A DNA stretch of 64,000 nucleotides, taken from positions 10,168,001 to 10,232,000 of the forward strand of contig OZ231126.1 of the NCBI GenBank assembly GCA_965153355.1, in the 5' to 3' direction. A model generated the notes under the pieces. The model was not told the DNA's origin, made no database searches, and worked only from the letters and a program-made list of their open reading frames with translations. Positions 1-64,000 of the stretch are shown here, piece after piece. Both the position numbers and the translations under genes were made by a program. The stretch's first letter is position 1. Each line of letters starts with the position of its first letter. The DNA comes from Flaccisagitta enflata. Lineage: Eukaryota.

Positions 1-280
1 CTCCTTTGCCCAGTCCTCCTTTTCCATCGGAGTGGTCTCCACGGTATATGGTAAATTCATCAACACCAAGTTCGTCATCCCTTATTGTGCTAGCTGCACC
101 AAATTCAGTTAACGCCAAAATATGTGGTTTCACAGTAGAAATAAGATCAAGGATTTCACTCCTTTTATTCATTGCCGATTGACAGTTTGTATGAATCATT
201 TTTACTTCATACTTTTCGCTGTTGGGCCGGCTTGCCCTATTCATTCTGTACAAAATACTAGGTCTACTTTCACCATTCAT
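1..280 (-). CDS. LINE ORF2 N-terminus, apurinic-type endonuclease (partial)
   Basis: Manual translation from ATG at 280 gives ...KMIHTNCQSAMNKRSEILDLISTVKPHILALTEF...FTIYRGDHSDGKGGLGKG. This matches the APE motifs NxxS, LxE and YRxD..GxG. Confidence 0.88.
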   Translation of the reverse strand, partial: MNGESRPSILYRMNRASRPNSEKYEVKMIHTNCQSAMNKRSEILDLISTVKPHILALTEFGAASTIRDDELGVDEFTIYRGDHSDGKGGLGKG

Positions 281-309
281 GGTGTTGCCGGGATTCCGGT
301 CACAATGAC

Positions 310-1581
310 TTAAAAAACTTGTCCACCTTCAGTGGATGACAGGGGAAGCATAATCGCTAATGGTGTGCCGGGCTGTCCTTTTGTTCCACTGCTTACCTGG
401 GTTGGGGTTATCTCCCCTTGTGACATTTGTGACCCTGATCCGCCTTGGCCACTCAATTCTGGCTCATTTCCAGTTTTCCTCCTCTTGGCATTGCCCTCTT
501 CATCACTTTTTTGTCGTTTTCTGGATCCTGCCCTTGAGCCGCTTGCGCTCATTGACGGACGTCCCCGCATTGATCCCCGATTTCGTCCTCTTGTTCTTCC
601 TCCTCTTCCTCCCCTTCCGGTGCCTCTTCCGCGCTGGGGGGCCACCCCCTTGTTTTCTTCCCTTTCTCTTTCCAGTCGGTACATCCTGGCTTCTTGTCTT
701 TGGTTATACGTGCGGTCTCGTGCAATGAATACATCATTCGCTAATGTGACCTCTTCTGCCGCCTTTGCGATTCTTTCACATTCTTCCGTACTCTTGAAGA
801 TGGCCAGGACCTTCCTTGCGTAACGGCCTTCATGACCAACTCGGATGACTTTTCTCGGCTTCAGATCATCAATTTTCAGCTCTGCCAGGATCTCTTTCAC
901 TTTCTCCTCGTCATGTTCGATTCGTTCATCAGTTTCCGTTGCTTTTGATTCAGGGATATTGGCGAAAACCAAGTTTTTCTCTCTTTTTTCAATCTCCCGG
1001 ATCTCCTTTACCACGGCATTTGTCTGTCTGATACTAAGTTGGTCCCCATCCAATTTGTCCAAACGATCTTCTAATTCCGCGGTTTTCTTTGTCGTCTGTT
1101 CCACCTTTTCCGTGGCCTTTTTCAATATTTCCTCCTGTGCATCGAGTCTGGCCTTGTTGTCAGCTTGCGTCTCTTCTACCTTTCCCACTCTCTGTGCGAT
1201 ATCATCGATCTTTTGCAAGCCTTCAAGCACCTTCTTTCTTTCCTCTTGTTGCTCTTCTTGCCCCTTCTTGATGCCATCAAGTTCTGCCATTACCCTTTCT
1301 CTCTCCGTTTGTTGCTCGTTTTGACCCTTCTTGATCGTGTTCAACTCTTTGTGGATCGTGTCAAGCGCTGTTTGAAGATTTTTACCTTTGGCTTCGCATT
1401 CACTGCATTTCCAGAAGCTTTTTCCGTGGTCGCGCATCATTCTGCATAATTCCTGGGCCAACTCTGCACATGAGAAGCAGAATTCCTTTGAGCAATCCGA
1501 GCACTTTAATCCAGGTCGAGGTTCCCCTTTGCGGTTTGTAATGATCTCGCATTTGGAACATTTGCCCACGACGGCAACCAT
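310..1581 (-). CDS. LINE ORF1 protein (PHD-like Cys cluster, coiled coil, RRM-like domain, RG-rich tail)
   Basis: 423-aa ORF with CSKC..CSDC..FCFSC..WKCSEC, a long coiled coil, REKNLVFANIPES, VFIARDRT and an RG-rich C-terminus, typical of CR1/L2 ORF1. Confidence 0.88.
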   Translation of the reverse strand: MVAVVGKCSKCEIITNRKGEPRPGLKCSDCSKEFCFSCAELAQELCRMMRDHGKSFWKCSECEAKGKNLQTALDTIHKELNTIKKGQNEQQTERERVMAELDGIKKGQEEQQEERKKVLEGLQKIDDIAQRVGKVEETQADNKARLDAQEEILKKATEKVEQTTKKTAELEDRLDKLDGDQLSIRQTNAVVKEIREIEKREKNLVFANIPESKATETDERIEHDEEKVKEILAELKIDDLKPRKVIRVGHEGRYARKVLAIFKSTEECERIAKAAEEVTLANDVFIARDRTYNQRQEARMYRLEREREENKGVAPQRGRGTGRGGRGGRTRGRNRGSMRGRPSMSASGSRAGSRKRQKSDEEGNAKRRKTGNEPELSGQGGSGSQMSQGEITPTQVSSGTKGQPGTPLAIMLPLSSTEGGQVF

Positions 1582-2433
1582 CTTGACTGCGTCCGTTTCT
1601 TGCTCGATCCAGAGTCACAATTTTCACTTTATTTTCGAGTCACAGTGTTCACTTTATTTTCGAGTCACAATGTTCACTTTATTGCCGGTCATGTAATTTT
1701 CTGAAGTTTGTGTCACTGTTCCACGGTAATGCGTGTGAGTTAATTGGCCACTTTTATATAACATAGGCACATTAATCTGAAAAGAAATCGCTTGACCAAG
1801 CGCGGCCTCCAGCCCTCGTCGACAACAATCGGTGACGCCTGGAGCTCGCGCTTAAACAAGCGAAGTAGTAGAAATTAGCTTTATCTTTTTTTCTGATTTT
1901 TAATGCAATAAATAAATTAATATTTTGTTAATATAATGTTAAAGCAAGCAGATACAAAAAACATGTCAGTGAGCACAACTGCTTTTCTGTGAGGGTGTTT
2001 TTAAGTATTCTAGCTTACTTAGCTTATTTAGCTCAGTCCTTTTTTATGATTGTTGATGGGATAAATAAATAAATATTTGATGTGAGCATGCAAATATAAG
2101 AAAGCATGTCATTGAGCATAGCTGGTTGTCTGGTTGAGTGATTTTGAGCATTTTAGCTCATCTAGCTTATTTGGCTCAGTCCTATCTTTCTCTGATTTTC
2201 AGTGCCATCAATACATCAAATTGTTCTTGATTTGATGTAACAAATAAAAAGATTTGCAGTGACTGGAAACAAAAGCTTGGTGAAAAGTGACCAATGCTTA
2301 CGACTTTTTTCCTCACGGCGTCAGCCGCTATTACTGGTATAGGTGTTGGCCTTGTTTTGGGATAATGGAACGGATCGACTATGGTATGGAGATAATTGTT
2401 AGTCGATCTCTATCATTAATATGCCCGGACTGA

Positions 2434-2635
2434 TTTTTAGTTGCGGACATGCAATTTTATTAGAGGTTTTGTCCGTCCTTTGATCCGTTGGTCCATCACG
2501 TCCGGGTTGAAAACGCGAAAAACGCGCATTTACGTTACTACAGAACTTCGTCATTGAATGAGTGTTAGTGACCGAAAGGGGGATGGGGGGTTGTTGTTGT
2601 TTGGGCGAGGCTTGGGATTGGATGCCCCTGCCCAC
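2434..2635 (+). mobile_element. HINE-like element (AGTTGCG family), interrupted by a hAT MITE; remainder ~3506-3550
   Basis: Begins tttttagttgcggacatgcaatt followed by GTCC-type repeats. Resumes after the insertion with ccttccgcaacg. Confidence 0.6.
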
Positions 2636-3505
2636 CAGGGTGAGGGTAACGAAGTCTTATTAGGTCTCAGAAACCTATGTTATTCAACGTACTACCCCCA
2701 ATCATTATGATAACAGATATACCAAGTTTCATGACTCTCTGACAAGTAATATCTTTCAGAAAAAGAGAAAAATAAGAAATAATTGAGTTGGTCTGCTTTC
2801 CACCGGCCTCTAGACTAATTTGAGGGTGGGGAATCCAATGGTGAGGTCAAAAATGATCTAGGACAAAGAATTATGAGGTCAACCCTGACCTGAGTATGCA
2901 TTTTGCCACATTTTGCTAGTACATGGCTACCATTTGTCTTTTGTCCCTCAAAACTGGCATTCAGGCAGGGAACAACACCTCTCGCGACCTCTCTCACTGA
3001 TCTAGTAGAACTAGAAAAACATAAAATCCTGATTTGAGCCCAGAGGCTTAGTAGGGGGGCAAGTTTTGAATAGGCTCCCCAGTTTGAGTGCTGAAAATGT
3101 CCAAAATATCCAGTGCGGGGCCTCAATGCTCATTCAGGTCTGGGTTGACCTCATAATTCTTTGTCTTAGAGCATTTTTGACCTCACCATTGGATTTCCCA
3201 CCCTCATATTAGTCTAGAGGCTGGTGGAAAGCAGACTAACTCACATTTTGTGATTTTTGGAAGATATTACTCTGACAAGTTCCTGATATGGCCTTCACCC
3301 CCCCTCCAATCATCATAGGATTCAATGCAATCGGAGCAAATTTTTGTGAACCTTTTTGCCCTTAAATAACATGGGGGGTGGCAACCCTATCAGGGACATG
3401 TCAGATGGTCATGAACCTTGGCAAATCTTATTATCATTATGAATTGGGGCAGTTTGTAGAACAACATAAGTTTATGACAGCTATGACCTCCTAACCCCCA
3501 CCCTG
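2636..3505. mobile_element. hAT-type MITE, 870 bp
   Basis: CAGGGTG...CACCCTG termini. Perfect 8-bp TSD CTGCCCAC (2628-2635 and 3506-3513). Internal inverted repeat ~2785-2895 vs ~3130-3243. Confidence 0.85.
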
Positions 3506-4139
3506 CTGCCCACCCTTCCGCAACGATATTCTGACCCCGCGTCGCTTAGTCGCATTCAATATTAAAATCGACTATGTTGACATTTTACAATCTAATCTTT
3601 TACATTTTTACATTCCTAATAACTAAAAACACTTCATGTTGAACACTTTCTAGCCCATTTAAAGTTTCAAACACTTTTCTAACTTGTAGCACTTGTTAAA
3701 ATTTTTCAGTTGCGGACACGCAACTCTATAGTCCGTCCGTCGGCCCATTGCACTATGGATTTGGTCTTTGACAGCTGCAAGACAGATCTTCCACAATCAC
3801 AATTTGAAAATTTCATGATTTTCCATCCTAGTATGTTAGTTCATGTTCTGAATGACTAATATGACCTATTGTTAGGGGCAAAAATTACTTTTCAATACCC
3901 TTAGCATGCCTCGTTACCATGGTTACCAGGCCCTTGTAAAAATATGTGAAAAAAACAGCTATTTTGTCCGAGCTAGTCCAGATACGCACTTGACAAAATG
4001 CCAAAGCGCATTCATGTGACTTTAAAAATTCTGGGCAAAATGCGGACAAAATGAATGATTTCCTGCACGATTTTGTTTCTATTTCCGAATCCTCAGCCAG
4101 AGCGAATTTAATTCGAATAGCTTTGGGCCGTAATACATT

Positions 4140-4225
4140 AAACCCAGCTAACCCTTAGCCCTAAAGCTAACCCTGTCCCTAACCCTAAAACTATCCCCAG
4201 CCCTAAACCCACCCCTAACCCTAAT
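4140..4225. repeat. Degenerate (CCCTAA)n telomere-like tract
   Basis: aaccct/ccctaa hexamer variants over ~85 bp. Confidence 0.5.
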
Positions 4226-4710
4226 TTAAAAAAACGCCTAAAATGTCTTGAAAATAAAAGATCACAGATGATCGTACAATTGTACCGACTAGGTCCATGC
4301 CAAAAATCTCGGATGTGACTCAAAAATTGAGGGAGAAATGACTCTTCAAAGATGCACCTATCCAAGAAATATTTCGCTTCAGAAATTCAAAATTTTCTTT
4401 TTTTGCACAGTTTTTCACTCATTCTCGCTATTAAAGATTGAAAGTACATCAAGTTGCTATTCTTTAGGTGCCCAGCAAATGTATAAATGGTTTTGCCTGC
4501 GCCGAAATACGGTTTTTTTAGGAATGAAAATTATATTTCATTTTTTCTTTTTTTGAAAATGCTGTAAATCAATCATTTTTGACTCAATCTTTCTGAAATT
4601 TGGTATCCGACTATTACTAGACACCATCTATCGGGGACACAGTCCATCCCATATCAAACAGCATTGTTACATATGTAGATAACTACATATATTCATTTGT
4701 ATAAATATAT

Positions 4711-4909
4711 AACAAGGCCGGATACACGGCTACCCCAGTCGCGTGCGGGTGGGCAAGGGCTGTAATTGAGGTCACCAGATCATTTGGGCAGGAGCAGTGA
4801 AGCCAAAAACCGCAAAATCCAAAAGAAGTAAAGTGTGACGGACGGACCGACGGACGGACCAACGAACCGACAAAGCGGGGTGTAGAGTCGCGTAGCATGC
4901 GACTAAAAA
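4711..4909 (-). mobile_element. HINE-like element (AGTCGCGT family)
   Basis: 5' hairpin agtcgc..gcgact, GTCC microsatellite, 3' subTIR acgcgact, terminal hairpin gccg-tgtatc-cggc followed by cttgtt. Confidence 0.75.
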
Positions 4910-5296
4910 TATAATCATAATTTAACTAAATGATATAAAGTCAGAATCTCGCATCATCTTTTACCGGAGTAGGAATTGATAATGTCCAAAAGTGAAAAAA
5001 TGAGTGTTTCAGACGCTTTTCGAGTATGAATTTGTGTAGAGGGGTGGGCGTATGGTGTGGATAGAGGTTGGACGCCCCTGCCCACCCGTCCGCAACGATA
5101 TTGTGACCCCGCGTCAGTTGTTGACTGTTTTCCACACTTATGACAATTTTATAATTGACACAATTAAACAAAAACTGTTTTAATAAGGCTTTGTGACGAA
5201 TGGACCGAAAAGTGGCTTACAAACTTTCCGCCCCAGCCCCCACCCAACCGCGACAAAATTGTAACGCCGGGTTACAAATTTTCATAAAATACCGAA

Positions 5297-5354
<58 letters not shown>

Positions 5355-6018
5355 GGAGAGAGGGGGAAGCAGAGTAAACGAGCGCTCGTGCGAGCATGAG
5401 TGAGTGAGTAAGAGAGATAGAGAGAGAGCGAGCAGTCAGAAAGCCGTGGTCGGGGAGATAATGACATCCGGATAGGTGGATTATAGTGGAAAACGCAAGG
5501 TATAAAGAAAGTTGAATGTGTTAAATAAGTTTTCCATATCAAATAATAAAGCATTCATGAACGCAAACCTTTTTGAGGCGTACAAAAGTAATAAAAGGCA
5601 AAGCCAAGAGAAAACAAGGCCGAGTACACGGCTACCGAAGTCGCGTGTAGGTGGGCAGGGGTGGTGATGAAAAGGCTAACTCAAACATTTGGGCAGAAGC
5701 AGTAACGTAAATGACGTCCAAAGACGCCAAATAATCTTAGCACTAAATACCGTCTATACAGAACGAAACTGACTAATACACTAAAACACTGAGACGAAAT
5801 CAAAACCAAGCGAGAAATGCATGTGTCAATTGTGTCATCAAATCAAAGATATTAGAACATCGAATGCGTTCAGTCTTTAGACACTTGACAAAATTACATA
5901 ACTTTACTAAATTCGACTGAGTCTAACAGAAATGCGGCACGTTGTCATTCGCTCTATTTGAGTTTCATAAATGAAGCAGAGTGTCGCTATGAAAGAGGGT
6001 GACGTGATGGTGCAACAT

Positions 6019-6308
6019 CTTTTTAGATGCGTCCTCGCATCTCTATAATAGGCTGTGTCCGTTGGTCTGTCTGTCGGTTGGTCTGTTGGTTGGTCGGTAA
6101 CGCATTCATTAAAAACATTGAAATCAAGCATTTTTTCAACAGAAAAGTGGTTATGACCCAGTAAAAGAAGCACACATCTAGTAATTCATTCATTAAATCA
6201 TTCACAAATGACATTCATTCATAAAAAACATTTATTCATAAAAAAACATTCATTTATAAAAAACATTCACACAAAGAGGACGCATCGTTGGCCTACTTGG
6301 CCTTGTTA
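6019..6308 (+). mobile_element. HINE-like element (AGATGCG family), overlapping the sacsin-like stop codon
   Basis: ttttagatgcgtcctcgcatct ... GTCT/GGTC repeats ... aggacgcatc gttggcc-tact-tggcc ttgtt. Confidence 0.75.
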
Positions 6309-6484
6309 ACTTCCAAACAAGTTTCATAGATGGCTAGATGGCGCTCAATGAGGCCAAGAATGACTGTGGCAAGTTGACGCGATTCCTCGGCCATTTGTGA
6401 GGAGACGCGATCTTCGGGAGTTTGCGGGTAGAAGGCGCTGTTGGGGTATCGCATGAACTGATCGTTTTGTAGCAACACCGCCAT
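6293..6484 (-). CDS. SACS: Sacsin-like gene, coding exon 5 (end of HEPN domain, stop)
   Basis: Acceptor ttccttcttgcag|ATG in phase 0. MAVLLQNDQFMRYPNS... contains the sacsin HEPN RYP motif. Confidence 0.85.
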   Translation of the reverse strand: MAVLLQNDQFMRYPNSAFYPQTPEDRVSSQMAEESRQLATVILGLIERHLAIYETCLEVNKAK

Positions 6485-6589
6485 CTGCAAGAAGGAAAGA
6501 AAAGTTAAGACGAGAAAACACAATGCACATCTCACGATCTATCTTTTATTCTCTACGACAAGATGCGTCATCGCATTGCTTCAAACGTT

Positions 6590-6590
6590 T

Positions 6591-6666
<76 letters not shown>

Positions 6667-6739
6667 GCTTTCTTTCCACTCATTTTCGCTACGATTAACT
6701 GACAACGTGTTTTTTTTTCTGTTCTGCTCCTTATTTTGT

Positions 6740-6803
<64 letters not shown>

Positions 6804-6901
6804 ACTTTCTTTCTTTCTTTCTTTCTTTCTTTCATTCCACTTATTTTTCGCTTCGATAAGCTGACAACGTGTTTTTTTTTCTGTATTGCTCCTTATTTTG
6901 T

Positions 6902-6985
<84 letters not shown>

Positions 6986-7191
6986 ACTTTCTTTCTTGCT
7001 TTCTTTCCACTTATTTTCGCTACGATTAACTGACAACGTGTTTTGTTTTTTTTTTGCTCCTTATTTTGTTCTTTCTTTCTTTCTTTCTTGCTTTCTTTCT
7101 TTCATTCCACTTATTTTTCGCTTCGATAAGCTGACAACGTGTTTTTTTTCTGTATTGCTCCTTATTATGTTCTCTCTCTCTTTCTTCCTTC

Positions 7192-7255
<64 letters not shown>

Positions 7256-7274
7256 TTTAATTTCCTTCTTTTTT

Positions 7275-7311
<37 letters not shown>

Positions 7312-7326
7312 TTTAATTTCTTTTTT

Positions 7327-7398
<72 letters not shown>

Positions 7399-7452
7399 TT
7401 CTTTCAATCTTTCTTTCGTTCTTTCTTTTACTTTCTTTCTTTTCTTTCTTTC
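6590..7452. repeat. Compound (TTTC)n microsatellite with four copies of a ~60-bp unique block, in sacsin intron 4
   Basis: Block tttcgct(t/a)cgat..ctgacaacgtgtt..tgctccttatt recurs at ~6680, 6840, 7010 and 7110. Confidence 0.85.
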
Positions 7453-7486
7453 TCATATTCTGAACACATAAAGATCACTGGGTCAC

Positions 7487-7621
7487 CTTGGTCAAAGGAT
7501 CATCCAGCTCCGAGCGAAGATCTTCGTCTAGGATGTGATGCTTCAAGGAAAAGAGATTGTGTCCGTGAGTGGCGTTCATTCCATTTTTCAGAATTGCCGC
7601 CTTCAGCGCTTTTTCCACGGC
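7487..7621 (-). CDS. SACS: Sacsin-like gene, coding exon 4 (HEPN domain)
   Basis: cag|GCC...AAG|gtgacc, 45 codons: AVEKALKAAILKNGMNATHGHNLFSL... This completes the HEPN signature Q-AVEKALKA with exon 3. Confidence 0.9.
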
Positions 7622-7689
7622 CTGATGGTGAAAACCAATCGTGGGAGGATGAAGGGCGTATCACAATGTACGCAAGAAATAAAAAAAAA

Positions 7690-7731
<42 letters not shown>

Positions 7732-7780
7732 TCTGCATGCCCTTCCTCAAAAAGGCAAGGCCATATCCACGATCTCCTAC

Positions 7781-9922
7781 CTGATAACTTTTGTAGGCGA
7801 TCCAGCTCGTAGATTCCTCGTCTTTGGCGGCTTTGAGATCAATCTGCGCCTGTTTCCACCACGTTGAATGATCGCGAATTTCCGATCGCGACACCGGTGT
7901 CAGTGACAATGTCGACGCGGTTGAAACGTTTGAGGGCTCGTTCACAAAGTTGATGCGAAACGCCTCTCGAAAGGGATTCGGCGGAGCGTGTTCGGTGAAT
8001 CGCTTCACCGTCCTGATAACGCGCTCAACGCGTCTCTCACTGACTTCGTACCACTCGCGCAAAAGCTGCGGTTTCTCCGCCACGCGCTGGACTGACTTGA
8101 TTCTGTCTTGAGTAAACTGAAATAGTTCCCCAGCCGCCTCTTCGTCGCATGGATATTTTTGCTTCATGCAGCAATTGTGAATCATTTGAAGGACGCTTTC
8201 TTGACGTTGGGAGGGCAGAGAATTGACGCAGCGATCGATTATGGCGCCAATTTGCTCCCGCGCTCGAGAAACGTTGAGAAGTTCGGAATTTTCGACGGAG
8301 GATTGGCTGTGGAAATGGAACATGTCCGAGTATTGCGCTGCGATTGGGGCGTTGGAGCCGATTTGAATCGTGTACTGCGCTTCCCACGGCATTTCCGACT
8401 CGGACACGGTGCATTTTGAAACGACCTGCGCGTATACGATCGTGTTTTGCGCGGTTTTGTATCCCACGACTTGTTTTTGTCTGAAAGCCGGGAAATTCAG
8501 ACGTCCTTCGTTGTTCACGTTGGATTGATAGAGCAGCCACTGCAAATCGTCTGAGACTTTGGATCCCGTTGTCCCAAAGACGTTGAGAAGCGATGGCAAA
8601 CTCGATAAGTGATCGTTGAGATCTGACGAGTGATTTGACTGAGTATCTGTCAGTCTGGCCAAGGATTGGAGGAAAATCTCTCTCTGGCGGGTTTCAAATT
8701 CTTTATTCCATCGGTCAAAGTCTGGCTTAGAACCCCTTGTAGACATAACTTCTCTTATTTGTCTTCTGGCCTGATCCTTCAGGGACAGATTGCTTTCTAG
8801 CCGCATTTGATGCCAGATTTTGCGACAGGCGTCGCTAAGCTCTTTTTGACTAGTGCAAGAGTTTTTCACCGCATTTAACTTGGCCTCAATCTCCTTGATC
8901 TTCAGTTCTTCCGTCCTTTCACTAAAATCCATACGTTGTAATTCAACCAAAGTTGCTGAACTACTGGACTTAGTATACCAAGTGTCTACTCTTTGCTGAT
9001 CCAAGAAGGAGTGCATGCGGGTCACTTTTTGTTTCAAAAAAGTGGAAATATGTCGATAGTCAGAGGAAATTTTTTCACCCAAACATTTTTGCACAATTTC
9101 CTCAAGATAATCTGCCAGCTTATCGTATAGTTGGTCGTCTAAATCAGCGTGATGATTTACTTGTAAATGAAAGCTGTCATCATCTGTCGTAAGAGCAAGT
9201 GGCTTTTCTTGTTTGCTTAGACATGTTGAATCGTGCATGATGGCACTTTTTAAACTATCGTGACAAGTCAAAAAAGACGACTCAAAGTAGGAGTGAAGTT
9301 TTTCGAATAAAGGTTCACCGTCTTTGTCAGTGCCTGTGATTACCAACCTGATTATGCACTCTTGTAAAATCTCTGAGTTCAGTATATTGTCAAACAGTTT
9401 GAGTCTTTCACAATCACCTCCATCAGGACAAGTTGTTGAAGCCTCAGCAACTTCTTCCCCATGAAAACTGCGAGGACCGAATTGACGAAGACGAATACAA
9501 AACTGCTTTGCCTCGTCCGGCGAAAACTTGCCAACACAAAGAGAATTAGACACCTGCAATCCAGCCTCTTTTACCAAAACTAACTCACTGCTGACCGCAA
9601 ATTTCTTTTCATTTGAGAGAAGGAACAAATTCTTGGTTGTGTTTTTAAAAAACTGCCTCTTTTTGAGCAAACTCAACATGTCTTCCATGACTTCAAAAAC
9701 GTTTGCTTTTTCTTGGTCTCCCACTTCTTGACCATCTGCATAATTCTTCTCCATTTCCAAAACTTGAGCCAGATGGTCCAAAGTTACGACTTCAGTGGCG
9801 CCGTGAAGTTTGAACAATTCAAAGTATCCTCTCAATTCTGGATGACATTGATAAATAATAGGCCTTCGTTCTTTCGTTGGCAATAAAACTAGTGGCGTTC
9901 GCCATACTGTGTTCCACGAAAA
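7781..9922 (-). CDS. SACS: Sacsin-like gene, coding exon 3 (end of repeat region, beta-rich segment, degenerate J-like domains, HEPN start)
   Basis: Lies within ORF 7661-9988. FRQKQVVGY..IVYAQV..YTIQIG..DMFHF resembles the sacsin pre-J segment. WWKQAQIDLKAA..SWIAYKSYQ|gtagga is the HEPN start and donor. The acceptor at 9922 (tttctttttcacgccaaatcaag|) is phase-compatible but less certain. Confidence 0.85.
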
Positions 9923-10006
9923 CTTGATTTGGCGTGAAAAAGAAAGGCAATAATTCATAAAACAAATGTAACAATAGTAACCAGACAAATCTGTGTTGTA
10001 GATAAT

Positions 10007-10212
10007 GGCCGCCTGTGGGCGGCCTAACTACTATCCATGGGCGACCTCACTGCCGCCTATGGGCGGTCCCACTGCCGCCTGTGGGCGGCCCCATTGCCGC
10101 CTGTGGGCGGTCCCACTGCCACCTGTGGGCGGTCCCACTGCCGCCTGTGGGCGGTCCCACTGCCGCCTGTGGGCGGTCCCACTGCCGCCTGTGGGCGGTC
10201 CCACTGCCGCCT
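10007..10212. repeat. 22-bp GC-rich minisatellite (gccgcctgtgggcggtcccact), ~9 copies, followed by (GT)n
   Basis: Directly visible tandem units, each containing a ccgcc/ggcgg inverted repeat. Confidence 0.92.
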
Positions 10213-10262
<50 letters not shown>

Positions 10263-10289
10263 ATATGTGTGTGTATGTGTGTGGAAAAA

Positions 10290-12605
10290 GCAGGGTTGTG
10301 TGACATACATTGGAGGATACAGGGCTGTGTGACATACATTGAAACAGAATAGGTGGTGTGACATACATCAAAAAATACAGGGCTGTGTGACATATATAGG
10401 AAAAAAACTGGGTGGTGTGACCTACAATGGAGAATTCTGGACTGTGTAGTCTGCATATCTCATGGATAGACAGAAATTGGTGGCTTTTTTTAAATGATGC
10501 ATAACTTTTGACCAGTCTTGTGATAATTTCTGAAGAGGGAATATTTCTTTAGAAATTTAAAGGATAGTTGTGATGGGTCCGGATTAAACACCAGTGAGAG
10601 CTCCAAAGGCTCTCATCCTTTATTAAAGTAGGGTTGAGTAGTAATGTTGTCCAACTTTCATACATTGGAGAAAACTGGGTGGTGTGATATACATCAGAGA
10701 ATTCTGGGCTGTGTGACATACATCAGAGAATTTTGGCTCTGTGACATACATCGGACAAAAATAGGTAGTGTGACATACATGGGAAAATTTTGGGCTCTGT
10801 GAAATATATCAGAAAAAACTGGGTGGTGTGACATACATCAGAGAATTCTTGGCTGTGTGACATACATTGGAAAATTCTGGGCTGTGTGACATACATCAAA
10901 GAATTCTTGGCTGTGTGACATACATTGGAGAAAACTGGGTGGTGTGACAGACATTGGAGAAAACTGGGTGGTGTGACATTTATCAGAAAATTCTGGGCTG
11001 TGTGACATACATCGGAGAAAACTGGGTTGTGTGACATACATAGTCAAATTCTGGGCTGTGTGACATATATCGGAGAATTCTGGGCTGTGTGATATACATT
11101 GGAGAAAACTGGGTGGTGTGACATACATCCAAGAAAACTGGGTGATGTGATATACATCGGAGAATTCTAGTCTGTGTGACATACAATGAAGAAAACTAGG
11201 TTGTGTGACATACATCGGAGTAAACTGGGTTGCGTGACATACATCGGAGAATTCTGGGCTGTGTGACATACATCGGAGAAAACTGGGTGGTGTGACATAC
11301 ATCAGAGAATTCTGGGCTGTGTGACATACATTGGAGAAAACTGGGCTGTGTGACATACATTGGAAAAAACTAGGTGGTGTGACATACATCGGAAAAAACT
11401 AGGTGGTGTGACATACATCGGAGAATTATGGGCTGTGTGACATACATCGGAAAAAACTGGGTGGTGAGACATATATCGGAGAATTCTGGGCTGTGTGACA
11501 TACTTCGGAGAAAACTGGGTGGTGTGACATACATCGGAAAATTCTGGGCTGTGTGACATACTTCGGAGAAAACTGAGTGGTGTGATATACATCGGAGAAT
11601 TCTGGGCTGTGTGACATACATTGGAGGAAACTAGGCTCTGTGACATACATCGGAAAAAACTAGGTGGTGTGACATACATCGGAGAATTCTGGGCTGTGTG
11701 ACATACATCGGAAAAAACTAGGTGGTGTGACATACATCGGAGAATTCTGGGCTGTGTGACATACATCGGAAAAAACTGGGTAGTGTGACATACATCAGAG
11801 AATTCTTGGCTGTGTGACATACATCGGAAAAAACTAGGTGGTGTGACATACATCAGAGAATTCTGGGCTGTGTGACATACATCGGAGAAAACTGGGTGGT
11901 GTGACATACATCAGAGAATTCTGGGCTGTGTGACATACATCGGAGAAAACTGGGTGGTGTGACATACATCAGAGAATTCTGGGCTGTGTGACATACATCG
12001 GAAAAAACTAGGTGGTGTGACATACATCGGAGAATTCTGGGCTGTGTGACATACATCGGAAAAAACTGGGTGGTGTGACATACATCGGAGAATTCTGGGC
12101 TGTGTGACATACATCGGAGAAAACTGGGTGGTGTGACATACATTGGAGAATTCTGGGCTGTGTGACATACATTGGAGAAAACTGGGCTGTGTGACATACA
12201 TCAGAAAAAACTAGGTGGTGTGACATACATCGGAGAATTCTAGACTGTGTGACATACATCGGAAAAAACTGGGTGGTGTGACATACATCGGAGAATTCTG
12301 GGCTGTGTGACATACATCGGAGAAAACTGGGTGGTGTGACATACATCGGAGAATTCTGGCCTGTGTGACATACATCGGAGAAAACTGGGTGGTGTGACAT
12401 ATATTGGAAAATTCTGGGCTGTGTGACATACATCGGAGAAAACTGGGTGGTGTGACATACATCGGAGAATTCTGGGCTGTGTGACATACTTCGGAGAAAA
12501 CTGGGTGGTGTGACATACATCTTAGAATTCTGGGCTGTGTGACATACATTGGAGAAAACTGGGTGGTGTGACATACATTGGAGAATTCTGGGCTGTGTGA
12601 CATAC
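10290..12605. repeat. 29-bp satellite with alternating A/B monomers (58-bp dimer), sacsin intron 2
   Basis: tgtgacatacatcggagaattctgggctg alternates with tgtgacatacatcggagaaaactgggtgg. A unique stretch interrupts it at ~10445-10660. Confidence 0.95.
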
Positions 12606-12622
12606 AAAAAAACGTTACGCAC

Positions 12623-15600
12623 GTTGCGGAGAAATCTCTGAAACTTTAGTGTTCCACTATCGTGGAACACAACAACATGACAGGCCTGAACCAGCTGCAT
12701 CTCTTTGCCATCCTCAACCAGTACATAAGGCATTCCCGTAAGCTTTCCATCATCATATCGTGACAGTTTCTCTCCGTTGAGGAATTTGTAGATTGGTCCA
12801 AACGTCTCAGTTTCCCGTTCCTTTTCAGAGGCAATTAAATGTTCTAAGTGCATGATCACTTCACTTGCTGATGGTTTTTTCCTGATTCCCAGCTTGTCTT
12901 GGTAGTGTCTGCATTTTTCAAAAACATTCGGTGGCAGGACATTGCAAGTTGCTGAGCAAACTGAATAATGCCAAGGAACAACGGAATTTTGTAATGGTTC
13001 TTTTCTACCCTCAATCAATATGAAAGGGCAGGTGCTGAATGTGTTCCAAAAATGATTAGGAAAATCATGAGCGCCAAAAAAGACCTCATCCAAAATTAGC
13101 ATCTGTAGCTTTTGATGTTTTTCCTCATCGAGGTTATGGTCCTTCAAAAGTTCACAAAATTTGTGAATGATGCTGACATCACACACCATTTTCACACCAT
13201 TTTGTTCAAGAGCTTCCAAATAGTTAGTTCCCTGATAGATTTCAGGTACTGACAAACCCAATTTGAAGAATGAATCAAATTCGCGTATCAAACGAATTTG
13301 GTGATGGTAAAACTCAGAGCCATGTCTGAATTGTCCATTCCTTTCAATTATGTTAGTGCACGCCACCCTGTCCATGAACTTTGCCTCGTGTTCATTATAT
13401 TTTGAACATTTCAACTTCAGATATCTTACCTTCAAACTCATCCTTAGAATGTGTGTCAATCTTTCATCGGGGGTAAGGCACTTGAAAGCAGGGAGAATAA
13501 ATTCTGAATAGACTTGTTCGGACTGGTAGTATTGACAATCCATCAGTTGGTAAAATTCTCGAAAGTGAGTCATTTTTAGGATAGCGATGTTCTCAGGAAT
13601 CCATTTGCTGATGTCCTCTTTGTCAAAGTCTCCACCAGGAAGTATAATGGGGTGTTTGTTTTCAATAGACTCAAATGTTCCACCAACATTTTCAAAAATG
13701 TGAAGTTTTTTCAGAGCTGCGATTAACTTTTTATCAAGATTTCGAGCTCTGTAATTGAGGTATTTCAGAATTGAAGCCACCAACTTTTTTTGAGTAGGCT
13801 TTTTTGATTGGGATGAATGGAGCTTTTTTGATTCAACCAATTGGGATTCAAAAATGGGCAACATACTTTCAACATCGTCGAGATGAGCAGAAATTTTCTG
13901 AAGCATGTGATTGCCTGATCTCAGGAAAAAGATGTCGCAATCATCTAATATTGAAAGAAGGTCATCAACTAGGGTGGGTGAAGCACATACAATCTGGTCA
14001 ATGTTTTGAAGAGATGTTAATTCAACTTCTTTTCCTTTTCTTCCCTGAGTGACAGGGATAAGGTTGAAAGTCTTAACAAGTTGCAACTGGGATAATATGG
14101 AAGTTCTATCCATCTTGCTCTTTTTCTTCTCAGGTGAAATACTGCTGTCAAAAAAATGCCATATTCTCTCATGCAACTGCTGTGTTCTCGGCTCAGAGTC
14201 ATTCCACAACTTTGCGAAGTCTTCAATGGTGAAGTCATTGAGAGGCTGAACTGTAAGTATGCAAGTGCCTCCATGATCCAATTTTGTTCCTGATGTCTCT
14301 TCCTTCAGTAGACCTGTGGCAACTACTTTGTGGACAAATTGGTTCAGTTGGTTGGGAAGAAGGTCTGGAAATAAAGTCAGGAAGACTTTCTGGTCAAAAT
14401 ATCTGAGAACACCATCTTGAGTGATGTTGAGAGGCAAGCCAAGTAAGGACCTGGGTAATTCATCTGAGCAGATATATTGTAGGACATCTCTGACTGTGCT
14501 TTCTTTTTCAAATGGCGTAGTTTCCACAGCCTGTGGCAAAGACAGCTTAAGCTTTGTTGGTGACATTTTCAGGAAAAGTTGCTGGAGATGTGATGGATGC
14601 ATTGCTGCAAAACCTAATCCAATCAAATCGTCATCAGAGAGGAACAAAGGCTGCATACATGACAAGAAGGATCTTTGTAGAGCTGGGACATGAATAATGG
14701 GGAGACCAAGATTTCTCAGAAGTGCTTGATGTTCTGCACTCAATCCCACGCAGAAAAATCCCTCAGAACCATCATAGTTTAAATCATTCCCAACAGCTGT
14801 TACAAACGACTCAATTTCATGGTCATTTTGCCCAACACTGTGCTGCCCTTGAATTGGGAAAATCCCCATGTTATGCTGCTTTACAACACGGAAGAAATTT
14901 GTTTGCAAGGTTTTCCAGTTTTCATCCAGTTGCAACCTTAAAGGAAATAGGGTCCAGTACTGTTCAAAGGGTAAATCATTTGCCAATTGGGAAACCTCTG
15001 AAATAAGCAAAGCATAGCACTTTGGAATTAAAAAGTTCAGAAGAAGTTCATTCCATTTTGAGTGATAAGTTCTTTCACTTGATCGCCAAAGATACTGTCT
15101 TGTTGCATCAATTGCAAAATGGCCATGTACGTGAACTGGCAAGTCCGTCAATATTGGTAAAGGAAGAAAACAGTAAGCTTTCCCTTGAACTGAGCCTTTG
15201 ATCTTCAAGGCCACACCAGCTCTTGGGGTTAGACCCAATTTCTTGTCCCTGTAGGCTTCCAAAATGGAGTCATCTGCTTTTGTGTCATTTCCAAATGATT
15301 GTAAAATCAACCAGTTGCTGGATTCCTTTTCAGAGCATTGTTTTCCTAATGTGAGTTCAGCTTTGTAAATTGTGTGGCGGAATGGCATTTCATCCAAATT
15401 TTTAGAGCCATTCACCAGCAGTGAACTTTGCTCATTGGAATGCTTTAGGAATTGATAGTATTCATTGCAATTAGAGGGTTGGATCACCATCATTAATGCA
15501 AATTCTTCAGTAAGAACGCTTTCATCTTTTGAGAACAGCTTGATTTCTCTAATGTTCTTCAAAAAAAGTACAGCTTCAGATGCTTGCTCTTGAAACTTTT

Positions 15601-18600
15601 TCATCAGGCCATCCACAGTATTGAGGCTTACTTGCTCACCTATTTTTGAAACATGACTCCTCAAGGGAAATCTGAACATGGTGGCACCTTGGAGAGGGAA
15701 CTCTTCCCCAGAGACATGAAAGCTGTTGTAGACACTGCTGTACTGTTCCTTCCAGCCTAATCCCTCAAATAACGCACCTGGGGATTCTTTATCCGCACCA
15801 GGAACGTATTGGCAGAGTGGATCCATAATGCACAATTTCTCGTCATTTGTTAGGAATGAAGGTACATCTGTCAGGTGGTATACTGAATTAAAACCAACAC
15901 CAAATTGCCCAGTCTGGTTAGGATCATGACTTTTTGATCCAAGACCTACCTTTTGAATTCCAACCAAATCATCATCAGTAAATGGCTTATCATTATAAAC
16001 CAATAAAGCAGGTTTTTGACATGGCTTGTAAGAGTCTGAGAAGATTTTTTCAGTCTCGAGGCTGCGTGAGTCTAGGACAAAATGTATTTTTGTAGCTCCA
16101 GCATCATCTGCATTTTGAATAAACTCTTTGAAAATTCCCCAGTCTAAGGGGTAGCTATCCAGAACATTTTTCAACCGGGTTATGAGGTCCACCTTTTGAC
16201 CAAATTCCTTGAAAAAAGGAAGTTTCTTTGCAAATCTTTTTATTATGCATTCAGTTTTATCTGGAATTTTCAGATACTTTGCTAATTCAGGCGACATTTG
16301 TAAGGATGCTCTTTCAAGTCCATCACCTTCAAAACCTAATTCACCAACAGCAGAATAGTACAAACTTGAGCTGCACCTCAATGAATTGTCATAAGCCAAT
16401 GCAGGAACAGCCTTTTTGAGCACATATCCCTTACTATGCAAGTCATTCAGAGCCTGAAGAATGGTCTTTTGATCTTTAGAGTTGAGTGGGAAACATCCAT
16501 TCTTCTGAATACAATCTATGACTTCTATAAGCATTTCTGGACTTGGTTGAGTAGGAACAACTGCATGGAGGAAATGGCGACATTTCTTTTTATCAATATC
16601 AGGATGTATGGCAGATATCCATGGTTCTAACACACCAACAGCTTCTTGAACGACATGACCCATTTCCCTCATACCTTGATTAGTAAGAAGTACCTTCTTT
16701 TCTGCCAAGAGACTCTTCAACATGTTTCCATCTAGCTTTTCTTCAGAAAACCATGCATAAACCTGTTCACATGTTTCAGCACAAAATTTGCCATCATAGT
16801 CAGCTTCTAATTTGGCATCAAGTTGTGTTAAGACTATTTCTGGACTTAACTCTTGCTTGACTTGAAATATGTGTTCAAAACGCTTAACAGCATTTTGTAC
16901 AGCCTTGCTTTCCTTAGAATAACGACTGCTGTCAAAGATTGGCTTTACAAGGTCAGCCAAAGGAGCCAAATGGGTAGACAACATATCCTTGAGTTGACAA
17001 ATATTTGGGACATTTGGGATGTCTTTGTTTGATGGAAAAATAATCACTGCTCTTTGTATTTTTTCTACAATGTCGTGTGGGGGATCTGATTGGAATTGAA
17101 ACAGATTGTTGACCATCAAATCAATGACTAATGAAGATGCTTGCTCAGCTCTCTTTATTTGGTCAGTAGTCATTCTCTCAATGTTTGCAACTATGCTCCC
17201 AATCTCATCCCAAGTAAAGTCTGACGCAGCATGTTTCATTCCAAGTTCTGACTTTAGGTTTGTTCGTGCTGTATCAGAGAGTTGAATCGTAGGGAACATA
17301 CTTTCATCATTTAGAAAAAGGTCTGCATATTTTGATGTGGGATCAACAGTCTCATTCGGCAGTTTCAGCATGGCAGTTGTTGGAATGCATCTGGTTGTTG
17401 CAATGGTTGTTTTCACAAAACTGTCAGTTAAAAGTTTACCAAGAATGGACTTTGTTCCCATCTCCTCCAACACAGCACACATGAGCTCAGAAATCATATT
17501 TCCCGGGAAAGAGATGATGTGCTCGAAAAAATATCCAAGAATATGTTTTCCTGTTACGGTGTTGTCATCATGAATGAAGTTTGCCTTAGAAAACGAACCC
17601 ATCAGTGAGCTTGCTTGAATGATGGTGCAGGAGGTTTTTGAGACAATTGTTTCAGCATACTTGCTCAGATGTTCATCACCAGAGATGTCACCACATGGAA
17701 AACTTGATTTGGAGTATGATACCCACTTTTTGTGGACAGCACTAAAGAAAATTGCCAATTCTGTGTCAGATTTGATTGTTGAATAGAAGGCATTAACAAG
17801 AGGCTCCCAAGTTTTTGAAAGATCTTGGTCATATTGTGGCCAAACACTGAACCAATTGGATGGATCAAAGACACTCATATTGGTCATTATCTTTAATGCT
17901 GAAACTAAAGCTTTTTGCACTGGGTCACGCAAAATCACATTGTTCCAAATTCCTGGGTTCCATGCATCACTTTTCTCATCTATCGTGGATTTCTTTAACT
18001 CCCTTCTGTTTGATGTTACGGAGAAATATCCGTTGATGTGGAAGGGAAAAGGATTTTCAATTGGCAAAGGCAGAAAACAGAACGTGAGGGAGCAATCAGA
18101 TGCATAGGTAGACGTTGGAGTCAGAGCCATGGGCATGAATCGATCTTCATTTTTAGACAAAGAAATTGCAATTCCTCCTACTGAAATGAGCTTTTCCTTG
18201 GGATGATCTTTCACCATTTGCAATGATTCTCCAGCGCTTATGCATGTTGATGTTAGCCAGTAGTTTTTCTTTTTGTGAAGGGAGGTAAGGTTATTAGTGG
18301 GTAGGCAAGCTTTCTCACTATGTGTCGTTTCAACCTCAAGAATCAATGCAACCTCATTATCTATTGGATGTTCTGCCTTGGTGCATTTCTGCGCGGTCCT
18401 CAAGATGGCCAACTGCTCAAACAGTTGTGAATTGTCGCAATCTTGATTATGAGACGACTTCACATCTTCAGGAGACTGGAGTTTCTTCATAACTTGGCAC
18501 AACCTTTTCTCAACGCTGAAATTCAAATTTTTCCCCGCATTTTTGGCATCTGAAGGAATCATGGAGACAGAGAACTTGCAAACTGTCTGAGTGAAGAGCA

Positions 18601-19139
18601 AGAGGCTGTTCAGTTGAGCCTTGGTAGTTTCTAAGAGTGACATCATGGACTCATGATCATACATAGTCGCTGATATTTTAGACTTTGCCGCTTGATCAGA
18701 ATTACGCAAGGGGAACCGCAAAAGAGTCCCTGGCATGACATCTTGATCCTTCGTTAGATTGCAACCGCAAATGCCATCGAATGCGATTAATTGATCGTGA
18801 TATTTCTTGAGATTTATTTTCTGCAGAGGTACTGTGACACCTGTCTCTGCTTTCTTGAGATAACCCTCTTTCCTCTTCTCACTATGAGGATCTAAAACCA
18901 AAAGTGTGTTGCCACTTAGAATGTGAGGGACGTCAGTCATGTTGTAAACGGCGTTGAAACCCAGTCCAAACTTGCCAACTTTGCCTAAATCATCCTCTTT
19001 TGTCGCGCCGCCCAACTTTTTCAGATTTTGGAAATCATGATCTGTGAATCTGGCGTCGTTGTACGCCAACAAGGCGGGTCCTTGAAGTTCTACCATTTTT
19101 GGACCAAGCATCTTCTCTGGTAGAGTGTCGATGGAGCGC
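12623..19139 (-). CDS. SACS: Sacsin-like gene, coding exon 2 (6.5 kb; two sacsin repeating regions with Hsp90-like GHKL ATPase modules)
   Basis: Repeat 1 motifs: QGPALLAYNDARFT, GKFGLGFNAVYNMTD, GTLLRFPLR, FCFLPLP, PFHINGYF. Repeat 2 motifs: EFGQKVDL..EFIQNADDAGA, GQFGVGFNSVYHLTD, ATMFRFPLR, LPVHVHGHF. Acceptor ttttag|G at 19139. Donor AAC|gtgcgt at 12623 is inferred. Confidence 0.93.
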
Positions 19140-19629
19140 CTAAAAGACCAGAGTAACAAGAACATGGCAAGATGCTCAACTAAGTCACGTGCCAGTGGGC
19201 AGGGGCAGTTATCAACTAAGATTATCATATGGAAAGACTCAAAAGACTGGCAAGACAAACAAGAATTCATAACTGATAAAAAGTGTCCAAAACACTACTG
19301 GACCAACTGACAACAAGTGACGCGGGTTCACAATTTTGTTGTGGATGGGTGGGCAGGGGCATCCAACCCCCATCTCTCAGTGCACATAAAAAAATACATG
19401 AAAAGTATCGAAAAGCTCGTTTTCCCCACGTTTCAATTCGATCATTACCAACGCACCAATGGACCAACAAACGCACAGACTAAACCTCTTTCAGAATCCC
19501 CATAGAAGAAAGCAGAAACAAACTTCAAAAATGAGTATGGGGGGGGGGGAACTAAATTTTATGCAGGCCTGCTGTCACGTCATAGATGACATTTTAATTA
19601 GATATCGGTCATTACAGGTAAACCAGTCC

Positions 19630-20103
19630 CCCAAGGGCGATATGTGGTCGGCAATACCCGTTGCCCTGCTTTGCATGATTGTGAATTGGAGTGAGGGAAA
19701 GCAGGGCAGCGGCCCCGAAAGGGACCAAGTCCTGTAGAACACATGGGGACTTTTGTTTGTTAGTCCATCCATCCGTCCTTCCAGCCTTAGCCTTAGAAGG
19801 CAGATTTTAAGCTCAAGAAAGCAGACTTAAGGCTTGAAGGCTGATTAGAGGCTCGCGAAGCCAGATTTGAGGTCCAACAGCACTGATTTTAAGCCTTGGC
19901 GGTCAGATTTTAAACCTGAAAGGTCAGATTTGAGGGCTGAGATAGCAGATTTCAGGCCTGAGCTGAGAGGGCGGATTTTAGGCCTGAGAGAGTAGATTTC
20001 AGGCTTGGGAGGCCTGATAGGGGGTACAAATGGACAGACTAACAGACAAAAGTCCCCCTGTGTTCTACAGGACTTTGTCTCCTTCGGGGCCGCTGCCCAA
20101 AAA
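19630..20103. mobile_element. Non-autonomous element with ~50-bp subterminal inverted repeats and central 21-bp tandem repeats (HINE-like family E)
   Basis: gggcagcggccccgaaaggg..gtcctgtagaacac pairs with gtgttctacaggac..cttcggggccgctgccc. Central aggcctgagagggcagatttc-like repeats. Other copies at ~36730-37275 and ~43620-43815. Confidence 0.75.
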
Positions 20104-20197
20104 TGAGACATAAGACATTCTTGAGAATAGCTAGGGATAGATGTAAAATACATGATGCGGGCTCATGCGCCGCGCCATACGAATTAACTCAACTTAC

Positions 20198-20370
20198 ATG
20201 TCATAGATGAGTTCGACTTGGGTCGCTCCGGCGTCGTCGGCGTTTTGAATGAGTTCCTTGGGAATGGCCAATCCATCGCTGTATTCTTCCAGCAGACGAT
20301 TGATGCGCTGCGTCAGCGGCTCCGATTGACCGCCGTATTCAAGGCCATCCTCGTCGGAATCCGACGACAT
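20198..20370 (-). CDS. SACS: Sacsin-like gene, coding exon 1
   Basis: Manual translation MSSDSDEDGLEYGGQSEPLTQRINRLLEEYSDGLAIPKELIQNADDAGATQVELIYD, then AT|gtaagt. Phase 2 joins exon 2 in frame (M-R-S-I-D). Confidence 0.92.
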
Positions 20371-20549
20371 CTTTGGTCGTGGGGGGGAGGAAGGGCAGGG
20401 GTTGGTGTCAGGGGAGAGAAGGCAGGGGCAGAGCCACTAACCCTATTTCCTGAAAGGGGAAGGGAAAAAGAAACAAAGATTCTTGTACGAATTTGTAATT
20501 CATGCGATTTGGCGGCAGCTTTCACGAGAGTGAGATAAGTTAAGAGAAG

Positions 20550-20585
<36 letters not shown>

Positions 20586-20616
20586 CAAAGAGCGAGAAAG
20601 AGAAAGGGGGAAAGAG

Positions 20617-21390
20617 AATAGTCGCAAAAGCGTTAGATGGTCAGCGGTACCCGTTGCCCCTGTAAGTGTGTGGATGTGTGATGGTGAGAGGGGCAGTGGC
20701 CCCGAAGGGGCCGATGACCTATGCTGTTTTATTGTTTTGAACCTTGGACCAAGATTTGTGCTTTAAGGCTGGAATATGGGATTTCAGCTGAAAGGCTAGG
20801 ATTTGGGTCTCAAGGCTGCGATTTGGGCTTTGAGGTTAAGATTTGGGCTGGAATTGGGGCCATGTGGCCGGATATCTAGCCTCAAGGCTAGATTCTGGGT
20901 TTGAGGCTCGATTCTGAGCCTTGAGGCTGGATTTTAAGCTTTGAGGCTGGAATTTGAGGCCTGAAGCTGGAATATGAGCCACACGGTTGGAATTTGAGCC
21001 TCGAGGCTGGAATTTGAGTCTCGAGGCTGGAATTTGAGACGCGAGGCTGGATTTTTGGGTTGAACACTAGATTTGAGGGTCAAGGATGTGGACAGAGAAG
21101 AGGAAGAAGAGGCTGGAAAGGCTGGATTCTGGGCTTCAAGGCTCAATTTTGAGCCTTGAGGCTGGAATTTGAGCCTCAAGGCTGGAATTTGAGCCTTGAA
21201 ACTGGAATTTTAGCTTCAAAGCTGAAATATGAGCCTCAAGACTGACAATTGAGCCTTGAGGCTAAATTTTGGGCTTTAAGGCTGGTCGAGGGGGTGGACG
21301 GAGAAGGAGAAGGAGGAGGAGAAGAAGGAGGAGAATTTTCTCCTGTGTGAAAGCATAGGTCATCGGCCCCTTTGGGGCCGCTGCCCAAAA
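20617..21390. mobile_element. Non-autonomous element, family F (gggcagcggcccc subTIRs, central ~20-21-bp ggctggaatttgagcctc repeats)
   Basis: gggcagtggccccgaaggggccgatgacctatgct pairs with agcataggtcatcggcccctttggggccgctgccc. Inverted copy at ~50940-51598; partial copies at ~43890-44295 and ~51985-52230. Confidence 0.78.
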
Positions 21391-21522
21391 AGGGAAAAAG
21401 AGAGAGGAAGAGAGGGGAAGAGAGAGAAAAAGAGCAGGGGGTGTAAAAAATTGAGTGGCTTTTAATTTTAGTCCCCCCCTACATTTGATTTCCTTCCCCG
21501 CGTCGCGTTACAAAATCTTTGA

Positions 21523-22840
21523 TTTTAAGATGCGTCCTCGCATCTCTATAAGAGGGTCTATCTGTCCGTCTCTCCGTTACGCCTGTTCGAAAATCACTAG
21601 TATCCATCTCAAATCACCCAACAACCCCTCCCTATCATTTTTAGATGCGTCCTCGCATCTCTATAAGAGGGTCTGTCCGTCCGTCTCTCCGTTACGCCTG
21701 TTCAAAAATCACTAGTATCCATCTCAAATCACCCAACAACCCCTCCCTATCATTTTTAGATGCGTCCTCGCATCTCTATAAGAGGGTCTGTCCGTCCGTC
21801 TCTCCATTACGCCTGTTCGAAAATCACTAGTATCCATCTCAAATCACCCAACAACCCCTCCCTATTATTTTTAGATGCGTCCTCGCATCTCTATAAGAGG
21901 GTCTGTCCGTCCGTCTCTCCGTTACGCCTGTTCGAAAATCACTAGTATCCATCTCAAATCACCCAACAACCCCTCCCTATCATTTTTAGATGCGTCCTCG
22001 CATCTCTATAAGAGGGTCTGTCCGTCTGTCTCTCCGTTACGCCTGTTCAAAAATCACTAGTATCCATCTCAAATCACCCAACAACCCCTCCCTATCATTT
22101 TTAGATGCGTCCTCGCATCTCTATAAGAGGGTCTGTCCGTCCGTCTCTCCGTTACGCCTGTTTGAAAATCACTAGTATCCATCTCAAATCACCCAACAAC
22201 CCCTCCCTATCATTTTTAGATGCGTCCTCGCATCTCTATAAGAGGGTCTGTCCGTCCGTCTCTCCGTTACACATGTTCAAAAATCACTAGTATCCATCTC
22301 AAATCAACCAACAACCCCTCCCTATCATTTTTAGATGCGTCCTCGCATCTCTATAAGAGGGTCTGTCCGTCCGTCTCTCCGTTACACCTGTTCGAAAATC
22401 ACTAGTATCCATCTCAAATCACCCAACAACCCCTCCCTATCATTTTTAGATGCGTCCTCGCATCTCTATAAGAGGGTCTGTCCGTCCGTCTCTCCGTTAC
22501 GCCTGTTCGAAAATCACTAGTATCCATCTCAAATCACCCAACAACCCCTCCCTATCATTTTTAGATGCGTCCTCGCATCTCTATAAGAGGGTCTGTCCGT
22601 CCGTCTCTCCGTTACACATGTTCAAAAATCACTAGTATCCATCTCAAATCAACCAACAACCCCTCCCTATCATTTTTAGATGCGTCCTCGCATCTCTATA
22701 AGAGGGTCTGTCCGTCCGTCTCTCCGTTACGCCTGTTCGAAAATCACTAGTATCCATCTCAAATCACCCAACAACCCCTCCCTATCATTTTTAGATGCGT
22801 CCTCGCATCTCTATAAGAGGGTCTGTCCGTCCGTCTGTCC
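21523..22840 (+). repeat. 115-bp tandem array (~11.5 copies) built from the 5' terminus of an AGATGCG-family HINE-like element
   Basis: Near-identical units every 115 bp. Each begins ttttagatgcgtcctcgcatctctataagagggtctgtccgtcc, closely matching the 5' end of the dispersed copy at 6019. Confidence 0.95.
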
Positions 22841-22886
22841 GCCTGTCACGCGGAAGACCGGGGTTCGATTCCCCGCCGGGGAGCCA
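22839..22886 (+). pseudogene. 3' half of tRNA-Asp(GTC) ending in CCA
   Basis: ccgc-ctGTCac-gcgg anticodon arm, T arm cgggg-ttcgatt-ccccg, acceptor strand cggggag, then CCA. The 5' half is absent. Confidence 0.85.
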
Positions 22887-22889
22887 GAG

Positions 22890-23247
22890 TGTAACGAAGC
22901 CACGCCGTGCGCAGACAACTCATCACATGATTTAGCAACAACAACAGTTTGATACAAGAACCGTCTATCGTCGACGAAGCTGCATAGCCATGAATACATT
23001 TTCTTTCTTTTTATATTTAATTCTACTTTATTAGTGTACACGCGCGTGGACAAACTAGGCCACAACTACCCACTTCGTTTCGGTATGAATATTATCTCTT
23101 GCGGCGTAGTGTGTATTTTGTATCCAATGACATGATAATGATAATCGTCTATTCCTTATATTCAATAGAGCACCGCGTCACATCAAATGTGTGTAGTTCC
23201 TCGGCGTTGTGGTAGTGTGGGGGCCCAGAGAAGCCCTAATTCTCACA
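22890..23247 (-). mobile_element. Probable solitary LTR or LTR-retroelement remnant
   Basis: Minus strand reads TG... TATAA (~23160), AATAAA (~23030), ...CGTTACA end, then a 3-nt spacer and TGG-initiated tRNA complement in PBS geometry. The distal boundary (23182 or 23247) and the orientation are uncertain. Confidence 0.5.
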
Positions 23248-23436
23248 GTGCTCGAAACGTTGGCGCCGGAGACAACACACAGACGATGCCGATTGCGAAG
23301 ATGAGACTCAATGGCGGAAAAGAAGATTCAAGACGACTCTGAAATACAATACGCGATCGATAAAAACACATGCAAGAGGAGAAACAACCGAAGACTAAAA
23401 TCACGATCTCGCCGAGGACGATAAACATTGATTCAA

Positions 23437-23584
23437 CGCCGATTACAGAACAATGCCGATTACAGAACAATGCCGATTACAGAACAATGCCGATTACAAA
23501 ACAACGCCAATTACAGAACAACGCCGTTTACAAAACAATGCCGATCACAGAACAACGCCAATTACAGAACAACGCCGATTACAG
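23437..23584. repeat. 17-bp minisatellite (gccgattacagaacaat), ~8.5 copies
   Basis: Directly visible. Confidence 0.9.
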
Positions 23585-23626
23585 ATTACGCCGGTAAATG
23601 AAAAACGCCGGCGAACGAGACACACT

Positions 23627-23788
23627 GGTGACTGAATACGCCGCTGACTGAATACGCCGCTGACTGAATACGCCGGTGACTGAATACGCCGGTGACTGAA
23701 TACGCCGGTGACTGAATACGCCGGTGACTGAATACGCCGGTGACTGAATACGCCGGTGACTGAATACGCCGGTGACTGAATACGCCGC
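23627..23788. repeat. 16-bp minisatellite (ggtgactgaatacgcc), ~10 copies
   Basis: Directly visible. Confidence 0.92.
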
Positions 23789-24180
23789 ATCCCCAAGACC
23801 TTAGAAATGGGGTGTGCGGTGATGAAACACGCCGATGACGAAACACGCCAAGATAGAATACGCTGATGATAGAACACGCCAGTGACAGACTATGCAGAAA
23901 CTTCCACATCAAACGAACTTTGCGCTGCAGTTGATACAAAGCCAGATAGGCGGAAATTTCTCGACGATCCCTGCTATACGGCATCGGGTGCATCCAGATC
24001 GCCGAAGGTAGCATTGCGCCGGGGGAGAACAACACTGATTGCACAAAAGCTGTTACCGTGGAAACCGGGGGAGGACACGACAAACTAATAGAACAGGAGG
24101 AACACAACATTGATCAGGGGAGAACATGACATCGCGGCTTCTTATTTTTTGCTGCCGAGACTTCAGATGAATCCTGCGAC

Positions 24181-24843
24181 CATCTCAAATCACCCAACAA
24201 CCCCTCCCTATCATTTTTAGATGCGTCCTCGCATCTCTTGAGTTACGTGTCCATCCCCCGTATCTTTTTTTTGACTGCCTGGACTCTGCCCCCATCCCTC
24301 CCACCTCCAGAATCAGTTTTTTGATATTAGATTCTTTGAAATTGTTTGTCAATCTCATACAAATCTGAGAACATACATCGCGGTTCTTATTCTTTTGCGT
24401 TACGAGACTTCAAAGAACAGATCATCTCAAATCACCCAACAACCCCTCCCTATCATTTTTAGATGCGTCCTCGCATCTCTTGAGTTACGTGTAAACATCC
24501 CCCTGTATCTTTTTTTCTGACTGCCTGGACTCTGCCCCCATCCCTCCCACCTCCAGAATTCAGTTCTTTTAATATTAGATTCTTTGAAATTGTTTGTCAA
24601 TTCTCATACAAATCTGGTCTCTTACCATCATACAGTATTGGTTCTTGTTTCTTTATGTCGTTTAAGTATTACTTCAAAGAACAAGAAATGCATATTTTGT
24701 AAATTGGTATATTCATAGAATAATGCATTCTTTAACCATAAAAGGCAATGTTAACAAAAGAAACTGCAATATGCAAGATCCATAGAATTCTTTCTACATT
24801 GAGTTAAGTAGAGGACGCATCGTTGCCCAATTGGGCTTGTTTT
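24181..24843 (+). repeat. Two ~240-bp units starting with part of the 115-bp monomer, then the HINE 3' terminus
   Basis: catctcaaatcacccaacaac...gcatctc at 24181 and 24423. The 3' end aggacgcatc gttgccca-at-tgggc ttgttt lies at ~24812-24843. Confidence 0.8.
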
Positions 24844-25580
24844 ATCCTCAAAGCTATGAAGCAGTATATTTTAGGTTTTAATAGTGTTAAATTGTGTTGT
24901 AGTAATTACATTTTACCTTTTGGTACTGCCAAAAGTGTAAAATCTTCAAAAATTTTTTTTCTTTTTTTCAAGCTTTTGATTTTCTTCCCCATCTCCAAAC
25001 CATTTGATTTTAGTTCCCTTCCAACGGGGGGGGTAAAAAAACAACACATACATGGCAATCCAGTTGAGACAGTAGGGCAGGAGCGGTAATGCAAAAACCG
25101 CTCGCAATTCAACAAGGCCAACATAAATAACTAAAGATGACTTTTATTGACTCAAGATGACTTAAAATGACTCAGGACTACTTTAAAAGACTTAAAAAGA
25201 CCTAAAATGACTGAAATGACTACTTTGACCTATTTGACTTAAGTGACTTAAAATAAACTTAGAATGACTTAGAATGACTTAGAATGACATAGAATGACTT
25301 AGAATGACTAGAAATATCTTAAAGTATAATAAAAAAAGTAAAGTGTGACGGACCGACGGACGGACCGACGGACCGACGGACCGACGGACCGACGGACCGA
25401 CAAAGCGGGTTGTAGAGTCGCGTGCACGCGACTAAAAACAGAAACACGTGTGTTTGTCTGTCTGTCTGTCTGCCTGTTAGTCTGTGTCTCTGTCAAAGTA
25501 CTCAATGAGAGAGTGAGAGTAAGACAGAGAGACAGACAGAGAGAGAAAGAAGCAAGAAAATACAAGTGACTCGAAAGCTA

Positions 25581-26182
25581 CAGTACGATGGGAGCAATGA
25601 CGACCTAGACTGGAGGATAGATTTTAGGTATCCTAATTTCATTTGTATCATAAAATATTTGAGATCTAGGCTAATCAAAGATCACTCTATTGAGTGAATG
25701 CATTTGCGTCTCTTAAACCTCAACTTGTGACTTGCCCTCATCAAGACTTCATTTTTACAGGTTTTAACCATTTTTATTAGATTGGGCGAAAAATTATTTA
25801 AAATTTTGAAAAAAAAAAATCAGCTCAATCGGAACATTTTTACAGGTTTTACAGCTATGTTTAATAAACAATAGTTATGCAAATTAATTTTTGAGCTAAA
25901 CTTAAAATAGCTATAAAACCTGTAAAAATAGACCCATTGAGCTGATTTTTTTTTCAAAACCATATAAAATTTTCCACCCAATCTATTGAGATAGGTAAGA
26001 ACTTTGAAAGATAAAGTCTTGATGAGGTCAAGTCGCAAGTTGAAGTTTGAGAGACGCAAACATTTTCACTCAATAAAGCAACCTTTGATTACCGTAGATC
26101 TCATATATTTTATGATAAAAACAAAATTAAGGTGCCTAAAATCTATCCTCCAGTCTAAGTTGTCATTGCTCCCATCGTACTG
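25581..26182. mobile_element. Tc1/mariner-type foldback MITE
   Basis: TA|CAGTACGATGGGAGCAATGAC...GTCATTGCTCCCATCGTACTG|TA. The inverted repeats extend at least ~170 bp. Confidence 0.85.
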
Positions 26183-26628
26183 TAGCGTCATGAAAGTTAG
26201 TCAAAAAGCGGGACAACATGTTAATCATTCTTTTGTACCAATAAAGGCGGCTCTCGCCGACCGGAAAAAGTCGTAAGTGAAGTCTTTTTTATCAATACAT
26301 CTTCTTCTGTGTGCATCTCATGATGTTTAGTTGACTGTCTGCCTGTTTTTGTCATTCAATCTGTCTCTCTGCTTCTCTTTCTTGGTCTTCCTTGGTCTTT
26401 GAGTGTGTGTGTGTGTGTATCTCTCTCTCTCTCTCTCTCTCAGACCTGTACATCTTATAGTAGCGAGTAGCGCCGCTACTCGGAAGGGCTGGATGCCTCT
26501 CAGAAGGTTTGGAAGGAAGGAAGGAAGGAAGGAAGGAAGGAAGGAAGGAAGGAAGGAAGGAAGGGAGAAAGAAAAGGCGAAGGTGAAAAAAAGAAGAGGT
26601 GAAAAAAGAAAGAAAAAAAGAGGAAAGA

Positions 26629-26737
<109 letters not shown>

Positions 26738-28897
26738 GTGAATGAATAATAAGTTTGATGACTGTAAAAGTTCTGAACATTTAGAAAAAGTTCCAATTCC
26801 GGTGGTCTGGAAAAATGCAAATATTTCCCTTGAAGGTTTTCAATTCTTGCTTTAGCATTCTTAAGGAAACGATTACTTTCATTTATACATTGAGTATTTT
26901 TCATCTTTATGAAATAAATAAAGCCATGCCTTTATTATAAAAGGTTTTTGTTTACTAAATATAAAATAATAAACTTGAAAACGAAATTTTATTTCTAAAA
27001 TTTCAATACAGTCATGAATATAGCTATAAATGGGGATTGAAACTGAAACTCTGCCTTTGCGCCCCAACTTGAAACTGTCGTTTTTTGAATCTAAAGTTCT
27101 TGGAATGTGTCTGAAAATAATTGATTGTTTTTTTATGTTTGTTAGTCGCGTGCACGCGACTCTACAACCCGCTTTGTCCGTCGGTTGGTCGGTTGGTCTG
27201 TCGGTCACACTTCACCCTCGATTATAGGTGGAAATACAATGGAGTTTGAAAGGCAACTCCACAAATGCGGATGTTAATTTTAGGCCATAGGGTCAAATCA
27301 GTGTTTTATGAATTTCAGTCTAGTTTTCTATCACAATATCAAAAGTAGCATTTGAGAGTGGGTGCAATGTATGGAGGCACCAACAGACAGACAGACCAAT
27401 GTAGTGACCAACCATTGGAAAATAAAACTTCCTAAAAAGTTGCAAGATTGCAATTAAAAGCTAAATTGGGTTTTGCATAGAAACTTGATTTCAATCAAAC
27501 GCTAGATTCCTTTAGGCCATGCGACCTTACAGACGCAGCTCCATTTCATTACGTTTTCTCTATGAAAAAGCTCTCAGAGATAAATTTCACTCAAAGAATG
27601 AACTTTTAACCAAAAAACAACCAAATAACATCAAAAGACATCCGCAGTAATGGAGTTTTGCTCAAACTTTATTCTATTTCCATAAAAAAGCCAAATTGAG
27701 AAGCGTGACTTTACTTTTTTTATGATTTGTTTCTTTGACCTCACTGCTCCTGCCCAAATGGTCTGGTGACCTCAAATATGGCCCCTGCCCACCCGCATGC
27801 GACGTAGCCGTGTATCCGGCCTTGTTTTTCAAAAGAAATGAGCTTAGTAAAGTACAGAAAAACATAGCAACGCATGAAAAGGCGTAGGAAAGCATAGCTA
27901 GACTAGTCGGAAGATTTTCAGGAAAAATATCTGCTACTTGGAAGGAGAGCAGGATGTGTAGGTCTGCTCTCTCTCTCAGTGTCTCTATGTGTGTATGAAT
28001 TTGTGTATGTGTATGTCTCTCTTTGTTTTTTTCTTTCTCTTTCCCTTTCTATTCTCTTTCTCTCTCTCTCTCTCTTTCTATCTCTAAAGCAGAGTAAAAT
28101 GCAAAAGCTAGCATCATAAAAGTTTTGGTCAATTTGTGTAACATCTTGACTCTTCTCTATTGTTACATAGGGCCAAAAAATAGGATCAATGAAAAATTTC
28201 AATTTTTGAAAAATGTGAAAAAATAAAAAAAGATTAAAAAATTCATAACGCCAATACTAATGATCGTAGAGACTTCTGGTTGGCGCAATTTGAAAGAGGA
28301 AAATCAGCTCTTTCTTAGCTATGAATATCAAAAAATGTATCATCCCAGTCAGGAAATGGCTCAACTTTCTCAAATTCCTCAAATCGAAAATGGAAAACCC
28401 GATTTCTCCCCTACGTTTCAAAAAGTTGAATTATGTAATTCCCGATTTCTCCCCTACGTTTCAAAAAGTTGAATTATGTAATTCGACTTTTTTCCAATCA
28501 GTACTATTACATAAAGCAAAAAATTAGGATCTATGAAAATTAATGCAAAAAGATAAAAATAAATTAAAACAAGGCCGGATACACGGCAATCCAGTCGCGG
28601 ACGGTTGGGCAGGAGCAGTAATGCGAAAACCCGATTTCTCCCCTACGTTTCAAAAAGTTGAATTATGTAATTCGACTTTTTTCCAATCAGTACTATTACA
28701 TAAAGCAAAAAATTAGGATCTATGAAAATTAATGCAAAAAGATAAAAATAAATTAAAAAAATCGTAAATCAAAAACTATGGATTGCACAGAATTCTGCTT
28801 GGCGCCTCTGAAAGAGCAAAATCAGCTTTTTCTTAGCTTTTAATTTCATGACCAATTTGGCCCCCTAAACTTAAAAACTTTTTAGACGCCTCATGAA

Positions 28898-29047
28898 AAC
28901 AAGGCCGGATACACGGCCACCAGTTGCGGACGGGTGGGCAGGGGCGGAAATGCAAGTTTTCACACTTTCCAACTCGATCATTACGGACGGACAGATGGAC
29001 GGACGGACGAACAAAGCCTCTTACAGAGTTGCGTGTCCGCAACTAAA
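28898..29047 (-). mobile_element. HINE-like element (AGTTGCG family); other copies ~33742-33886, 42547-42682, 59242-59390
   Basis: 5' hairpin agttgcg-gaca-cgcaact, 3' subTIR ccgcaact, terminal ggccgtgtatccggcc ttgtt. Confidence 0.75.
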
Positions 29048-29283
29048 AAGAGAAAAATCTAAAAAGCTCTATAAGTCTCAAAAATCCAAATGAACTTCGT
29101 TTCTTCGACTTTTTTTTCTTTTCCAAATGACATACCTGAGTGCAAATCAGTGAGCAGATGCCAACCCAAGGACTTGCGTAGGAGAAGTAAGAGAAGAGTC
29201 GTTCATTTTCAGTCCATTCGAGTCAATTTTATCTTGACTAATGATTCATTTTGAAAGACTGTCGTGTAAGAAAGGAAAATGAC

Positions 29284-30429
29284 CAGCCCTGAAAATAGTA
29301 ATTTTTTTCAGCGGGCCCGTCGGGCCCGCTCCTCCCAATTTTTGCGTGCCCGACAGGGAAACAGCGGGCCGACTGAAATATAGCTATTCCAAGCTTTCTG
29401 TTGATATAAACCTATGTAAACTGCTCACCGTGTTGCCTAGCTGTGATAGGTAGGAAAAAATGACACAGCATAGCGACCTATTCTGGGGTGTTATATACAC
29501 CTAGACTGATATTCCCCTGCATGACACTAAAAATTCTGTTGGGATTTTTCCGAGAAACGCCTCAAAATGCCATAATTTCCCGTAAAATTGACATTTTTTA
29601 GCGTTTTTTCAGCCAAAAGTCGCTCAAAAATTGCAGCTCTGGTCAGGAAAGTGGTCTGACAATTACAATTTAGCACTGAGACATGTTCATGCAAAAATTT
29701 AAGTCAAGTGAAAATCATTTAGTATCATTTTACGCAGTAAAATGCCATTAAAATAGCAATTCTAAGCATTTCTTGGGTGTCACTCTCTCATAGCTGGAAA
29801 TTACTTGAGAACTGACAGAAAAAAGGTATCAGGGCCTAAAACAAACATATATCAAACTTTCGTAATATAATGTCAGGATTTGGTGACATATAATGCCGTA
29901 AAGCGCCGTTAAGTACTGTTAAAATGGCATTTTTGGGGTAATAATTGCTCAAACAATTGCTCAAATTGTCAGAAACAAACAAACTAGGATAATTTGAAAC
30001 TGAGACACATTTCATTCAATTTGTCATCATTTGGCATAGTTTCATGCCCAAAATTTTTGGGTGACACCCTCTCAAATAGCACGCATAAACACAAAATGTG
30101 CCAGAAAATGGAAAGTTAGATGTACTGACATCATAGATTCAAAACAGTGAGTTGATATAAAATCATATCCTTATGCCTTAAATAACCGTTAAATGCCGCT
30201 TATTGACATTTTTTTGCAGCTTCTAGGGTGTGTGCATGTGTGTGCGTGTGTGTGTGTGCGTGTGTGTGTATGTGTGTTACTGTGTCATTGTGTAAATGTA
30301 TGAAAGTGCTTTTGCAAGGACGCAATAACACGCATGTTTTCCAGAGCATCAGTGTGTCTATGTACGTGCATGCGTGTGTGTACCTGCGTGCGTGCATGTA
30401 TGTGTGTGTGTGCATGTGTGAATGTGTGT

Positions 30430-30504
<75 letters not shown>

Positions 30505-31535
30505 GAAATGCAAGGACGCATCTAATAAACGCCAAATGAAATATTTTGCCATTTTACGGTATTCTACAGTCATTTTAGTATTTTACAGTCTTTCACAGCA
30601 TGTTAATGTGAAGTTATCATAACATCTTGTGTTGAAGCCTTCATCTAAATGTATCTCAGGATCTACCATCCTTTTTTTGGGCATTTTAGAAGAAATGCCA
30701 CACAATATAATGAAATAACACCCAAAAGTCAGTAAAAAAAGCCATTTATCATTTTTACAGCATTTTTTACGGCATGTAATGACGCTGAATGATGATGGCT
30801 TGCTTTGAGTCCTTTTAAGAGTGTCTCTCACTGCCACAAATACTTAGTTTTATCAGGTTAATCATAGTTGAGCCAGTATTACTCAAAAGAATGCCAATTA
30901 TGCCATTTTTATGGCATTTTGCAGTATTTGACGGCATTTTACAGCTTTGCAATGTGACCAAATACGACAATATTTTATGGAACTTGAGCATATGTGCGTT
31001 TCAGGCCCCACCCCATTTCCTAGCAGTTTTTTAAGACCATATCTTATGATATGGAAGAGCAACACTTAAAATCAGTCAAAAATGTCATTTTAACGGCATT
31101 TAACGGCGTAAAATGATACCATATGACGTCTGCATGACTTGAATTTTTGCATGAATGTGTCTTAGTGCTAAATGTAATTGTCAAACCATTTGCTGACCAG
31201 AGCCGCTGTTTTTGAGCTCGTTTCGCCTGAAAAATTCTCAAAAATGTCAATTTTATGGGAAATCACGATATTTTACGGCGTTTTCTCCGAAAAATCCCAA
31301 CAGAATTTTTAGTCTCATGCAGGGGAATATCAGTCTAGGTATATATAACACCCCAGAATAGGTCGCTATGCTGTGTCATTTTTTCCTAGTTATCACAGCT
31401 AGGCAACACGGTGTGCTACAACACTGAAGTAAATTTCTCTATCTATGCAGACTATTTCCTAAAAAATGGAAAGAATTACGCAAAGAATAATGGTAACTTG
31501 TCTCTAAGAGGTTTTATCTGTCCCTCTGTCCCTTT

Positions 31536-31600
<65 letters not shown>

Positions 31601-32593
31601 TCTCTCTCTCTCTCTCTCTCCTCCAATATAGAAATGGCTGTAACCATGGCAAAGAAAAAAAAGACAGTAATTTCAATATACTCCTACGCACGCATTTTTT
31701 TGATCTGCTTAAAATCCTTTTAGGGAGTAATAGTTAATCAAATTATCTACTCAGCAAAAAAATCAGAACTCAAAAATAATTTTTGAGCCCGTAGCATCAT
31801 TTTTTGTGAAAAACATCAGGAATTAAAGAAGGGAAAAAACTCCATATTTACAACTTTTAGAAAATTCATTTTGACTAGTTTTACAAATATTGATGCTACA
31901 GGTACAAAAACTTTTTTGAGTTCTGATTTTTTTGCTGAGTCACAAAATCAACATACTATGAACCCCTGAGAAGATTTTTGAGGCTGCTTAAAAAAATAAG
32001 CTTGCAGTTACAATTGTATGTCAAGTGAAAATCATAAGCCAATGGCGAATCATCATTTGACAAATTGGGCAAATATTGTCGCTACAGCCACAAAAATCAA
32101 CTTTTTTGAGTTCTGATTTTTTTGCTGAGTCACAAATTTGTCATACTACTACCACCTAAAAGGATTTGAAATTATTCAAAAAAATGGGCTTGAAGTGCCA
32201 CTTTGAAAATCACTGTCTTTTTTATTTTTGCCATAGTTATCCATTAAGCAAGACATTTTAAATCATCGAATCTTGAATGGCACCTTAAATTTTTTATTTG
32301 TAGATAATCATAGTACAAAAAATGAATGTAACCGCTGAACTTCTTTTGACATTGAGTTGCTGATAAGTGTCTCCACAAGTCTTTTTATCGCCAGGAGAAA
32401 GAAAAACTTAGGTATTTCCAATTTTCCGTTCTTCTGTTTGATATTGATTTAAGTTTTAACCTCAGAACAAAATGACAATTCGCCGTAAGAATACATAATG
32501 TTATTGTACGGTGGATCAAATTATTATTCAAGGATACCAAGCAAAATTACTGCAGCTTGTTTAATTTGCGGGCCCGCTCTATTTTCAGGGCTG
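29284..32593. mobile_element. TIR element (hAT-like termini), non-coding, with nested insertions
   Basis: cagccctgaaaatag pairs with ctattttcagggctg, with gcgggcccg subterminal motifs at both ends. No clean TSD. Confidence 0.6.
29426..31413. mobile_element. Non-autonomous DNA transposon with long TIRs, CAC...GTG termini and 4-bp TSD (Chapaev/CMC-like)
   Basis: More than 130 bp of TIR (caccgtgttgcctagctgtgata...). TGCT flanks both ends (29422-29425 and 31414-31417). Confidence 0.78.
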
Positions 32594-32833
32594 ATTAAAT
32601 GACTTTTTGATGAATGGATGGAGCCCTTCGAAAGATATTCGGGGAGTAACAATACAACGCATTAATTATAAACGTTGTAATAAGGATTTTTTTGTAAAAA
32701 GAGAGAAAGGACAGCAACAAATAAAATATTAATGCCACGCGATTGCATTCAAAACGCCCCCTCGTCGCGATCCGGTCCTTTCGTCGCTATCTTCTTGTGA
32801 TAAGAAGCTTGTCCGAGAAGGCCGTATAATTTA

Positions 32834-32899
<66 letters not shown>

Positions 32900-33017
32900 A
32901 GAGTAGAGAGAGTAGAGAGAGAAGAGGGAGAAGAGAGAGAAGAGAGAGAGAAGAGAGAGAGAAGAGAGAGAGAAGAGAGAGAGAAGAGAGAGAAGAGAGA
33001 GAGAAGAGAGAGAAGAG

Positions 33018-33100
<83 letters not shown>

Positions 33101-34168
33101 GAGAAATGGATTTTCTGAGAATTATTGAAATGAGAAAGACTCAGAAATAGCATTACTGAGACACGCCGATGTGACTGCGGGTGTTATGAAAAATGGCAAA
33201 GTTCAAGACGGTGAAGATATGTACATGTATAAAAGTCATGTATATGTGCGACCACAGACCACAATCATGAACTTCAAGCGGCACACAACAAAATGCCACA
33301 GCCCACAAGTAATGCAAGAGTAGTGTTCATTGTCGAAATTGACCCTCAAAATTGTTCTAACCTACGCGCTACGCTCGGGTGTGTCCATATGCAAAACGTT
33401 AATCCCTGAGAACATGATGCTAGGACATCATGAGGTTGCTCATTTTGAATTTAATGTCTTCACCGTTTTTCTTTTTTCAAATTTCTGTCATCTTCCGTTT
33501 TTTTCAAAAACCCTGTTTTGCCCCCAAATTTGCATAACGTTGTAATCATGTTTATCCATCGCCTTGTTATAGTGCGCGTTCCAATTAATTCAAAATGCTG
33601 CTATCCTCATTAAAGCTTCCCGGAAAAGTGTCTGGGTTAATCATATCAAATTCAATGAAACAGTAAGATGGTCTTTTCGGTTTATTAATTTGTTTCCTGG
33701 CGAACGAGAGTGCAGACATTGCATAAGATTTCGATCATGAAAAAACAAGGCCGGATACCAGTTGCGGCATGCGGATGAGTGGGCAAGGGCGGAAATGCGC
33801 GTTTTCCCACTTTTCGACTCGATCATTGAGGACCAGCGGACGGACCGACAAAGCCTCTTATAGAGTCGCGTGTCCGCAACTAAAAACGGGTGCCAATGGA
33901 ATTTTGGAAAAAGGAAAACGGCGATCGTTTTAAAATCGACTACCCCATCTATGCATCTTGAGTCAGCATTATGGTCTCAAACTCAGTCACCACCCGTATT
34001 TGACACGAGGCCGTATACACGGCTACCGAAGTCAAGTGCGGGTGGCCAGTGGCAGTGATAAAAAAGGATTACCAAGCATTTGGGCAGAAGCGGTAATGCA
34101 AAAAACGATGATCTGAGTTGCCCCGTCTTTATAAGTCTCGACTCATCTGCCGTATTTCCTGGAAATAC

Positions 34169-34241
<73 letters not shown>

Positions 34242-34280
34242 TGAGAGATTCTCTGAGAAAGGGATCTCTGGGAATTATTG

Positions 34281-34358
<78 letters not shown>

Positions 34359-34539
34359 TTGATTTTAATGCTCAAAAATGTGCAGTTCAACACATAAATA
34401 TAATGTTTTTGGGCGTTACAAATAAAGAATACAATAAAAAATCATAGTAATAAATTTTCTAATCTACTTTCTAAAAATACCACGCAGTATGTATTCATTA
34501 TGAATACGATAGTTTCTATCACATAAAAGGGAATAGGGT

Positions 34540-34616
<77 letters not shown>

Positions 34617-34782
34617 CATTTTACCATGGTTCCATGCGCTGTCTTAGTATTCCATACCTTTTGAATAATCGGTACCAATAAAGGCGGCTCTCGCCGACCG
34701 GAAAAAAGTCGTAAAAGGGAGTTTTTTTTTGTGCATATTCTCCTTTGTGTGTGCATCTCATGATGGTTGACTGCTTGTCTGC

Positions 34783-34969
34783 TTTTAGTCGCGTGCTACG
34801 CAACTCTACACCCTGCTTTGTCGGTCCGCTGGTCCGTCCGTCACACTTTTATTTTTTGGCGTTTATGGGGTTTTTGGCTATACCCCTTCTGCCCAAATGC
34901 TCCACTGACCTCGAATATGGCCCCTGCCCACCCGCACGCGACTGGGGTAGCCGTGTATCCGGCCTTGTT
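34783..34969 (+). mobile_element. HINE-like element (AGTCGCGT family); other copies ~25325-25437, 27143-27828 (split), 39538-39717, 42120-42310, 45700-45878, 52443-52706, 57540-57730
   Basis: Same 5' hairpin, GTCC tract, subTIR and 3' hairpin architecture. Inserted in T-rich sites with no TSD. Confidence 0.78.
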
Positions 34970-35096
34970 ATTATTCAATCTCTGTCACTCTGTGTCTCTT
35001 TTTTCTGTTGGTCTATGAGTGTGCGTGTGTGTGTGTGTGTCTATGTTTATGTGTGTGTGCATGTGTGTCTTTCCTTTCTTCTTTGTGTGTGTTTGT

Positions 35097-35143
<47 letters not shown>

Positions 35144-35182
35144 TAGAGAGTGTGTGTGTGTGTGTGTGTGTGCGCGTGTCTC

Positions 35183-35347
<165 letters not shown>

Positions 35348-35734
35348 TTCTCTCTCTCTCTCTCAAGCAGATTAAAATATCAAAGTAGTGAAAGTAGGAG
35401 TCAATTTATATAACTTCTTTACTGTTCCCTATTGTTACATAACGCCTAAAATTGGGATCAATGAAAAATATCAATTTTTTCGGAAATGCGAAAAAATATA
35501 AAAAGATTCAAAAATTCCTAGCGCCAAAACTAATGATTGTTTAGACTTCTGGTTGGTGCCATTTGAAAGAGAAAAATTAGCTCTTTCTTAGCTGTGAATA
35601 TCAAAAAATGTATACTCCCAGCCCCAAAATGACACAACTCTCTAAAATTGCCTCAAACCAAAAATTGAAAACTTTATTTCTCCCCTACGTTTCAAAAAGT
35701 CAAATTACGTAATTTGACTTTTTTCCAATAATTT

Positions 35735-36011
35735 CGCGTAAGGTTTCGATGTCATTTGCAAAGAAATCTTCTTTAGTTTCACTATCATACAAGTTCACGT
35801 CCCGGAATTTTATGCACTCATTTAATCGGTGGTTCTCGTCATCTAACACATGACATTGAGTACATATCTCAGGTTTATTTCCCTTATAATTTCGCCCACA
35901 TTCGAGCATGCCATAGCGGGCAATGATTATAGTTTTTGTGTCATATTTACTACATTGGATTATTTTGTCAATAGGTTTCCTAGTACTATCTTGGAAAAAA
36001 AAATCATTCAC
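35735..36011 (-). pseudogene. LINE ORF2 C-terminal fragment (Cys/His motif)
   Basis: IIARYGMLECGRNYKG..ICTQCHVLDDENHRLNEC. Its start overlaps the end of the 38246 fragment (cttggaaaaaa..cattca). Confidence 0.65.
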
Positions 36012-36398
36012 CTAACATTAAGTGTATCTATATATAAGTGAAATGAATATTATTTAATTTCAAATCATTTGATATTTAAATCAACTCTTTTAGAGTGGAT
36101 GATAGAGTTTGGAGTTTCAAACAAAATCATCTAGTGGCATATAACGGAAGTATAATTGAGATTATACGCATAGTAGGTTGCGTATAAGTGGAGTTTTTAG
36201 CCTAAAAAACGCTTTTTAACGTTTTTTTTAATTAGTCTTACAATTACTACTATTTTTGAAGATGAAATTAGTTTCCCATAGTTGACTCTTTACGAAAATA
36301 CTTGAGCAAAGTATGGTGGTGTTTTTTCATTCAAATGTTCTCATTTGCTTTTTGTCCAAATTATAAAAGAAAATAGAAGTTTTGTTACTATTTTCTAG

Positions 36399-36454
<56 letters not shown>

Positions 36455-36564
36455 ATAATCGACTTGGTTGTCACTTCATGTAAGCAGACGATCGATCTAT
36501 CCAAAACATATGGTCCACAAAAATCGGAAAGGCATTATTGCAGGTGCTAAGTGAGAGAGAGAAA

Positions 36565-36641
<77 letters not shown>

Positions 36642-38245
36642 AAACAGACATAGACAAGAAGAAGTTGATTCTGATCTCATTTCAGCATTTCTTTTGGGAA
36701 AATACAATCTTGATTAACAAAATATGTATAACAGGTCGCCCAAGGGCAATATGTGGTCAGCGATACCCGTTGCCCTGCTTTGCCTGATTGTGAATTGATA
36801 GGGGAAGCAGGCGAAGTGCTCATAGGACGAGGTCCTGTAGAACACAGGGGGACTTTGTTCGTCCGCTTGTCCGTCCGTCACTTAGGGCTAGGCCTGAAAT
36901 TCTACCCTTCAGGCCTGAAATTCACCCTCAGGCCCAAAATCTGCCCTCTCAGGCTGGGAGGGGAAACATAAGGCCTGAGAGGGCCTGAGAGGGCCTGAGA
37001 GGGCGGATTTCAGACCTGAGAGGGCAAAATTCAGGCCTGAGAGGGCAGATTCAATGTCTGAGAGTGCAGATTTCAGGCCTGAGAGGGCAGATTCAAGGCC
37101 TGAAAAGGCATATTTCAGGTCTGAGAGGGTAAATTTCAGCCCTGAGAGAGCAGATTTCAGGCCTGAGAAAGCCTGGGGGGGACGCACGAATGAACGAACG
37201 AACGCACGAATAGACGAACGAAAGTCCCCCTGTGTTCTACAGGACATCGTCCCCTTCGGGGCCGCTGCCCAAAAAGCATTAAATATAAATGAAAAAGATG
37301 AAAAAAGTGACAACAGAATCATTAAAAGTATGGTAAATTGAAAAGAAAAATTAGTTCTACAGGACTTCGTCCCCTTCGGGGCCGCTGCCCAAAAAGGAAT
37401 AAAAAAAAAAATAAAAAGTCAAAAATGAAAAGTGAAATTAAATAAAGTGAAAAGTGTGAAGTGTAAAGTGTAGTAAGAAGTGAAAAGTCAAAAGTCAAAA
37501 GTGAAAAATGCAAAGTGAAAAGTGAAAAGTGAAAAATGAAAAGTGAATCATGAAATATAAAAACTGATGAAAATAACAAAAATGAATAAAGATAAGAAAA
37601 GAAAATAATCTTTTGATGCTAGAAAAAAAATTCTGGAGATTTTTACTTAATTTTAAAAATGATCACAGAAAATCCACTATGAATTCCCTAAATCTTACTA
37701 CTCCTTCAATGCCAAGTGAAAAACCTGAAAAACGCCAATGGGAAACTCATTTTAGCGCCAAATACGTTTTTGCGTCTCATCTGCCACTTCCGGTAGAGGT
37801 GGCGTATAAAATAGCGTATAGGTAAACTCTAGTGGATGATGGTCTGTTTTTGTCCAGAAAGCAATTTTAGGGCTTCTTGAGGTAATCTGGAGTAATGTGG
37901 TGTTAAAGATTTTCGAAGCAATGAGAAACTTCTCCATTTTTTTATGTTCAACTAACCATAACTTTTTAACGGCTTAACCAATGTTGTTGCGACAAAAAAA
38001 GAAAAGATGCGTCGTGAAAAATTCTACATTTTGGTCACCAATTTTTTGTTAATTCATCAAAAAACTAACAAGTTATGGCAGTTTGAATGAACAGATTGCA
38101 TGACAAGAAAATCCAATTATGAATCATTCAGAAGGAAGAATTTCATTCAAATTGAGATAACTTCTAAACCCATTGAGATAGCAAGATGCGGTTTGCGTAG
38201 ATGGCTTGCAAATTTAAAGGGCTTCACTTATCTCACAAATTTTTT

Positions 38246-39360
38246 TTAATATACCTTTAGTTTTTTTGGAGATATACAGTTCAATGTGATGAACGATTTT
38301 TTTTCCAAGATAGTATAAGGGGCTGATATGCAGGAAAGAATTTGGGCTGTTTTTGTTTTTACCGTCTGTTGATTGTTTTCTTTCTTGTAGCAGTCATTGT
38401 AAAGTCTCGTCTGATTCTTGGTCTCAGTCCTTTGTGAGACCATCCTTTCCCACTGTCGTATGTGGGTGCGTTGGATTTCTGCGTAATCATTTGGCAGGCC
38501 AGACTCATTTAACGCTTCTTTTATGCTTTTTCCCCATCCAATATCCATTTCTTGTAGTGTTTGTAATGTTAATCTTGTATAGTTATCAAGGTCCCTATTC
38601 AATATGCGATGTAGATAAAGAAATCGTTTTTTGTCTACTCGAATATTTGTGTACAAAAGGCCAAATGCAAAGACTATTGCTGGAGTGGGGGTGTGTGCTG
38701 GGAGGTCGAAGAGATATTCTAATGATTGAATTTCTATTTTCTCAAGTTTTGTTTTTTCTCCTTGGTTTAATGTCCACGATTCTGCATTCGTAAGTAGTAT
38801 GGATAAATTCTTTTTTTCATGCATTTCGATTAAAACTTGGGTCCCTATATTTCTCATGTCCTCACTTTCGGCTATACTAATTATGGTGACAGTTGTAATT
38901 AGTGAGTTATTCTGGCGTGCTTCGAGATTTTTGCTGTTTCTCCCATCACTAGTGATCACATCTCCTAAATACTTGTACGAAGAAGCTTCTTGGATTTTTA
39001 GATCGCCAAGATCCCATTTCTTTTGTTGGCTATTGTGTTTGCCAACGCGCATAACCTTACATTTGCTCTGTCCCCTTATGAGTCTGTGTTTGAGAACAAA
39101 TTCATTAGCATTTTTTCCTGGTTTTCTTCTCCATCGACACAACTGACCATGTCATCGACCCAAAGGAGGACTGCTATTATCAGCAGCTCATTTACTTTGA
39201 AGCCTTCTCCTGATTCTATTAGCTCTTCCGCCAATATGTCCATTAATTGGCGAACATCCTCCCGGTTAGTCTAGATCCCTGTTTTCCTCCGATTTCCATA
39301 AAGACCTCTCTGGATATTTTATATTTTGTTTTCATTTTTGCCCTTAAATTGGTATTGAGG
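38246..39360 (-). pseudogene. Decayed LINE reverse transcriptase fragment (copy 1)
   Basis: Frameshifted GGKQGSRL..IAVLLWVDD..KCKVM..YKYLGDVIT motifs. Confidence 0.85.
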
Positions 39361-40179
39361 TTAAAGTCTGGGGGTGTTTTTTTAGTAATTACATCAAAAG
39401 TCATAAAATATCATCTTATAAGGTTTCCTATAGTTAATATAGTATCTTAAATTGATAGTGCTCTAAGAACATTGAAGGCTTCATTTGGCCTCAAAAATAA
39501 GAACATGATGCCTTGAAAAAAATGATGTTCTTTTAAAAAACAAGGCCGGATACATGGCTACCCCAGTCGCGTGCGGATGGGCAGGGGCCATATTTGAGTT
39601 CACTTTATCATTTGGGCAGGAGCAGTGAGGCCAAAGAACGCAAAACCCAAAAAAAGTAAAGTGTGACAGACGGACCGACACAGCGGGGTGTAGAGTCGCG
39701 TAGCACGCGACTAAAAATGTATAGGATCTCACCATGGCCCAGGCCTGTAAATACTTAGTTTCTCCCCCGTGGGGGGAATCAAAGGGTTTAGAGTTGGGGG
39801 GGGGGGATTCAAAGGAGGAAAAAAGAAAAAAAAGAAAATTTGAGGAAAATACAATTTTTGACAATACCAAATCATAAATACTAATTAGTAAAACACAATT
39901 TAAGACTATCTAAACCTGCATTGTTTCTAGAACTGCATTGTTTTATTGCTTTATAAGGAAGAAAATCATAGATTATAAAATGCTACGCCTTGCGTCACGG
40001 GGAGGAAAATCAAAGGCGGGGTGGGGGGAGTCAAAAGCGACTCAATTATACACACCCATGCTGTGGCAAAAAACAGCCGAGAAACGCGGTTTTTGCACAG
40101 GCGTAACAGACGAGCGGACCGAAGGATCAACCAACGAACGGACAGACCCTCTTATAGAGATGCGTTACTGACGGGCAAA

Positions 40180-40325
40180 AAAACAAGGCCGGATACACGG
40201 CAATCCAGTCGCGGACGGTTTGGCAGGAGCGGTAATTCAAAGAACGATCGCAAGTTTAGAAATATTTGTGACGGACGGACCGACCGACACGGCAAGGTGT
40301 AGAGTCGCGTGTCCGCGACTAAAAA
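40180..40325 (-). mobile_element. HINE-like element (AGTCGCGG family); other copies ~28567-28628 (partial), 47673-47827, 58830-58994
   Basis: 5' hairpin agtcgcg-gaca-cgcgact, 3' subTIR ccgcgact, terminal gccgtgtatccggc cttgtt. Confidence 0.75.
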
Positions 40326-40340
40326 TTAAGAGCTTATTAT

Positions 40341-40543
<203 letters not shown>

Positions 40544-40674
40544 ATTGATTTTAATGCTCAAAAATGTGCAGTTCAACACATAAACATAATTCTTTTGGGC
40601 GTTACAAATAAAGAATACAATAAAAAATCATAGTAATAAATTTTCTAATCTACTTTCTAAAAATACCACGCAGT

Positions 40675-41170
40675 TATCATGGTCCCTATTCAATATGCGA
40701 TGTAGGTAAAGAAATCGTTTTTTGTCTACTTGAATATTTGTGTACAAAAGGCCAAATGCAAAGACTATTGCTGGAGTGGGGGTGTGTGCTGGAAGGTCGA
40801 AGAGATATTCTAATGATTGAATTTCTATTTTCTCAAGTTTTGTTTTTTCTCCTTGGTTTAATGTCCATGATTCCGCATTCGTAAGTAGTCTGGATAAATT
40901 CTTTTCTTCATGCATTTCGATTAAAACTCGGGTCCCTATATTTCTCATGACCTCACTTTCAGCTATACTAATTATGGTGACAGTTGTAATTAGTGAGTTA
41001 TTCTGGCGTGCTTCGAGATTTTTGCTGTTTCTCCCATCACTAGTGACCACATCTCCTAAATACTTGTACAAAGAAGCTTCTTGGATTTTTAGATCGCCAA
41101 GATCCCATTCCTTTTGTTCGCTATTGAGTTTGCCAACCTGCATAACCTTACATTTGCTCTGTCCCCTTAA
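40675..41170 (-). pseudogene. Decayed LINE RT fragment (copy 2, downstream half)
   Basis: Near-identical to 38580-39080; YKYLGDVVTSDG..LLTNAESW. Confidence 0.85.
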
Positions 41171-44100
41171 GAGTAATATCCTTCAGAAAATGCCTATTTT
41201 GAGCTAATCACAGGTTGGGGGGCATCTAGACCAATATGAGGGCGGGGAATCCGATAGTGAGGTCCAAAATGGTCTAGCTGTAATATTTCGGCCCCTACTC
41301 GGCCCTGAACGAGCATATTGCCCCTAAAATGGGCATTTTGGCAATTTTATTGCATTATAAGCCTATACTGGTTCAACATATATCTGTTAACTTATTCAAT
41401 CCAACTACTTTGATGGTCTGGAGTTCAATGGTGAAGTATAAAGGTCACTTGACTGATATCTTAGTCCCAAAATGGCCCTGAATGAGCATTTTGGCCAAAA
41501 AATAAGCGCTTTTGCTATTTTATTGCGTTTTAAGCTTATGTTGGCCCCATTAATGACTTTAAACTGATTCAATCCAATAACTGTGATGCTCTAGAGTTCA
41601 ATGGTGCACTTATTACGATCCCTTGACCAATATCTCAGTTTAGAAGTGGCCCTGAATGAGCATTTTAGCCCCCACGCAAGCATTTTTGCTTCAAAACTGG
41701 CATTTTGGCCGTTTTTCTTTGAGGTTTTTCAGCTGGAATAGATACAAAACCATAAAATTTTGGGAAATGCAATGCTCAATCCCAATTATGGCCACATTTT
41801 AGTTGCGGACTCGCTACTCTATAAAAGGCTTGGTCAATCTGTGGTTTGTCAGTCTTGTGAGACCATGAGCACAAGTTTTCAAGTGACGCGCGGTCACAAG
41901 ATTGTTGCTGACGGGTGGGTAGGGGCATCTACACCCCATACCCCTCTACAAACACACATTACAAAAAAAAAAAAACATGTAAAACGCTTGTTTTTCTACT
42001 TGTTGACTTTTGTGTTACAGATGGACCAACGGACTGACAGACTGACCAATGGACAGACCAACAGATGGACCAACAGAGGGATGGACAAAGCTTCTTATAG
42101 AGTTGTGTGTCTGCAACTAAAACGAGGCCAGAGACATGGCTACCCCAGTCGCGTGCGGGTGGGCAGGAGCTGTAATTGAGGTCACCAGATCATTTGGGCA
42201 GGAGCAGTGAGGCCAAAACCGCGAAAACCCCAAAAAAGTATTGTGATGGACCAATGGACCAATGGACACAAAGACGGATTGACAAAGCGAGGTGTAGAGT
42301 TGCGTAGCACACGACAAGATGTATGGGGGTTGTGGGGTGTGGATGTGTACCACCATGCCATGCGTTTGAAGGTCTTGGCTTGGTTTACTTTTATGCATGC
42401 AACTCTATAACCTGCTAGGTCTATCTTATGGATGGTCCGTCCTTGACACAATCCTTTTTTGGCGTTTACTAGTGGTTTTTACTACTGTTCCTGCTCCAAT
42501 AGATGATTTGCTTTTTTTAACTGCCCCTACCCACTAACAACCTTCTTAGTTGCGGACACGCAACTCTATAAGAGGCTTTGTCGGTCCGTTGGTCCGTCCG
42601 TCACGTTGAAAAGTGTGGAAAACGCGCATTTCAGCCCCTGCCCACCCGTCCGCAACTGGTGGCCGTGTATCCAGCCTTGTTTAACTACCCCTGCCCACTG
42701 GGGTGGTTGGTATCAACAAAGTTTGCCACATTGCCATTTTGGAAATGCCAGTCGGCCAAAGTGTGCTCAATATAAACATTATATAAACACATGTGAAAGG
42801 AAAAAGAGGTCACTCCATATCATTTACAGTCGTGCCACACCCCTTATTTACATTGTAATGAATAGGGAGAAGGAAGAGGAAGCTCCTACGCTTTACTATG
42901 GGAAAGGTAGGGTTGGCACGACTGTAAATGATAGTCTCATGAACTTTTCCTTCTAGTTATTTGGTTGATTTGTGATTGCGCATGGTCTAATGATATGTCC
43001 GATTGACATTTCCAAAGTAGGTTGATACCGGCCCCCCACTGCCCACCCACGACTTGGGTTGTGTATCCAGCCTTGTATCTTGACAAAGTACAACAAAATT
43101 GTGTTTTCATATGTAAACCCTTGAATTTTAGCCATCCACCTATGATTCGATTTTTGAGAACTTTTATTGGGTGAGAGAAATAGATTAAGAGTAATGATAA
43201 AATATTTTATGGTGCAGATTTTGGAAACCAGAAATGGCCAGAAATGACAGGAAAAGGCCACAAATGACCGAAAAAGCCCGGAAATAGCCAGAAGTTAACA
43301 AAATAATAGGCCAGAAATAGCTTGAAGTTAAAATAATAGTTTTGAATCACATTTGCAAATTTTTAGTTAAGAGAAACCATCATTTCTCAAAAAAGTTTTG
43401 ACTATCTTTAGAATTTTTATTGAGAATTTGGATTTTCAAAATTTTTTTTTTCTTTAGACAAAGTTCCTTGGTAATGAACCTTTCTACTTGTCAAGCATCA
43501 TCTATCCTAAAAGTGTCCTAAAATTGCGGCAAGTTAAACAAATGTTTTTGTGTTGGGGAACATCAGATACTAACGATGAAGGAGAGTAACACTAGAGGTA
43601 AATAAAATTTCAATCACTATGAAGAACACAGGGGACCTTCTTACGTCCATCTGTCAGTCACCCCAGCCCCTCTCAGGCCTTATATCTGCCCTCTCAGGCC
43701 TTGAATCTGAGAGGGCAGGGCTCAGGCCTGAGAGAGTCTGAGGGGACGAACAAACCGACGAACAAAAGTCTCCTGTGTTCCACAGGACTTTGTCCCCTTC
43801 AAGGCCATTGCCCAAAAAGAAAGTTGCTTATGTTTTAGATGATCAGCGACACGCAATGTTCCTTAATGTAAACGGAGACATGCTGGAGAGAGAGGTAGCA
43901 GCCCCATGGGGACAATGCTTATGCTGGTGTACAGGGAATCAAGGAGCATTTTATATTCCTAAGCTGATTTAGGCTTGGATTCGGGCATCAATAAAATTGA
44001 GCGCTGGAACTGGGGCCTTGGCTCTGAGATCTGGGCTTCAACACTGAGATTTGGGCCTCAAGAGCAGGATTTGAGCTCCAAGGCTGGTAACAGAGCTAAG

Positions 44101-45161
44101 AGCTGGTATTTGAACTTAAAGCTTCAAGGATTTGAGCCTCAAGCCTGAGATTTTAACCAAAAGCTTGGGATTTTGGGTCTTGATTCTGGAATTTAGATCT
44201 GAAAAACGGGGAAGCGACATAAAAAGAGGAGGAGAAAGAATTGTTCCCTACAAGAAAGCATAGGTCATCAGCTCCTTTAGGTCCGCTACCCAAAAAGTGT
44301 TTCATGCTTGATTAGAGCTCAGCATCTGAAATTATCTTCTGTTGCAATTGCAAACGTCACTTCTATTTCAAAATCTTTAAATAGCATACATACCTTTATT
44401 GAAAGAATGTTTTACCACTTTTGTTCACTAAAACAGTGAAAACCAAAGAAATATGCTGGTCCGGGGCCTAAATGCTCATTCAGGGCTGGTCTCACCCCAG
44501 AATACTGGCCGTAGACTTTTCAGGCCATTTCCATTGAATTCTGGAGCTTCACAATAATTGGTTTTCAGGCGGTTTTACCTTCTATCCGAAAAACCTCCGA
44601 GAAAAAAAGCCAAAAAATGTTAGTTTTGAAGCGAAAACACTTGTGCCGGGGCTAAAATGCTCATTCAGGGCCATTTCTTAACTGAGATATTGGTCAAGGG
44701 ATCATTATAAGTGCACCATTGAACTCTAAAGCATCATTGTTGTTGGATTGAATCATTTTATAGTCATTTATTGAGCCAACATAGGCTATAACCGCAATAA
44801 AATGACAAAAATGCTCATTTTTGGGTCAAAATGCTCATTCAGGGCCATTCTGAAACCAAGTTCCCATTCAAGTGACCTTTATAACTTCACCATTAAACTC
44901 CAGACCATCATAGTAGTCGGATTGAATGAGATAACAGATATTTTTTGAACCATTACAGGCTTAAAATGCAATAAAATAGCAAAAATGTCCATTTTAGGGC
45001 CAATATGCTCGTTCAGGGCCGAGTAGGGGCCCAAATATTCATCATAGACCATTTTTGACTTCACCATCGGATTCCCCACCCTCAAATTGCTCTGGAGCCT
45101 GCCCAACCGGAGAAAAACTATACGACTTCTCATTTTTCATCATTTCCGAAGTATGTTACCC
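41171..45161. mobile_element. Kolobok-like non-autonomous DNA transposon (~4.0 kb) inserted into the LINE fragment
   Basis: TTAA TSD (41167-41170 and 45162-45165). Purine termini GAGTAATATCCTTC and GAAGTATGTTACCC. ~500-bp imperfect subterminal inverted repeats. Copy 1 shows the empty site (ccccttatgagtctgtg). Confidence 0.8.
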
Positions 45162-45480
45162 TTAAGAGTCTGTGTTTGAGAATGAATTCATTAGCATTTT
45201 TTCCTGTTTTTTTTCTCCATCGACACAACTGACCACGTCATCGACCCAAAGGAGGACTGCGATTATCAGCAGCTCATTTACTTTGAAGCCTTCTCCTGAT
45301 TCTATTAGCTCCTCCGCCAATATGTCCATTAATTTGGCAAACATCCTCCCGGTCAGTCTAGATCCCTGTTTTCCTCCGATTTCCATTAAGACCTCTCTGG
45401 ATATTTTATATTTTGTTTTCATTTTTGCCCTTAAATTAGTATTGAGGTTGCTTAGAATCCTCCATGTTCTCAATTAGACT
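45162..45480 (-). pseudogene. Decayed LINE RT fragment (copy 2, upstream half)
   Basis: GGKQGSRLTGRMFAKLMD..AVLLWVDDVV. Confidence 0.85.
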
Positions 45481-46366
45481 ATATATATTTCTATTAGATA
45501 CTGTCAGAACAAATGCTAAACAATAATGTCTGGGGGTGTTTTTTTAGTAATTACATCAAAAGTCATAAAATATCATCTTATAAGGTTTCCTATAGTTAAT
45601 ATAGTATCTTAAATTGATAGTGCTCTAAGAACATTGAAGGCTTCATTTGGCCTCAAAAATAAGAACATGATGCCTTGAAAAAAATGATGTTCTTTTAAAA
45701 AACAAGGCCGGATACCGGCTACCCCAGTCGCGTGCGGGTGGGCAGGGGCCATATTTGAGGTCACTTTATCATTTGAACAGGAGCAGTGAGGCCAAAGAAC
45801 GCAAAACCCAAAAAAAGTAAAGTGTGACAGACGGACCGACAAAGCGGGGTGTAGAGTCGCGTAGCACGCGACTAAAAATGTATAGGATCTCACCATGGCC
45901 CAGGCCTGTAAATAATTTAGTTTCTCCCCCCTCCCCCAGTGGGGGGGGGGGAATCAAAGGGTTTAGAGTTGGGGGGGGATTCAAAGGAGGAAAAAAGAAA
46001 AAAAAAAGAAAATTTGAGGAAAATACAATTTTTGACAATACCAAATCATAAATACTAGTTAGTAAAACACAATTTAAGACTATCTAAACCTGCATTGTTT
46101 CTAGAACTGCATTGTTTTATTGCTTTATAAGGAAGAAAATCATAGATTATAAAATGCTACGCCTTGCGTCACGGGGAGGAAAATCAAAGGCGGGGTGGGG
46201 GGGAATCAAAAGCGACTCAATTATACACACCCATGCTGTGGCAAAAAACAACCGAGAAACGCGGTTTTTGCACAGGCGTAACAGACGAACGGACCGAAGG
46301 ATCAACCGACGAACGGACAGACCCTCTTATAGAGATGCGTTCCTGACGGGCAAAAAAAAAATTAAG

Positions 46367-46416
<50 letters not shown>

Positions 46417-46620
46417 TTCGGACTTAGAAATGGCATTACTGAGAAACATAGAATTGTAGGTCATAATGACACGCCGATGGGACTGCGGGTGACTCGATGC
46501 ATCGATGACGCGCACACGCGGATTTTGTATTTTCTTTCTTTCTTTCTTTCTTTCTTTCTTTGTCTCTTTGTTTCTTTCTTCCTTTCTTTGTCTCTTTCTT
46601 TGTCCCTCTCTTTATCTCAT

Positions 46621-46691
<71 letters not shown>

Positions 46692-47046
46692 CTCTTTCTT
46701 CCTTTCTTCCTTTTTTTTTTTCTTTTTTCTTTCTTTTTTTCTTTCTTTCTCTCTTTCTTTTTTTTTTCTCTCTTTTTCTCTTTTTTCTTTCTTTCTTTCT
46801 TTCTAACTTTTTTTTTTCTTTCTTTCTGTCAATCTTTCTTTTTTTTTTCTTTCTGTCAATCTTTCTTTCTTTCTATTCTCTGTATTTTAACTTATTTTTG
46901 CTTTTTTTTTGTTTTTCTTTCTTTCTATTGTCTCTCTTTCTTCCATCCTTCCTTTTCTTTTCTTTGATTCTTATGAAAACTCACTTGTTTTGATTCTAGC
47001 TCTTCGTTTCTCTCTCGCTCTCTCGCGATCTCTCATTCTCACTCTC

Positions 47047-47179
<133 letters not shown>

Positions 47180-47270
47180 CAATCCATGCGTATGTTGATA
47201 ATTGATACAGCTCAGGAAGTATACAGGAATTATCCTCGATCGATATGTCATGTCATAGTATGGGTTTACT

Positions 47271-47481
47271 TAACACCTGTTTAAAGATTATTGTCAAGGC
47301 GCAGCGAGCATATAATGCATAAAAAGATACTTGTTGTTGGCCCAGTTAGATGAAATTTTTACCAAAGTTAGCAAATACCTTTGCCCCATTACAGTGAAAA
47401 TTTCATCCCACTAGGCCAACTAGAAGTGTGCTTTTTATGCTTTTAATGCATACTTTGACAGTAATCTCTAAACAGGTGTTA
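47271..47481. mobile_element. Small foldback MITE
   Basis: taacacctgtttaaagattattgtcaa pairs with ttgacagtaatctctaaacaggtgtta, plus an inner inverted repeat. Confidence 0.6.
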
Positions 47482-48149
47482 TTGTCAAAGTAGGCTTTAG
47501 TAGCTATGTTTAAGTGTGCTTTCTGAAACCAGTATCTTGTCAGTTATTAGCTGATGGTAGGGAACTCCTCCAAACACAGTGATAATGAGGTTGTCATCCA
47601 TAAGCATCATAATTGACAGCATGGCTTCAAAATTGCATAGCAGCGCGTTCTGTTGTCAATCCGTTTATTTCTAAACAAGGCCGGATACATGGCAGGACAG
47701 TCGCGAACGGTGAGACAGGACTAGTAATACAAGAAATGCTCGCAATTCAAAGATGTTACGGATAGACGGACGGACCGACCTACTGACCGACACGGTAAGA
47801 TACATAGTCGCGTGTCCGCGACTAAAAAGAATCGAGAAAAAAAGTCATTTTCTGTTGCGATGAATTGTGGAAAGCCTCTGATAAGGAAGAACCTTCAAGC
47901 GTTTCCCAAGGGATGTTAGCACCTTCAGAGACTCATTGCAAAATCATTATCTACGTACTTTTACGCAGATGGATGTAAGGGAGCAAAATGCTTCCAGTCC
48001 GACAGCTAATCTAATTCCGCAGTAGCTACCTTTTCTTTTCCATTGCATTGATATGTTTTTCAAACCAGGAACTTAAATCTTTTTTTGTAATCAAAACTTC
48101 AATCAATAAAATAGAAATGGACAAACTCTCTTTTTTTTCTTCTTCATTC

Positions 48150-48625
48150 TTATGATCAAAAACAGGTGAGTCAGTTACAATTGAGTCAACAATTTCCAAC
48201 CCAATAGTTATGATCAAATATGGATAAGCCAGTTACAATTGAGTCATCAATTTCCAACCTAAGAAGTCTGATCAAAAACTGGTGTCAGTTACAATTGAGT
48301 CATCAAGTTCCAACCCAATAGTTATGATCAAAGACGGGTAAGTCAGTAACAAATGAGTCAACAATTTCCAACACAAAAAGTCTGATCAAAAACAGGTGTC
48401 AGTTACAATTGAGTCATCAATTTCCAACCCAATAGTTATGATCAAAGATGAATAAGTCAGTTACAATTGAGTCATCAAGTTCCAACCCAATAGTTATGAT
48501 CAAAGACAGGTCAGTCCGTTACAAATGAGTCATCAAGTTCCGACCCAATAGTTATGATCAAAGACGGGTAAGTCAGTAACAAATGAGTCAACAATTTCCA
48601 ACCCAAGTGGCTTGATCAAAGACAG
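48150..48625. repeat. ~56-58-bp tandem repeat (~8 copies) derived from the last codons and stop of the SPMAP1-like gene
   Basis: Unit tgatcaaa..agtcagttacaattgagtca.caatttccaacccaatagtta. The rightmost unit encodes SPVFDQATWVGNC*. Confidence 0.88.
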
Positions 48626-48700
48626 GCGAATCGGTGGCGACGCCAAACGGTGACGGTTTTTGTCGGAGCCAAGGCGTGTTCCGTCTAAACCCAAACGTTC
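48588..48700 (-). CDS. SPMAP1: C17orf98/SPMAP1-like (DUF4542) exon 4
   Basis: ttgtttttag|GA, then (G)TFGFRRNTPWLRQKPSPFGVATDSPVFDQATWVGNC*. Matches the recalled family motif G.NG.FGYRRNTP.LR...S.FG. Confidence 0.88.
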
Positions 48701-48724
48701 CTAAAAACAAGATAATTGCAATTT

Positions 48725-49117
48725 ATTAAGTTGCAGTGCACAGGAAAAGCAATTTTGGAAAATCATTTCGCGCGAAATTTTTAATCTCTCTCTGAATGTA
48801 AAATTTTGCATTTCTAAGAACACGGCCCCTTTCCTATATGTTTTTAGAACAGGGCCATGTTTTTAAAAATGCAAATTTATGCATTCAGAGACAGATTAAG
48901 AATTTCACGTAAGACAAGTCAAGGAATGGAGGCTTACTTTCGATTTTTTCTCTCAATTTTTCCAACTGATTTTGAACACATAAATGATTCTCAATGCAAA
49001 AAATAAATAAATTATACTAAAAATATGATTTCTTTTAAAAAAATTGTGAATTCTTCATTTTATTTTTCATCTAGAATATGATTTGACCGTGAAAATTGCC
49101 CCTTCCTGTGCACCTTG
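48725..49117. mobile_element. Degenerate MITE (gtgcacaggaa inverted termini); a similar element lies at ~58228-58832
   Basis: gtgcacaggaa..gcaatttt pairs with aaaattgc..ttcctgtgcac. Inner inverted repeat ~48775-48905. Confidence 0.55.
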
Positions 49118-49289
49118 AGTATGCAACTCTTTCACTTTCGGAATCAATGTCTACCGCTTGATTCGACAGTCTGTTTAACTGTTAATCTGTAAACAAGGCC
49201 AAGAGATGTTCTCTTGTAACATGGATTAACGTTTTTTTTCATTTTTATAAATGAACTTTTTGTCAATTCATTCACTTTTGAATAAGATC

Positions 49290-49950
49290 TTTCATTCATT
49301 CATTCATTCATTCATTCATTCATTCATTCATTCATTCATTCAATCTTTTCACCATTCCATCCGCAGAATGCTTTGGTTTTGAAGAGCCACTTGTCATGTC
49401 CACAGATGCTGTGCAATGGCTCATTCATTTATTCATAAATTGAATCATTCATCCATTAATTCATTCAATCAATTATTGATTCTTCTTACGATTCCATCCG
49501 CAGATTATTTTGGTTCTCATGAGCCACAAGTCATGACCACAGATGTCATGCTTTTACTCACTCAGTCTTTCTTTCATTCATTTATTCATTCATTCATTTA
49601 TTCCATTTTATCACCAATTCACCATTCAATCAGGAAATTGCTTTGCATTTAACAAACCGCGCGCCATTTCCATTGATGCTGCACATTCCTTATTCATTCA
49701 TTCATTCATTCATTCATTCATTCATTCATTCATTCATTCATTCATTCATTCATTCATTCATTCATTCGTTCCATTTTTTCACCATTCCATCCGCAGATAG
49801 GTTTGGTTTTCACGAGCCACGCTCCATGTCCTTTGATGCTGTACATTCCCTCATGATTTCATTTGATAAGTCTATCCATCTTTCCTTCATTCATTTATCT
49901 ATTCATTCATTCATTCATTCATTCATTCATTCATTCATTCCTTCTTTTTT
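49290..49950. repeat. Four decayed copies of the exon-3 3' end plus donor, separated by (TTCA)n
   Basis: caccattccatccgcaga..ttggttt..gagccac..catg..gatgctg at ~49350, 49490, 49620 and 49780, versus the true exon end at 49953-50011. Confidence 0.85.
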
Positions 49951-49955
49951 CTCAC

Positions 49956-50167
49956 CATTCCATCCGCAGATAGGTTTGGTTTTAACGAGCCACGCATCAT
50001 GCCCGGAGATGCTGTTTTCGAACGAGTATCCGGCTCCGTGTCTGTTTCGATTGGCCAAGTAATGCGATCCTAAACCTTCCTTTTGAAACTTGTCCATGCC
50101 AAGACCTTGCTCCACCATACCAACTCCGGCCTCCCACGAAGAACCGTTTGTATCTTGGTTGTAAAAC
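49956..50167 (-). CDS. SPMAP1: C17orf98/SPMAP1-like exon 3
   Basis: caag|G TTT...AAT G|gtgag. Encodes FYNQDTNG..DKFQKEGLGSHYLANRNRHGAGYS..SGHDAWLVKTKPICGWN. Phases fit both neighbours. Confidence 0.88.
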
Positions 50168-50265
50168 CTTGAATGGAATTTAATAGATTATGGATGGTGA
50201 TAACATTGGTTGTCAAGACTCAAGGCCAGGTGGTCAAAGACTCAAAGGTGGTCAAGAATGAAAAA

Positions 50266-50513
50266 AAAGGCCAAGTAGGCCGACGATGCGTCCTCTTTGA
50301 AAGAGTGTTTTTTATGAATGAATATTTTTTATGAATGATTTCTTTATGAATGAATGTTATTCATGATTCAATAAATTATTGAATGCATAAATCATTTAAT
50401 GTATGCTACATTTACTGGGTCGGTGCTACTCTTGTTTCTGATTATCATGAATGCGTTACCAACCAACCGACCAACGGACACAGCCTGTTAGAGATGCGAG
50501 GATGCATCTAAAA
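50266..50513 (-). mobile_element. HINE-like element (AGATGCG family)
   Basis: Inverted relative of 6019-6308. Confidence 0.72.
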
Positions 50514-50761
50514 GCTGCGTGTGGAACGGTCCATCAGTTGGGCAAATGGCTTCTCCGATGCTAGTGGTCGATTTTTACCGATTTGTATAAATTATATGAT
50601 CAACTCTATCATTGATAGTATCAATAACTTATTAATCGGTCAGTCCGTTTATGATATAGCTCTTTTTAGGTAACTAATGCCCCTGCCCATCGTACGCGAC
50701 TGTTGGGTGGACCTAGGCTCTAGGATTAGGTCTCTCGCCTATCCGGTGACTGAAGTTCGAT

Positions 50762-52279
50762 GAGATATTCTTGCTCTCGATTAGGGGGCAGTGGCCACGG
50801 ACTTGAGCACGTGACGTGGCCACTTTGAAAAAAGATCACTTAATATATTCAACCTAGTGGCCACTTGAAACAATAATATATGTGGCCACTTTAAGTGACA
50901 ACTTCTTTTATTTACCTACTTTAGCTCTTTTGTTGTTCATTTTTTGGGCAGCGGCCCTGAAAGGGCCGATGACCTATGCTTTCACACAACAGAAATTTCT
51001 CTTCCCCGTACCCCCCCCCCCTGGCCTTCACGCCCAAAATCAGCCTCTAGGCCCAAATGCAAGCCTCAAGGCCCAAAACCAAACCTCAAGGCCCAAATCC
51101 CAGTCTCAAGGCCCAAATCCCAGCATTGAGGCCTAAATCCCAGCCTTGAGGCCCAAATCCCAGCCCTGAGGCCCAAATCCCAGCCTCAAGGCCCAGATCC
51201 CAGCCTCAAGGCCCAAATCCTAGCCTGTAGGCCCAAATTCCAGCCTCTAGGCCCAAATTCAGGCCCCCAGGCTCAAATCCAAGTCTTGAGGCACAAATCC
51301 TAGCCTCAAGGCTCAAACCCCAACCTCGAGGCTCAAATCCCAGTCTCAAGGCTCAAATTTCAGCCACAAGGCTCAAATCCCAGTCTCAAGGCTCAAATTT
51401 CAGCCACGAGGCTCAAATCCCCGCCTCTAAGCTCAAATCCCAGCTTCAAGGCCCCAATTCCAGCCTCCAGGCTCAAATAAAAACAGCATAGGTCATCGGC
51501 TCCTTTGGGGCCGCTGCCCCTTTCACCACCTCACACCCTCATACACCCACATAGGGGCAACGGGTACCGCTGACCATCTAACGCTTTTGCGACTATTCTT
51601 TAATAGCTTGACATGTTTCATTATTATATACTTTGAAGAGCTATGATAATAATTACAAAAAAAAAGAAAAAAAAATACATGCAAATACAGTTTTTATTTT
51701 TTATAAGAATGTCATTTTTTGGCTAAAGCCTTCGAAAGAGATAGAGATAGCTACTAATAAAACAACTACAATGTTTTTAATTTTGGAGCAATTTCAAGCC
51801 TTTATGTTCTTATAAACTAGGTTCTTAGAAAAAAAAAGTGTATTGAAGTTGAACTAATTTTTGTAACTTTATCCGAAAAAAATTTTTGATTTTTTTTATT
51901 AATTATTCCCTTTCTCTTACTTTATTTGTGCCTTTTTTAATCTTTTCCTTTTTAATTTTTTCCTTGTTTTTTCTTTTCTTCCTTTTTGAGCAGCTGCCCC
52001 AAAGAGGCCAATGACCTATGATTTCACATAAGGGGAAATTTCTCTTACTTTTCGTTCTCCTTCAGTGTACTCCCCTCCCGCTTGTATCCTGGTCCTAAGG
52101 CTCAAATCCAAATCTCAAGGCTCAAATCTTTATTGTCTTTTATTGTCTTTCCCTTTCCTCATTGCCAACATTATCACAATTTTGATTAAATCCCAATCTC
52201 TCGGCTCAAATCCCAGTTTTGAGGCTCAAATCCCTGAGAGAATGAGAAAGAGAGAGAGCAAGAATGAGAGAGAGCAAGA

Positions 52280-52341
<62 letters not shown>

Positions 52342-53089
52342 AAAAGAGAGAGAGAGAGAGAGAGACAGAGAGGGAGATAAATAAAAACAAGAATAAGAAA
52401 GATAATAAAGAGAAGAGGAAAAAAAAGAACAAAAAAAAACAAAAACAAGGCCGGATACACGGCTACCCCAGTCGCGTGCGGGTGGGCAGGGGCCATAATT
52501 GAGGTCACTCCATCATTTGGGCAGGAGCAGTGAGGCCAAAAAACACAAAAACCCAAAAAAAGTAAAGTGTGACGGACGGACGGACGGACGGACGGACGGA
52601 CGGACGGACGGACGGACGGACCGACGGACGGACGGACCGACGGACCGACAGACTGACAGACGGACCGACAAAGCGGGTTGTAGAGTCACGTAGCACGCGA
52701 CTAAAAACAAAAAGAAAAGAGAGAAGAAAAAAAAAAAAACGAAGAAAAAGAAAAAAAAGAAAAAAAAAAGAAGAAGAAGAAAAAAAAAAGAAAAAGAAAA
52801 AGAAAAAGAAAAAGAAAAAGAAAAAGGAAGAGAAGAAGAAAAAGAAAAAGAAGAAAAAGAAGAAGAAAAAAAAGAAGAAGAAGAAAAAGAAGAAGAAGAA
52901 AAAGAAAAAAAAGAAAAAAAAAAACAGAGTAGAGGAAAAAAATCAAAAGAAGTGGACAATAAAAGTGCTTAAGTAACTGAACAATAACAGTGGTCACTTG
53001 AAGTGGCCACATGTATTGTCATATCAAGTGGCCACTACCCGTGCTCATGTCCGTGGCCACTGCCCCCTTATCGAGAGCAAGCATACCTG
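50762..53089. mobile_element. hAT-type non-autonomous element containing nested family-F and HINE copies
   Basis: 8-bp TSD AGTTCGAT (50754-50761 and 53090-53097). TIR cttgctctcgattagggggcagtggccacgg pairs with ccgtggccactgcccccttatcgagagcaag. Repeated gtggccac subterminal motifs. Confidence 0.8.
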
Positions 53090-53129
53090 AGTTCGATACG
53101 TCATTAAAGCAGCAGCTTCCTAACTAAAT

Positions 53130-53759
53130 AGTAGCCTGTACCCTAATGACAAAAAGCAATAAAATCAACATTCTACAAGCGGATCATGTTGTGGGACTGT
53201 CTCAGGCTTCTATTGAAATCAATAATGGCTTTGAAATTCTACTTTTAGGTGGCCGCGCCTTACCTTCCATAAACCCTACCCCTGTAGGAAATCCAAAATT
53301 TCAAAGTTCTCAAATTCCAATTCTGACTGCAGATTTGGAATCTGCAGAAAAAAGTATCAATTGAAACTGTTTTCCTTTTTTTGATATTCCAATTAGAAAT
53401 TGGTCAAAGGTGCTGTCAAATATCGCGAAACATACCTTTCTTTTTAATTTCTTTGTAAAATCATTGAACTTACCTTCTTTAAAAATATTCAGCGTTGAAT
53501 TTGAGAATGATCCCAAAGGAATTTTGAAAAAAGAAAAGCACTTTCAACAGACAGTTTTTCATGCAGATTTCAAATCTGCAATCAAAATTTTGATTTGAGC
53601 AATTTGAAATTTTTAGTTTTCTATTGACCCATGGGAAGTTCAAGATGTAAATTTTTGAAGCTGAAAATGATGGCAATAGAAGCTCAAGACAGCTCCACAA
53701 CATGAACTGCTCTTAGAATTTCGACTTTTTTGGTTTTAGTCATTTCAGTACAGGCTACT
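53130..53759. mobile_element. MITE with AGTAGCCTGTAC termini and 4-bp AAAT TSD
   Basis: aaat|agtagcctgtac...gtacaggctact|aaat. Confidence 0.7.
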
Positions 53760-53997
53760 AAATAGCCTCTTCGGAACCATCTGCTTTGCGGCAGCTTACT
53801 TAAAAGCTTGTCTTTTATCTTCTCTTTCGCGGTAGCTGATTTGCCCTTGTAGCAGCACCTTACTCACTTCACAGCTGGCACACAATCCCCTCATTAGCGG
53901 CAGCGAAATTTTTGCTTGTTCAATGTTAGATGCTCATTTGCCATAGCAGCAACTTACACACTTCAAAGCTTGTTTGACATAGCAGCAGCTTACTCAC

Positions 53998-54123
53998 TTT
54001 AAAGCTTGTTTTACGACGGGCAGCTTGAAGTAAGATTTGACGTGTTTGTCCTTTTGCGAGTTGTAAGGAGGAATGATCGTGCCCCATTTAGGGTTGGTCA
54101 CAGAATAATCATTGGCTATCGAT
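53998..54123 (-). CDS. SPMAP1: C17orf98/SPMAP1-like exon 2
   Basis: ttttcag|A...AA|gtgagt. SIANDYSVTNPKWGTIIPPYNSQKDKHVKSYFKLPVVKQAL matches the recalled motif PKL..AIPPYN.Q.D.H..SYF. Confidence 0.9.
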
Positions 54124-54359
54124 CTGAAAAAGAAGAAAATATGGGGCTATATTCATTGCGATGAGGGAACTTCAATTAATCATGATAATGAAAGGGATGG
54201 GCGCCTGTAACAATTACAACAACAAAGACGACAACAACAATAGAAATTATGATCAACAACAACAACAAATATTCGGCTTAATCACCGACCTTCAATTCAA
54301 CAACAACCACACGTCACTAACAAAAAACATGAGTAACAAAGGCAACAACCACAACAATA

Positions 54360-54360
54360 A

Positions 54361-54438
<78 letters not shown>

Positions 54439-54548
54439 CCGACCTGACAGTGACGCAATCGAATATCCAAGTTTTCTCTTTCCTCGCTGTGGCTTCATTG
54501 GTGGAAGTTCGCTGGGGCACGATACAACAACAACAACAACAACAACAA

Positions 54549-54605
<57 letters not shown>

Positions 54606-54687
54606 CTAACCTGACAGCAACGCAGTCGAGTATCCAAGTTTTCTCTTTCCTCGCCGTGACTTCATTGGTGGGAGTTCGCGGTGCACG

Positions 54688-54753
<66 letters not shown>

Positions 54754-54837
54754 CTAACCTGACAGCAACGCAGTCGAGTATCCAAGTTTTCTCTTTCCTC
54801 GCCGTGGCTTCATTGGTGGGAGTCCGCGGTGCACGAT

Positions 54838-54930
<93 letters not shown>

Positions 54931-55192
54931 CACCTGACAGCAACGCAGTCGAGTATCCAAGTTTCTCTTTCGCCGTGGTCATTGGTGGAGTTCGCGGTAC
55001 GTTACAACAATAACAATAACATAACATAACAACAACAACAAAAATAACAATAACAACAACAACAATAACAACTGACCTGACAGTGACGCACCGAATATCC
55101 AAGTTTTCTTCCTCGCTGTATTGGTGGAAGTTCGTCAGTAATGATACAACAAAACAACAACAACAAAACAACAACAAGCAATAACAACAACA

Positions 55193-55233
<41 letters not shown>

Positions 55234-55472
55234 ATAACTAAACCTGACAGCAACGCAGTCGAGTATCCAAGTTTTCTTCTGCCGTGCTTCATTGGTGGGA
55301 GTTCAGAAAATGACAACAACAACAACAATAACAACAACAACAATAAAAATAAATAACAATAACAATAACAACTAACCCACAGCAACGAAGCCGAGTATCC
55401 AGTTTTCTTTTTCTGCCGTGGCTTCATTGGTGGGAGTACGCGGTGCACGATACAACAACAACAACAACAACC

Positions 55473-55550
<78 letters not shown>

Positions 55551-55635
55551 CCAGACCTGACAGCAACGCAGTCGAGTATCCAAGTTTTCTCTTTCCTCGC
55601 CGTGGCTTCATTGGTGGGAGTTCGCGGTGCACGAT

Positions 55636-55717
<82 letters not shown>

Positions 55718-55720
55718 CTA
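54360..55720. repeat. Eight copies of the exon-1 3' portion plus donor, separated by variable (AAC)n tracts
   Basis: ~80-bp unit cctgacagcaacgcagtcgagtatccaagttttctc...gcggtgcacgatac at ~54443, 54610, 54757, 54933, 55075, 55243, 55376 and 55556. Confidence 0.93.
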
Positions 55721-55722
55721 AC

Positions 55723-55823
55723 CTGACAGCGACGCAGTCGAGTACCCATGTTTTCTCTTTCCTCGCTGTGGCTTCATTGGTGGGAGTTCGCGGTGCACGA
55801 TACAATTTGTTCATTCCTGACAT
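55723..55823 (-). CDS. SPMAP1: C17orf98/SPMAP1-like exon 1
   Basis: MSGMNKLYRAPRTPTNEATARKEKTWVLDCVAV, then AG|gttagt. Matches the recalled EK.FILD.VAV motif. The four exons total 552 nt (183 aa plus stop) with all phases consistent. Confidence 0.88.
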
Positions 55824-56425
55824 AATGCTGAAAAGGTTGCGTTTACGATTTTGATACGATTTGTTGCGCTTGCAAAGTTTCGTAGAGTAATACGTTGAGA
55901 CTTGAGAGCGTTATACTTTAAATTCGTTTTCCGTTGGGTGATGACTGAAAATTAGTCATTGACTGATGAACGGTGAATTTTAATGAGATCACGGACAGGA
56001 GTGAAAGAAACACACTCGTCTGTAAATGTAGACGAGAAGATGATTCGTATACGGATGCTCCGTTTCTCAATAGATCCGTCTTTCTAGTCGCAGTATAAAT
56101 TGTAGGTTTCCTTTTAATGACTTGGTACTGGTAGAAATTTAATCTTCTTCTTCTTGACGACAATCGTCGAATGTGGATGACGATTTTTCAGTCAAAAGAA
56201 AATTTTTTTTCCCAGGCCATTGACGACGAAACTGAAAAAAAATCTCAAACATTGTACTTTTGTAGTTATCGTCAAAGCTGTGTGACAATATTGTGTAACT
56301 ATGGGCAAATAAAAAACCGTCAAATGGGTGAACTAGCCAATTCTCAGACCGACGAACCAATGGCAAAGCCTCTCATAGAATCGGATATACATTAAGTTGA
56401 ATTGATACTATCTAGAGCATAAATA

Positions 56426-56934
56426 CAGTAGATGTCGTCTAGACTTGGAAATACGGGGGAGCTCATAACCTGAGCATCAGTATAGTGAGGGGACTGATAT
56501 TTTGCTAATATAATGTATGGACCTTAAAGGGTTGACGATGGGGTATGGCATCCCCCTACGGCTTACCCTAGGAAAAAAACTTAAAGTATAAAATTTTAGG
56601 ATCAATCACTTTTTTTGCAGAATTTCAGCTTCATCCATTTGCTTAAAGTGCAAAACCAATCTGGGATTCGAACCTGGAACCTTTGACTAAATAAACTGAT
56701 CAAGATAAACTTGAAGTCGAGTGAGTTAACCACTAGACCAATTCCAGAGGCTTATTCTATTAAGTGAATTTGATTTAGTACTTTCAAAACCATTTTCTAT
56801 TAGCAGAGCTGCCATACCCCATCGTCAACCCTATAGGACATAAGCATTATACATACACAGTTTTATTTCATTTGCACAAATGGTAATAAAGATATGAGGG
56901 CCCCCGTATTTCCAAGTATAGACGACATCTACTG
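56426..56934. mobile_element. Tc1/mariner-type MITE with inner inverted repeat and tRNA-like segment
   Basis: TA|CAGTAGATGTCGTCTA...TAGACGACATCTACTG|TA. Inner inverted repeat 56528-56550 vs 56810-56832. Confidence 0.82.
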
Positions 56935-59388
56935 TACATCAACAAAATAGGAATTAGTTGATTTATCATTAAAAGGTTTTTAAAAAAATCCATAGAATAA
57001 GCTACATACTTAATATAACCTTTTTGAGGCTCAACTACTAACTCTATATAGATTTTCTATACAATTTAAGACAAACATTTAGTAGGATGTATGATAACTT
57101 CAAATGCCGTCAAAGTGTTTTAGACTATTCCTCTGTCATTACCATGTTCTCTCTCTTGTCTCATTAGCCGTCACAATAACTCAGTGGGGTTGAAGGAAAC
57201 CAAGAAAGTGTTTGGTATTGTATCTAGGACAAGAATCAGATAAAGAAACCTCTAATCTATCTGAAAAGAAACAGTTTTACTACAATCAAAAGTTTAGAAG
57301 AAACTAGATGCAATATTTTTGCCATGTTTCAAATGAGGTGTTAAACTTATTTTGCTTTTCATTTCTAAACGCGTTGAGGTAGATGATTAAGATGAATGCA
57401 GTTTGCGGCATTGCGTCAGAAATTTAAAGTAGTTTCAGAATCTCACTGATTTTTATATAGATTTTTCATTTTTATAAGGGTGATTGCTCTAAATGCTTGT
57501 TGATATACTTAAACTCTAGATAGTAATTAAGTAGAATCTAAAACAAGGCCAACACCTATAAGTCGTTACATTAAGAATAACTAAGAATGACCTAAAATGA
57601 CTAAGTATACTCTCATATGATCTAGAATAACCAAAAGAAATAGAATAGATAAAAATGTAAAATGGGGACCAACCCACCGACCAACCGACGGACAAATCGG
57701 GGTGTAGAGTCGCGTGCACGCGACTAAAAATGGCATGTGGTAGACTCAAAATACGGCGCAACCTTCCGACAAATGCAATTATTAAATAAAGAGACGTATT
57801 CATCAATTTTTTAAATGACTCCACACGTTGTCCCAGCGAAATCATATCGAATCAGCAGATGCCTGAACAACAACAACAACAGCTTCGACAACAACGATAA
57901 CAACAACCGCTTTAGGATGTACATGAACTGGACAGATCGTCATAGAGGTTAACAAGTCTCCTTAGAAGTTAGGAGTTAGATGTGGAAGCTGACTTCCTTT
58001 CTGAAGGACCTCGATTGAAATCGATGATGATAAGAAGGAAGAAGAAGATATTTTGAATTAAAGTTGAAAATGGGCTCAAGGCAGCACTTTTTACTCTTCC
58101 TTGGAAACTCATGAATCCTCTTCATTTGGTTTTTCGCCTTCTGTCTTTTTCGTCTTTTTTCCCCTCCTCATCTTTCCTTGTTTTTTCTTTTTCCTTATTC
58201 AAAGATTTCTAACATTTACTCTTACTTTTTAGGTCACGGTGCACACGAAAGTGAAATTTCATGAGTCAACACATTTTTTTCAATATTGTTGATTTTAATA
58301 ATTTGTATTTTTTTATTTATTAAAATGAAAACATAATATTTTTGCATAGAAAATCAATCTAAGGTCCATAGCAAGTATGAAGTAAAGAGAGACATGTCAG
58401 AAAAAATCAGGTATTTTAACGAAAAATCCTTTTCGCAATCTGACATGTCTTGGGTGAAATTATAAGTTTGCATAGGGATCAGAAAATCAGCATTTTAAAA
58501 AATATGGCCCCTTTCTAGACGCATTAAAGAAGATAGCCATTTTTTTGAAAAATGCAAAGTTTTGCATCTAGAAGCAGTATTATAATTTCAACCAATAGAT
58601 TTTGGAAATTTTGTTCTCTTTTTATTAAAAAAATCCATGTTTTCTTGAACAACTTTGATCTTTAAACATTAAGCAACTGATTCTTGCTGTTTATTTTCTT
58701 TTGTAAAATACTATTAGAGTAATTATAAGTATAAAAAACAAAATTCAGGTTTTGATATTAATGAAGATAATTGTCTGAAATGGTTCATCTTGACTGAAAA
58801 ATAAAATTCGTCTTCGTTTGCACTGTGACTTAGTCGCGGACACGCGACTCTACACCTTGCCGTGTCGGTCGGTCGGTAGGTCGGTAGGTAGGTCGGTCTG
58901 TAGGTCCGTCACATTTTTGAATTCCGAGCGGTTTCGGCAATACTGCTCCTGTCCAACCGTCCGCGACTAGATTGTCGTTTATCCGGCCTTGTTTTCTAAC
59001 CTCTTCATCCTTTCTCTTTGTCTCTCCCTCTTTTTCTCCTTGCTCAAATTCCCCTTCTATTCCTTTGTCTTATTCTTCTTCTTTTTTTTCTTTTTACCTC
59101 TTTCTTCCTCTTCGCTTCTTTTCCTTACTGTTGTTGTTGTTGTTGTTGTTGTTCTTCTTCTTCTTCTTCTTCTTTTCTCCTTCTTTCTTCTCCTATCTTC
59201 TTTTGCTTCTTCTTCATCTCCCCTCTTCTTTTTCTTCTTCTTTTTAGTTGCGGACACGCAACTCTATAAGAGGCTTTGTCCGTCCGTCCGTCCGTCCGTC
59301 AGCACGAGTCAAAAAGTGGGAAAACAAGCGTTTTAGAACATTTTTAGTTGCGGACAGTTGCATTTCCGCCCCTGCCCACCCATCCGCA

Positions 59389-59389
<1 letters not shown>

Positions 59390-59419
<30 letters not shown>

Positions 59420-59545
59420 CTTCTTCTTCTTCTTCTTCTTCTTCTTCTTCTTCTTCTTCTTCTTCTTCTTCTTCTTCTTCTTCTTCTTCTTCTTCTTCTT
59501 CTTCTTCTCCTTCTCCTTCTTCTTCTTCTTCTTCTTCCTCTTCTT
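59390..59545. repeat. (TTC)n microsatellite; many other (AG)n, (GT)n and (TTTC)n tracts occur across the window
   Basis: Directly visible. Confidence 0.95.
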
Positions 59546-60109
59546 TGACTTCCTCCTATTTCTGTATTCATAGGATACGATGACTGGAAAATCATAAGAC
59601 AGATGCGAATGACGTAAGACACGCAAACCAACTTTTTAATTTCTTGTTCTTTTCATTTCAATGAAAAGGCCGGATAAACGACTTAGGAGTTGCTTGCAGT
59701 CAGATAGGAGGCTAGGAGCTGACGAACCAAAGCAAGTCAAAGATGGAAAGGTAGAAAGATTGACGACAGAAAGACGGACTGATCAAAGAACTGGCCCCTG
59801 AATACGCTTTCATTAAACGTGATCATTGAATAGGTCTCAACATCAACGCTAACTTTTGTGAGGACAGTTAGAAAAGAAGTGACCCAGTAACATAGTGGTA
59901 GTGCTAGCTAGACTCAAAGATATCCGGGTACTACATGATCTCTACAATAGCAAAACGTTGAGTGGCATGTCTATGAAATGCTACTAGGCTAGGTTATGAT
60001 CGATATTACACGTAAGATAAGCTATCTGAGTGACGCTAACTCATCATATCACATGCTCATTCTAAAGACGACGCTGACTGCATTCTCATCAAACGAAGGA
60101 GGTTCCATG

Positions 60110-60282
60110 ATGGATGCCATAAAGATGAGCAACTCGCCACCCAGATGGGTACCATGTCACCCAGATACGCACCATGCCACCTAGATAGGCACTACGCCAC
60201 CCAGATGGGCACCATGCCACCCGGATGAGCACTATGCAAACAGAAGGGAACTTTACCACCCGGATGAGCACCATGCCACCTA
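60110..60282. repeat. 20-bp minisatellite (gccacccagatgggcaccat), interrupted by a MITE
   Basis: The unit resumes at 61289 (tagatgggcaccatgc). Confidence 0.8.
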
Positions 60283-61288
60283 CAGTGCGGCGCATAAAAA
60301 ACAGGACAGTACATTTCCCTATATTTCTCGGCTCAAAATGATATAATCATATCTTTATCGGTGACCAATTTGAAGCTCTTGAAAAAACAAAGCGTTTGCC
60401 GCCAACTGCGTTTAAATCGGTCAATTCGTCTGGACGCAGTGACGCTCTAAAGAGAAGCTATAAAAAAAGGAATGGGAAAAAACTAACCATGGCAAAAAAC
60501 AAAAAGCGAACCACTTGTTTGTCAGTGTTTCACATCCATGCAATGAAAAAAACATAGCAAAATCCATGACCATTTTGAAGCTCTGCGAAAGATCTTTCAA
60601 ATGAGACCTTTCTGGATGCTCTAACTTTAACCGTTTAGAAATGGCATTAGGATGAAGACAGGTTGTCAAAAATTTGGAAATTTACTACGTGATTTTAAAG
60701 GGGTTATCTTTATCTTAACATTAAAATCAAACGCATTGGGTGAGATATTTGTTCTTGGCGCTATTTTAAAGAAAATTTGAAGCTCTTTAATTTGCCCATG
60801 GATATTGAGTATCAAAGACAAGCCTAAGCTTTAACATTGACAAAAACAGAAAGACTTAAATTGCATTTTGGAAGAATTTAAAATCAGCACTTTTTTTAAA
60901 CAGTGATTTTTTTCTTCAAACCTATGCCATTTCTAAAGGAATAAAGCTACAATGACCAGCAACGTCGCATTTGGAAGATTTTTTGCAGCGCTTTCAAACG
61001 GTCATGAATTTTTTGTGTCTCAGGCCAATAGTTAAGCAGAAACCAGCATTACAAAGTGTCCTATACTATAATTACTCATACGGTTTGGTGCCGCCTCACC
61101 GTCGACTACCTCGCCAACTTATTTGCCACGTTTCCACGCTCTATGGAGCTTGCCATCCAAGCCGAAGGCGGATCCATCAACTACAAACACATGAGCGATG
61201 TATTCATCCGTATTTGGTTTCAATAATCCATTTTTGCGCAATAATATGCTATTGATACAAACTGTCCTGTTTTTAATGCGGCGCACCG
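60283..61288. mobile_element. Tc1/mariner-type MITE (~1 kb)
   Basis: TA|cagtgcggcgcataaaaaacaggacagt ... actgtcctgtttttaatgcggcgcaccg|TA. Confidence 0.8.
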
Positions 61289-61403
61289 TAGATGGGCACC
61301 ATGCAATGCAGACGATGCGGCATCGCTAGTCTCGATTATTGATAACCCTCTGAAAACTGCCTCTGGAAACCGAGTTGGCCTTTTAATCCTAAGTCATCAC
61401 CAT

Positions 61404-61612
61404 CTAGCTCATAAATATACGGACACTTGAAAAGTAGCATCAACTTTGGAGAGGTGCTGCGCTTAAAGAAATTGAGATTAGGCCCATTTCGAAGAGTTGT
61501 TTAAAAACTTTCAAATGCAACCATTCTGGGGTCAGTAACTTAATTTACTTAGGCGCAGCACCTTTCTAAAGTTGATGCTCATTTTCAGGTGTCCGTTTAT
61601 TTATGAGCTAGG
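61404..61612. mobile_element. Foldback MITE
   Basis: ~60-bp imperfect inverted repeats, ctagctcataaat.. and ..atttatgagctag. Confidence 0.65.
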
Positions 61613-62128
61613 TAGTATACCTCTTTAACTGACAATTGGTTTCATCTGTGATAAACATATGGATTCAAATGGATTCATATGGATTCAAATGCTAAAACGT
61701 TGTTAGCTTATTCTATAATTTTCAAAAAAGAAAAAATGCGAGAATCAAAATTCAAAAAAGCAACGCCAATACGTAGTACAAGCAAGCTGAGAGCGCGTTA
61801 GAAACATTTTTAAAAATTTTAACATCGTTGCTATAAGCCCTGGATTTCGTTTCAAGAAGCCAAAATGAGTCATTAGCACGATTTGGTACCAGCTATAGTT
61901 TTTAGATAACATATATTTTAAAATAGCTTTGAATTTGAATCTCAATAAAATACCGCAGGAACGACATCATATACGGAGATCTGAGATAGAATATTACCTA
62001 ATTTACAAATGACAGCTATGGAATGAGAATTGCGAGCCGTGACATGAAACAAAAAAGAATAAAAAAAAATAAAGTTAATCAGTATTCATAAATAACAGAA
62101 GTAACTTTTGAATGTTCTTTGGAGAACG

Positions 62129-62166
<38 letters not shown>

Positions 62167-62175
62167 AATCTTGTA

Positions 62176-62597
62176 TCAAGCCATAAGCAAATAGTCTTTG
62201 AGCATTTTCGGTAAAACATCTCTGTCGATGTTTTCGATGGAGTGCCTCAACTGCAGTCGACCGCGAGTTTCGACGATCTGCTTCCTCGCCGCTCGACGAG
62301 CGAGTCGAAGCAGCGTCGGCGACGTGAAGACGCGTTCCTGCAGCGCCATCCACGCCGACTGCAGCGTGTCTCCGTCGTACTTTGCGGCGGCGGCTGCTGC
62401 AGCGGCAAGAGCCACCGCGTCTTCGTTTTCTTCTCCTGCAGCAGCGTCGACCGCCGCGTCGCCGCTGAAGATTCTGGCCGCGTCGTCTGAGAGGAAGAAG
62501 CGGCGCTCTGCGGCGGAAATGCTGACTCCGGCGTCCAAGAGGAGGAAGAGGACGGCAATGTTGCCATGACGACCGGCGAGCAGCAGAGGCGTCGATC
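62176..62597 (-). CDS. Ankyrin repeat and SOCS box protein, last exon
   Basis: ctccgtag|GA. GSTPLLLAGRHGNIAVLFLLLDAG is an ankyrin repeat. SPTLLRLARRAARKQI..LPKMLKDYLL* is a SOCS box. Confidence 0.88.
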
Positions 62598-62807
62598 CTA
62601 CGGAGGAGAAATGACGAGACCGAGAAGGGGGGGGGCGGGACGGAGAGAGAATGAAAGAGTGAGGTGCGGTGGAAAATGACGAATCTGGTATTGCTGTTGA
62701 TCGACAAATAACAAACGTGATAATAAAAAGGACGGTATCACATATGACCGACAAAAACACAAACAAACAAACATCACTTTTTTCTCACACACACGCACAC
62801 GCACACG

Positions 62808-62890
<83 letters not shown>

Positions 62891-62891
62891 C

Positions 62892-63110
62892 CTTCGTGAT
62901 CTTTGGCTTGGGGATTGGCGCCATGCTCGAGCAGCAACTTGGCGACCTGTTTGGCGTGAAAGACGTTGAGATGCGTGGCTAAATGAAGACAAGTTTGTCC
63001 GTTGGTGAGAGGCGCGTCGGGGTCGGCGCCCGCGACCAGCAAATCGCGGATGCTCCACTCGTTACAGTGATGATTGGTGTAGTTGATAGCGCAGTGAAGG
63101 GCAGTCCAAC
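62892..63110 (-). CDS. Ankyrin repeat and SOCS box protein, penultimate exon
   Basis: GWTALHCAI..LLVAGADPD..GQTCLHLA..LLLEHGANPQAKDHEG; both boundaries are phase 1. Confidence 0.88.
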
Positions 63111-63351
63111 CTGTGAAATTATTGATGGTGAGGGAATTTTTAGTTGTGATGATTGATGTAATTAATAGGGTCTTTCAGCTCATTCTTAATTAGTTGTCTT
63201 GGGAGGGAAAACAGGGAGATTTGTTGTCAAGTTACCCAAGTACCTTTGACCATGTTGAAAACTTAATGCGGCATTTCCTTGCTCATTTCGTTTGGATACT
63301 GACTGTTGGATTATCATTTCCATTATTTAAATGTATGCTTCAAGACAATAC

Positions 63352-63454
63352 CTTGGGTAGTTTTGGCGTCTAGGTTGATATTCTGTTGCTTTATGAGGAG
63401 ATCGACAACCGGTTTGTGATTCATTTCCACCGCGCGAATCAAAGCTGTTTGACC
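63352..63454 (-). CDS. Ankyrin repeat and SOCS box protein, internal exon (gene continues upstream)
   Basis: tttcag|GQTALIRAVEMNHKPVVDLLIKQQNINLDAKTTQ G|gtattg, in phase with the next exon. Confidence 0.82.
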
Positions 63455-64000
63455 CTGAAATTAGGATTCAAAGGGGGGGGGGAAAGGGGGGCAGCATTTG
63501 AATTTCCCATGACTCAACGTATCCTATCTTAGTACAACTACAACCACAAGCAAGCCGTCATACATGTTCATCTACATCTGCTTTATATTCATTAATGTGA
63601 AACTCCACGATTTTTCAATGACTGACCTCTACTATCTAGGAAATAAATATACGGACACCTAACCATGATTGTAGTACCTAAACCTTTATATCTGATAAAA
63701 AAATGAAAGCAGATCAACAAACTATGACAACAAATCTTCCATTCAAAAACAAGCACAGCTATGTGGCTCAATCCGTTTTCAAATGGCAGCGTTTTAGAGA
63801 AGATCTGTCATTTTACATTAGAGGATTTCAGTTCAAATCATGAATCAACAATCCACATTGAATGAGCTCTCAAATTCAAATGGATTGACCACAATCACCC
63901 TGCTTGGCCTCATTAGATCACATTTTTCACAAATTCATTGATAATTGAAAAATTTGAAGGCTGATTTTAAACGTATTGCTCTGAAATGATCCAACATCAT

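Follow-up and report, generated by a model that had tools for sequence, protein, structure and literature searches.

Schmitz et al. are said to have described truncated tRNA retropseudogenes of mammals, under the name of "tailless retropseudogenes", in 2004, and Ohshima et al. reportedly put forward, in 1993, a strong-stop DNA model for how tRNA-derived SINEs arose, in which the antisense U5-R of a retroelement comes after a tRNA with its CCA end. Truncated tRNA retro-copies ("tailless retropseudogenes") are documented in mammals by Noll et al. 2015 (PMC5322556), whose account presents them as mainly 3'-truncated and as a therian L1 trait, and half-tRNA chimeras with LINE-1 are also documented in mammals (bioRxiv 10.1101/2025.02.02.635956). 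In HIV-1, reverse transcription has been described to run on into the primer tRNA when the stop at m1A58 is missing, as in TRMT6 mutant cells (PMC8599865), and a retro-transcribed tRNA-Gly has been reported as integrated beside a provirus (PMC12220202). The transposon features relevant here are those given for HINEs, namely a T-rich boundary, a palindrome, a (GTCY)n microsatellite and tandem repeats, while Helentron insertion is described as going between T's, without homology (PMC4067079, PMC7492417).

Here we describe a locus at which the 3' part of a tRNA-Asp sits between a transposon-derived repeat array and DNA that is single-copy in the window, by which we mean the whole 64-kb stretch that was analysed. 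With little more than even confidence, we lean towards reading the locus as a 5'-truncated retro-copy of a mature tRNA-Asp, i.e. a tRNA retropseudogene fragment.

The tRNA-Asp fragment

Positions 22838-22886 of the plus strand were read directly as a 49-base 3' part of tRNA-Asp with exact tRNA spacing (Table 1). The tRNA identity of the piece is an observation far above chance: a structural pattern of two 5-bp stems, 7-nt loops, U33, R37, T-loop TTC, 8 nt and then CCA had a single match in the window, at 22838-22886, and none in 200 shuffled windows, and the 13-nt T-arm motif has one occurrence in the window against 0.08 expected. The piece folds as two 5-bp hairpins (-16.9 kcal/mol) and, with both stems fully paired, looks young or undecayed. 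It shows a U27-A43 pair and C66. The preliminary description had placed the tRNA-Asp(GTC) half with its CCA, the adjoining gag and TGTAACG, the minus-strand TATAA and AATAAA and the TGGCGCCGG at 23261 correctly to within a base or two.

Table 1. Features of the locus and its surroundings, in positions of the 64-kb window.
Feature	Position	Strand	Basis
Large exon of sacsin-like gene, 2428-aa frame	12008-19294	-	Pfam SACS E 1.3e-125
First coding exon of sacsin-like gene	20194-20370	-	translation; Pfam SACS E 4.2e-13, profile positions 1-41
Tandem array, 115-bp unit, 11 full units and start of twelfth	21522-22836	+	TRF, units listed in register
Junction zone, letters fitting both array/repeat family and tRNA anticodon arm	22837-22847	+	
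Anticodon stem	22838-22842 and 22850-22854	+	5/5 pairs
Anticodon loop, 7 nt, anticodon GTC	22843-22849	+	
Variable loop, 4 nt	22855-22858	+	
T arm	22859-22875	+	
3' acceptor strand	22876-22882	+	
Discriminator	22883	+	
CCA, tRNA positions 74-76, 8 nt past T stem	22884-22886	+	read directly
gag, three letters between CCA and flank (possibly filler, spacer or target DNA)	22887-22889	+	
Right flank, previously read as LTR end, single-copy in window	22890-23433		blastn in window
TGTAACG, start of flank	22890-22896	+	read directly
AATAAA	23032-23027	-	read directly
TATAA	23160-23156	-	read directly
TGGCGCCGG	23261-23269	+	read directly
Two minisatellites, 17-mer x 8.9 and 16-mer x 13.4	23434-23787	+	TRF
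Two tandem copies of ~247 bp	24120-24616	+	blastn 24120-24367 vs 24367-24616, 90.7%

Analysis by cmscan aligned 22814-22875 to positions 8-63 of the Rfam tRNA model, taking in the anticodon arm and the T arm, with 24 bits, which falls below the gathering score of 29, the E value being 0.0069 when 301 nt were searched and 0.39 when 17 kb were. No tRNA reaching the gathering score and no ARAGORN tRNA gene call was obtained in the 64-kb window, as is to be expected of a piece without its 5' half; at a relaxed threshold, ARAGORN returned only two implausible calls. A functional tRNA gene should show a whole cloverleaf, D arm and acceptor stem included; neither ARAGORN nor cmscan, whose alignment is confined to positions 8-63, showed one. 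The 5' head with A and B boxes and the multiple copies of a tRNA-derived SINE are absent as well, the locus comprising the 3' part only, with a T-arm motif that is single in the window.

A full degenerate tRNA over 22800-22886 was also considered and rejected. In the 87-nt fold of this interval, TCCTCG of a palindrome loop belonging to the adjacent repeat family pairs with the 3' acceptor strand. We regard this pairing as coincidence, since the palindrome is present in family copies without any tRNA part and a 6-nt complement to the acceptor strand has, by our estimate, a chance of about 1/6.

The tandem array and the left junction

The array that borders the piece on its left was called by TRF over 21522-22841 with a period of 115, 11.5 copies and 97% matches. 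Each unit holds a HINE-like 5' end composed of a T run, a palindrome, CTCTATAAGAGGG and a short (GTCY)n, and the array, whose nature is directly visible, consists of Helentron-type (HINE-like) 5' ends in tandem and is transposon-derived. Within the window, the family comprises the 12 array units and 15 other pattern matches, all but one of which (14/15) show the T run, the palindrome, CTCTA.. and (GTCY)n. The 5' subterminal repeat with complementary inverted repeat, the (GTCY)n microsatellite and the T-rich boundary that mark a HINE were thereby found in the array and in about 14 other copies.

The twelfth unit matches the unit consensus through 22836, and because the letters that follow fit both sides, the breakpoint is placed somewhere within the junction zone (Table 1). 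Seven contiguous letters at the junction, CGCCTGT, correspond to tRNA positions 29-35 and recur in 8 of the 11 full array units and in both related copies (46334-, 40159-). These observed letters, common to the tRNA piece and the array, point to capture by short homology, and such a junction fits a captured cDNA end, irrespective of the reverse transcriptase by which the cDNA was made. Several breakpoints fit, one of them with an overlap of just 2 letters, should the last unit have retained GTCTGT as in the related copies, and this alternative breakpoint counts against the retro-copy reading. The same is true of the lack of a visible target-site duplication: by eye, no such duplication or direct repeat was seen flanking the piece, and the shared letters at the left junction are its sole insertion signature.

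Each of the two ~247-bp copies further to the right carries, with its orientation unchanged, the 59-nt module that is found in the 115-bp array unit (24180-24238, 24423-24480; 98-100% identical). The module is therefore present on both sides of the tRNA piece, with 12 copies at 21528-22810 and two in the 247-bp repeats, at 24219-24478. Such an arrangement could be that of a composite HINE-like element, in which the array and the 247-bp repeats enclose as cargo the tRNA piece and the adjoining 1.3 kb on its right, and which is multiplied as a DNA unit at other loci. In that case the fragment would still go back to RNA, but would have been made at another site. About 5% of the two-array oyster HINEs described in PMC7492417 are split by up to ~1.2 kb of anonymous DNA, which is in line with this arrangement. 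Neither a closing 3' subterminal repeat nor a 3' palindrome of a HINE was located at the locus, however, an opposite-facing palindrome copy is missing there too, all 14 palindrome copies having the same orientation, and no further copy of the cargo was found in the window. Taken together, we consider it very unlikely that the piece arrived as cargo.

On the other side of the array, a sacsin-like gene is encoded on the minus strand (Table 1). Its large exon, 12008-19294(-), had been considered as a minus-strand gag-pol and was rejected as such, since it is part of the sacsin-like host gene. Situated ~2.5 kb upstream of the ATG of this gene, the tRNA piece carries an intact B-box-like T arm; it is probably without function.

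Probable origin from a mature, CCA-tailed tRNA

In the piece, the CCA directly follows the discriminator, as in a mature sequence with post-transcriptional CCA, and this geometry is observed. No tRNA 5' half was found in the window, left of the array included, by ARAGORN or by Rfam at gathering, and the number of A-box-like motifs found in the window was likewise 0. Termination at Pol III genes normally takes place between a few and some tens of nt past the gene end. At the present locus, the first run of at least four T after the CCA was observed at 22999, i.e. 112 nt downstream, and the lack of any such run over this distance argues against a Pol III gene. A mature tRNA sequence with CCA and without gene context, having neither a 5' half nor a close Pol III terminator, is what characterizes a tRNA retropseudogene. 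The CCA geometry, the absent 5' half and the missing nearby T run together make an apparent origin by reverse transcription of mature tRNA-Asp, as opposed to an ordinary tRNA gene, well supported at the level of sequence, and on the same three grounds the mature, CCA-ended source proposed in the preliminary description is upheld.

The piece might alternatively be the remnant of a genuine tRNA-Asp gene which lost its 5' half to the array or to a DNA rearrangement and whose CCA is nothing but chance 3' flank. The intact T and anticodon arms agree with such a history, transposons and arrays do truncate genes, and a chance CCA (1/64 by our estimate) is not negligible over many tRNA genes; a tRNA-Asp gene with a chance CCA flank is just conceivable and counts against the retro-copy reading. 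Besides the missing T run and the 5' half that is absent from the window, the seven shared junction letters speak against a gene remnant, as they are unlike Helentron insertion, which is described as going between T's without homology (PMC4067079, PMC7492417). We therefore give the gene remnant little credence; a tRNA-Asp gene in the genome with CCAGAGTGTAACG as its natural 3' flank would support it.

For the retro-copy reading, which we prefer, a three-step scenario can be envisaged. A reverse transcriptase, supplied by a non-LTR element, an LTR element or another source, would have begun synthesis on a processed tRNA-Asp, either at its CCA end or right beside it, and proceeded for ~40-50 nt, up to the anticodon arm. 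The free cDNA end would then have paired via the 7 contiguous letters with a unit of the HINE-like array, and the cDNA would finally have been sealed into the chromosome, via break repair or template switching. The right flank would in this case be ordinary single-copy DNA. Reverse transcription as the maker of the piece, the direction of synthesis and the joining mechanism are what we infer from these features. Counting against a simple equation with the catalogued mammalian cases, and to that extent against the retro-copy reading, those described in PMC5322556 are mainly truncated at the opposite, 3', end.

The right flank and the LTR question

In the preliminary description, the DNA from 22890 onward had been read as an LTR end. 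The flank would then be the U5 end of a minus-strand, tRNA-Asp-primed LTR retrotransposon (...CGTTACA, 3-nt spacer, TGG) and the locus a priming fossil, in which plus-strand strong-stop synthesis ran ~21-31 nt past the m1A58 stop into the anticodon arm, and the LTR with its extended tRNA complement was joined illegitimately to the array through the 7-letter match. A variant of this idea would see in it a strong-stop molecule of the type reportedly proposed for the origin of tRNA-derived SINEs. The geometry fits, given that CCA, 3 nt and TG on the plus strand are CA, 3 nt and TGG on the minus strand, the minus-strand TATAA and AATAAA lie at plausible distances, and the letters common to tRNA and array at the far end of the piece are such as a read-through DNA could use to anneal by its 3' end. 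In addition, some Ty3/gypsy elements, represented by Diaspora/Calypso, are described as primed by tRNA-Asp (PMC1142308), and with the m1A58 stop lost, reverse transcriptase is reported to copy deeper into the primer tRNA (PMC8599865).

The complementarity to the tRNA, however, extends over 39-49 nt, compared with ~8-18 nt for a PBS, and the LTR-like motifs carry little weight, since chance alone would be expected to yield motifs of this kind: by our estimates, a TG within 0-5 nt of CCA has a chance of ~1/3, and TATAA followed by AATAAA within 400 nt of ~40% G+C DNA is not unusual. The read-through product is, moreover, said in PMC8599865 not to be integrable, so that its capture would have to be illegitimate.

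Searches of the 64-kb window revealed neither a second copy of 22880-23440, nor one of 22841-25000 beyond local tandem repeats, nor paired direct LTRs around an internal region, and the other window matches to the flank were T/C-rich low complexity (best E 0.011). Pfam analysis of the 13 frames of at least 150 aa gave no gag, protease, RT or integrase, but SACS and two weak unrelated matches only, and the PBS-side neighbour of the supposed LTR is the 115-bp tandem array, not gag-pol. No other tRNA-Asp PBS-like 11-mer occurs in the window. Two metagenome scans and one viral scan of public collections with letters of the flank yielded 0 matches, which is a weak test, as an exact match was required and the organism may be absent from these collections. 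The 23 frames of at least 50 aa in 22887-24700 were inspected by eye, and 23586-24113(-) was compared with Pfam, with nothing found; 22890-23433 showed no sign of coding or repetition within the window.

Two further identities of the flank were tried and rejected. As a diverged copy of the HINE family or a target-site duplication, it gave alignments to five family references that were no better than those of shuffles, barring T-rich low complexity, and as a DNA transposon end it showed no terminal inverted repeat partner on either strand of the window.

An LTR identity of the sequence from 22890 onward, as judged from these letters, thus finds no support within the 64-kb window. Paired-LTR copies of the flank, whose absence had been named beforehand as decisive against the claim, are missing inside the window, as are a gag, pol or integrase frame and, for the alternative plus-strand LTR with its PBS at 23261, a second LTR copy downstream. 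Of the overall proposal, the origin from mature tRNA-Asp is supported and the LTR neighbour is not, as far as the 64-kb window reaches. We regard the LTR reading as unlikely, if somewhat less so than a gene remnant or transposon cargo.

Comparison with known systems

If the flank were an LTR end, the locus would have the order tRNA-CCA-antisense U5 of the strong-stop model as it has reportedly been put forward, and would be an example of the molecule said to be postulated as the ancestor of tRNA-derived SINEs. SINEs, in contrast, keep the 5' promoter half and are multi-copy, whereas the 5' half is missing from the present piece, of which the window has a single copy. The same condition would make the locus a rare natural integrated record of a reverse transcriptase reading through the m1A58 stop of its primer tRNA. 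The read-through described for HIV-1 predicts DNA composed of an LTR and more than 18 nt of tRNA complement, which is comparable to the locus, although it was described in vitro and in mutant cells, with no integrated fossil in that account (PMC8599865), and an LTR is not demonstrated here. As with the tRNA-Asp PBS of Diaspora/Calypso, a sequence ending in CA is followed after a few nt by the complement of the tRNA-Asp 3' end; in these Ty3/gypsy elements, the PBS is described as 18 nt long and as lying 5 bp past the end of the LTR, with paired LTRs and a gag-pol frame present (PMC1142308), unlike the present locus with its complementarity of 39-49 nt and no LTR pair or gag-pol in 64 kb.

The array resembles HINEs and DINE-1-like non-autonomous Helentrons in its boundary T run, palindromic subterminal repeat, (GTCY)n and tandem repeats (PMC4067079, PMC7492417). 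It differs from the HINEs described there in that the 5' end structures are part of the repeated unit itself and that no 3' subterminal repeat or palindrome was located.

Regarding the tRNA piece itself, the integrated tRNA-Gly offers a likeness in being reverse-transcribed tRNA present as chromosomal DNA beside other sequence, but this case concerns cultured human cells and a known provirus, with self-priming proposed (PMC12220202). The tRNA/LINE-1 chimeras likewise join a half-length tRNA to other sequence in one retro-insertion; as described, their tRNA part is mostly the 5' half (1-37) and runs antisense to LINE-1, and duplications of 9-19 bp accompany them (10.1101/2025.02.02.635956), whereas the present piece is a 3' part and no LINE is recognisable in its flank. 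Mammalian tailless retropseudogenes, as characterized in PMC5322556, keep the 5' end, have target-site duplications and an L1-type target motif, while the present piece is 5'-truncated, keeps its CCA, has no duplication and belongs to a marine non-mammalian genome. Common to both are a partial, RNA-derived tRNA without poly(A) tail that ends in a loop or single-stranded region, and joining to the target via short complementarity (PMC5322556). If the locus is indeed a stray retro-copy, it would be a small curiosity, showing that a marine non-mammalian genome can now and then fix 3' tRNA fragments with a CCA tail, here joined by short homology to a transposon array and outside the mammalian L1 setting of the catalogued cases.

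Structure and origin of the tRNA-Asp fragment

Direct reading within 22500-23700 revealed, on the plus strand at 22838-22886, a sequence arranged like the 3' two-thirds of a tRNA-Asp(GTC) (the tRNA piece; see table), and confirmed the succession from anticodon arm to CCA, gag and TGTAACG claimed in the preliminary description. A structural pattern combining two 5-bp stems, 7-nt loops, U33, R37, T-loop TTC, 8 nt and CCA had its single match in the window at this site and none in 200 shuffled windows. The 13-nt T-arm motif occurs once in the window compared with 0.08 expected occurrences, and the 49 nt fold as two hairpins (-16.9 kcal/mol). The tRNA piece is real and not a product of chance. The Rfam tRNA model aligned 22814-22875 to its positions 8-63 with 24 bits (E = 0.0069 when 301 nt were searched and 0.39 for 17 kb), below the gathering score of 29; ARAGORN returned no tRNA in the 64-kb window and no Rfam model reached its gathering score anywhere in it, as expected because the tRNA piece lacks the 5' half. 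A longer, cloverleaf-like fold of 87 nt (22800-22886, -31.4 kcal/mol), in which six palindrome-loop letters of the adjacent HINE-like repeat pair with the 3' acceptor strand, is probably a coincidence, as the same palindrome is found elsewhere without a tRNA part.

Eukaryotic nuclear tRNA genes do not encode CCA and are closely followed by a T run. Here, the CCA occupies exactly tRNA positions 74-76, the first run of at least four T lies at 22999, i.e. 112 nt downstream, neither ARAGORN nor Rfam detected a 5' half in the window, and an A-box-like motif, allowing up to one mismatch, gave no match. The CCA position, the distant T run and the missing 5' half therefore point to a processed tRNA copied by reverse transcription, and the RNA-derived origin is well supported. 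The remnant of a truncated tRNA gene would need a chance CCA at that place, which arises once in 64 cases; the same distant T run and missing 5' half speak against such a remnant, and we consider it very unlikely.

Coordinates of the tRNA piece and of surrounding features
Feature	Position	Strand	Evidence or remark
Anticodon stem, 5 bp	22838-22842 with 22850-22854	+	direct reading
7-nt loop, central letters GTC	between 22838-22842 and 22850-22854	+	direct reading
Variable loop, 4 nt	between anticodon stem and T arm	+	direct reading
T arm (5-bp T stem, canonical T loop)	22859-22875	+	direct reading
3' acceptor strand, seven letters	22876-22882	+	direct reading
Discriminator	22883	+	direct reading
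CCA	22884-22886	+	direct reading
gag	22887-22889	+	direct reading
TGTAACG	22890-22896	+	direct reading
Two minisatellites	23434-23787		following the right flank
Tandem array, period 115, 11.5 copies	21522-22841		97% matches; directly upstream of the tRNA piece
HINE-like copies	4798-4957, 25328-25487, 33776-33935, 40070-40229, 42013-42369, 45767-45926, 46245-46404, 52596-52755, 57620-57779	-	
HINE-like copies	27090-27249, 34734-34893, 42494-42653, 59192-59351	+	
Sacsin-like host gene, 2428-aa open frame	12008-19294	-	Pfam SACS, E 1.3e-125
First coding exon of the sacsin-like gene (MSSDSDEDG...)	20194-20370	-	Pfam SACS, E 4.2e-13

The HINE-like array and its junction with the tRNA piece

In each unit of the 115-bp array, a T run is joined by an 18-nt palindrome, CTCTATAAGAGGG and a short microsatellite of GTCY type. 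When the window was scanned for this architecture, matches fell on all 12 units of the array and at 15 further sites, 14 of which share the order T run, palindrome, CTCTA.., (GTCY)n and have unrelated upstream DNA. Non-autonomous Helentrons (HINE / DINE-1-like) are described as having, at the 5' end, a subterminal repeat plus its complementary inverted repeat, then a microsatellite of GTCY/GTCC/GTCK type followed by central tandem repeats, and boundary T's with insertion at TT (PMC4067079 and PMC7492417); the array-unit architecture is that of their published left flank. No HINE 3' subterminal repeat and 3' palindrome matching the array's 5' ends were found, and all 14 palindrome copies at the tRNA-piece locus share one orientation. 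Two tandem copies of approximately 247 bp include a 59-nt module of the array unit, at 24180-24238 and 24423-24480.

The interspersed HINE-like family (T run, 14-18-nt palindrome, CTCTAyA.., GTCY-type microsatellite) is abundant in the window, with at least three palindrome subtypes and about 14 copies outside the array. Between 22234 and 22808, unit variants of the 115-bp array return every three units and one variant is present at both 22234 and 22579, a pattern suggestive of a higher-order repeat of 345 bp and of recent exchange between unequally aligned units.

When the units were printed in register, the twelfth was identical to the consensus up to 22836 and then departed from the others to continue into the tRNA. 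The letters CGCCTGT are found in 8 of the 11 full units and in both related copies (from 46334 and from 40159), and equally represent tRNA positions 29-35. As the related copies read ..GTCTGT-TA-CGCCTGT.. whereas the last array unit has ..GTCTGT-C-CGCCTGT.., any position in 22837-22847 is possible for the breakpoint, with 2 to 7 contiguous shared letters, and the tRNA-only part has a minimum length of 39 nt (22848-22886) and a maximum of about 50 nt. A junction within shared letters fits the annealing of a free DNA end, by end joining or template switching, and is not the expected trace of a Helentron insertion. PMC7492417 describes oyster HINEs in which anonymous DNA of up to about 1.2 kb separates two arrays; that the tRNA piece is cargo between the two arrays of a composite HINE-like element seems very unlikely to us.

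The right flank

The sequence from 22890 onward had been taken for a probable LTR end on the basis of CCA-3 nt-TG, which reads ...CA, 3 nt, TGG on the minus strand, together with TATAA (23160-23156) and AATAAA (23032-23027), both on the minus strand. By our estimate none of these motifs is remarkable, the chance of a TG at a distance of 0-5 nt being about one in three, and the assignment found no support beyond geometry that chance easily supplies. Neither 22841-25000 nor 22880-23440 has another copy on either strand of the window; the matches obtained were tandem repeats of the locality and T/C-rich sequence of low complexity (best E 0.011). Paired-LTR copies of the flank, whose absence the preliminary description had named as refuting its reading, are therefore lacking within these 64 kb. 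The PBS-like 11-mer occurs in the window at this site only, and for the alternative of a plus-strand LTR that runs from 22890 and has its PBS at 23261, the window holds no LTR copy downstream. Besides the sacsin-like frame, the 12 other frames of at least 150 aa scanned gave no match to gag, RT or integrase, and the flank resembles the HINE-like family only in low complexity. Exact-pattern scans of metagenome and viral contigs with flank letters returned nothing, which says little if the organism is absent there. Sequence words from 21400-24100 occur in runs labelled marine metagenome or metatranscriptome and in runs of the source organism, possibly from the array alone.

A priming fossil of a tRNA-Asp-primed LTR element would nevertheless be coherent, and the strong-stop model for SINE origin of Ohshima et al. 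(1993) reportedly has the same arrangement. tRNA-Asp primes Ty3/gypsy elements, with an 18-nt PBS 5 bp past the LTR (PMC1142308), and RT extends further into the primer tRNA when the m1A58 stop is lacking (PMC8599865); the read-through DNA would end 3' in the anticodon-arm complement, where the shared letters sit. The latter source describes read-through products as not normally integrable, so capture would need to be illegitimate, and we regard this origin as rather unlikely.

Neighbouring features

The tRNA piece lies about 2.5 kb upstream of the ATG (20370) of the sacsin-like gene, whose first coding exon ends in a GTAAGT donor. An array of 29-nt units (~10648-12500; about 62 copies, 64-85% identity to a reference copy) lies just 3' of, or overlaps, the end of its frame. 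A MITE-like unit at 20691-21386 has inverted ends of about 35 nt (20691-20725 and 21352-21386) and an interior of 20/40-nt tandem repeats of GGCTGGAATTTGAGCCTC type; weak Rfam 'miRNA' matches are these repeats. Relatives lie near 50941-51519, 51981-52028, 37245-37397 and 44254-44297, and end-like pieces recur elsewhere in the window. Inverted repeats of about 500 nt at 41208-41706 and 44614-45113 (85-86% complementary, about 2.9 kb enclosed) may represent a transposon with long terminal inverted repeats.

Proposed origin and comparison with known retro-copies

Overall, we lean slightly towards a stray retro-copy of mature tRNA-Asp. With tRNA identity, CCA geometry, missing gene context and shared letters as observations, we infer that the piece was reverse-transcribed, in which direction, and how it was joined: starting at the CCA end or next to it, a reverse transcriptase would have copied some 40-50 nt, as far as the anticodon arm, after which the cDNA end would have paired with an array unit via the shared letters and been sealed into place. 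Truncated tRNA retro-copies joined via short complementarity are described from mammals in parts of PMC5322556 (mentioned in PMC3747384). In the cases covered there the 5' end is kept and target-site duplications are present, whereas here the 3' end is kept and no such duplication is seen around the tRNA piece; together with their description as a therian L1 trait, this argues against a simple fit. Half-tRNA/LINE-1 chimeras (bioRxiv 10.1101/2025.02.02.635956) and a retro-transcribed tRNA-Gly integrated adjoining a provirus (PMC12220202) are likewise documented, and the tRNA piece is best filed with CCA-bearing tRNA retro-fragments, in an unusual setting.
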